In this document: in pieces, positions 1-60,000 of the stretch | Layout of the letters: each line of letters begins with the position of its first letter | Position numbering within the stretch: the first letter of the stretch is position 1 | Assembly (NCBI GenBank): GCA_964187785.1 | Contig: OZ076409.1 | Location: 51,152,001 to 51,212,000 of the forward strand | Origin: Amphiscolops sp. MND2022 | Lineage: Eukaryota | Length of the DNA stretch: 60,000 bases | Direction: 5' to 3' | Program-made: the position numbers and the translations under genes | The notes under the pieces: generated by a model | Database searches by the model: none | Seen by the model: only the letters and a program-made list of their open reading frames with translations | Told to the model about the DNA's origin: nothing

Positions 1-199
1 ACGCTGTCAGCTAGTTGGTCGGAAAGAGACTTGTTTTTCTCAATCAGGTTTTTCACCTGATCTTTCAATTCTTGACTTTTTTGCTCCAGACTTTCCGATA
101 CTGCGTTTTGTCGTGCCAAAAAGTCACTTTCTAATTTTGCCTTTGAATCAGTCAGTGTTTCCAACTGATCAATCAGAAACATGTTCTCGTCTTTCAGAC
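1..199 (-). CDS. Coiled-coil protein, exon running off the left edge of the window
   Basis: CAG acceptor at 200-202. Phase-1 frame LKDENMFLIDQLETLTDSKAKLESDFLARQNAVSESLEQKSQELKDQVKNLIEKNKSLSDQL is open to base 1 and shows a heptad pattern. Confidence 0.7.
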
Positions 200-530
200 C
201 TGCAAAAACATTGTATTGTAATGAGTACTCGATGTCCGATTAACCTGTTTTGTTTTGACGCAGCCAGACAAGGAAACATGGCTGGCAGAAATTGGAGGAA
301 AATGTATTTTTGGTAAGCTTTGTTGTACTAGCTCGAGATATATTTGTGCTTTTTCATGTTTTTCATGAAATATTCATTCAAACAATGTTTTTGATTTCTC
401 TATAATGCTACTTCAACATCCTCATTTACTGCTTGTAACATTTTGGCCCTCGTAACTAAGAAAAATTTGGCCTGAGCTTCCAATGTCATAATGCATAATA
501 ATTGTAATCTACAGCCCCATTTTATTAGTA

Positions 531-698
531 CAGTGTATCCCGGATATAAGGAACCCACTGGTATGAAATACCCGCTAATAGTCAATGCGTATCTTGGCCC
601 CGGGTGCTGATTTGATTCCTTTTCAAACCCGCATATAAAGTTCAGTCATAAGAAACAGAACTAGTTCTGTTGACGTTGACTATATCCGGGATCCACAG
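531..698. mobile_element. pogo/Tigger-type MITE (168 bp)
   Basis: TA flanks. TIRs CAGTGTATCCCGGATATA and (rc) CTGTGGATCCCGGATATA, 2 mismatches. Confidence 0.7.
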
Positions 699-877
699 TA
701 CAAACACTATTAGTTATTCAATCACAATACCTACTGTTTTCAGTACTTGTGCAAATAGGGACATTCAGCTTCTGAAACTATGGCTTTGATGGAATCTACA
801 TTGATCAACTTTTTTGTGAATATCCGATATCATTTGAACGATTAAAAGAACAAGAAAGTTCGAAGCCAAATGCTTAC

Positions 878-1217
878 TAGCTATTAGATCAACGTTTTCT
901 TGATTTTCTTTCGTTGTTTGCAGCAGCTGCTCTTGAATCGATTCGTAATCTTCAGTCTTCGTCTGATGTTCTTTTAGCAGAGTCAATTCCAAGTTGAGTT
1001 TGTTCAGTTGCTGCTCTTGTGATAACTTATCTTCTAGTAGCTGTAAGTTTTCTGATCTCAGAGCGTCGAATATGCTCTTTTCATCCGCACTGCTGGTCAA
1101 TACATTGGGACTATTGGCCGGCACTACTTGCGTTTTCTCAGAAGAGTCTCGTTTCTTCATTGTCTGAAATTTTTTGTATTTTGTGAACATTTCATAATAG
1201 TGGACATTGAACTCTGC
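878..1217 (-). CDS. Coiled-coil protein exon
   Basis: TAG acceptor at 1218-1220, GTAAGC donor at 877. Reads AEFNVHYYEMFTKYKK...ENLQLLEDKLSQEQQLNKLNLEL. Phases match neighbouring exons. Confidence 0.72.
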
Positions 1218-1679
1218 CTAGTTTTTTTTTAGTTACACTCTTCGATTTTCGAATCATAATAAATTTTTAATACCTAGTGTAAAATGCCTTGAATATTCTG
1301 ATGGTAGTCTAAACGAATAATCGTGTTACTTAATAAAACGATAAGAACTCGCACTCATTAACTTTTGCGCTTAACTTCTCAACACAAATTATTGGGTACC
1401 AAAGTTATAGAAGCTCAAAAAAGTGATCTTATGAACGATAGGCCCCCATCATATCCTTATGACGCACACGCCACCCGAGTTGCACCTGAGAACAGACACC
1501 TATAAAATTAACCTGACAATTGTCTAATTGTGCAAGATGCTACTGGCAAATATTTGTATTTCTCATTGTCCGTCCAAATATTCACGTTCTAACTATACAT
1601 ATTACAGTATTTGTCCAAGAATAACTGAAAATTGAGTATTATCAAGCATTTTTAGTTCCTTCTCAATCTCATCTTACCT

Positions 1680-2140
1680 GGGGGCACGACAATTCGTACA
1701 CTCGACATCTCGTGCAAAAAACGAAACCAGACATTTCGTACAAAAATGAAACCCGACATTTCGTGCAATTTATATTTTACAACTTATTATTATAACGTAG
1801 TCAGCTATGTTCACATACCCCTGGTGCCCTAAATGCAGGAGCGAAGCGGAGCGACGTGCCATTTGGCCATGCCTCAATGTTGCTACTTGGCGAAGGGAGC
1901 GAAGCGACCGAGCCATACAACATATATGCTAACCTCTTCAATTGAATCAAGTTCCATACATATTGGCTGTAACAGCACTGAAAGCTAGTAATTCTGTTGT
2001 TTGAGACCTATTTTGCAAATCTGTTCAATTTAATTTTGTACGAAATGTCCGGTTTCATTTTTGTACCAATTGTCCGTGAACGAAATGTCGGGTTTTTGGC
2101 TATTGTACGAAATGTCGTTTGTACGAATTGTCGTGGTGCC
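1680..2140. mobile_element. Mutator/MULE-like MITE, copy 1
   Basis: 9-bp TSD ATCTTACCT at 1671-1679 and 2141-2149. G-initiated TIRs (GGGGGCACGACAATTCGTAC / GGCACCACGACAATTCGTAC) with subterminal GACATTTCGTAC repeats. Confidence 0.85.
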
Positions 2141-2372
2141 ATCTTACCTAAGCCACGCTCAATTTTTGTGTAAATCACTAGTGTCAATTGACACCTCTGT
2201 TTGTATGTCACCTTATGAAGCATAGGCTATCCAAGTTGCACCTCCTGAAGATTAGGCCCCCAAGCATACTTGTGACGGATGGGCTGTCGTTCATAAGAGC
2301 CAAAAGAGGTCACGGTGCTGTAATAGTATGTCTTTAAACGAGAAGAGAGCAGTTGACCAAACTATTACTAAC

Positions 2373-2618
2373 TTTGACGTATTCGTTGTATATCTGTTTG
2401 TACATGTAGGCCGGTACAAAGTCCTTTTGGTAGTTCTCCAGCTTAGTTTCCAGTTCCTGCCTGACCTCCTTACTGTGCTCATTCTGTCTGTTGAGGAAAG
2501 CTACTTCGTCGATCAACTCGAAGATCTTCGTGGTCAGTTTCTGGAAAGCTTCTTTGATCTCTGGTGTGTTTAAAGCTGTTACATCCAAGTAGATGGTCTG
2601 TGAGGTTCCGGAGGTGTA
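2373..2618 (-). CDS. Coiled-coil protein exon
   Basis: ORF ...LNTPEIKEAFQKLTTKIFELIDEVAFLNRQNEHSKEVRQELETKLENYQK...YVK ends at a GTTAGT donor. Acceptor is either TTTTGTTCAAG (2619) or CAG (2576), so the 5' boundary is uncertain. Confidence 0.6.
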
Positions 2619-3700
2619 CTTGAACAAAATACCCAGAACATTTCAGCATTTCTGTGTAAAAATTTATCGACATGCCATAGGGAACGCTCGTTTTTTGTTC
2701 AAACATTGCTACAACTAGACGGTGATGAAATGTTTATTTTTATCGACTCAGTATTAGCAATGAAAACTGTTTAGCGACTCAGTATTAGCTATGAAAACTG
2801 CTATTTCTGAACTTGGAACTTGAAGCAGCAGTTAGGAGAGAAGAAGCAATGTTCAAATACCACTATTTCAATATCGTTTGTGATGAAATTTCGGTACAAT
2901 AAAAATAATTGATGTCGACATTATTTTACATTGATCGACAGTTGCTCAATTTTTATTTTATGGCGTACAAACTAGGCTTTGAAATAGGTACCTTCCTATA
3001 CTATTTGGGCTTAATATGGGCGTGAAGTTTTGCTGTTTCGAAAAAAATATCGTGAAGTCGATCATTGTTGCCGGGAATGTCAAACCAGCCCTAAAGACGC
3101 ATTTTTCATGTATAAAATCGGTTTTCATGTTGGAGGTTGTAGTGAGAAATAGGGTTACCTGGAGGAATAAAAACCATGGTCCAATCTTTCTGACCAATTC
3201 TTCAAGATAAATTTGGTTCAACTAGTATGTCTTGCACTTTCACAGTCAAATTTGGTAGCCAGTCTCGCTGTTTTTCGGTTTTCCATAAAATATTGGGGCG
3301 CTTCAATTAATTTCATTTTTCCTCGATTTTGTCAGTTACATTTTAATAAAACCTTCATTAGGTTTAATCTCGAGTTATTGAATAGTTGTATTGATGTCCT
3401 CTGGAAATCAAGTGCTCCTAATTTTGTATAAATGTCAAAATTTGAAGTTGGGTTACCTTTATTAGCGATCCAAGCATATCTTCAACTTCTTGCAAGGTTT
3501 CAGAATGGCTCACTGAGATCTTGTTGCATTCGTTAACCTAAATTGGAGTGAGTTTTGAAGCGTTTTCCCCGTTTTACTAGAGCAGAATTTCTGAGTAAAA
3601 GTTTCTCAGATGGTTTTTTTGTTTTTAAAAAATTCGTAGAAAACTACGCCGAATGCAGTTCGGCTGAAACTTTTCGAATTTTAAAGAACGCAAACTGGTG

Positions 3701-4203
3701 GGCACCACGACAATTCGTACAAACGACATTTCGTATAATAGCCAAAAACCCGACATTTCGTACACGGACAATTGGTACAAAAATGAAACCGGACATTTCG
3801 TACAAAATTAATTTGAACAGATTTGCAAAATAGGTCTCAAACGACAGAATTACTAGCTTTCAGTGCTGTTACAGCCAACATGTATGGAACTTGATTCAAT
3901 TAAAGAGGTTAGCATATATGTTGTATGGCTGGGTCGCTTCGCTCCCTTCGCCAAGTAGCAACATTGAGGCATGGCCATATGGCACGTCGCTCCGCTTCGC
4001 TTCTCTCCTGCATTTAGGGCACTAGGGGTATGTGAACATAGCTGACTTATAATAATAAGTTGTATAATATAAATTGCACGAAATGTCGGGTTTCATTTCT
4101 GTACGAAATGTCTGGTTTCGCTTTTGTACGAAATGTCTGGTTTTGGTTTTTGTATGAGATGTCGTGTGTACGAAATGTCGTGTGTACTAATTGTCGCGCC
4201 CCC
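3701..4203. mobile_element. Mutator/MULE-like MITE, copy 2 (inverted relative to copy 1)
   Basis: Reverse-complement homologue of 1680..2140. 9-bp TSD AAACTGGTG at 3692-3700 and 4204-4212. Confidence 0.85.
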
Positions 4204-4362
4204 AAACTGGTGTAATAGTTGCTGAATACCTAATTAATACAAATAACGCGTCATGGGAGTTAATTTAAATTGTTCTAATTATGAAATAATTTTGATGTGT
4301 AGAATTTCCATTTTTTATGGGCATTTCTTTATCGGCACTTGGGTTGAGCTAAAATGGTAATA

Positions 4363-4510
4363 CAGTCAACTCCGGTTAATTCCTATCCGGATAATTCGGA
4401 TCGTTTAATTCGTATGTATCTGAGACCCCCATTTCGCAACGACCACAGCATTGTCATCCGCTTAATTCGTATTTCTCATTATTCGTACTATTTTATTCGG
4501 TCCCTAACGA
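4363..4510. mobile_element. Truncated pogo/Tigger-like MITE end
   Basis: TA|CAGTCAACTCCGGTTAATTC terminus followed by repeated TAATTCG motifs. No partner TIR seen. Confidence 0.4.
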
Positions 4511-4679
4511 TACGATGTACCCAGTACCATCTCAAATTTAACTACTTTCTTGCAAGAGGCTCTGAGAAAAGTTCACTTCGTTATACGGCGAGTTTTCCGC
4601 GGTATCTTTTTCGGCGTTATTTGCGACTTTCAAGTTAGCTCTAATGACTGATGTATTTATCTATTTTTCAGATTTTAAC

Positions 4680-4859
4680 TTTGCTCTCCAGTTTGTGAAT
4701 GATGCTCTGATATGTGTCCATGGTTCTCTTGAAGTCCGATTCCTTCTCTTTTAACTTGCTCTGCAAATCACTGCTGTATTTCTCTTCTAGTTCTTTTCTC
4801 ATCAGATCCAGTTCTGTCGAATGCGTGCTCTCCAAATCGTCCCTCATTTTCTCGAGGTC
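4680..4859 (-). CDS. Coiled-coil protein exon (may instead read through to TGA at 4668-4670)
   Basis: TAG acceptor at 4860-4862. DLEKMRDDLESTHSTELDLMRKELEEKYSSDLQSKLKEKESDFKRTMDTYQSIIHKLESK, followed by a weak GTTAAA donor. Confidence 0.75.
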
Positions 4860-5029
4860 CTAAAAACAGAATTTTCAAATCTTATGAATAGTTCTGTTGT
4901 TCCATTAGACAATTGTCACCTCAAACTTAATTTTTTTTTGGAATTTAATCAAATAGTATTTTCCTATTGAATTAAGGCCAAGTCCTCACCCAAAAAGTCA
5001 ATATTTTTCGATGCTTAGGGAAAAAATAC

Positions 5030-5164
5030 CTTTAAATGCTTGTGGCGCAATTCTTTAGTAACTGAATTCTTGGTAGATTCGACTTCTCTCTTCAACCGCT
5101 TCTTGAACGTGTCCTCCAGGTCCTTCTGCTCTGCTTCGAATCTTTCTTTCATTTTCTGTCTCAC
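5030..5164 (-). CDS. Coiled-coil protein exon
   Basis: CAG acceptor, GTATTT donor, phase 0/0. VRQKMKERFEAEQKDLEDTFKKRLKREVESTKNSVTKELRHKHLK. Confidence 0.8.
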
Positions 5165-5513
5165 CTGCAAATAACCAGTGATCATGTTTGAAGTTTTTGA
5201 TAAATCTTGTATCCTTTTTCAATATAAAATTTTTACTAACACATTGTTAGACTAACAGAAACTACTATATTTAATATCAACGAAGCCGCGCTAAAATATC
5301 AAAAAAGACTCTGCGTTCCTGATAAAGAACCATCTTTAAGTTAAGAAAAACTAATATTTTTTGGTCCAAGTCAATATTAGGCACCCAAAATGAAGTTATC
5401 ATGTGCAATAGAAGTGAAGGCGTACAGTAGCCAAATGTACGTTTATTTTGGAATTTGTAGCGCTATTTTTCCGCGGATTGTATAGTAAATATCACTTCAA
5501 AAACCGGTCTGAC

Positions 5514-5680
5514 CTTTCGCTCGATCTCGCCCTCTTGGGTGTGGGAGATGGCTTCTTCCTGCTTCTTGATTCTCTCTTTCTGCTCCTTCATCTGCTTCTT
5601 CATCTCGTCCATCTCCTCCTTCTTGCTCTGCATTTCGTTCTCCATCTTCCTCAATTTCTCTTCCAGAATTGCGTTGTCTT
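5514..5680 (-). CDS. Coiled-coil protein exon
   Basis: TAG acceptor at 5681-5683, GTCAGA donor, phase 1/0. EDNAILEEKLRKMENEMQSKKEEMDEMKKQMKEQKERIKK. Confidence 0.8.
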
Positions 5681-5970
5681 CTATATACAAGACGGAACCA
5701 AATTTAGTCTATTGCGCAATCGGCTGCAAATGATCGACGACCACTCGAGAACGATTGCGGCACCTTAACCACGTTTAGGCGAAAAAAAAACATTTTATGT
5801 TAGTAAACTTGCTCTACCTGAATTATCTCTAAAAATAGCCAATTATCATTACAATGCCTTGTGTAAAATAATGTATTTGTTCGCAAAATATGGTTCCGCA
5901 CGGGCGAATTGGTACTTGCTTTCTAAATGCTGCTTCTATTCTATACCATCTAGAAATAGGAAAATCCTAC

Positions 5971-6351
5971 CTTGCACAGAACTATACTCTTCATTGACTG
6001 CCCCAATCATTTTTTCCTTTTCGTGAACTTTCAACATCAACTCGTAGATTTCTTTCTTGAGTTCTTTGATTTCAGCTTTCGTCTCGGTCAATTCAGAACC
6101 TTTCATCTCTGCTTCGGTTTGGCTTTCTTTCAACTGCTTATGCAGTTTATCGGCCTTGGTTTTTAGTTGATCGTTTGTTTCTGACAAGCGATCTTCGCGA
6201 TTCTCAAACTGGTTCGTCAATGATTGAATCAAGTCGCATTTTGATTGAAGAGATGTTCTCAAGTTTTCGTTCTCTTCTGCTACTTCGTTCAAACTGCTTT
6301 GTAGAAAATCTTTTTCAGGATCACAGCTTTCATGGACAGAAGCTTTTGTTT
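5971..6351 (-). CDS. Coiled-coil protein exon
   Basis: TTTTAG acceptor, GTAGGA donor, phase 1/1. Long E/K/L heptad-rich frame. Confidence 0.8.
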
Positions 6352-6540
6352 CTAAAATACACATAATTTTTAAGACAAAAAAAGTTTTCACTAAAATGAA
6401 AACGTTCAAGAGGATCTTCCGATGTTCGAATTGAATTTTGTATTTAAATTTGACCAAATAATGGTATAAAAAATGTCGATGTCAAGTTTGTGTAATAAAT
6501 CCTGTCGTCACTGATTGAGCTCTTAGCGATGTTCTGTATA

Positions 6541-8119
6541 CAGTGGAGTTCGCTTATTAGCAATTGCTCTAATAGCAAGATTCATATATTAGCAAGTAAA
6601 AAATCCTCCCGAGCGGTATACGGTGTGAGATTGTTTGCCTATTAGCAATTTTCTTAATAGCAAGATTTTTTATTAGCAAGGATTTTTCATGTCCCGGGAG
6701 TCACTTTTCTCAGAAATATTCGCTTAATAGCGAGATGGAAGGTGAAATTCTGTGACATTTCTGAGAAATAGGCACAATGCGTTTACATGCACATGCAAAG
6801 GAGTCTTGTTATTTTATTCAATAATTGAATCTGTTGATATCTTCAGATTGGTTAATATGTCTACCAAACGTCCACGCACGGAACTTTCATTGTGTAAGAA
6901 ATATGATATTGTTAAAGAGCTGAACGGGGGCGCGAAGCAGGCCGATGTGGCCAAAAAATATGGGATCAATGAGTCAACCGTTTCTAGAATTAAAAAAGAG
7001 CGCCAATCCATTTCAAAAAAATTTGAAACGGGTGAGAAAAACCCAAAGCAAAAAAGAAACCGCAATATTGGCTTTGCAGATGTTGATCAGGCACTTTATA
7101 ATTGGGTTGTTAGTACGGCTTCTGGATTGCCTGGGCTCAGTGGGCAAATGTTATGTCAGTGGGCACATGGTAAAAGGGCAGAAATTTTCAGGCGGAAAAC
7201 GTTCAAAAGAGCGAATTTCCGTTTTGGTTGGAGCATCTGCGGGCGGAGAAAAACTGCCACTTCTCACCATTGGCAAGTTTCAGCAGCCACGTTGTTTCCG
7301 AAGAAGCTCCCCTCCTATCCAATATTTCGCCAACAAAAAAGCATGGATGACGGCTTCTATATTTGTTGACTACATTAAGCACCTTGAGGTCAAATTTAAA
7401 CGGGAAAGACGAAGAATTGCTCTTATTTTGGACAACTGTTCTGCGCATCCCCATGAGATTCCAAAAAGCTCGTCACGAAACAGCTAAACGCGATGGATGA
7501 AAGAACTGTCATGAACATTGACTTGCTGGAGGGACTTATTTTGCTGCAACGAAGTTGGGAAGAGGTGAAATCCGACACAGTTCGAAATTGCTTTAAGCAC
7601 GTGGGATTCGTTAATGAAACGGTTACCGAAGATGTCGAGAATGCTGGCTCGGAATGTTTTATTGTCGAGGGTCAAATTTTGCCAAATTATCCAAGTTTAA
7701 GCGAACAGGATTGGGTGGAATATATTGATGCAGATAACGATTGTGCAACGGATGGAAACGACGAAAAGATGCCCCAACTTCAAACTCCAGCTGGAGATAC
7801 TGTTTTGACCATTGACAGCGATGAAGAAACAGAGGAAAATGAAGAATGCCCCGTGCGCGCTCAAGATGCATTGAATGCAGTTGGGTTAATACGGCGCTTT
7901 CTTGCCAACCAAGAAGGTAGCTGGCATCACATGAACAATCTGATGAACATTGAAGACTTTATTTCTATTCAGCGACAAGAGAATATGCATCAAACTACAT
8001 TAAATGCTTATTTTTCCAATATTTAAGGGAATTTAATTCATGTTTGCATATTAGAAAGTTTTTTTATTAGCAAGATTTACGAGGACCCCCTGCGACTTGC
8101 TATTAAGCAAACTCTACTG
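6541..8119 (+). mobile_element. pogo/Tigger DNA transposon, internally deleted, copy 1 (1579 bp)
   Basis: TA TSD. TIRs CAGTGGAGTTCGCTTATTAGCAA / CAGTAGAGTTTGCTTAATAGCAA. Fragmented transposase: psq-type HTH (MSTKRPRTELSL...), CENP-B HTH start, DDE_1 pieces (NKKAWMT, LILDNCSAH) and an acidic tail. Confidence 0.93.
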
Positions 8120-8310
8120 TACTCTTTTCTGAAATTTTTGAATAATCGAAAATCATGCAGACTTATAGAACGGATGTTTCGTTGATTTTGAAAAGCATTG
8201 TTTCGAATACTTTTTTTTGCTATTTCTGCTAAGCTGGAGTATTATTGAAACACAATTTTTTTCAGCCGACCGTCTGTAAAGTTTTCGTCCGTTCAATTCT
8301 AACCATCGTC

Positions 8311-8706
8311 TTTTTAGTCGGCGCTTCATGAAGTGAAACGCGACTATTATAGTGACTTTTTTTCAATCCACACGAACTGACCAAAATAGTTCCTGAAAGT
8401 TCTACAAAATTTTATGGTCTCAAATTGAATCATTTGGCCAGCGAACTGAACCAAAAAGGTTTTTCCTTTTTCTGCGTAACATACCATGCCGGGAGAGACT
8501 AAAGGATCTGTCCCCCTTTCAGTTTTTTTTCGGCATTGTGAGACTTTTTTTCGAAAAGTTTTTCGCGTCAGTTCCAACGTTTGGGTTTTTCGTGAGTTTG
8601 ATACTCTTTTTGTGAGTTTGATACTTTGAGTTTTTTGACACTTTCATGTCCTTTTGCCATTTTTGAGCCTTAGATATGGCGCTGATTTATGCCGTTCCCG
8701 GCTTGT
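8311..8706 (-). mobile_element. DINE-1/HINE-like non-autonomous Helentron, family A (shortened copy)
   Basis: Ends TTTTAGTCGGCGCTTCATGAAGTGAAACGCGACT and ...CCGTTCCCGGCTTGTT. Homologous to 54140..54823. Confidence 0.65.
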
Positions 8707-9159
8707 TTCGTTTTTTTAGCAGCTAGGTGAGACAGTTTTTGTCGGAAAAAAGCAAGCGTCTGTTAATTTTTGACTCATCGTTCGCGGGTACCGTTGACTA
8801 CTTTCAAAAAAAGTGAATGCAAAAGTTTGTTATTCTCCACTAATAGTACTATAATTTTCGAATGCAAAGGATTTGTAACAAAGTCATAGTCTAAGATTTG
8901 ATTTAAATGCTTTGAATGAAATTTGATAGGCTTGCAAGTCCATTGCTTGATTCAGTAATTGAGACTATTTTGAAAAATCTGCTTGAAATCGAAAGATTTT
9001 CTCCTGCAGACTTTCATCAAAATTAGATTATACCGGAAAGCTTATTTGGAAATGATAACCATACGGTTTTTTTAATTTTTCCGCTAATTTGCATTTGCAG
9101 AAATGTTATTGAGCCCCGAAAGGACCTGTTTTGTAGAAATGGAAAAAGATGTCACATAC

Positions 9160-9355
9160 CCAGATCTTTCATGGTGTACTGCATTTCGGATATTTTGTTC
9201 TCGAGAGTGTCTCGTTTTTTGATTTCTTCGTCGAGTGCTCTCTGGAACTCCTTCAGCTGCTTTTCCACTCTCTGCTTCTCTTGCTCCAAACTCCGTGTCT
9301 TCTTCACGCTGGACCGCGACTCCATCTCAGCCTCGTTCAGTTTGATTGCGTAATC
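9160..9355 (-). CDS. Coiled-coil protein exon
   Basis: TTTGAAG acceptor, GTATGT donor, phase 0/1. DYAIKLNEAEMESRSSVKKTRSLEQEKQRVEKQLKEFQRALDEE. Confidence 0.8.
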
Positions 9356-10678
9356 CTTCAAACGACAGCAAGTTATAATCGACAGTTCAACAATGAATTT
9401 TTCATTATCTGCCCGTGTAAGGGAAACGAAAATGAATTTTAGCTGGCGTTTATATTAGAAATTCCGTCATAATCCAGTTTGAACTCAAGAAAATTCTTCA
9501 GGCAAGTCTCAGTGCCGAAAAAGGCGCTTTAAGCTCACTAAACGATTTTTTCAGGTCTTCTCTTTTCCACAATCATTGAAAGAACTCATCAGTTCCACAG
9601 TATCAATTTTTTCGAAGTCTCACGGTGCCGAAAACGCTAGAGAGGGAACCCGTTGGGCTTTTTAACATCCAGTTTGTTGGAGAAAATCAAAATAACCTTC
9701 GGCGAAATCAAGAAATTTTGGGGAAAAATTTTTGTCGAAAAAAAAATTGAAATCGAACCCTTTTGCAACAAATTAGATGCGTCTCCGAGGCGTTCGTTTA
9801 GTTGAATAAAAAAGTGTCAATGGGAGTCTTAAGAAAAAATTATCTGAGTCTTAAGAAACTTCTGAACGCACTAGATGAACGTATGGAAAAGACAATTCTT
9901 GAATAAAATTTTTAGACAATATTACATTGCATTGTACGCATTTTGACGAATTATTGACTTGATGTCTCTGAAATCAAGGAACTGAGACCAAAAAATTGAA
10001 AAAGCAGTGCAAATTTTCGGTTTTTTTTTTCATTTTCCGTTTGTAGCCACTTTATCCCACTGGTATCAAGGTTGGGTCGCAGCGGCCCTAGCATGTTTTG
10101 GAACTTGCTGAAATGCAGTCAGAAATAACTCGCGCTAACGGTTCCCCATCCCAGCAATTCACAACTCAATTTGAAAGCCATTAGTGACTTCTTTCGAACG
10201 CACCATAAATCATTTGTCGGACTTGAATAGTTTAGAAGATATTGCGGTTTAAAGTTTAAGCTCCAGATTTTTGGATGGCTTCGGAAATTTAGTGTTAATC
10301 GAGGTATCTGGGTCATTGCCTCGAAAATGCCGAAAAATTGCGATTTTCAAGAAATTTTTTGTGACAATTTTTGAATGTTTCTGATGTGATGATAATTCAG
10401 AGTTTGAACAAGTTAGATTTTCACCATATTTTTTAGATTGAAATCTGAACTGTCTTACAAAGAAGTGCTCAGAATAACCATAAAGTGTGAAATTTTCAAA
10501 CGCTTCGAGGTTTTCGTGAACGTTTCGCAGTTTATTGGCTATACTCGAGCCCCAACAATATTTTTTATCTTGATTTTTTTAAGGCGGAAGACATGCCGGT
10601 GTTTAGCGGACGTATTGTGAATGAATAAAAGCAATCCCAATGAAAATTTGACCAATTATTGAGGAAATTTTGGGGTAC

Positions 10679-10852
10679 CTTTAATAGGGCGTCTCTCTCC
10701 TTGAGCATAAGCTTCAGAACATCTGCATCTGACTGAGAGTTTCCTGGACTCTTTCTGGCCTCGCTTACCACTGTGCGGTAGACTAGACTGGACTCGTCTA
10801 GACTTTCACTCTCTTGTGCGTCATCTGTATCATCATGGTCTTCCAAGCCGTC
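10679..10852 (-). CDS. Coiled-coil protein exon
   Basis: CAG acceptor at 10853-10855, AG|GTACCC donor, phase 0/0. DGLEDHDD...DVLKLMLKERDALLK. Confidence 0.75.
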
Positions 10853-11338
10853 CTGTTGGAAGCAAATTTATTTTTAAGCTACTGTAATATTAGTTTATTT
10901 CATGTTGCATTTAGTGTGTGCTACGAAAGTGCATATCTCACTCCATTTCGGTATTGTATTCCTTCGCCTTTCTTGTGAAAAGAGTTTTACAAGAGTGAAA
11001 ACAGTGTCGAGTAATACCGTTGGGTTACTTCATTTTCATTCAAAATCTTCGTTATATGCATTCGTGTACGACAGTTTATTAACTATACACTGAGAAGTTT
11101 TTTAAAAATCATTTTTCTGGAATGAGATTTTTCCTGGATGGGCGAATTTTTGGGAAATATGTGAAACAAACGTCTTGAAAAATGTGTCATACTATACTTA
11201 ATTATCATTTTCTGCTTATATAACTTGAATATTTTTTAATCTCTTATCTGTACACTATTTTAAACTCACACTGCTTTGTTTTAAAACTATTTTTCATGTT
11301 TTAGCAACAAAGGTCGAATACTGTGTTTTTTTACTGAC

Positions 11339-11713
11339 CTTGTTTTTGAAGGTCGTCAAAACAGGAAATGTATGATCGTTTTTGTCGTCTTTGGTTGGTC
11401 TGGCTGAAGTATTGGCATTGTTGAGAAGTGAGCCTGGGTACTCCGGGCCGTTGGGTGCCAGAGTTATGGTTTCGGTGACTGGGTTTTTGTTGGTACCAGG
11501 CATGGTGGTTGAGTCTGCAATGTCACTTATTGTGGAAGTCGATTGTCTGAGCGAGTTTGAGTAGTTGTTGTTTGTGCCTCCTATCACTGAATTGACAGAA
11601 CTGGCCCCCGTGGAAGACGAAGTGTTGTGTTGGTTATCCTGCTGCTGCTGTTGAAGTTTTCGTTTCAAATCGCATATCGCTTCTTCGTAAGTAGAACGGT
11701 TGGGAAAGCTCAT
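11339..11713 (-). CDS. Coiled-coil protein exon (begins exactly with ATG)
   Basis: (CT)n-preceded CAG acceptor, AG|GTCAGT donor. MSFPNRSTYEEAICDLKRKLQQQQQ followed by an S/T/N-rich linker. Confidence 0.75.
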
Positions 11714-12106
11714 CTGTAACAGAGAGAGAGAGAGAGACTACACTTTTGAATTAACACTGAATCATATCTAAAAAGTTTTTCTGACAGCTTCCTATATCTT
11801 GGAAAGCTGTGCCATGGAATGAAAAACAATTCAGTTTGTTTTGGGAAACTAGAAAAATTCAATCATGAAGTTCCATGTTCCGAACCATTGTTTTTGCGCT
11901 TCTCTTTCAATAAATTAGTTGGAAAAGTAATTTATAAACTTCGAGTTTTTAAAACGTTGCCAACCTTGATGGAAGCCAACGCTTAGTGGAAGCTACAATG
12001 TAAAACTTATTACTATCGCATTCGAATTTTTAAGCAGCTTTTTTATTATTCCTCACGTTTTTTCACTACAAAGCCATAATTTCTCAAATCAGCCTCATAT
12101 TCTCAC

Positions 12107-12658
12107 CCCTGACTTCTGGGAACTAAAAACGGACTCCCAATCACTTCTATCTTCCAAAGACGATTCTTCCTCTTCTTCAGACGAATAATACTCTTCTCTC
12201 AAATTGTAATAATATTCTTCGTCGTCCGTTCCTTTCTCAGAACGATATTCGGTTTTCTTCACTTCCTCAATGGAATCGAATTCGGTTTCTCCTTCAGAGG
12301 CTTCCTGTGAACCAGTTCGGTATTCAAAGTCCTCTCTAGAATGAATCTGATCTTGGGAATTGTGTTCTGAGTTCGTTTTATTTTCAGGGTTTTCTGATTG
12401 AGTTTCAACTTTAAGCTTTTCGTTTGGCTCAATTGAGTCTCTAGAATTGTTAAGATCGGATCGACATCTGGAAACGTTCCCTTTCAAATTATCGAGATCT
12501 TCAAAATTTTGCTGCTCCGAATTCGTTGGACCTTCAAATATTTTCGAATCTTGTTGATCTCTAGTGGTTGACGAAGTTGAATCTGGATTTATCTTATTTG
12601 CGCTTGAGGTGAAGTAACTGCCAATGAAACTGGATAATCCGACCAAACCGGTCAACAT
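12107..12658 (-). CDS. Probable first coding exon of the coiled-coil gene (acidic, low-complexity)
   Basis: ATG at 12658, 184 codons, GTGAGA donor in phase 0 matching the next exon. Confidence 0.6.
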
Positions 12659-14500
12659 AACGAGGTTTCCCCAACCCCGTACTCGGAATTATATATCATT
12701 CCAAAATTTTGTTGAAAGGAACTTCCGTAAATAATAGTAGGTCTTGAAGTCGGTTGAAATCGAATTATTTGGAAAATGAAATGAGTAGTCACTGTGCTGG
12801 CAATGTAATCAAAATTGTAAGCTGTTCTTTTTTAGCATTTTCTGTTTGAACTTTGAAATTTTCCTGTTAATTTGATGTTTTAAATGCATGAATTGCTTGT
12901 CACTTCCTAATAATTCGAGTTCAAGTAGTTAAACGTGCTTAAATGTGTTTATCGAATAATTTAGAACGTAAGTAGTTAATCCGTCTCGTATCGGAGGAGC
13001 TGATTATTTATGGCAAGATTTGATCGGTACGAATCTAGTAATGGCAACGTGGTTTTGAACTAACGAGCTTTTGCAGGCCGCAGATAACTTAGATATACAG
13101 ATTTGGCTAAACTGCCTGTTTGTAGCAAGCAAAATCGGCTAAACCCAGTGGTATGCAACCATAGAGCAATTTCTGGCTCACACCAAAAGCAGGAATCATT
13201 AGTCAATTCGACGCTTGGTGCACTGCTTTTTGGAAAGAAACGGGGAAATCGTTTTAGATGAAAGGAAATATGTTTCAAGTTACGTTTGGTGGGGAAAGCA
13301 ATTTTGTATCCCGAAACGTAGCGCTTGTAAATAAAGGTAGAACTAATTAAACTGAAAAGTACCTGCGTGCTTTCTGAAAATACTTTGAATACATCCTCTA
13401 AGGGGATTTAAAAAATCCACATTTTCTTACCTGGGAAGGAGCTTAGTTGGTGACGTTTTTTCCTGCTGACTTGGCTACATAAAGAAAATTGAGTAATGCA
13501 AAACTGTAAAGAAATGAACGTTTATTTTAAAAAAATATATACACATGCCGTACACATTCATTCGTACGCGGATTTTTTTGTAATTCTCCTAATTCTAAAA
13601 CACCTGTCCATGATTGCATGCCCCGATAAATTATTGAAGAGTGCAAAAGGTAATAAAAGCAGACGCATGGACCTCCTGCGTGTGTTGCTTATACGTTGAT
13701 TCATTATAAGCGTTTTCTGATTTTCATTATATAGAACTGGCAGTGTATTTAAGCGCAGTTTCTCACTAGTCTGTACTTCTCCAGTGTATGGCTCACAAAT
13801 AATATACATTGAAAAATACAATCAATTGTTTTTCAATGAAAACAGTAGTGATGAAAATACAGGCAAAATGATTCGTCATGCGTTTTGAGTGAGCACTCAA
13901 CTGAATGATCCCCTTTTATTCTTTTATTTCCCTAATTTACTGTTCGCTATTTTGTTGATTTTTATTGGCCGTGTTCGTTGGTACTGAGGTCTGATGTGTC
14001 CGCCTTGCTGCCACCAAGATTCTGTTTTGTAATCGAACTTGAATGTCAGAATTTTTTAACGGTTCCTTCTCGGTGGATTGAAATGGAAAAAAATGAGATG
14101 CTCAATCTGAATTTGATGTCTCTCACGTGACGTTCTTGTAAAATCTTGTCTAAAGTTTTTTAAACGATGCCCACTTTCGACCTTTCCTTTGAAGTCAATC
14201 TGAATTGGACGAGTTGAATTTAACAAATAAAAGCTCCTTCTAGCCTGTTAGGTAAAAGTGATTATATAAAAGAGTAGTGAAGAATTATGGGGATAGAGCC
14301 CAATGACTATGAAAGGCCGCGAGTGTCAAGGTTTGATAATTTTGCTTCTAATGAATAATTGTTGGTTTTGAAAGTGAAAAGTATAAAATTTGCTCTTTTT
14401 CAGGTTATTTGATTCCTCGCATAATGAGATACAATTTGGAAACCGCTCTTTATACAATTTAGTGTAAATTGATCTAATCCTACTGAAGAGATTTGTGAGA
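12659..14500. promoter_or_regulatory. Divergent (head-to-head) promoter/5'-UTR region
   Basis: Lies between two oppositely oriented start codons, with no TE that I could recognise. Contains a minus-strand CAG|GTAAGA donor at 13430 and a plus-strand TTTTTCAG acceptor at 14403. Confidence 0.45.
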
Positions 14501-14695
14501 ATGAAAAAAATTGTGTCTCCTCATTCCAATGTGTCTTTGGACCAGAGAGTGACTCCATATGGACCTAAGTGTCAACTGTGTGGGTGCCAAGGGTCTGTGT
14601 TGATAGATGAAGGCAGCGGACTTCCTTCAATTACTCGACCCCTGTTCATTGTGCCCGAGTGCGGACACAGTTTGTGCAGAAAATGCAGGCAGAGG
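14501..14695 (+). CDS. RNF17: RNF17-like exon 1 (N-terminal part of RING)
   Basis: CQLC...ECGHSLCRKC, then GTTAGA donor. Confidence 0.8.
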
Positions 14696-17600
14696 GTTAG
14701 ATACTTACAAGATACGCTTAATTATTTTTCGCTTTTTTTCAAGAAAATGAATGCTTTGGCGGGATTTTATTCTATACAGTTATTATAGCATACAGGAACC
14801 ATAGTTTGCGTTGAAATTGATTTATTGTTTTTTAGAGTATTGAAGAGAACTACTGTCGTGTTTGTTGGCCTCATGGCGGCCCGAAGGATACTCCGAAAAC
14901 AACAAACCCTTCTTTCCAGCAAAACTTGATTACTAACGGGCTATTGGTTTCAAGACTACCCACTCTTTTCGAGTTCAAGTCTTTTGGTGCAATTGACCAG
15001 TTACTTCCTACTTCTTCGAACGCTAGAGGCAATAGAAGAATGCACCGGAAACCTCCTGCCATGAATGCCATGATGATAGGTAGAGTTAGCAACTTTCTTA
15101 AGGCAATTTTCAGTTTGATACAAAACGCCAGTAGTTTACGCCAGTTTCAAACCATTCGCCCAAATAATTTTAGGAAATATTTTACAGTTGAATCTACCTA
15201 ATTTGTATTGATAAGTACCGAATAAAATACCATACTGTAATAAATGAATTGGGTCTCTGATTGTAAAAAATGATTTGGACTCGATTAAAGGAGACCAAAA
15301 TTTTCTGAACGAAAAAATATTTTGAAAACTGTTAAACTGAAACTTTAATAAATTTTAACGTTGATTACAAACATTTTCGTTTGAAAATTCTGAGATCAAT
15401 ATACAAAAACTTGGAAGCTATGCATTTTACTAGTGATTTCGTTTCTAATCTATTTCAGTTCAAATTTCGCAAGCCTTGAGTGTAGAAAAAATTCATTTTC
15501 AATCTTTCAGACGCTTTTTCAACAAGTATCCACTAAAATATTTTTTATTGCAAAACTTTGAAAAGAAACCTTCTTGAACAGGACATTTCAGAGAAGGGAA
15601 CTTGAATGCAATGTATTAAGATAGGGCATAAAATTATTTTAGAAAGAACCCTTATATAAGTATAGTTTTCTTCAAGTTCTCTGTAAACAAAACATATTAT
15701 CGTCATTAGTGGATGGGTTAGTGTCTGTCAGTATTCCAAAATTGCAACACTGCGTCTGTGAGACGTCTAATTTTCCAAAAATTTGCTCCTAGATCGAAAT
15801 TCAGTAGTAAATACAGTACTGTGATTAAGAAATCGTCCCCCTATGCGCTGAACGTCGTTATCAACCAATTAGAATTGCTTTTCGCTCTCACTTTCAATTC
15901 TGATTGGCGCATCAAGTGAAATCTCAGCCGCAGAAAGAACACTTCTGCTATTTTCCCCGTTTTCAGCAAGTATTTAAAATATTTTTTTGAAAATTTTTAA
16001 TTCATCGAATTCTGCAGATTGTATAGAATTCACTGATATATTTTTTGTTCCAAAAACATTCTAAATGAAAAAATTTTATCGCAGTTTTTCGCTGCGAAAC
16101 CTTCATTTCCTATCTTAATACATGTAAATCGACGAAATTTTACCTTTCGAGCATGATATTGCGAAAACGGTTGATAATTTTTGAAATCAATGGAACTCTT
16201 CGGAATAATTTGACAGCTCCAGAAAATGGAGGACCACATTTCGGAATAATTTGACTGCTCGAGAAATTGAGGAAAGCAGACTTCGAAGTAATTTGACAGC
16301 ACCAGAAATTGAATAAGCACATTTTGAAATAGTTTGACAGCTTCAGAAATCGAGTGAGCACACGTATAAATGTTTTGACAGCTCCAGAAATCGAGGTACC
16401 ACACTTCTAAATAATATGATAGCTCTAAGAATTGAGAGAACACAGTTCGAAATAATTTGACAGCTCCAGAGATTGAGGGACCACAGTTCCAAATTATTTG
16501 ACAGCTCCAGAAATTGTGAGACGCACACTTCGGAATTTTTGACAGCTTAACAAATCGAGGTAGCACATTCCGAAATAATTTGACAGGTCCAGAAGTCGAG
16601 GGAACAAACTTTGAAATACTTTCAAGGCTCCAGAACTTGAGGGAGCACACTTCGAATTAGTTTGACAGCTCCAGAAATCGAGGAAGCACATTTCTAAATA
16701 GTTTGACAGCACCAGAACTTGAGGGAGCACACTTCGAATTAGTTTGACAGCTCCAGAAATCGAGGAAGCACACTTCTGATTATTTTGACAGCTCCAGAAA
16801 TAGAGGGAGCTCACTTCAAAATAATTTGACAGCTCCAGAAATCAAGGAAGCACATTTGGAGATGATTTGACACCTCCAGAAGTCCGGGAGCACAGTTTGA
16901 ATCAATTGGACAACTCCCGAAATCGAGGGAGCAGACTTCGAAATACTTTGACAGCACTAGAAATTGACTGAGCTCATTTGTAAATAGTATTTGACAGCTC
17001 CGGAATGCGAAGGAGCACACTTTCAAGCAATTTGTTGGCTCCAGATATTGAGGGAGCCTACTTCGAATCAATTTGACAGCTCCAGAAATTCAGAGAGCAC
17101 GCTTCGAATCAATTTGACAGCTTCGAATTTCAAACAGCACATTAAGTAGTTTGACAGCTCCAGAAATCGATGGAGCACACTTCGAATCAATTTGACAGCT
17201 CCAGAAAATGAGAGAACACACTTCGAATTTGACAGCTCCTGAATTCAAGGGAGCAGACTTTGAAATTAGGTAACAGCTCTGGAAATCGAGGGAGCGCACT
17301 TCGAAGTAACTGGACAGCTCCAGAAATCTAGCAAGCCCTTGTTGAAAGTTTGACAGCATTCGAAATTGAGGTAGCACATTGTAAAATAATTTGACACCTC
17401 CAGAAATCAACGAGCACACTTCGAAATACTTTGACAGCTTTAGAAATTTAGGGATCACACTTCTAAATGGTTTGACAGCTTCAGAAATCGAGGGATCACA
17501 CTTCCAAACTGTTCAACTGCTCCAATTGAGGGAGCACGTTTCGAAATGAATAGACAGCTCCAGATTTCAAGGAAGCACACTTTGAAATAATTTGACAGCT

Positions 17601-20600
17601 CCCGAAATTGAGGGAGCTTGATTGTAAACAGTGTTTGACAGCTCCGGAATTTAAGGGAGTACACTTTGAAGTTATTTGTTGGCTCCAGATATTGAAGGAG
17701 CACACTTCGAATCAATTTGATAGCTCCAGAAATTGAGAGAGCACGCTTCGAATCAATTTGACAGCCCGAATTTGAAGGGGCACAATTTTAAGTAATTTGA
17801 CAGCTGCAGAAATTGGGGGAGCACACCTTGAAATAGCTTGACAGCTCCAGAAATGGAGCACAATCAACGATGGAGCACACTTCGATTGAATTTGACAGCT
17901 CTAGAAATCAATGAAACTTTTCGTTTCAATAATTTGACAGCTTTACAAATTTAGGGATCACACTTCTAAATGGTTTAACAGCTCAGAAATTGAGGGACTA
18001 CAGTTTCAAAATATTTGACAGCTCCAGAATTTGTGAGACGCACAATTCGAAATTTTTGACAGCTTAACAAATCGAGGTAGCACATTTTGAAATAATTTGA
18101 CAGGTCCAGAAGTCGAGGGACCAAACTTTGAAATACTTTCAAGGCTCCAGAACTTGAGGGAGCACACTTCGAATTTGACAGCTCCAGAAATCGAGGAAGC
18201 ACACTTCGAAATAGTTTGACAGCTCCACAAATTGAGGGAGCACGATTCGAAATCATTTGACAGCTCCAGAATTCAAGGGATCACACTTCTAAATACTTTG
18301 ACAGCTCCACAAATTGAGGGAGCACGTTTCGAAATGAATTAACAGCTCCAGATTTCAAGGGAGAACACTTTGGAATAATTTGACACCTCCAGAAAGCGAT
18401 GAAGCGTACTTCGAGTCATTTTGACCCCTCCAGATTTCAAGGGAGCACACTTTGAAATAATCTGACAGCTCCCGAATTTGAGGGAGCTCACTTAAAATCA
18501 TTTTGACAACTCCAGAAACTGAGGGAGCGAAATAATTTCACAGCTCCAGTCGTCGAGGGAAAACAATTCTAATCAATTGGACAGTTCCAGAATTCGAGTG
18601 TGCACTTTTCGAAATAATTTGACAGCTTCAGAAATCGAGGGATCAAACTTCTCTGTTTGATAGCTCCAGAAATAGAGGGAGCACATCTAGAAATGAATTG
18701 ACAGCTCCGGAAATCGAGGCAGCACATTTCGAAATAATTCGACGGCTCCAGAAATCGAGGGAGTACACTTCGGAATAATTTGACAGTTCCAGAACTTCAC
18801 GGAACGCACTTAGTAGTAATTTGCGACTTTTCCAGAAATCGAGAGAGCACACATCGAAAGGATTTGACAGCTCCAGAAAGCGAGCGCGCACACTTCAAAA
18901 TAAATTGTGACCTTATTGTCACTTCGTGGTAATTTGTGACCTTTCCAGAAATCGAGTGAACAAACTTCTAAACAGTTTGACAGCTCCAGAAATGGAGGGA
19001 GCACACTTCGAAAGGATTCGACAGCTCCAGAAAGCGAGCGCGCACACTTCAAAATAAATTATGACCTTATTGTCACTTCGTGGTAATTTGTGACCTTTCC
19101 AGAAATCGAGTGAACAAACTTCTAAACTGTTTGACAGCTCCAGAAATTGAGGGAGCACACTTCGAAAGGATTCGACAGCTCCAGAAAGCGAGCGCGCACA
19201 CTTCAAAATAGTATGTGACCATTCCAGAAATCGAGGGAGCACACTTAGAATTATTTTGAATGCTCCAAAAATCGAAGCAGCACACTTCGTAATAGTTTGA
19301 CAGCTTCAGAAATCGAGGGAGCACACTTCGAAATTATTTGACAGCTCCATTATTAGAGGAAGCACACTTCGAAAGACTTTGACAGCTCCGGAAATCAAGG
19401 TACCTCACTTTCAAGTAGTGTGACAGCTCCAGAAAATGAGAGAACGCATTCCGAATTATTTCGACAGCTCCAGAACTTCAAGGCGAATCAATTTCACAGC
19501 TTCAGAAATTGAAAGAGTTTAATTGGAAATATTTTGATAGCTCAAGTAATCGATGAAGGACGCTTCGAAATAAGTTCACAGCTTTAGAAATCGAGGGAGC
19601 ACACTTCTAAATTGCTTGACAGCTCCAGCAATTGAGAGAGCACATTTCGAAATAATTTGACAGCTCCAGAACTCTGCGGTGCACACTTTGAATCAATTTT
19701 TACAGCTCCAGAAATTGAGAGAGCATGTTTGGAAATAGTTTGATATCTCTAGTAATCGGGGAAGCACGCTTCGAAATTAGTTGACAGCTCCAAAAATAGA
19801 GGGAGCACATTTTGAAGTTTAACAAGACGCCCGCTAAGCACAGGGTTATTTCCCGCCTTGTTCTTTTTCTTTTTTTTCCGCCAATAGCATTGTTTTCTGC
19901 ATTATACTACATACATACATCATACTACACTGAGCTAGGAATGAAGGACTTGACTAACCACTATCCACTACTTGACTATTTTAGTTACTTGACTATTTAT
20001 GGAGATCGTGGAGATTTGGCAGAATTTGGAAAAAAACGCAACACAGATCATGGTTTTCCTCCCCCGTTATATGTGGGCGGAAAATAATAGCAGGCTTGCA
20101 CCAAGAAAATATTGCTTTTGTTTATATAAGATGAAACAATTGAAGTTTTGTCTCTTCGTCTAGTACTATGCGGTAAATTGATCGAATGGTGAAACCGAAG
20201 GTGAGAAATACAAGAAGACGTGAGAAGGAAGCGAGAAGATTAATGAACGAATCTGATTGGATGAGGACTTAATGACTTGCTATTAAGCAAAGTTTAACAA
20301 GACGGGAACGTCCCAAGTCGGCGCCATATCTTAGGCTCAAAAATATTCAAGGAACAACTATTGGAAAAATTTGGAAAAAAATTTTTTTTTCAAAAAAATT
20401 TTTTGATTTTTTTTCGAAAAAAAGTATTTTTTAGGTCGCACAATGCCGAAAAACTCAAAAAGAGGCCATTCAGGCTCATTCAACGTTTTCTACAAACCGA
20501 AAACTGGAAGATGAACAAATATGAAAGATGAACAAAAATTGTAAGAAAAGTGGACCACTCAGAGTGAGATTGTCAACTGAAAAAAAAAAACTACTCACTG

Positions 20601-23600
20601 TAAGAGTCGGGCTTTTTTCCTTAAGGGAAAAGGCGCCGACTAAAAATCCGACGGTATCAGCCATCTAAATTAGCATTGACGATATCCGGTCGCGCTTCTA
20701 CTATAAGCGCACAAATTTACTTATTGATAGACGGGATCGAGGTACGCATTGACTATATGAGGGGTTTCCTTATTGGCGATTGTTATATTACTGTATTACT
20801 ATACCGGGAATTACTATAGTGCGTTCAACCAAAAGGAGGCGGATGTTCGATAACATGCGCTCCCATTTGTCCCAGCAGTGCAATATCAGAATTTTTTGCG
20901 TTATATCCGACGTGAATTGAGTTTTTCTCAGGAGGCGTAGGTTTGAAAAAAGCAATCCCATCTGGCCCAGCACGCTATATTCGAAGTTTTGATGCGTTTT
21001 CCGAGCACGAAAGACACCCGTTTGGTGTTTCGACACTTTTTGTGAGTTTTTCATTTTAAAAAGTCCTTAGCATATTCTAAAATTTTTGCGCTTTTTGAGG
21101 CTTAAGTGGGCGGCGACTTGAGACGTTCCCGTCTTGTTGTAGTCTGTTTCTCAGTAGCTTCTAATTCTCTTCTCTAGTTCAAAGTAATTGCAAAAGTAAC
21201 TTCACCAGTTAATACAATGACTTTTTTTCTTTTGAAAGCTTCATAAATTTATTGTTGAAATTTTGCGTAAAACAGTTATCAAGAAACATTTAAATGTTAT
21301 TCCATTGAATAATAAGAATATACTTTAAATGCTCGACAGTCAAGTTCCTCTTTTTTGAAGAGACAATCTTCCTTCTATGTTCTTGATACCATCGCTAAGA
21401 GTTTTAGAGATGGAGATAAATTCGAATTGTTTCCGAAGAGTGGGATTTTAAATATCCTATAATTTCCCTGAATTTTGCGTTAAAAATGCGTAAAAATATT
21501 TAATTTGCGTCAAAGTTGCGTCATAGCAAGAATACTGAAAGTTGCGCAAAAATTGCTTTATTGCGTTACGCAACTTTTTCCGGTCTCTACATCTAGTTTA
21601 ACTGCTCTCTTAAAAGCAATGGGACATTTTTATTGACATGTAGCGAATGAGTGTAATCGTTCACAAAGCTTCGCCTCTACTCGAGTAAGAATGCAAAAGG
21701 TCAGTCCGCTTACTTAGCATTGAATGTTTCTTGTCAGTCAAATTTATTGGGTTTGAAAAAATAAGTTTTGTTAAAAAAAGGTTTTCAGTGCTTTTGTCCC
21801 GGATTTTGCAGATGCAGAAATGTTCCGGAAGGATTTTGATAATTCAGAAAATATTTTGTGATGAGTTGCTAACACTAAAAAGGAAACGCAGCTGCGCTGT
21901 CTCTGGACGACCTGTCTCTTAGTTGCTTGAAATGCAGCGCGACTGCAACTCTCATCTGTGATCATTGTTTCGTTTTACTTTGTGAAAACTGTTTCAATTA
22001 CATGCATTTCGAGTCAAAGGAATCTCATCAAGGGATCAACATATCACCTCGGAGTAATGAATCTGTCTCCAGTTGTACGGTTCACATGCAAAAGATAACA
22101 GGTCGGTGCCTTGATTGCAAATCGGATGTTTGTTCAGATTGTATTCTGGAGAATAAACACCAAGGACATACATTTGAAAAAATTGATGCAATCAGAAAGC
22201 AAGAAGGCGGTGACCCTGTTACTTTGTCCAATTCTTTGAAAATGTACTTGGACAATGTAAACAACTCTGTCAATCTCATGGATAGCATCTTGGGTAAATT
22301 TGAAAGTTACGTCCAACGAAAATCGGATGAGTTGAATATGGTTTTCATGAAACTATTCGCCAAGTTACAAGTTCATCTTCGACAGCAACAGATGCTGCTT
22401 GACAAACATGCTCAAAAAAAGTTCCAAGAACTTAAGGAAACTCGCGATTGTTTTGTGAAAGTTCAGGAGTACTTGAATGGGCTTGATAGAGTTTCGTTGG
22501 ATTCTGGATGGGGTCCTAACAGTACAGCGGATGCAAACTTCGTACGATTCAGTGAAATGTTGACGGTGTTTGCTTCGGTGCCGTTGTGCCTCACGGCGTT
22601 GTTTGACAATCTTGAAAATTTTGTTGATTTGAAAAACTTCGACTGCTCTCCAGTTTTATCATCTATCGGGCCTATTTTGTGCAATGATACTTCCGATATA
22701 GTCTTTCCAGTGTTTGCAAGCGAAATTGGAAGCAGTGGTACTTCGTCTTTTGGAACATCCGATTTTAATCCAAACTCCATATTGAAGAATCGAAAGGAAG
22801 TCAAAGACTTAATCACCAGTGTTACATCTAATGACCCGAATAAATCTCTCACTGATGTGCAAAGGTTTGATTTGATCAAAATTACTCATTTGAAATCACC
22901 GAAAGATTTTTTCTTCATTGAAATTGCCGCTGAACAAGAGCTGGAGCGTCTGAACGACAAAATATTGAAGTTGGTGTGTGATCCTTCGGCTAACATGAGC
23001 AAACCCACGTCGCTGAGCGATTTAAAGCCGGAGCAGTTTGTGCTGGCTCGATTCAACATCGATAATCGGTAAGCTTCAATTATTGACTAACTTCTTGGAA
23101 CATTGGAAGCTTGTTGTCGGAATTAGTATTTTCGGAACTACAACAAGCCGGGAACGGCACCCCACTCAAGATTCAAAAAAGTAACGTTTTTAAAGATGCA
23201 AAAAGACACTATTGTTAGGATTTCATCATTTTTACAGTGCCAAAAAATACCCGAAGGGAAACGCAAAAGACTCGAAAACCACTTTTCAACAAAACCTCTC
23301 AAAACTCAAAATTGATGAAATGAATTTCGAAAAAATTTTTAATGAAGTCTCCAGTGAGTCGCATAGTGCCGAAAATCCTAAGGAGTCCTCTATGCTTGCA
23401 AAACGTTTCATTTTAGTAAAAATTTGGTTAGCGCGCTGAGAAAACCTAATTTCAAGACTATAAATCATTTTTTTTGAAAAATCTCGAAGACATTTAGAAG
23501 TTTTCGAGAAGTCTCACAAAGCCGAAAAAATCACTGGGTTTTAGTCTCGTCCGGTTTTCAAATGCACGAAAACGTTTCTGACTGGCTGTCTATCTTAGCG

Positions 23601-26600
23601 ACAAGTTGAAAAGGATATAGCTTGTGACATTGTATTGTAACTCGCATTGTTCTCAACTGAATTCTAAACGTTAATCGATAATAAGATTTACATGTACAAG
23701 CGTATGTAACATAAAGGTTAACAGGTACTTAACTGTCTGGAGGTTGTGTGGCCTCTACGGTCTAACTCAAGTATGACATATTACATGTCACATTCCCCTC
23801 GATAAGGGTTATATAAGTCTAATATAAATTTATCGTTTACATGACTAGTTTAAATAAATGGTACACGACAATGTGTTTAAAGCGACTCTCCAGTGATTTT
23901 TTCTTCCTCCGTTTATGGATTTCTTCTCCCTTCTCATTGGCTGGTAGCTTCCACCAATCATCTCTTCCTCTCCGGTCCGACATGCTTTAGTTGCCTGACT
24001 GGCTGTTTTGTTTTTCTCCCTTGTTCACAATGTTTCCTATTATAATCAATGTGGTATTGGGTTACCGTGGCGTATTATAGGATTTGCCGTTTTAATTCTT
24101 GTAGGTTTTCGCGTGGTTGTTTCGTTATCGTTGTTTATATTTAGGTTTGTATTTTCTGTTCGTTCTATTTTTATCAAATCAGTATTACCGTTTCTGTCGA
24201 TAACCGTTATGGCATTGTGATCGTCTTCTGTCGTTGGCGTTATATCTTGTTGTCTATCTTCGGTCCCGTTCATCTTTTCCAGGTACATTTGTAGGCTGAT
24301 TCGTCCTGGTGATTTCTGTTCAGTCCTCTTTCTGATTAGCTTCCCTTTTCCCTGTCCATATGAAGGAGTCGCTTCGGTTGGGCTTTGGAGTGTTGTCTCC
24401 AACATGCTCTCTTCTATTATTGGGGTGCTTTCTCTCACTGGTCGTTCTGTGTCCGTTGTCATGTCCGATGATTGGCTCAGTATCATTAGGGTGAACCGAC
24501 CGTCCGGTCCTCGTGGATTCTGAAATGTAGTTGCCAAGGGTTGCTTACTCTTTTCCAAAGTATTAGTTTGTTTTTATCTGTCGTAATTGTGTGTTTCGTT
24601 CCCGCTACTGCTATTTGCCGTTTTGTGTCATATGCACTTTGGAATTTATTTTTGTACTTTCTTTTTTGAAGAGATATGGAAGCTTATTACTAACATTTTA
24701 GTTTTCGTGATGCTTTCGTCACCATTTGACCTTGGTGTCACTCGCTATTGGAGATTCCGTACACCTGCATTTTTCTGGTTTTGCTGAAACTATACTTGTT
24801 TTTGAGTTTGGTTGCAGGTTTAAGTAGTTGGTTCTGTTCTAGGTTTTCTTCCATAATGTCGTTCAAAGGGGTGTTCTTTAATATTGGAATGGACCGTTGT
24901 TCTCATCAATTTTAATGAACTGCTTGAAGCTTCATTAATGGTGCATCCGTCCCGAAGATTTGCACGCATGTAATCTTTTAGTGTTTTAATCCCTCTTTCG
25001 ATTGGACCCTTTCATGTTCCGTATATTAGTTTTATATTTGTATTTTCCCGAAACTCTCTAGGCCGTGCCTTTATCCATTCTAACGGTTTGTGGTATACCA
25101 TTGGGAGTTATGTTTTGTTCCAAATTTTTTTGCAGTTTTGCCTGTTGGTGATTCTCAGATGCACGCTGCTGGCCATTTGCTGTATCGATCTATTGATACT
25201 AGTATGAAAAATCGTCTTTGTTTAATTTTTATTGGTCCAATGAAATCCAATTGGATTTCTTGGTTTGCTTTCTCGGTTGGTGGTAAGTAATTAATTTCTG
25301 TCAGAGGTAATTGAGGTTTTATACTCTTACCTGGCATCTTGTAAGGTATACCTACGTCACATTTTTGTTGAACCTCTTTCGCCATCTTCGGCCACCGAAA
25401 GACTTTGCGGCGTGGCATCATATTGATGAAGGGTTGTCCTTTATTCAATAATGTGATGACGGTGTTTCTGAGGTTTTTCGGAACAATTATTTTGTGGTCA
25501 TAAAACATGACACCAAATCTCGTCGATAAATTCTTTGTGTACTGCTTGTATTCCTCCGGTAATTTGTCGTTCCAGGCAAACCAGAGTTTTTGTAATTTGC
25601 CGTCATTTGTTGTCTCAATTGCGATCGTTTTCAAGTCGGTCGAAATTTTTTGTTTAGCATGTCGCACCGTCTCCTCTAGGTTTAGTTTTTTGTTCTCTTG
25701 GACATGGCTTGCATGTCCCATTTGAATATATCTGACTCCGGTAGCTTCCAGATACTTTTTGAAGTTGATTGCCGGTACATCCATAGAATTGTTTGAATTG
25801 GTAGATGTGGTTTCTTCGCTGTGATAATCGGTTTCTTCTGTCAGTGTTGTTTTACTGGTCCCTTGCTCGTTCTCGTTGTTTGGTGTATTTCCTATTTCCT
25901 CTATCGCTCTGAACAATTCTTGTCTGCTTTTCTCTTCTGGTGTTTTCCCCCGGCTTTGTTCTCCCATCCTCTTCCAAATTAGTCTATTTATCTTTTGGTG
26001 TTCAATTTGGATTCGTTTTATTTCTATTCAATGGAATCTTGGCGTGTTGTACTTCCAGATTCCATTTGTCAATTTATAATATTTCGGTTTCACCAATTCT
26101 TCCCATCTATTGGTCAGGGCTAATGTTTCCGTTGAAGGGTCTTCTCTTTCTAGTTGTTCAATCTCTTTGCTGTCCATTTCAATTTCGTTCTGTCCGTGAA
26201 CGGTAACGTGTGAAACTTTCTGTTGAGTTAATAGCAACGAACTGCGATCGTTCGCTTCCGTTTGTTTTGTTAGCTGTTCTGTGATTGGTTTGATTTTGAC
26301 TGATAGATCTTTGATCTCTTTGCTGTTGTAGAAAAGATCCTTGAACTTATTTTTCAGTTGAGTTATTTTCCTTTCGGTGTCGTGCATTTTGAGTGTTTTT
26401 GTTTTTCACTGTTGTTGGTGTTGAGGTGTATTCCCAGCCGTCCAATCTAATTCCACCAACAGTGATGTTGTTGCTTTTGTAATCAGCAATGGTAGTTCAA
26501 GTGTTTCGTTGTTTGTTTTCACTGTTGATTTCGTTTGTCCAGTAAATAATTCCCTTTCGGTTCGTTTTATTTCCATTCGATGGAATCTTGGCGGGTTGTA

Positions 26601-29600
26601 CTTCTTCCAAATTCCATTTGTCAATTTATAATAGTTCGGTTTCACCAATTCTTCCCATCTTTTGGTCCGGGTTAATGCTTCCGTTAAAGGGTCTTCTCTT
26701 TCTAGTTGTACAATCTCTTTGCTGTTCTTTCCAATTTCTTTCTGTGCCTGAACGGTAACGTGTAAAACTTTGTTGAGTTAATAGCAACGAACTGCGATCG
26801 TTCGCTTCACTTCCCTTTGTCTCCGGTTTGTTTCGGTAGCTGTTCTGTGATTGGTTGATTTTTGGTTCACACTTCTGAGTGGTCCGTTCGCGATTCTTTC
26901 ACCACGCCTGTAACGGTAGGCATAGCTTTTTTGTTTTCTCGTCCAGTTTTTTTAGTGCATATGCATAATCGAAATCCAATTTTGTTGTCAGAATTTAGCT
27001 GTCTTCTGATATTTTTGAAAGTAATTCTTCATTGAGTTTTCGTGAGTCTTGTGCGCTTTTGATTGTTTTGTCTTTCTTTACTGTTGTTACTGCGGGGCTC
27101 ACGAAACAATCTTCTGTGATTTCGGTTGCCCTTTCCAAGTGTCCGTTTTTTATCAGTCGTTTTAATTCTTTTGCAACTTGTTTTGTAATTATTTTGGTAT
27201 TGGTCTTCCTTTTTGTTGTATAACTTGTGCCCTTTCCTTTAGATTGATTTTGACTGATAGATCTTTGATCTTCTCGTTGTTGTAGAATAGATCATTGAAT
27301 TTGTTTTTCAGTTGGGTTTTTTCTTTTCGGTGTCGTCCAATTTGATAATGTGCATTTGAATTTCACTGTTGTTAGTGTTGAGGTGTCTTCCCAGCCGTCC
27401 AATCTAATCCTATCAACGGTGATGTTGTTGCTTTCATAATCAGCAATGGTAATTCAAAAGTTTCGTTGTTTGTTTTCACTTGCTTTCGTTTGTCCAGTAA
27501 ATAATTCCCTTTCGATTCGTTTGTATTTCCATTCGATGGAATCTTGGCGAGTTGTTCTTCCAGATTGCATTTGTCATTTTGTAATCGTTTGGTTTCACCA
27601 ATTCTTTCCATATTTTGGCCCGGGCTAATGCTTCCGATAAAGGGTCTTCTTTCTAGTTGTACAATCTCTTTGCTGTTCATTTCTGTTCCTGAATGGTAAC
27701 GTGTAAAACTTTGTTGAGTTAACAGCAACGAACTGCGATCCGATCATTCGCGTCGCTTCTTTGGCTTCGATTTGTTTTGGTAGCTGTTCTGTGATTGCTC
27801 GTTTTTTTGTTCTCACTTTTCTGGGTGGCCCGTTCGCGTTTGTTTCATCCTTGATTCGTTTATGCTGCCGTGATAGTTGATGAACCAAATCAATGGTAAT
27901 ATGCAATGAATTACGTATTCTTTGTCGTAATTTTTATTGGCTCTGGTGTTGACACCAGGCATCTGTTAATCCCAGGTGTTTGCTTGCGATGTTTTATCTT
28001 TGTCAAAATATGCCACCCTGTCGAACCATCGTGTTGGTCTTGCTCTATGTTTTATTCGATCTGTTTCTTTTTAATAGTGGTTCTAGCGCTTGGTGATCTG
28101 TCAGTAATTCGATTGGTTGGCCATGTATACCCCGCGTCAAAAAAATGTCGAATATTTTGAACTGAAATTACTCTGAAACTAATGCATGAAAATTGAATTT
28201 TCTTTTTTTTTACATGCAAGGCAAAATCATGCAAACGTAATCTGGCGGAAACAGCTCAAATATTCCACCACCGAATTTTACGTTTTACATAGGAGTGTTG
28301 GTAACTAGCACTTAAACATGTCAAAGCAAGAGAAAAATGATAAGCTCCTTTTACTGTACGACATGGGAGTTAGAGATTTCAACGAACTACAGATAATGAC
28401 AGATATACACCCAAGAACCTTATATCGGAATTTGACAAAATTACGAGAGGGACAAACCTTGGAACGCAGGCCTGGAAGTGGGCGTCCAAAGACATTTTGG
28501 GGTGATAATAAGAGGTCCCTCACTCTCTTGGCTCGGAATAACCTAGAGTTTTCAGCGAAAGATCCGAAACAAGCAGTAGCCTCTAAGGGAGGTCCGAGTG
28601 CATCGATCCGAACAATTCAAAGTCTGCGAGATAGTGGATGCACGAAAAAGAGAGCAAAAAAGACCCTGATCTCAGTTTCCCAAATGGAAAAACGGCTAGA
28701 ATTTTCACTGCAAATGAACGGATTTTTATGGGATAATGTATTAATTACCGATGAGTGTCTATTCTACGTTCACAGGAATACAATCAAGTATTGGGCAAAA
28801 GGCAAAGACAAGCCTCACAAGAAATTGGCTAAATTTTCGCCATCAATTATGGTCTGGGGGCCCTGTCCCACAAAGGGCTTTACATAACGACGATTGATGG
28901 GAACATAAATTCGGAAAATTTCATCCAAATTGTTAGCGATTTCATCCATACGCCAATGCAGTCTATCCCGACGGCTGGGTCTTACAGCAAGATGGGGCAA
29001 GGCCTCATACGTCGAAAAAGACACTAGAATTCTTCCAGGAAAATTCTATACAGAAAATGCAGTGGCCTGTGAATAGCCCAGATCTGTCGCCACATGGAAA
29101 TCTGTGGTCCATAATGAAGACACATATTGAGAAAGTGTCCCCTGCAATTCTGGGGGAACTAAAATCGTCAAATCAGTCCATTGCTGGATCAATTTCCCGC
29201 CAGACACAGGTGAACTTGATGAATTCAATCCCCCGCCGTTTACAACTCTGTATTGCGAATCGAGGAGGAGTAATTCCAGATTAAATTAAGTATAACTGAC
29301 TATCTGTTGATGGCTTTGCTTGTTGTAAAATATTACACTTCTATGTTGCATCAAATACAAGATATTTGCTATTTAAGTTTTGTATTTTTTGACATTTTTT
29401 TGACGCGGGGTATATATGGAGCCTGAACTGCTCCAGACCTTATACCACAGCAAGTAGCTCCAGTTTGTTTTTTTTTGCGTACTTCTATTCAGTGTCCGAT
29501 AAAAATATACTTGCATATCCGAACGGTTTTAAATTGCCGTTTTTCTGTCTTTGCCAGTGTCGCTCCCAATCCTTTTGTACTGGCGTCCGTTATTGAAATG

Positions 29601-32600
29601 TTTTCATTGTTTGCATTATAATGTGTTGAGCATGGGATATTCGTGATGTATTCCTTTAATTTGTTGAATGCGTTGGTGTGTTCTGTCCAGTTCCATTCGT
29701 TTTCTCAAGATATGGTCTTAGCTAATAAATTCTTGATCTATTTTGAGAGGTACTGAATCGCCCCTAGAATGACTTAAACTCCTACTACAACAATTTTTTC
29801 TGCTTTTCTCTTGTGTTTCCCCCGGCTTTGTTCTATCATCTTCCAAATTACTCTATTTATCTTTTGGTGTTCCACTTCTTTTCGTTTTATTTCCATTCGA
29901 TGGAAACTTGGCTGCTTGTACTTCTTCCAGATTCCATTTGTCATTTTATAATAGTTCGGTTTCACCAAATCTTTCCATCTTTTGATCAGGGCTGATGTTT
30001 CTGTTGAAGGGTCTTCTCTTTCTAGTTCAATCTTTTTGCTGTCCATTTCAAACTCTTTCTGTTCGTGAACGGTAACGTGTGAAACTTTCTGTTGAGTTAA
30101 TAGCAACGAACTGCGATCGTTCGCTTCACTTCTCTTTGGCTTCGATTTGTTTCGGTAGCTGTTCTGTTATTGGTTGATTTTTGGTTCACACTTCTTTGAG
30201 TGGTCCTTTCGCGTTTCTTTCATCCCGCCTGTAACGATGAAAATGCATAGGTTTGTTGTTTTCTAGTCCTGTTTTATTAGTCCATTTGTATAATCGATTT
30301 CCAATTCTGTTGCCAGAATTTCGCCGTCTTCTGATAATTTTCCCGATATTTTAAAATCTAATCGTTCCATGTTCGGCATTTGTGCTTTTCTTTTTATTGT
30401 TACTTCATTGAGTTTTCGTTACTCTAGTGCGAAATTGATTGATTCGTCTTTCTTTAATGTTGTTACTGCGTTTCTCACGAAACAATCTTCTGTGAATTCG
30501 CTTGCTTTTTCCAAGTATCCGTTTTTTTTCAGACGTTTTAATTCTTTTGCAACTTGTTCTTGTAATTATCTTGGTATTGGTCTTCTTTTTTGTTGTATAA
30601 CGTAAAACCATTCCTATAGATTGATTTTGACTGATAGATCTTTGATCTCCTTGTTGCTGTAGAATAGATCATTGAATTTTTTTTCAGTTGGGTTATTTTC
30701 CTTTCGGGGGCTTTTTGATATTGTGTATTTGTATTTGACTGTTGTTGGTGTTGAGGCATATTCCCAGCTGTCCAATCTAATCCCATCAACGGTGATGCTG
30801 TTGCTTTTGTAATCAGCAATGGTGATTCAAGTGTCTCGTTGTTTGTTTTCACTGTTGCTTTCGTTTGTCCAGTAAATTCAATTCTTTGGTTGTTTACGCT
30901 TTATAAGTGGTGATTAGTGGTTCCACTTCAGTTATCTTGTTAAAAATGCAATTAGGTAATAGTGTTACTGGCGATCCGCTGTCTATAATGAATTTGATTG
31001 GTCTCTCGTGAACCAATAGTATTTTATTATAGAATACGTTCTGATCGTTGCCTTTTATCTTTTGTATTTTTTGTAATCCCAGTTGTCTTCTGATGAAGAC
31101 TTTCTTTCGATGTTGTAATTTCTTCAATGATCACATTTTCTCGTATTGTCCTCTCTTTTTGCAGTTTCTACCTTCTGCGGATTTTGCTGGGCAGTTATGC
31201 ATTCTTAGCCAATTTGGTGCTCCGCATCGGTTGTCTTTGTATTTTGGTTTCTGACTGTCTTTTTTTTCTAGGTCCTTCGAAACTCGATTTTCAGACAATT
31301 TTCGTTTGTATTGCCGTTCTTGGGCGTGTTGTATTCTTCTGCCGTCGTTTGAATTGTTTGAGACATTTAACTGTCATACATGTATGCGTGTATTAGGTCC
31401 GTAACTGTGTCAATAGTCATGTTGCTTTTACGTATTTTCTTCTGTGATTCATTATCACCCGATCTTCCAAGCAGTGATAATGATTTGGAGTCTATCAGTT
31501 TGCTTGGGTCACGTTTTCGAATTCACAGTTCTTTTCTAATTGTAATATTCTTGTTCAAACATCTTCGTCTGTTTCATTTTTTCTCATGTGATTCCGAAGA
31601 AATCGGCTCGACTATGAAACTTTTTCTTTCTGGAATAAAATGTAGTAGAGACATTGAATACAGTTGGTTTGTATACATTGTTTGGATCATTGTCTCGAAC
31701 GGTCCTTGTCATTTCGGTAATGGCTGACTCGCCCAATGTCCATCTGAATGGGTCTTTGATCCGTTGTTCTAGTTCTCGATTTTGTTCCAATACTTCTGTT
31801 GTCATAATGTTCAGCTCGATGTTTTGAGTCATTTTTATGTACTGTGTAAATCTGCGCCACCATAATTTAGCTTCCTTTAGTCCCCTTTTTTCAAAGGTGG
31901 GTAGGGTGATCTTCCTTTGAGTTTTCTCGTTTTTTTTGGGTTTCCTCGTTTTGAAGTTTCTCCGTTTGAGGTATTTGTGCTTTCTGATACTTTCCATTTT
32001 GTTCATTCTGACTGCGCCATGTTCTATCTTTGCGAAAGTAATGATAAGGATATAGCTTGTAACAATGTATTTCAACTCGTATTGTACTCAACTGAATTCT
32101 ATACGTTAATGGACAATAAGATATACATGTACAAGCCTCATATGCAGATCGCTATACTTGCAATAAGTGGAAGTTAATCAAAGCTTTGACTGAATTACGA
32201 CAAAGTGTATTTTTGGACTAAATTCCACTTTTCACTAACTACGTGCCTTGTCTAGTTTACACTATTTTCCATTACGCGCGTTGACACAGCTACACCGTCC
32301 AGGCATAGACCGTCATGACTAACTTACGCTGAATGACCATTTTACGGATTACACAGATTACGCTGCGTGACTGAAATCCATTTTACCGGGATGTGTCTCG
32401 TAATGCTTATGTGATGAACATAAAGGTTGACAGGTACTTAACTGTCTAGAGGTTGTGTGACCACTACGGTCTTACTCAAGTATTACATAATAGATCATGT
32501 CACACTGCCGCAGGGATTCGAAGCCGCAACCGCTGGATTCCCTCTAACCCGATTGATAGTAATTACAATTAGTAGACAACAGCTTATAAAGCTTATAAAA

Positions 32601-35600
32601 TCTGTCCGTTCGTTGGTCTCAAAAATAAAAACAAGAGAAACGTCCAAAGTCGGCGCTATATCCAAGGCTCAAAAAGCGCAATGTTTCTAAAATTGTAAAA
32701 GGGGGCCCCTTTGTCTTTTTCAAACTCCAGTTTGTGGCAAAAACTAGAAAAATGAAGAAGGACCCTTTGGAGACATTAAAAATTTTTTTGGAAAAAAAAA
32801 CAAATTTGAGAATTTTTTGTGTCACAGTGCCGAAAAATGTAAAAGGGGAACCATTCGAGTTTTTTCAGCATCCATGCTGTTGCAAAAATGAAGGAGGACC
32901 CTTTGGTGCAATACAAAAGATGTCGAAAAAAGTCTCTTAGTGCCGAAAAAATCCAAATGAAAAACACCAAGATAGTTAAAGGGGAATCCTTGTTTTTGAG
33001 CATCTGGACGTCGTTTTTTTGTTTTGGATGAGTTTCTGTTGTTTCGAGTATATTGAGAACGTCCGTCGTTCAAGTTGTGGTTGTTGAACAAATGAGCAAC
33101 AAAGTGGACCCTACGTCTGAAAAACTACCCACTGTTAGCGTTGAGAACTTTTCTTCGAAAGCGCGGACTAAAAATATGTGCATCGTGAAAGAAGAATTTT
33201 TTAGAAACGTTTCTTAAACTGGATATCTGAAAATTGGTTACGATGTTTTTGGATGTTTTCTTTTGGAAAAAGTAACCTTTAAATGTCCTATGCTAAATAA
33301 AGTAACATTTAGTGTCCTTTGGATAAAAGTAACGCAGAGTGCATTTGAAAAACGAATCTCTGGTTTTGTTCAGAAGCAGCAGGTGTATTCGTAAGTTCTT
33401 CAATATTTTTGTATACACTCTCATTAGCATACGGTAGAGTATTAATTTGTCACAGTTTTAATTTCATGAATATCTCACATTTTCAGATTATGCATATCAA
33501 CTCTAAGTCCAACAGTGGCTGAGGTGCCAGTTGAACTGCATTTGGTTCCAAGCGATGTATCTAAAATTTCATGGCATCACATTTTCAGTGGCTGAATTTT
33601 CTTTATTGAATTGAATCAATTTGTTGACCGAGGGCGTACGAGCGCCGAGATTGAGAACTAACATGTGTGAAAGCCTGGTGGAACACAACTGTTCCATGTG
33701 ATCAGTAGGGAATAGCATTTTTAGTAATGTAAGGTATTTTTGGTAAGGTGTCACGGATGGCGTCATGTCTCATTTGAGTATGACCACCTTCAGCGCAATC
33801 AAGAGCATGGGAGATACAAAAGGCTTTGCCGCACGGGCAGTTTACTGGCAAGTGTGCAGGCTCCCATCCATAATGGAGAGCAATGCCGTCACGGAATTCT
33901 GACTTGGTGAGATTGAAATTATAGCGTTTGATGGGTAAAGCATTAAGCCAACAAGAAGCGCCTTTCTCGGATGCAAGATCCAATTAGTTCAGCTCTTCGA
34001 CGGTTAGCTTCAAACGTACAGATACTTTTTCATGTTTTAAGTTCTCTGATTTCTCCTTTTCGATTCAGAATTTGCTGTTGAGATAGTTCACAGTCAAAGG
34101 GATCGGGGTTTTCCAAGCAAACGGAAACTGTCTTGGAGCGCTGAAGCTCTTCGTCGCGCTCTTTTGGAAGCATGTTAAAGCCTCTATCGCGGACAGGCAG
34201 CGAAAAGACTTCTCGATAATTTCGTGTATCAACACCGTTTCCAATCAGGTTCGGAAGAAGATTGTGTGCTATCACATTTTCGGGCCCGTTCAAAACTAAT
34301 TCACTCTTAGGCGTGGTTCTTGATAAAAATGCCAGTTTTTGTTGAACTGCGGAGCTAAGACATTTGTAGATATTTTGAGGGGAAGTCTTTGAATGATCGG
34401 CAAGTTTTTTCAGGATGTCACAATGCTCGCTTTTCTTCTGAATCAGTAATTTTTCACAAGATTCATCAGAACCGACGATTGAGTCTAGGACCCGAAACCG
34501 TCGATAATTCCAACGTCAAGATCCCGGAACTTTTCTCTCGCAGATTGTATGACCTCGGATTTCGTTATGAGATGAAATTTTGTCAGATGATAGCCAAATT
34601 AAGGGCCGTGGTGTTTCAACAGCTTCGATGTTTCCAGGAGATCATCGGTGCTTCCGACTGCATTTCCGTCATCGGCGTACCATTTGTGTTTAACGCCTGG
34701 GACAGCTGCACATTTCATCAGAGGAAGTATAGCGATGCCATACATCGCCATCGCTAGCGGGTCGCCTCGTGTTGTTCCTTCGCGAGAGGTGTCTTCTTTC
34801 CGATGAAGATATTAGACGGTGTATTGTACGAGTTCCAAAGTGCTGTGTTGCATGATGGACAGATTTTTTCAATGTTTGGTAAAGCTAGCTCTAGATTCAA
34901 ACTATTAAAGGCATTTTTAGCGTCGATTTGCAGAATTGCTTGATTTCCGTTCGCTGAAAAGAGATCTCATGCTCAATACCACTCTTCTTGCTCAGACAGA
35001 GCTGACTTTTGCTACCAAGGAGCTTCAGATCGGTTTTGTACATTGAACTATACTTCGACCGATTATGTGCTCAAGCACGTCTCCGATCCCGATGGGTCGG
35101 ACTCCGGGGTTTTTATCAATGGCTATCAGTCTACACGAGTTATAGCTCCCAAAGAAAGTTAAGCGTTCAGTGGCGATTTTAACTGCAAGTCGGGCAATTG
35201 TTTTGCAGAGATCGGTGGACGATTATTTGAATGTTGTCAGTATTCTTCGCCATTCATTTGCATCAAGTCCCGACGGACCATGACTGTCATGTGTCTTCAT
35301 TGCCGCTCTTCTAATTGCAGGAGCATTGATTTTTTTCAAAGATGGTATGCAAGTGTTTGAAATTCGGATTGATTGATGACATAGCGGTTTTTCATTTTTT
35401 TTCGGGAGCTGGGTGTTTTTCTTCGAGATAATCGAGGACACTTTTATCACCAATCTTTTCGTTCAAATTGAGCACGCCGCTTTTGTTGCTATTCGATAAG
35501 CATTGTAATGCGTTCGATAGTTTGCCCGAATGCATGTGGTTGTCAAAATTTACTGAGGGAGTCATACTCGTAGGATGGCTTTGCCTCCTGGATTCTTCTT

Positions 35601-38600
35601 TGAATTGTTTTTGCTTCATTTGAAAGGGAGTCAAGATCGCATTTAAGCCATGATTCGATCCGCCTGGCTAACGTCTTGTTAACTGATTCGTCTAGATAGC
35701 TTTTGTTTCGTGGTAGTTTTTGTTGTCTTCATTAGGTACTACCAAGCCAGGAAGGGCCCAAGTCCGGGCCATATCTGAGGCTCAAATTAGCCAAAGGTTT
35801 TCAAAGTGTCAAATATTCTCTTCTACAGTACCCGCATGAGAAAAAAATTGAAAAAAATAGACGACAAACAATTGCATGACCCATGGATAACTTGGCGTAT
35901 TTGATGTTGCAAAACTAGAAGTTTCAGTAACGCAGCTGTGTAGATGAAGAAACAAAAAACTATCCAAATCATTGAAAACTAAAATTTCCATTGAAGCTAC
36001 TGATCTCATGTTAGCGAAAATGATTCTACAGAATATTGTCATGCGACGAGAATATGGCACACACCATAGACTTATGCCAGATTCCAAAAATACATCTTGC
36101 AGACAGTGTTTTGACTAGGGTTGGCATTTATCAAAACTAACTTGGAATAAACGAATCCTGAGAGTTCGAAAATAGTAATTTCGTATGCGATTGCTGATAA
36201 TGGCTCCGAATTCTGGTTAATTTGTGTTCTTGGAATTTGAACAACTCAAAGGCCTTTCAATTTTCAAGGTTTTTCAATTCAACGTAAGTTGATTTTTATC
36301 TTCTTTTTTGATATTTTTGGATAAGAAAATCGTATTCAGGGTTTTTTCGGCGTTATGAGTACGAATTTTTTTCAAAAAGATTCCTTGACACTGAAGTATT
36401 TTTTCTCGTTTTGAGCTTAAAGTGGGGTGCCGATTTTTCCCATTCCCGGCTTGTTGACTTCTGTAATGTCATAGATTTGATTCTTGTTTTTCTTTAAAAA
36501 CCGGGACCGTTTGTTTCTTTTTAGGTGGTATCGAGCCAAAATAATCAGACATGACCCGAAATCAACAGAAAACCCTAACTCATCTTGTGAAAGTGAGGGA
36601 GGAGTCCTGGTAAAATTCATTGATTATGGGAATACTGCGATGTGTCATTTGCAAGATGTTCTCGTGCCTTCTCACCAGTACCAACTCCATACAATGAAAC
36701 CCTTGTGTTCTCACGGATCTTTGTACAACGTTGAACCTAGGTCTTTTGGACGCGCTGGTAAATCGGGACAAATTTGGTCAAAAGCGAGTACAATGTTTTT
36801 CAAACGTATGGTTGAAAATCGCAACTTACTTGTGAATCAATCATTTGTGAATGATGAATCTGGAACTGTGGCGCTTGACTTGTACGAGCATATCCAAGTT
36901 AGTGACAAATGGACCTTGAATGGAGATTATCCAGCATCGCTTAGTAGAGCTCTGGTTTTCTCGAGGCTTGCTGTTTTCGAAAGCGGGGAGGCTTGTGATG
37001 TTTTGAAAATGTCCGGTAGGTACGAAATCCCGAAGGTATCTGTTTTTAACCCGGCCGACAGTCCCTTCATCACAGCCGCTGTCACCGAAGTTGTAAGTCC
37101 TTCAAACTTTTATTGCCGCCTTTTGACCAAAGAAAACAAGCAGGATGAATTATTGGAAAGCATAAATTCTTTTATTGACAAATGCGAGGAGATCAATGAG
37201 TGTCGTATTTGGTACCCCTATGTTGGAATGTACTGTCTAGCGCAGTTCCCCGGAGACGATGGTTCTGTTTTTTATTATCGTGCCAATGTCATTAAAGTTT
37301 TATCACCTAGCAATATCACTGTTTTCTTCATTGATTTTGGCAACTGTAATCAAGTAAAAATAGATCAGATGAGGAAAATTCCGCACCACTTTCTGATGTC
37401 TTTTCCCAACGTGTTGATCCAGTGCAAACTAGATGGCGTAGTTCCTTTGAGTAGAAATCTCGAGTCCGTTTGGTCGGAAGACTTCCGAACAAAGTTTCGA
37501 TGTCTAATTTTGGACAAATACGTCAAGCTAAAAGTTGTCTCTGTTTCCGACGAAGATTCTGACGAAGTTTACTGTGTTAAAGTTCTGATCGAATCTCGTA
37601 GACGAGGAAAGGACATAGATTTATCAGAATTTTTGATTGCTCAAAATTTAGTACAGAGTGCAGAAGAAATCAACAACCATCTCGTCCCCGAAACCACAGG
37701 TTAGTTATTGTTAAGAATTTCTTCAACATGAACTTATTCATCCTCGTAGATCATTGAATTTGTAAGTAGAGCAAATAACTGTAGTTATATAAATTTTGTG
37801 AGTTGTACTGTTTGCCGGGCATTTTTGGTTATTCAAAAAGGATCCCGAAAATTTTGCTTCAAAACGTTTACTGAGTTTTTTTGCGATATCATGTTAAAAG
37901 TGAAATTCGCCTTGGTTGCTTTCGTAACAGGTTGCTCGAAAGTTTTGAAACAGCTGGCTCATTTGTCGAAAAATAACGCAGAAAATCTCCGAATTATTTG
38001 AGAAACAAATTGAACTTTTTTGATAATTGGTCTGTTATGCATGACACTATTGGAAAAATATTATGCGTATGCGTTTCTGTTCCTCTGTTTAGACATTTTC
38101 ACGGATGTGCACTCGTGTGCTATTGATAATGAAACGAATGATGGTGAAAACAACGGAAAATCTGTGAGTGTGGGAGACCAGATGCGCAAAGTGCTCGTGT
38201 CCCATGTGGTGGATCCCTGGAACTTGTATGTCAGGAAATTCAACTCAAATGACAAAGACCCAATTTTGGAAGTTGAGCATGCAATTGATTATGCCGTCAT
38301 TGAAGGCCAGGTCTCTGAAAAGTGTCCCCCTAACACTGGTGAGGCTCTATTTCTGATGTTGTCTTTTTAAATGTTAATGTTGTTCCTTGATTTAATGTCC
38401 TTTAATATGTAGGACCTTGGATATTGTCCTTAAATGTCCTTAAATATGTCCCTGGATACTCGAGGGTCCATATTGGAACAACAAATTTATTGTATAATGA
38501 CTTGTATCTTGTTTTCAATGTTTGTTATTTTTTAAATCGAGGAGCTTTTTTCGTGCATCAAATTTTGGGTATCAAGGATTCTATATTCGATGATATCATT

Positions 38601-41600
38601 GCCGTCAGTACCATCAGCCTGTATATCTTTTAATTGTTTCAGATGAAATCCTCTTTGTTCGTGTTGAAAGTCAAAGTACGGATAGTGATTCTATGTGCTT
38701 GAAAAGATGCAGAGTTATTGCAGAAGAATTGTCAGAAAGTGGGGATAGCAATATCAGAGATGCTGTTTTGATTGATGAAGGATCTACCATTTCTGTTAAG
38801 TTGAATGAGGTACTCTCTTACACTTGTAACGCCATGAATCCAATTCTCCAACAACCAGGCTTGGCTCTAAAGTGTGCTTTGACTGCCATCTGTCCGGCAG
38901 GTAGTGTAGATGGAAATTGGTCTAAAAACAGCATCGAAGCTCTTCAGAGAGTAACAGCTGATAATGAAATTTATGTGGACCCCAACCTGGAAGCGGCAGA
39001 TGCAAGCGATTCTTCAGAAGTCATATTTAGAGAACTGTATCATATTGACCCATCTAGTCCCAAAGAAGCAATTGTTCGCAACGGAACTGATTTTGTCCCG
39101 GTTTCTTTTTTTCTTAAACTCAATGGATTTGCTATTCCCAACAAAGTTATGAGAGCAAAACTAAATACTCCTTCCTTGGATAAAGCACCTGCTCTTGATA
39201 AACAGCAAGTGAAACACAACACTTCCTATCATAATTTATCTGTGCAACCCGAAGATGAAATGCTTTGCAGTCAAAGTACAACACCATTCTCTACTCTCTC
39301 ACCTACGAGTTCAGAGAAATCTGTTCCGAAAAGTGGTTCTTATAGTCTCAAACCCTGCGAAATGCTTTGGGTCGACGCACCTCCAACGACTGACAAACAG
39401 ACATCTGAACAATCACTTTCTAAAGCTATTTGGGTTAGCCCTAAACTGTCTCCGGAAGTTGATCGCGTCTGTCAAATGTCAACGGAAAACGCTAAGCGTT
39501 GTAAGAAAGGCGTTGATTTGGTTGAGAATAAGCCATCAGTTGTTGAAAAGGGTCAAGAGAAATGTCACGGAGTTTCTGAGAAGCATTCCCCCAATTCGAT
39601 AAACAGTGGTCTTGGTGCATCGTTCTCTGATTCTGATAGTGATGAAAATACAGCGCCTACTGTTTTATTCATGCCGAAAACCAAGGGTGTGTTAAAAACT
39701 CAGACGTCGAATAAATCTTGTATCACCTCTAACGCTAAAGCAAAAGATGTGGACTTTTTTGAACCCAATAGTTCCTTTATTGATGACCTCGAGCTAAATT
39801 CTGAACATCTGAAGTTGGATGAGAAAGCTGCTTCTTCCAAAAGTGTTGAAACAAAAATAGCAGCAAAAAATATGATCAAGTTTGAAACGGAAAGTAGCAT
39901 CTCCCCGGAACCTGTTCCCAAGACGGAGATACTGAAGCAAGTGCGGATGTGGGCACCATCCAAAACAGATGCCTGTCAATCAACCACAATAGAGAATACC
40001 ATTCATTTCGACCTCTCCCATCACGGGATCCCTGAATTTTCATCTCTTGATGAAGTAGGTGATAAACAGGTTAACCTACAAATACTGCCAAATGTTGTAT
40101 ACAAGGCGTGCATCATTCCAAGCAAATCTGTTTTCCCATTCCAATTCGAACAGTTTGATTCAGATGGCATTTCTCTTCGAGGTTGTTGCAAAGATTTTAA
40201 CCAGTTTTTAATTCATCGAATCAACAGTGAAATTGACGAGTTTTTGAGAGGCAAATACCCTGGGGGAGGTTATGATGAAAACGAACTTTACTCTGGAATG
40301 GCTGCGTGTGGCTTCTTCCGAGAAGATGGTCATTGGTACAGAGTCAGATTCCTGAAAAAAGACGGGGGAAAATTCCTGGTTAGTTGGATCCTTTTCTATG
40401 ATTCAGTCTTTTTTCACTTCGCGATTATTGTCTTGATAGCTTTTTTCTCTGATGTTCACTTTTTAGAGAAGATAGAACTTTATAATTACTTTTAATTTTT
40501 TGTTGCTGGAATATTATTAAAACGCGCACTGCCATATTTTCTCCGGACTCAACAAAAATTGTCTAGACAATATATATAATCTCTTCGCAGTTAGTCAATA
40601 TATCAAGAGGGTGACTGTTATTGGCATGAAACAAGCAAGTGTTCACTGATAAATTGTAAGAGATTGTACAGAGAGCTTTGCCTGCATTTAAAGAAGAATG
40701 CGGAAGATCATTTCCGCTGACTGGTAGTGTTTTCTTGAATGCAGCTTAAGTAATCAATAAGTAACAGCTTTTGGTCTAAATTTAGGATACTTTCAGTTGA
40801 AAAATTCAAAAATTGAAAATGTTGATTTTCAGCTATTCTTGAAAAAAGGACCGTGCGTACTGAAACCCATTTTTCATGTTGGGACAAATATGAAATAAGC
40901 CCGTTGTTAAAAAGAGGGCGAGTCGGAAACAGTTGAAGAGGGCGTCGTATACGCTGCAAGCTGCAGAGCCTCATTGCAGTGTCACTAAGGGTCTCATATA
41001 AATAAATATCGAAAACCTTGGTAAGTGGAGAAAAATTTACAAATTACTGCATTAATATCACATGGTTAAACATTGCTCGTTGTAAAATGGAATCTAGTAA
41101 ATAAATGCTCGTCAAGGGATACCCTGCGGTGGTGCCTTTAAGACAGTATTCCCTCTTCTACTATTGCACCGGTCACAAATCGTCTTTGTGAACGACGGCA
41201 CTCGCGGAGGTACAGAACGGAGCTTTTCAGTAGGGCAAATTGAAAACGTTATGGAGAAACCCTATTGGAATGGGAAAATTTTATTTCCGAAACTTTCTAT
41301 CAAATGGGTTGATCGCGAAATCTTTAAATGATAGATGGACTCTTTGAATTTTGTTTGCAATTTTTTTGAAGTTTCAGACATTTTAGTGATCTCTGAAGGG
41401 CGGCTTCAGGGAATGCCTTTACTCCGAGACAGTACAAAATTTCCTGATGAATTTTCTCGAAATTTTTAAATTCCAATTCAATCAAGTTTTTTTGATATGC
41501 TTCAAGCTATTTGAGTTGATCGGAAATTCGTGTTTTGCTTCATGGTCTTCAACGTTTTAATTTTCACTCAATTTTTAAAGGTCGGAAAAAATTTCAGACT

Positions 41601-44600
41601 AATCCAATTGTACCTTTTTTCTCACGTACCTTTTATTCTCCCGACCTTTCAGAAAATGTCTCAAAAACTTCATACGATTTTTTTGAATTTCGCACAGTCA
41701 TTTCACACCCAAAGGTGCTCCTGTATGTGCAATGGCATCAGAATGGTGTAAGTTTGGGTCTGAGAAACAGCCAGAGTTACGCCAAAAAAACGGCCAATTT
41801 TGACTTTTCTTTCTACACCATATAAGGGCTTAATATGTGCAATTCCATCAAAATAGTTTGACTGGTATTCCAGCTAGTCAGAAGAAAAAAGTCATAATCC
41901 GACTCCTTCACCGCACATGCGGCTCTGGTTTCAATAGTTGTTTCATTAGTGGTAGTATTTGTAGCAGTAGAAGACGATTGCATGAACAGAGGAATTATAG
42001 AAACTGGCTTCATTAAAGATTATGATGGAAACTGATTCATGCGCGATGAGATGAGCCAAATTACTTGATGAAAATTGAACAACTATGCAGCAAATTGAAG
42101 GATAGCATTTCCGGAGGAAAGAATCAATAAATTTTTTGATAACCGTCAGGGTTCAATCAAAAGCCAAGCATTCAGCATAATCAACTGGTTTGCAATTATA
42201 AATGATCGTGGTAAATTTTTCTTTCGGTTTGAATTTTCTGGTTTTAAGCATTTAGGAACAAGAATTTGAGCATCGAGGTTTTTGAGGCTTTGATTTTTGC
42301 ATCAGTGTAAACTCCACTTCAACTGCTATGTACCGAATTTTCCAGAGGTAAAGCATATCAACTTTATCCAGTTGATAGCACAGCGGCAGGATATTCAGAC
42401 AACAGAGTGCCTCTTTGTACTCATCGCCTGAAACAATACACGTTATGACTTTTTTGAAATCGTTCTAATTGCTTCAAATCAGTTATTGAGCGATGCCATA
42501 CTGGGGAGCAGTACAGTAATATAGGTAGAATCAAGGTCAAAATAGAGATGCTTCCTTTTTTCTTTTGAGGTGTTGAAGGGCCCATTGCGACACAAGAAGT
42601 TGAAAACTTTGTTGCAATTTGCCTTATGACATTAGCAAGGCATTTCAGGTCGAAAGAAGTTAAATCTCCAAGGTCCACCTTTTCTTGATTAGGGTTTATC
42701 AAGGCACCATTGATAGTAAGAGGTGCAAGGCAGTTGAATTGAAACGTTTACACTTGTTTGGGTGAAACTGTGAACCATTTGCACTTGCCCACCGTGGCAA
42801 TCGGTTTCAGTTTGGATCAAAGAAGTTTCTTTTGATGAAAAGATTTTCAAATCGTCTCAATACAGAAACTAGTCTGTGCTTTGAAGATTATCGGTTATGT
42901 GGTATGTCGTTGAAAAAGAAAATGGGCCCCAAGACACTCCCCTGTGGAACACCAGACCATTTTATTCGACATGGCTGAGTTGATTTTTACGCTTTGGATA
43001 CGTCCAGACTTGTAAAAATCAATGAGAGACTGAAAATTTTCATCAGAACCAGAGGCGGTAAGTTTTCTCAGACGTCCATCACAAGGAGTCGAAATCGTTC
43101 ATTATGTCAAGATAGATGGCTAGACATACGGTAAAGGTTAACATCATGTACAAGGTGCAATGTGTTGCTCCGTTTTCAGTCGGCGCTTTTCTTGACAAAA
43201 GGGCCCGACTATTACAGTGGCGAGTCTTTTTTCGTCAGACCACAGGGCTCACCTTGTATGTACCACGTTTTAGTACAGACATTTCTTGCTTTAGGGGGAA
43301 CACAACGGTCGTGAGTTCGAGTCTCAGCTCCAGTCAGAAACTTTTTCGTGCATTTGCGAAACCGGACGAGACTGAACAGTCCCCACCTTTCAATATTTTT
43401 TTCAGCACCATGAGACGTTTTTTTGAAAGTTGTTTCATGTCTCCAAATGGTCCCCCTTCAATTTTTTGCCGCAAACTGGAGTTTCAAAGGTTCTCCCCTT
43501 TTCTTTTCTCGGCACTTTGAGACTTTCAAAATTTTTCGTCTCAATTTAGGAAGTTCTCAAAATATGCGTACAAATAATTTTTCAATACTATCCGAACGTG
43601 TGTTGTGATATCCGGGGTAAAGGGCTCTATCCGATTTTTTGACGTTATATCCTAGCTATATTGCCTTTTAATACGGAGGAGGCGGAGGTTGGTTTTTTCT
43701 GCGTTTTCCATGAAAACATCCTACGCATATTTTTGGAACTGCGCTTTTTGAGCCTTGGATATACCGCCGGCTTTGGACGTTCCCGTCTTGCTTCATGAAG
43801 CCATGCTGTTTCGATGAAATCTTTTTTTGAACTTGAAGTGAATTAAAGAAGACGTTCGAATAAAACAGGATGTTAGCTCAATATCGATAATTTTCAATAT
43901 CACTTGGTTATCCCGAATTATGTAAAGCTCTCACATAACGAAGTTTCCACTCGGAGGACCAAGTGGAGCTACTTTTGACGCTTTGTAAGAGAACACAGAC
44001 AGCTGGTGCTAAAACACTGGAAAAAGATTTTAATACAAAATAAGCTATATTGTCTGGTCCTGTTGCCAAAGAATCATCACAATCATTCAAACTAAGTTCG
44101 ATATCAGTGACAGAAAAATCAAAGTCATCAAAGAAAATGTCGCATTTTGGAGATTGTTCGATAAGCACAAGTCGTTTAGGAGTGAAATATGAACCAAAAT
44201 TCATATTCTTTTGGATTTTGTAGGTTGAAATTTTCTACGAGTATTAACTTATACAATCCAAATGATTCGTCCAATGACTTCAACAGATTGAAAAGTTTAC
44301 TACCTTCGGATTGAGTCAAGTGCAGCGGGTTTCTGAGAATCTGTTGGTACCTGTTGGGAAGTAGCAAGAAATCGCAAGCCCATTTTTATTATACCGAGTC
44401 AATTTGATAGCTTCGTGAAGTTTTTGGAAACCGGAAAATGAAAATTTTCGAAAACAATTTCTAGGTGCTTTTTGAATTTTTCTTCTAGTGCATGATTTTG
44501 GTCTCAATTATCTCAAATGAACTTTACAAAGCTTCGCACCAGATAATCCCTGAACGGCCCAAATCGTCGCCCGCTCCAATTTATTTTTCATAAATTTTAT

Positions 44601-47600
44601 ATTCAAGGTCCAATCTAATTTATATATTTATTGAGGCTTCGAGCGAGCGAAGCGAAGCGACGAAGTCTCTATTGTTCCGCGTTTACTAGCGTTTTGGTTT
44701 TTTTTTCGTGTGACATACCCTCTGTATTTGTATTAATTGAAGGCTATTTTCTCAGAGCCTATTTTTCCGCGACCATCCAAACTTTCCAAAAAGAAACGCA
44801 ACTTGATGCTCTTTCTAACCGTGTAAAAACTTTTCGAAAATTTTCCACCGGCGCTATTTTATTAGCTTCGAAAGCGCGAAATTTTCGAAAATTTTTAGGG
44901 TTTTTGTCGATTTTGCTATTTTTCTTTTCGCAAACCACAGCGAATTGGCCCGATGTAGGTACTAACCGACGTAAAACGATGTTTTCTTTAATTTGGTGAA
45001 AGTTTTTTTATCCTAGAATCATTGGGCTTTGCGAAAATGACCATTAAAAATAGGAAAAGTTTTCGGTTTTTTTGCGTAAAAAATTTCTCAACCTATTTTC
45101 AAGTAGCAATCAGTTCTAATCCAAGCAGTGGTGTTTCTACTCGATAACAGGTCTGCTTAGCTGCCCAAAGTTAGAAATTGGAAAGTCACAACGTTTACGT
45201 CGGACAGATAGAGACAAAAAAGTTTTCAAATTTTTTGAATTTTTGATAATTGCTCTATTCAATTTTGTAAAAGTTTTGGCCTATTTTCTCGGAGCCTAAT
45301 ACTTCGAGACCATCCAAAAACTCAACAAATTGTTGGAACTGAATTTGTTGGTGAAGATTTAAATGTTGTTGGATTTTCGGGCAGTTCATTGTATATTATA
45401 CAAATTGTGCTTTACTACGAATCTTGAAATAAATGAATATTTGATCCTTCAATTTTTAAATATACATTTTCCAAACTAATCTTAGGAAGGAGTGAAATAG
45501 ACGAAGTTACCGGATCGGTCTTGTAAAAATGCATAGATTGCGGTCTGATTACCCCTAGTAACTCTCCTACTGTCTTATTTGCACGGCTGTTGTTAAAAAT
45601 GCTGACTTCATCCTTGGAAGGTTTTTATTTATTTATACTGCTAGTAGAAAATGTAAAAATGCTCGAAGACCTATCGGCAATGTACATTGAATCATATACT
45701 CCATAATTGCTCATTGATTTGCTTTGTCTCATGCCTGTAAAATTTTCGGTGAATAGTTTTTTGTCCATTTTTGATGTCGGAAACCAAAGTTTTTTTCAGA
45801 CCTCTCGATGTATGGGTTTTCGAGAGTGAGATCATATTGGACCACTGGAGTACATACTCACACCGTTAGTTATTGATGATGTGGTTGTTTGAAGCGTAAA
45901 ACCGCGAAATTTCCGTTCTTAACGTATTCTATCCAGTGAATATCTGCACAGAAGGTATTATGCATTACCGCAATATTCCTGAGAGATTTGATGTCATATG
46001 CAACGATTAAATCAAGACAACACTAAGTTATATTCACACCTCGCTGTGCAATGATATTCAACTACGTTGTATTGAAAACAAAAATGATTTCGGATCTTTT
46101 CGTGATTTTGCCCCATTCGCAAATTTTAACAGGTTATTCATCCTCTGGAATACGTTTCCAACGGTGCCCACTGATGCTGGAAGGTTGTTTGATGCACAAT
46201 TCAGCTAATTTTTAGAACTGAAAGTATACTTGCAAGTGATGGCACATATCAACCGTCCTATTGATAACTAGGGCAGCCCTTCCTTTTATATAGTGGTAAA
46301 GTCCGAAAAAGTTAAGCTTCATAGGATTAATACCCGCAATTCTTTTCAATTTCATTGTATTTTGAGCATTCTCGTGCCGTATATAACCTTAGCTATTCGT
46401 CATAGCTAATAACTTGGTAATATGGTTCAAATGCACATGATGATAGTCAATTATGGCTGCGGGACCTGTCGCTCGAAGCCGTGCGCAAATTCCTTTGCGC
46501 CTATGTTTTATTTAATTTATATATATCCCACTCTGTTGATAAGTGCAAATTGTATCAATTGTACAGTGCCGAATAATACCCCAAGGGATGCCCATGAAAC
46601 TCGAAAACAGCGTTTTTCCCTACTCGAAACATCAAAAACACAATATTTTCGAAAATAATTTTTAGTGCCGAAAAAGCTTCAAGCTTGAAAAGCACTTTTT
46701 TCAAGCCAAAAACATTTATGAAAGTGAAGGGGGTACCCTTCCACCAAATTAAAATTTCCTAAAATGTCGCCCAGTGCCAAAAAACAATCGGTATTTTCCA
46801 CAATTATTGAGGAAACTATCAGGACCAAAAATGAAGAGATGAGATCACCGTTAAGTCTCGGAAAACTGTTTTTCTTTACACGGAAAATCAAAAAAAAAAT
46901 GTTTCGTTATTTGAAATGACTCTGACTGTTGCATGAAAATGTTTCAGATTTTTATGCTGGGAGAAAGTCCAGTTTGTTTACTGTGTTTCGGCCCAAGGCT
47001 CCAAATGTGATAATTTCCTCTATTTTCTGCACTCTGCGATTTATCTCAATTTTTTAAATGTATTTGTATTGAAATTATAATTCCTTTTTTAAAAAAAATT
47101 CAGAACTTCCGTCATTTATTCGCTTCCAATGCTAGGTTCTGTATGATTTTGTAGTACGTGTTTGATTCTGTATGTTCTTGTTGACATGCTGAAAATGTTG
47201 AATATGTTTAGGTCAGATTTGTGGACTTCGGGAACGATGTTCGATGCAACCCGGAAGATTTCTTTCCTGTACCAGCTTTCATAGAAGTGCCACAACTCTG
47301 CATGGAATGCGTTCTTGAAGGAGTTCGATTCACAGAGCGCAATTTAGACGCAAAGTCACATACATGTTTCGCCGCAAAATTGAAAGAAGCTATTTTGAAT
47401 GAGAATCATCCAGTTTTTGTGTCAATGAAGGAAATGCCTACGGAAGAAACTGATCAGAGAAAATCCTTGCCGATTTCTGTCTATTATGAAGGCAGGGAAT
47501 TGCGTCATTACTTGGTTCATCAAGGATATTTACAATGGGAGATTGATACTGATCATGATTTTCTCCAGACTGATGCTGATAAAGAAATGTATGAGACGTT

Positions 47601-48171
47601 GGTCAAGTGTGTGATTCCCTTCAATATCAAATTTCTACAAAGTCTTATCGGTGAGACGATTGAAGTGCAAGTGACTCATCAGGTGTCATCTAATTTCATA
47701 ATGGGCCGAGTCATCAAGCCAAACCCAAGCGCAGTTAATTTCGAGAAATTCATTTCGTCTATCAACTACTCGCAGCCTATTGTTACATCAAGATTGCGCG
47801 CTACAGATGAAACTGTCGGTCAATTGGTATACGTCTACAATCGTGAGTTACACCCCCATGTATGGAACAGGGGCCAAGTTATTGGATATGTTCCCAGGTG
47901 TCCTGTTAATGACCTGCCATTCAAATACACTATTCATCTCATCGACTATGGGTACTCTGAAAATCTTCCTGTGTCTATGTCAATCACTGATGTCCATAAT
48001 ATCGAAAAGTTCGTTGAATCACCGGCTGAAGCGGTTCCCTTTGTTTTCTCTTCTGCGCCCGAAAATGAGAAGAGTACCCCCGTAACCTCGGCAAAGTTCG
48101 AGAAAGGACAATTGATTCAAATTCAAGTTGAATCTGTCGGCAAAATTGTGCAATGCAGTATCAAGAACTGA
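14501..48171 (+). CDS. RNF17: RING/B-box/multi-Tudor protein (RNF17/TDRD4/Qin-like), whole gene span; 7 coding exons, about 1910 aa
   Basis: Exons 14501-14695, 14836-15079, 21892-23068, 36525-37699, 38093-38338, 38643-40378 and 47212-48171 all have GT-AG junctions with continuous phase and sum to 5733 nt. Domains: C3HC4 RING, two B-boxes, coiled coil, five extended Tudor domains. Confidence 0.85.
14836..15079 (+). CDS. RNF17: RNF17-like exon 2 (RING completion)
   Basis: TTTTAG acceptor. SIEENYCRVCW supplies the last CxxC of the RING. G|GTAGAG donor. Confidence 0.75.
16190..19820. repeat. Tandem satellite, 41-42-bp unit, roughly 85-90 diverged copies
   Basis: Consensus about TTCGAAATAATTTGACAGCTCCAGAAATCGAGGGAGCACAC, repeated continuously, with higher-order duplications. 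Confidence 0.95.
19821..20086 (+). mobile_element. Short DINE-1/HINE-like element, family B
   Basis: Starts AACAAG. Subterminal inverted repeat TTATTTCCCGCC / GGCGGAAAATAA with an adjacent short hairpin. Confidence 0.5.
20316..20645 (+). mobile_element. DINE-1/HINE-like family A copy
   Basis: AACAAGACGGGAACGTCCCAAGTCGGCGCC start and GGCGCCGACTAAAA end. Confidence 0.65.
21892..23068 (+). CDS. RNF17: RNF17-like exon 3 (two B-boxes, coiled coil, start of Tudor 1)
   Basis: CLKC...CDHC...LCENCFNYMH...H; CTVH...CLDCKSDVCSDC...HQGH; KITHLKSPKDFFF...LARFNIDNR, then GTAAGC donor. Confidence 0.9.
23587..32504 (-). mobile_element. Gypsy/Ty3 LTR retrotransposon, degenerate and internally rearranged
   Basis: TG...CA LTRs at 32020-32504 (5') and 23587-23792 (3', internally deleted). 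PBS TGGCGCAGTCAG next to the 5' LTR, PPT GAGGGGAA, TSD CTGGC/CTGCC. Fragments of gag, protease (IIDSGSPVT), RNase H (TDAS..GLGATL) and integrase (QLDFIGP, IDRYSKW). Confidence 0.88.
28128..29412 (+). mobile_element. Tc1/mariner transposon nested in the Gypsy element; frameshifted transposase 28318..29284
   Basis: Perfect TIRs TACCCCGCGTCAAAAAAATGTC and TA TSD. Motifs GSGRPK, WDNVLITDE, QQDGARPH, WPVNSPDLSP. Confidence 0.92.
32628..33173 (+). mobile_element. DINE-1/HINE-like family A copy
   Basis: AACAAGAGAAACGTCCAAAGTCGGCGC start, GCGCGGACTAAAA end, internal CACAGTGCCGAAAAA repeats. Confidence 0.6.
33700..35740 (-). mobile_element. Degenerate CRE-like (RLE-type) non-LTR retrotransposon
   Basis: Frameshifted RT motifs GPSGLDA, LIAIDKNPGVRPIGIG, TTQGDPLAMAMY, WYADD. 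C-terminal GASCWLNALP...FRDGIAL...CPCG...HALDC...RHDAIRD. Confidence 0.8.
36525..37699 (+). CDS. RNF17: RNF17-like exon 4 (Tudor 1 core and Tudor 2)
   Basis: RWYRAKI...VKFIDYGN; VTEVVSPSNFY...CLAQF...YYRANV...VFFIDFGN. Splice phases match. Confidence 0.92.
38093..38338 (+). CDS. RNF17: RNF17-like exon 5 (start of Tudor 3)
   Basis: TTTAG acceptor, GTGAGG donor. VLVSHVVDPWNLYVR. Confidence 0.85.
38643..40378 (+). CDS. RNF17: RNF17-like exon 6 (Tudor 3, long linker, start of Tudor 4)
   Basis: TTTCAG acceptor. LIDEG, ALKCAL...W, S/K-rich linker, ACGFFREDGHWYRVRF, then GTTAGT donor. Confidence 0.9.
41580..41930 (+). repeat. Dispersed repeat (family C), homologous to 55160..55795
   Basis: Shared CACCCAAAGG...GTGCAATGGCATCA and terminal ACTCCTT.ACCGCA.ATGCGGCTCTGGTTT hairpin. 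Confidence 0.6.
42060..44480 (-). mobile_element. Degenerate CR1/Jockey-like LINE, interrupted by a HINE copy (about 43175..43790)
   Basis: Fragments LATGPDNI, GVPQGSVLGP and ILLYCSPVW...LERFQ, with many stops and frameshifts. Confidence 0.75.
44631..45690 (+). mobile_element. Probable non-autonomous Helentron-like element, family D
   Basis: Start GAGGCTTCGAGCGAGCGAAGCGAAGCGACGAAGTCTC (self-complementary). Subterminal inverse GCTCGAAGACCT at 45661. Confidence 0.4.
47212..48171 (+). CDS. RNF17: RNF17-like exon 7 (Tudor 4 core, Tudor 5, stop)
   Basis: TTTAG acceptor. VRFVDFGN...; HVWNRGQV...IHLIDYG. TGA ends at 48171. Confidence 0.9.
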   Translation, partial: VRFVDFGNDVRCNPEDFFPVPAFIEVPQLCMECVLEGVRFTERNLDAKSHTCFAAKLKEAILNENHPVFVSMKEMPTEETDQRKSLPISVYYEGRELRHYLVHQGYLQWEIDTDHDFLQTDADKEMYETLVKCVIPFNIKFLQSLIGETIEVQVTHQVSSNFIMGRVIKPNPSAVNFEKFISSINYSQPIVTSRLRATDETVGQLVYVYNRELHPHVWNRGQVIGYVPRCPVNDLPFKYTIHLIDYGYSENLPVSMSITDVHNIEKFVESPAEAVPFVFSSAPENEKSTPVTSAKFEKGQLIQIQVESVGKIVQCSIKN

Positions 48172-48320
48172 TTTTTGTTTGTTTGTTGGCCAAAAGCCAC
48201 TTCATTGGTGAAATGCTTGAAAAGACTGCGAAAGATAATTTGAAAGGTATTTATGACTTTGTTGAACAATAGTTTATTTTTATGAAAGCAATTCTTTCCG
48301 AAAGAGAATTTAGACCTATA

Positions 48321-49899
48321 CAGTAGAGTTTGCTTAATAGCAAGTCGCAGGGGGTCCTCGTAAATCTTGCTAATAAAAAAACTTTCTAATATGCAAACAT
48401 GAATTAAATTCCCTTAAATATTGGAAAAATAAGCATTTAATGTAGTTTGATGCATATTCTCTTGTCGCTGAATAGAAATAAAGTCTTCAATGTTCATCAG
48501 ATTGTTCATGTGATGCCAGCTACCTTCTTGGTTGGCAAGAAAGCGCCGTATTAACCCAACTGCATTCAATGCATCTTGAGCGCGCACGGGGCATTCTTCA
48601 TTTTCCTCTGTTTCTTCATCGCTGTCAATGGTCAAAACAGTATCTCCAGCTGGAGTTTGAAGTTGGGGCATCTTTTCGTCGTTTCCATCCGTTGCACAAT
48701 CGTTATCTGCATCAATATATTCCACCCAATCCTGTTCGCTTAAACTTGGATAATTTGGCAAAATTTGACCCTCGACAATAAAACATTCCGAGCCAGCATT
48801 CTCGACATCTTCGGTAACCGTTTCATTAACGAATCCCACGTGCTTAAAGCAATTTCGAACTGTGTCGGATTTCACCTCTTCCCAACTTCGTTGCAGCAAA
48901 ATAAGTCCCTCCAGCAAGTCAATGTTCATGACAGTTCTTTCATCCATCGCGTTTAGCTGTTTCGTGACGAGCTTTTTGGAATCTCATGGGGATGCGCAGA
49001 ACAGTTGTCCAAAATAAGAGCAATTCTTCGTCTTTCCCGTTTAAATTTGACCTCAAGGTGCTTAATGTAGTCAACAAATATAGAAGCCGTCATCCATGCT
49101 TTTTTGTTGGCGAAATATTGGATAGGAGGGGAGCTTCTTCGGAAACAACGTGGCTGCTGAAACTTGCCAATGGTGAGAAGTGGCAGTTTTTCTCCGCCCG
49201 CAGATGCTCCAACCAAAACGGAAATTCGCTCTTTTGAACGTTTTCCGCCTGAAAATTTCTGCCCTTTTACCATGTGCCCACTGACATAACATTTGCCCAC
49301 TGAGCCCAGGCAATCCAGAAGCCGTACTAACAACCCAATTATAAAGTGCCTGATCAACATCTGCAAAGCCAATATTGCGGTTTCTTTTTTGCTTTGGGTT
49401 TTTCTCACCCGTTTCAAATTTTTTTGAAATGGATTGGCGCTCTTTTTTAATTCTAGAAACGGTTGACTCATTGATCCCATATTTTTTGGCCACATCGGCC
49501 TGCTTCGCGCCCCCGTTCAGCTCTTTAACAATATCATATTTCTTACACAATGAAAGTTCCGTGCGTGGACGTTTGGTAGACATATTAACCAATCTGAAGA
49601 TATCAACAGATTCAATTATTGAATAAAATAACAAGACTCCTTTGCATGTGCATGTAAACGCATTGTGCCTATTTCTCAGAAATGTCACAGAATTTCACCT
49701 TCCATCTCGCTATTAAGCGAATATTTCTGAGAAAAGTGACTCCCGGGACATGAAAAATCCTTGCTAATAAAAAATCTTGCTATTAAGAAAATTGCTAATA
49801 GGCAAACAATCTCACACCGTATACCGCTCGGGAGGATTTTTTACTTGCTAATATATGAATCTTGCTATTAGAGCAATTGCTAATAAGCGAACTCCACTG
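48321..49899 (-). mobile_element. pogo/Tigger DNA transposon, internally deleted, copy 2 (1579 bp)
   Basis: Reverse complement of 6541..8119: same length, identical ORF translations, TA TSD. Confidence 0.93.
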
Positions 49900-50879
49900 T
49901 AGTAAAGAAAAACAGTGGCATGGTATAACTCTCTTCAAAAAAGGAAAAATTCTCTGATGAAGCATTTTAATTACACTTCCACTTAATCAAAATCTAAGAG
50001 CAGGCAATCCGATGAAAACATTTCCAAGAATGGTAGTTTCCTGATTAATTATATTAAGGTCATTTTCTCGAAGACTATCGATTCACGTCCAATCAGCTTT
50101 TGATTGACGTTAGAATAAAATTGGAAGACAGATTGATTCAGAAAGTCCGATTTTGTCGCCACTTTTTTTGTAAGGTGAAAATTGCGAGTTCATTTCAAGA
50201 ACCAGCTATTGAAATTTCTGCATAAAACCGCTGAATTATGAATCGTGTCGTAATTATTCAATTAAAATCAGAACCCAACAGGGAAATCGAATTCGTCCGA
50301 AATTGAAGATCCGCTTAGAACTTTGAACCGTAGATTTGGTTCAATAATACAAACACAGGGCTTTCCGTCCGTTAAAAATTGATACCAGAGTATTAGGGAA
50401 GTACCTAATGTCGTGAGCTACTAAACTAATCTCTGTCCATCCAGCTGATATTCGTTACACGGCACAAAAATAATTTTCAAGCTTAGAGCACACCAACCTT
50501 AACGGAATAGTCTGGCCAAATCTAGAATATGCACGAGGGTGCAAAACGCCCCGGAATTAGGACGGCCGTCATACTGCCAATGAAATAATAGATAATTAAC
50601 TTACTTAAATTGAAAAAAAAAACAAATTGAGGTAAAAGGATGATTCTTAAGTCTTTTTGTTGCGTTCTCAAAATCGACCATTCTTTTACGTTTTCAAAAT
50701 GGGCCATGTTGTTACTTTTTGGAAATCGGTCATTTTGTGGTGCATCCTTCAAAATTTTACTTACCTTGGACACTTGCGTCTCTAGTGGTTGGCTGGGTCC
50801 TTGCTGTGAACCCTGCAATCTCGGTTCTTCGAGCTTCCACAGTTCAAATGTTTACGCCTTTTCGTTACCTACAAGTTTT

Positions 50880-51787
50880 TAAATTTTGGCAAAGTCTCTT
50901 TCGGCCATCTACATACTACATTTGAACTGTAAAAAGTGCTAAGGAGTCCCCTTCGACACTGACGCAACCCATACGGGATTTAACACATCGGATATAACGT
51001 TTTTTTTTCTGGAGAATTTTTAATGGTATCTACGTTATACGAAGTTGTTTGCGTTTTACTAAGAGGAGGAGGGGTTTCAATCGAAGTGATTAGATTTTTA
51101 GCCCCCATATGATTTTTACGGGAACAAAACACTTGGAGAGCATAGAGGGTCACCTTAGGTTTTTTTCGGCACAATGCGACTTATCGAAGATTTTAAAAAT
51201 TGAATTGAAATTTTGAAATTCCTTTCTACACAATTTTTGTTTTTTCAATGCTTTCTGCAGTGAAAACTTTTCCGAGTCCTAAGATTTACTTCATTGATTA
51301 GTTTTTGGTCCTTTTGAACTGAAGAGACTTTTCTCAATAATTGTCGAAAAAACCTACGGTTTTCTTCCGCCAGTATTTTGATCAAAGCGTACCCCTTCAT
51401 TTGTTGTCGAGTTCAAAAGAGTGTCGCGAACTTGAGGGGTCTTTTGAGTTTTCGGCACTTTTTTCAGAAAAAAAATTGGAATGAATTTTTTTCAATTGTT
51501 TTTTCTGATGTTTCGAGTTACGGAAAACGCGGTTTTCGAGTCTTATGGTTACCCTTTTGGTATATTTTTTGTACTGTAAATTTGATGGAAGTTTTCTCAA
51601 TAGTGTCCTCTAAAGCTCCATTTTCGGCACTGAGTTGCTTCCACTGTCTTATGCGTATCCGTTCGGGTAATTTTTTTGGCACTGGAAGATTGATGAAATT
51701 TTAACAATAGCGTCCTTTTGCATATTTAAAAAACATTCAATTTATTGAACCTTAGCGGGGCGCCGATTTGGGCCGTTCCCGGCTTGT
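50880..51787 (-). mobile_element. DINE-1/HINE-like family A variant
   Basis: Ends GGGGCGCCGATTTGGGCCGTTCCCGGCTTGTT. Body matches the interrupted copy in the MoaC intron (53975-54110 and 56652-56770). Confidence 0.55.
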
Positions 51788-53029
51788 TTCAAACTAAAAT
51801 GAGTTGATTTTAACCATGACTCTAATCGATGATTATAAATTATAATCATTTGATTATGATTTGCCAACCCTGTTATTACCATCCAGAACTCAATTTTCAA
51901 ATCACCAAGAAATGGGTACGTGGTTAATTGTTATGTTCCTTCCAACCTTGTAGAAGTGCAAAACTTCCATGCGAATGTCTCAATTCCGTCTCTCAGAAGA
52001 CAGCCTATTTGGATGCTTTTGTACAAACAATATTTGACTTCTTGTAGAGCTGTGACTGAAATTGTGCAATCCTTGCATCTTTATTCGCTACCGGGCAAAT
52101 TGTGGCACGTACAAGGATGTTCGGTTCTAATAGGAAAAGGAAAAATTGTGAAGGAAGCATTTTTGGAGCTGTCTATTTAGAATGATAGTTTTAAAAAGTA
52201 GCAAAGTTTTTAAAATCAAGAATTCTGATCAAGATTGGAATTAGATCTATAATTGGAACCTGTAGATACATTTCTTTAAATGATCGCACATTTTTCGAAG
52301 TTTCTATTGAATAGGAAATAGAATATGCTCCTAGAATATTTTCGACCTCATATATGCCAACACTGGTATTGATGATTATTTCACTTCACCCTCTGTATGT
52401 ATTTGAAAATTTGAAAAGGTTATACGGAAAGCTCTTCTCAAATCTTCAAGTCTACTTTCGCCAGAGAGCGTCTCTTACTCAGGAAATTTGCGCTTTTGAT
52501 AGTTCGAGAAACCACTATCGACTATCGGAGCAAATGTATCACGAATTTTTTCTCGTTAAGCCAGAGTCCACAGAAGGATATCATAGTATCTTTCTTCATC
52601 ATGGCATAGGTTTTAATTCTTTAGTAATTTTTTTTAATGTCCAAGTTATTCATCTCAGCTGACCTCTATCTGGACCGTTTCAAATGAAGTCTAGACTACT
52701 TTAAGAACTCTAGAAATGGTAGTTAAACATTTATCCATCGACATACATTCCAACATTAACAGTTATAACGTTAACTATCTATTCTCGGAAGTTTTATAAG
52801 CAAGTAAATTAACCTTTTTCAACATTCGATTTTCCTGTACCAACAGGAGTCGATTGTGCTTTGTACAGCAGTTGAAATTTTCGCAACTCCATTTTCTCGA
52901 TGATAAATATTTTTTACTTGCTGTGTCTCTGCAACTCAAATGCGCTGATCAGTCGCTGTAATGTCAAGTTTTGGTGGATTTCGAACGCGAATGTTTTCAG
53001 GCTTGCAAGCTTTTCAGGTGTTATGAATA

Positions 53030-53454
53030 ATGAAATTGAGACCTGTAAGGATATCGCAAGTTCTGCCTGCATCTTATCTAACAGTATCATCTGAGTACTG
53101 CTTTCAACGACCCTCTGTGCACATCAGGAGTCAGCAGACTCGTTTCTTACATGCTCAAGTTTCAAACCAGTTGACCCATATAGATAATCATGGAAATGTA
53201 AATTTTGTGAATATTAGTGAAAAGAAGCCTTGTCGAAGAGAAGCAGTAGCAGAAGCCACTGTGCAATTGTCTGATGACGTTTTTGAGATGGTGCTCCGAA
53301 ATGAACTTATTAAAGGTGACTTGGAGAGTACAATCAAACTGGCTGGAATCACAGGCTGTAAAAAGACTAGTTCTTTGATACCTCTTTGCCATAATATCAT
53401 TCTTGATCATGTTAATGTTGATGTGGTTTACGAACCAAAGTTTTCTGCAGTTCA
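53030..53454 (+). CDS. MOCS1: Cyclic pyranopterin monophosphate synthase (MoaC/MOCS1B-type), exon 1
   Basis: LTHID...ISEK...REAVAEA...KGD...AGITGCKKTSSLIPLCH. Basic/Ser-rich leader. CA|GTGAGT donor. Confidence 0.9.
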
Positions 53455-54139
53455 GTGAGTACATTAATGTTCCAAAGTATCTTTATGCCCTAAAAAACCT
53501 TATTCTCGAAAATCAGTCAAAAAGACTATCAGTTAAAAGTTACATTATTTGAAAATTTTAACAATGCAAATGTCATTACCGCTTTCTGTTCAGATAACAG
53601 AGCTTAAAATCACAAATTTAAATTCTTTCAGTCTAGATTATTAAGTGTGCACTTTCGCAAAATTCAAACATTAAAGATGCTTGTTTTTGAGAAATCTGTT
53701 GGGATGCGAAAGATTTACTTCCAGCAATTTTTTCTAGCTCTTCGTCTCGAAAACTAATTGGGAAAGAATGGATGAACTTTTTGAATTTTATGTGCAAAAA
53801 GCTTTACAGTTGCAGAAATATTTGTGAGCCCCGAAGTGGCTAATTTTAGTAATATCATCTCGTAGTTGATTTTTAGTCGGCGCTCTTTTTAAAGAGCGAC
53901 TATAGTCATGGCTTTTCATCAGTTTTTTTTCGATACACCTGACTTGTCCGAAATAGTTCTATCAAAAGTTCTTCAATTTTGGCAAAGTCCCTTTTGACCA
54001 TCTACATCCTACATTTGAGAAAGAAGTCCTTTAAAGAAGTCCCCTTCAGCAATAACGCAACCCATACCGGATTTAACACAAACCGGATATAATGTTTCTC
54101 GGAGAATGTTTCAATGTTACAAAAAGGTCCCCCATTCGT

Positions 54140-54823
54140 TTTTAGTCGGCGCTTCATGAAGTGAAACGCGACTATTATAGTGACTTTTTTTTTCTATCCA
54201 CACGAACTGACCAAAATAGTTCTACAAAAGTTCTACAAAATATTATTGCATCAAAATGCACTATTTGGTCTAGCGAACTGAACCAAAAAGGTTTTTCCTG
54301 TTTTTCCGCGTAACATACCATACCGGGCGAGACCAAAGACTCCCCCCTTTCATTTTTTTCGGCACTGCGAGACATTTTTTTTCGGAATTTTTTTCTTCGG
54401 AATTTTTTTTCCTCAAAGGGTCCCCCTGCATTTTTTTGATGTTTTGCGACAGAATGGATGTTGAAAAATCCCAAAGGGTCCCCCCTTTCAGTTTTTTTCG
54501 GCATTGTGAGATTTTTTCCCGAAAATGAAAATTTTTGTTTTCTTCAATTTTTTCATGTTTTGCGACAGAATGGATGTTGAAAAACCTCAAAGGGCCCCCC
54601 CTTTCAGTTTTTCGGCATTGTGAGACGTTAGCGCGCCAGGGGCTCGCGCCAGCGGGCCCCGGCGCGCCACTCGGTCCATTTTTTTAGTATGTAATTTTTT
54701 CAAAAAAAAATTCGAAAAATTTTCGATTTTCGACTACTGTAAACGAATACTTGACACTTGGAAGTCTTTTTGCTATTTTTGAGCCTTGGATATGGCGCCG
54801 ACTTGGGCCGGTCCCGGCTTGTT
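54140..54823 (-). mobile_element. DINE-1/HINE-like family A, young full-length copy
   Basis: Both termini intact in T-rich flanks. Near-identical to 58841..59506. Confidence 0.75.
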
Positions 54824-55159
54824 TTTTGGTATAGTGAGACTTTATTCTTTCAATTCAACAGCTGCTTTATTGCCAATACTTTATCATACTTTGTTATTGA
54901 TTTGAATGTTTTGAGCTACGTATGTTTTGATACTTATCCTTATCCTTAGAAGTAACGTTTGTTTATTGAAGCCCTCCATCTTTATTGTAAACAAAGCGTT
55001 TTGCGAAAGTCGAGGGCCTTCTTATAGTTTTTCGGCGCCGTGGGATTTACCGAAGATATTTTTTTGAAAAAAAATCGAAACTTTTCTTTTTTCCCATAGA
55101 TTTTTAGGAGTCGAAAAAAATTTTCGACTACTTATGCAATCGTGCTGTTTTTTTTGTTT

Positions 55160-55795
55160 TTTTTTCTCCCGACCTTTTCATGAAAATTTTAAATTTCTCA
55201 AAACCTGTCCATAAGATTTTCACGAAATTTTGCACAGTCATTCTACACCCAAAGGGGCCCCTGCGTGTGCAAAGGCATCAAAATCGTATGGCTGGGATGT
55301 GAGAAACATAGCCAAAATTAGCCCAAAAATGGCCAAAAAAACCGCCATTTTTCGACTTTTTTCGATTTTCTCAAAAACTGTCCATACGATTCGAACGAAA
55401 TTCTCTACACCATATTAGAGTCCTATATGTGCAATGGCATCAAAATCGTATGGCTGGGATGTGAGAAACATAGCCAAAATTAGCCCAAAAATGGCCAAAA
55501 AACAGCCATTTTTCGACTTTCTTCGATTTTCGCAAAAAACTGTCCATACGATTCGAACGAAATTTTCTACAGTCATTCTACACCATATTATGGTCCTTTA
55601 TGTGCAATTTTATTAAATTCGTATGGCTGCGATGTGAGAAACATAGCCAAATTTAGCCCAAAAATGGCCAAAAAAACAGTCAATTTTCGATTTTTTCGAT
55701 TTTCTCACAAACTGTTCATACGATTCGAACGAAAGCGAGTCAGAAGGAAAAAAGACTTAAGCCGACTCCTTTACCGCATATGCGGCTCTGGTTTT
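55160..55795 (+). repeat. Family C repeat with about three tandem 160-175-bp subunits
   Basis: GTATGGCTGGGATGTGAGAAACATAGCCAAAATTAGCCCAAAAATGGCC occurs three times. Terminal CCGCATATGCGG palindrome. Confidence 0.7.
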
Positions 55796-55832
55796 CTAAG
55801 TTTTCTTCAATCCCTTTTCGGAATCCTAACTA

Positions 55833-56651
55833 CACTATGGTATGAAAAAGATAGGTACCCCTGGAGAATTTGTTAAAAAGCATTTAATAAGCATGTTCTA
55901 GCAATTTATAAGCATTTTGTGGCCATCAAAACGTACTGCTCCCCAAAACATAAGCGATCTTTTGTCTCTTAACTTTTTTTCAAGTTTTCTACATTGTACC
56001 TTGTTCCATTTTTCTTAAAACTCTCCTGATCCCATTACTAGTTAGTTTTACACGAGTTTCGTTGGTAAAGACCACGTTCTGCCAGTAATTGAAAGGCCTA
56101 TATTCAATCAATTTGCACTATTTTTGACGGTTAATCTTGTGGTCGCGCTTCAAATTTAACTTTTGAGCTGCAATCCGGCTTCTGATTCCGTGTTTCCTTA
56201 AAATCTTTCGAACTATCTGCCTCGAAATGGATTCTTTGCTCGAGAATGAGTTAAAGTGTACTCTCGCTTTCTCCAAATTCACCAAGTCATTCTTTAAAAC
56301 ATCGGTGACGAGCTTCTTTTCGTCTTTTTCTGTAAGATTTTTCGGCCTGCCAGTAGGTATCTTAGGGATGTAAGAAGGTCTTTTTTTGTAACGTAAGTAG
56401 GCATTTGAAACTATATTTTGATTTAATTTTGACCTTCTCTTGTATCTCTCGGTGAGAAAATCTAACACTTTTTAATGTAACACTTTGGCAAACAAAATGA
56501 GAGTCAAGCCATTTTCGATTTCCATGAGAAGAAAAACGTTTGAACTGTAAGCTTTGAACTGTTTGAACAATGTGAACTTCCGTTTTGAAACTGAGGCTGA
56601 ACTAAAAAGTTGTTCAAAACTTGAGGTACCTATCTTTTTAATACCGTAATG
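55833..56651 (-). mobile_element. Internally deleted Tc1/mariner element
   Basis: TA TSD. 27-bp TIRs CACTATGGTATGAAAAAGATAGGTACC / CATTACGGTATTAAAAAGATAGGTACC. N-terminal transposase relic (TGRPK...ISRQIVRKILRKHG). Confidence 0.85.
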
Positions 56652-57131
56652 TATCCGTTCGCGTCTTTTTCGGCACTAGATAAAAAATTTTAACAATAGT
56701 GTCCTTTGCATATATATTAAGAAACTTGCTTTTTTGAAACTTGAGCGGGGCGCCGACTTGGGCCGGTCCTGATTTGGCATAAATAGCATTCACATACTTT
56801 TTGGTAATAGGCGCGGCTTGTTTAAATTTTATTTGAACCTATGTGCTAAAAGTGATCAGTTTATTCATCAAGTTGAGTACCATAGATATTGCGTGAAAAA
56901 ATTCTCCAGTAAATTTTTTTAAATAGCTTTTTCAGAATTGAATTCAGTTTGAAATTGATTTTTCACTTTGGGAGGCATTACATTTAGAATCGAGAACTTG
57001 GAATTAGAGCGCGAGGAATATCCCATTTCTGTTAGTTTAATGTGAGTTTTTTTGGCTTTTTTCTGAAAATGTTGTGCATAATAACAGCATCGGAAAATTT
57101 TTTGTTTTTATGTTAGTGTTTTTTGTTGCAG

Positions 57132-57366
57132 GATATCAGTGCGAGTGGTGTCTGAAGGAAAAACTGGTGTGGAAATGGAAGCATTAACAGGGGCATCTGT
57201 GGCTGCTTTGACTCTGTACGACATGTGTAAATCATACGGACATGAAATTCTAATATCCCAAATACGTCTGGTTTCCAAGTTGAAGCAGGAACCTCGCACA
57301 ATATCTTCTTTGCTCAATCGTCTGAAATTGCTGTCTTTTACCAAAACGCTTTTCCGTAACGAATAG
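57132..57366 (+). CDS. MOCS1: MoaC/MOCS1B-type, exon 2
   Basis: TTGCAG acceptor, phase 2 match. [25 protein letters not shown] signature. Confidence 0.9.
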
Positions 57367-57525
57367 TTTATGAATGAATTTATTGATATGCACAATTTGT
57401 TGGAGAAAATTATATTGAGATTCATGTTTTTCATTTGAGTGACGCGATAGATCGAACCAAATTGTGGTTGCCATCAACGTGCGGCGAGTCTAAAAGATTT
57501 TTGTCAATTTACAAACACCTCAACG

Positions 57526-59605
57526 TAGACATGAGACGATCCACCATTTTTAAATTCAATTCGTTTCGATTTTTGAGTTTTTTCGATTCGATTCGATCCA
57601 ATTCGATTCGCTGAAAAAAAAAACAAATAACCATTCAAAAGTTTATTTTCAAAAACTAAAGCATCAAAAACGAAAACAAAAAATCAAAACTTAAAGCACT
57701 ATCATAAAATTAGTGCATGTTTTCATGAAGAAACACTAAGTTTTTTACACTCTCGGATGACAAAGTTTCCCTTTTGTGTGACACTATGTACCCACTGGCA
57801 CTCCAGACTCTCACTTGGTGTTGCTGCTCCCGGAATTCCAAGAATGATGCGCGCATATTTTGCAAGTGTTGGGTATGTGGCACCTTTGTTTTTCCAAAAA
57901 GAAAGTGGGTTATCTGTTCCTTTTTCTAGTTTTTTCAAATAAGCCGTCATCTCATCGCGGACACTCAACAATGTTTTCGTTGGTTTGATCTGTTGTCAAC
58001 GTTGCGCTCACAAAAGGAGCCCAAAAGTCATCCTCATCGGTGTCTCCCGGAATTACCTCAGGACTTGGCTCACGGACAAATTCGAGAAATTGGTTGTCTC
58101 CTGGAAGGTCCAAAACTTGGAGAAGAGAAACGGTACTGTCGACCGATAACTTCATCAAAACATTTTTAAAACGAGCATCAAGCAAAGTAGCAACTTTATG
58201 AATGTCCGGATTTATCAGCCCATTGGGAAAGCGTTTTTCAAGCTCTTCGAGAGCTATTCCGGCCATTTTTTTCTCAAGATCTAATTCACTAACTTGATAA
58301 GTCACCATTTTTGATTTAACGTTAAAAAGGATTGGAATTATAGCAGACAACGTGCATTACTTTTGCCCACCCACTATGTCTGTTTTCAAGAAATTCTAAA
58401 AATATTCAAAATGTGCTTACCTTGTATTGTTTTTTGTGGTGTCTTTCAAGATGTTTTCGCAAATTTGTATTACCAGTTGGGCAAATGACAGTATCATCAC
58501 AAATTGTGCACTCTCTTGTATTCTGATCAGATGTATATCGATGATAATCGTGAACTAAGCTTCGCGTTGTTACCATGTTAAACAGTAAGTGCAATTTTAC
58601 ATACAATAAACTGAAATATAAACTGAAATGTTCTAAACCAATGATTTAATTGGATATGATTTAAAACAGAAAATGACTTATCATTACCATAGTTAAAGAT
58701 ACATACTGTAAGTTAGAATCATCTTTGAAGTCAAAAGATTTAAATCCCTTATGGCTCAGTTGGTTAAACAAAATGGCTCAGTTGGAAATGTAACTTTAAA
58801 CCTTTTTTGCGCGGGTTCGAATCGCGGTGGTACCACCTATTTTTAGTCGGCGCTTCATGAAGTGAAACGCGACTATTATAGTGACTTTTTTTTCTATCCA
58901 CACGAACTGACCAAAATAGTTCTACAAAAGTTCTACAAAATATTATTGCATCAAAATGCACTATTTGGTCTAGCGAACTGAACCAAAAAGGTTCTTCCTG
59001 TTTTTCCGCGTAACATACCATACCGGGCGAGACCAAAGACTCCCCCCTTTCATTTTTTTCGGCACTGCGAGACTTTTTTCGAAAAAAAATTTCCCCAAAG
59101 GGTCCCCCCTGAATTTTTTTTGATGTTTTGCGACCGAATGGATGTTGAAAAATCCCAAAGGGTCCCCCCTTTCAGTTTTTTTTCGGCATTGTGAGATTTG
59201 TTCCCGAAAATGAAAATTTTTGTTTTCAATTTTTTCATGTTTTACGACAGAATGGATGTTGAAAAACCTCAAAGGGTCCCCTTTCAGTTTTTCGGCATTG
59301 TGAGACGTTAGCGCGCCAGGGGCTCGCGCCAGCGTGCCCCGGCGCGCCACTCGGTCCATTTTTTTGAGTATGCAATTTTTTCGAAAAATTTTTTTTCAAA
59401 AAGTTTCGATTTTCGAGTACTGTAAAAGAGTACTTGACACCTGGAAGTCTTTTTGCTATTTTTGAGCCTTGGATATGGCGCCGACTTGGGCCGGTCCCGG
59501 CTTGTTTATTTTAAAAATGCTTTCTGGATCGAATTTCGATTCGATTCGATTTTTCAAAATTTCGATTTAATTCGATACTCGATTCGATTTTTTCTAATGT
59601 CTCTA
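57526..59605 (-). mobile_element. hAT DNA transposon, internally deleted
   Basis: 8-bp TSD CCTCAACG at 57518-57525 and 59606-59613. TAGA...TCTA termini and subterminal ATTCG repeats. BED finger (CTIC...TNLRKHLERHH), ATLLDARFK, dimerisation domain (PLSFWK...YPTLAKYARIILGIPGAATPSE). Confidence 0.9.
58841..59506 (-). mobile_element. DINE-1/HINE-like family A, young copy nested in the hAT element
   Basis: Near-identical to 54140..54823. Confidence 0.75.
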
Positions 59606-60000
59606 CCTCAACGGTCAGATCCGAGTCGCAAATCCGAAAATTATTCCGAACATTGCCAATCGAACAGTGTTTCCTCGGAAATATTGCAATTGTATCAGTA
59701 TGAGCTTGTTTTAAGTAGTTGAATCACAAAATCGTATCTTGATATATGTAATTTTGAAAAAGTTAATTTTACAGCTTATTTTTTTAAGATTTTACAATGA
59801 TTTCTAAATCAAGAGTTACCAGCGGCTTCAGTAAATTCAAGGTATCGATTAAACTTACAATTTCTCGAATTTCGAGCATAAGTGAGAACCTCAATTTTGA
59901 ACTGAATTGGTTAAAATGGCCTATCGTAACTTCAATTTTCATCGCATAATTTTCAATCAAACATATTTGTAATGTAGAAAAAGATGGAAACATTTTCTAC

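Follow-up and report, generated by a model that had tools for sequence, protein, structure and literature searches.

Antisense insertions of Tirant in host 3′ UTRs are described as potent piRNA sources, provided that the host transcript includes the insertion: silencing was lost with a poly(A) signal placed upstream, a cryptic signal inside the antisense fragment cut piRNA output, and the effect is reported to be independent of the identity of the host gene, the precedents being the Fs(2)Ket and cactus 3′ UTRs and including an internally deleted copy (PMC13226689). Related cases are KoRV-A in the 3′ UTR of koala MAP4K4, as presented in a commentary (PMC12264075), read-through clusters in mammals (PMC11615739) and antisense P elements in the lncRNA CR43651, which are linked to piRNA-like silencing (PMC12338743). 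U-rich selection has also been described (10.64898/2026.02.07.704324). RNF17 and Qin are themselves germline piRNA factors, and mouse RNF17 restrains ping-pong on TE-bearing UTRs, such that in the account given, TE-bearing 3′ UTRs of genes of the Rnf168 type become ping-pong substrates when RNF17 is lost (PMC4511215). In the open-access literature, where part of the search gave mostly unrelated papers, none of the listed papers dealt with a transposon inserted into RNF17/Qin's own 3′ UTR.

The locus described here lies in a 60-kb stretch of DNA, from an intron-bearing animal, that was analysed as a whole (the window). As in the Tirant and KoRV-A models, a young antisense element sits in a probable host 3′ UTR, probably with active targets elsewhere, and the copy is internally deleted and apparently segregating. 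Those insertions are retroviral, with demonstrated chimeric transcripts and piRNAs, occupy minor long UTR isoforms and act irrespective of the host gene, as far as these sources describe them (PMC13226689, PMC12264075), whereas the element here is a cut-and-paste DNA transposon, known from its DNA sequence, that sits 149 nt past the stop and ahead of any signal. CR43651 is similar in that a DNA transposon is antisense within a transcribed unit, with piRNA-like silencing there, but it is described as a non-coding host and a recurrent adaptive hot spot shown by experiment (PMC12338743), whereas here we see a single insertion without sign of selection. The Rnf168-type genes offer a further likeness, as the mRNA of a germline gene could become a piRNA target through a TE fragment in its 3′ UTR; in that description the mRNAs are those of other genes (PMC4511215), whereas here it would be RNF17's own.

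The RNF17/Qin-like gene and its surroundings

The host gene occupies 14501–48171 on the plus strand as a seven-exon model of ~1,913 aa that is open throughout and comprises a RING-like region, two B-boxes and about five Tudor domains. Pfam searches on single exons recovered the B-boxes and two of the Tudor domains; further Tudor-like stretches gave weak tblastn and profile matches only, and the RING-like region is a Cys/His pattern across exons 1–2 with no Pfam hit. RNF17 proteins were at the top of a BLASTP comparison among 120 fetched proteins, the best match being a mollusc RNF17-like protein (aa 22–896 against 5–872, spanning the RING region to the second Tudor domain), and a profile built from 11 RNF17/Qin-type proteins matched the model colinearly (E 4e-95). 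The layout agrees with that described for Qin/Kumo and RNF17, in which an N-terminal E3-ligase region with RING and B-boxes precedes five Tudor domains (PMC4511215), with the RING-like pattern lacking Pfam support. Summed phmmer scores favour unnamed multi-Tudor proteins over RNF17 proteins; judged by BLASTP, the 11-protein profile and the B-box/Tudor layout, the host is very probably RNF17/Qin, as the preliminary description of this DNA had named it.

The last coding exon (47212–48171, plus strand) is an open frame with a Pfam TUDOR match that contains the end of one Tudor domain, then the last Tudor-like domain and the stop codon TGA (48169–48171), and its phase-0 join to the exon at 38643–40378 completes a Tudor motif. 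All four relatives aligned over this exon (58%, 31%, 29% and 29% identity) end no more than two residues from the host's stop column. Because these four closest relatives end at the matching column, we take 48171 to be the genuine end of the coding sequence, and an extra RNF17 exon beyond it was ruled out on the same evidence.

Several further observations concern the introns of this gene. The strongest-looking splice sites of intron 2 (donor 15085, acceptor before 21812) produce a one-base frameshift near 21880, and the open model requires weaker sites, 15079 to 21883 or 21892; this oddity (15079–15084 and 21812–21892) could reflect an unusual acceptor, a missing micro-exon, a sequence error or a broken allele. 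Intron 2 also contains a long degenerate tandem array at 16183–19824 (unit roughly 33–36 bp) with many spurious ORFs. Intron 3 holds an antisense, A-poor block (24000–32100, minus strand) of decayed, internally duplicated, LTR-retrotransposon-like pol/integrase fragments, in which a Tc1-like element is nested (28300–29300, plus strand), both labelled by eye.

The window is rich in mobile elements generally. Decayed non-LTR, Tc1-like and hAT-like fragments, also labelled by eye, lie at 33700–35500, 42300–44400, 56100–56500 and 57600–58400; an inverted repeat pair (1704–2140 and 3701–4137; 440 bp, 95% identical, 1.6 kb apart) occupies introns of the minus-strand gene, and a dispersed repeat family of 86–92% identity has several copies in the window (8311–8564, 54139–54827 and 58840–59511). 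The next plus-strand coding sequence downstream of the RNF17-like gene is an Arf-like GTPase exon, possibly decayed, at 51860–52180 (Pfam Arf E 5e-4, below the curated cut-off; ARL5 E 5e-5 in PDB sequences). The 5′ part of this gene was not found by search; in the Arf-like sequence (50590–50850 and 51860–52180, plus strand) the NKxD motif is altered and repeat fragments separate a 5′ part read by eye from the 3′ exon, which is confirmed, and the whole is possibly a decayed copy. It is followed by a MoaC-like gene (molybdenum cofactor biosynthesis; 53027–57366, plus strand) whose introns are packed with repeats. Splice-like motifs had suggested a convergent minus-strand gene at 50,400–53,000, the 3′ end of which would overlap the element and give dsRNA; the stretch showed no coding potential and no Pfam match, and this gene was rejected.

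A non-autonomous pogo-superfamily element and its relatives

The element in the 3′ UTR (copy B) occupies 48321–49899 on the minus strand, a length of 1,579 bp with TA on both sides (48319–48320 and directly after 49899) and Pfam CENP-B_N and DDE_1 pieces. Its first base lies at offset 150 from the stop codon (149 nt between), and its transposase remnants run on the minus strand against a plus-strand host gene, which bears out the distance and the antisense orientation first reported; the orientation is a 50:50 matter by chance. The terminal inverted repeats are 23 bp long, at 48321–48343 (3′ TIR, minus strand, CAGT start, 20/23 matching the 5′ TIR) and 49877–49899 (5′ TIR, minus strand), and a short subterminal repeat is present at both ends. 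The broken transposase ORF (48414–49583, minus strand) has lost residues about 100–186 and 287–320 of a 507-aa protein and carries two frameshifts, and copy B is not autonomous. A short local repeat at the first deletion junction (repeat D8) looks like templated filler. Because the first and third of the three catalytic Asp residues were lost with the deletions, copy B is predicted to depend on intact copies for its movement. Other searches around the element were negative: folding of the UTR–element junction region was no better than that of shuffles (z −0.58), Rfam gave no match in the 60-kb window, metagenome contigs gave no match to the unique left flank of copy B and no confirmed locus for the transposase alignment, and prokaryote genomes and viral contigs gave no match to the 3′ TIR.

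A search with the middle piece of the copy B transposase led to an intact 507-aa transposase (P0122) that is identical to the window copy over residues 187–286, 321–507 and the first 99 residues; on this 100% identity, we infer that intact P0122-like transposases belong to the genome of the same species. The P0122 cluster has seven members on eight contigs, five of the seven being full length, with no more than one or two residue differences, and the family includes at least four different internal-deletion forms. Because full-length, near-identical members occur with several internal-deletion forms, as in young cut-and-paste families, the family is very young and probably active.

Membership of the pogo superfamily is defined by a TA target-site duplication, TIRs, CENP-B_N/HTH_Tnp_Tc5 and DDE_1 domains and a DD29-59D triad. 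Both window copies have TA..TA and 23-bp TIRs, and P0122 has all three domains in Pfam with the catalytic triad DD31D, the window copy keeping pieces only. DD31D is compatible with both Tigger and pogoR ranges, and 18 of 27 relatives are DD30D (five gave no motif). The informative names among 42 hits were TIGD4-like (two), TIGD6-like (one) and an unnumbered TIGD (one), with none for TIGD1/2/5/7. TIGD4/6 are described as derived from pogoR (PMC7386202), and Tigger has been called polyphyletic (PMC7325037); a strict Tigger (Gao 2020) groups with Tigger1/TIGD2/5/7/JRK and not with TIGD3/4/6, the assignment here being by hit names and triad. Because the hits are TIGD4/6-like, hence pogoR-derived, and Tigger is polyphyletic, we lean towards "pogo-superfamily, pogoR-like" as the safer name. 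The element shares with pogoR and TIGD4-TIGD6-like elements, as described in these sources, a TA target and short TIRs starting CAG (PMC7386202, PMC7325037), together with CENP-B_N, HTH_Tnp_Tc5 and DDE_1, DD31D with DD30D relatives and TIGD4-like and TIGD6-like nearest names. It differs from them in that the family appears to be unnamed, with next relatives 57–72% identical over parts of the DDE piece, and in that the window copy is non-autonomous. In the original label "young Tigger", the age stands, as remnants match the intact transposase and all 1,579 bases are identical in a second copy; the hit names do not favour Tigger in the strict sense.

This second copy (copy A; 6541–8119, plus strand, with its own TA..TA) matches copy B at 1,579/1,579 bases and lies in an intron of a divergently transcribed minus-strand coiled-coil gene, antisense to that gene. 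Copies A and B are inverted relative to each other and flank the whole RNF17-like gene. With their 5′ ends outward, they bracket a 43-kb segment in which this gene lies entire, along with the 5′ part of the divergently transcribed neighbour; such a pair is a substrate for inversion or alternative transposition, and this haplotype shows no sign of an inversion. A composite transposon with RNF17 as its cargo was considered and set aside: the outer flanks of the two copies have no sequence in common, and TA targets can decide little here. Family proteins have at most 17 contig occurrences in the collection that we searched, and the middle piece spanning both deletion junctions is found on one contig, these copy numbers being lower bounds since they come from gene calls on contigs. 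Local hopping is described as a known trait of Tc1/mariner and P elements (PMC2874221). Because two identical copies of a rare form lie within 40 kb, the pair suggests a local hop from or to copy A, and such proximity would account for where copy B landed with no need for selection.

Two RNF17 exon ORFs, and likewise a MoaC-like exon beyond the insertion, each occur on two contigs (the longest 230,876 bp). A third RNF17 exon ORF is matched exactly by a 58,787-bp contig and with differences at 3/600 residues by the 230,876-bp contig, so that the collection holds two haplotypes of the RNF17 locus. None of the element proteins has either contig as its longest listed contig, and among proteins of the window's double-deletion form only P0176 (two contigs) is on a second contig that is not listed. 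No more than one of the two locus contigs thus shows a called element piece, which hints that the insertion segregates; the hint is indirect, as gene callers miss ORFs and the second contig is assumed to be common to each exon. Exact look-ups of the last RNF17 exon (three starts) and of three exons of the minus-strand gene gave no match in the collection.

Poly(A) signals at the RNF17 3′ end

The proximal 3′ UTR (48172–48320, plus strand; 149 nt including the TA target, 38% U) has no recognisable poly(A) hexamer: a plus-strand scan found neither AATAAA nor ATTAAA nor any of 12 further variants, and the first AATAAA after the stop is at 48372, inside copy B, in agreement with the preliminary description. 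This absence is at chance level. Both AATAAA and ATTAAA are missing from 86.9% of the 149-nt plus-strand stretches of the window (step 10; Poisson estimate 0.86), and in 53% none of the 12 scanned variants occurs. At 48372 the hexamer arises incidentally, where the element's subterminal repeat (family D1; 48364–48385, plus strand) runs into an A-tract, and the repeat motif gives a second AATAAA at 49766.

The criterion for a TE-derived poly(A) site is cleavage 10–30 nt past the hexamer with a downstream U/GU element. The downstream U+G fraction is 0.39 at 48372, with 98 of the 109 AATAAA sites in the window at least as high, and 0.61 at both 48477 and 50114, a value reached by 10 of the 109; this score is a crude proxy based on vertebrate and fly rules, which may not be those of this organism. 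The AATAAA at 48477–48482 (plus strand) has the best downstream U/G context among the element's six canonical hexamers. Copy B carries five AATAAA and one ATTAAA on its host-sense strand, against 2.6 expected (six are reached in 49 of 1,000 simulations), and no AATAAA and two ATTAAA on its own sense strand. Beyond the element, an AGTAAA variant (49901–49906, plus strand) begins at the A of the target TA and is A-rich downstream, and an AATAAA at 50114–50119 (plus strand) is followed by a U/G-rich tract with a U7 run. The latter would be 362 nt past the stop in the empty allele, before the Arf-like exon, and we infer it to be the best candidate for the native poly(A) signal of RNF17.

Because the context at 48372 is weak and a better native candidate lies beyond the element, copy B more likely interrupted a UTR having its own signal than supplied a missing one. 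The earlier claim that the element supplies the first poly(A) signal, read as a gain, is supported neither by this comparison nor by the chance-level absence of hexamers upstream. Copy B is probably inside the native 3′ UTR, which makes altered 3′-end processing likely. DNA-transposon ends, those of Tigger1 among them, have been described as a source of adopted poly(A) sites (PMC2553571). As in the MER33 and Tigger1 examples, an AATAAA lies here in a pogo-type terminal region within the 3′-most exon; those sites are EST-supported in ancient fixed copies, in that description, whereas this one is a predicted site of weak context in a brand-new copy. Hexamers may be poor predictors of 3′ ends in this organism, because neither of the two further gene ends looked at on the plus strand (MoaC-like, 634 nt; Arf-like, 720 nt) has AATAAA or ATTAAA after the stop; this count leaves out the minus-strand stretch after 765, where another exon follows.

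Fate of the filled allele

The observed anatomy of copy B, its identity with copy A, the intact partner transposase and the gene end lead us to regard as the probable explanation an ordinary insertion, very recent and probably segregating, by which the 3′ end of RNF17 is reshaped. Copy B, which is non-autonomous, would derive by deletion from a pogo-superfamily family (pogoR/TIGD4-6-like, DD31D) that is active now or was so until very recently; mobilised in trans by intact copies, it would have landed at a TA 149 nt into the RNF17/Qin 3′ UTR, in a local hop that probably linked it, in one direction or the other, with the identical copy 40 kb away. The insertion would have pushed the likely native AATAAA at 50114 1.6 kb downstream and placed six canonical hexamers before it. 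Most filled-allele transcripts would probably end at the element's proximal hexamers (48372–48777, with 48477 in the best context), and the mRNA would carry roughly 75–480 nt of antisense element, with some longer read-through. Such an insertion would be young, probably segregating and near-neutral or mildly deleterious, and its piRNA-gene host would most likely be incidental; even 200–500 nt of antisense element could feed piRNAs, which tempers "incidental".

The point of cleavage would decide how much of the element is retained: about 76 nt after 48372, 181 nt (88 of them ORF) after 48477 and 481 nt after 48777, with antisense cover of the full transposase ORF requiring read-through to 49622 or later. 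Supplying a poly(A) signal and acting as a piRNA trap would conflict, because cleavage after 48372 keeps none of the ORF. A functional genic trap, in which much of the RNF17 transcript would read through to 49622–50140 and carry as much as 1,170 nt of sequence complementary to the transposase ORF, with the piRNAs silencing the family in trans, is for this reason among others unlikely. The setting has much in common with the precedents of Tirant (PMC13226689), KoRV-A in MAP4K4 (PMC12264075) and the P elements in CR43651 (PMC12338743): the orientation is antisense in a probable 3′ UTR, intact and near-identical transposases on other contigs provide targets, several internal hexamers of copy B have weak context, and an RNF17-like host, by analogy with the germline piRNA factors RNF17/Qin (PMC4511215), should be expressed in the right, germline, cells. 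Against this, six canonical hexamers lie on the host strand, and poly(A) signals are what curbed the Tirant trap in the account of PMC13226689. U-rich selection would give little help, because the antisense strand of copy B has 31.5% U against 28.9% in the host CDS. The sequence predicts partial inclusion of copy B in the host mRNA at most; a trap of partial effect is possible.

Alternatively, the native mRNA could end at a non-canonical site within the U-rich 149 nt, leaving the element intergenic and the transcript unaffected. The 38% U of this stretch, the two other plus-strand gene ends without canonical hexamers and the short region to the next coding sequence are compatible with such an end; the lack of any scanned hexamer variant in 48172–48320 and the well-formed AATAAA, accompanied by a U-rich tract, that the empty allele would have 362 nt past the stop count against it, and we consider it quite improbable. 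Feedback on RNF17 is speculative, its rationale being that mouse RNF17 is described as restraining ping-pong on TE-bearing UTRs (PMC4511215), and the special feedback role proposed in the preliminary description finds no support; published 3′ UTR traps do not depend on the host gene. A self-limiting allele segregating with the empty one and open to direct comparison with it, in which germline read-through would yield piRNAs against the active family and the chimeric mRNA would be consumed or sliced, with the dose of a ping-pong regulator falling as transposon activity rises, is very doubtful. That assembly or polishing falsely produced one of the two copies, or made them perfectly identical, is suggested by 100% identity over 1,579 bp and by a called element piece on at most one of the two other locus contigs, but is extremely improbable given that both copies end cleanly in TA..TA, lie in unique flanks that differ and are oppositely oriented, that the other 14 listed repeat pairs of ≥150 bp are 81–95% identical, which argues against general homogenisation of repeats, and that the double-deletion form is also found on another contig.

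An ordinary recent insertion, the reading we prefer, makes this locus as it stands one more young 3′ UTR insertion. What appears new is a double-deletion derivative of an intact 507-aa transposase with an identical copy 40 kb away and TIGD4/6-like relatives. Its value would be that of a possible natural experiment, combining an active DNA-transposon family that has intact copies, a host gene of the germline and, probably, alleles with and without the insertion, in which the private deletion junctions of the derivative would mark small RNAs from this form. Such an experiment could test whether a pogo element in a non-model animal can act as the kind of 3′ UTR trap demonstrated for retroviral elements, and whether antisense-strand cryptic poly(A) signals restrain it.
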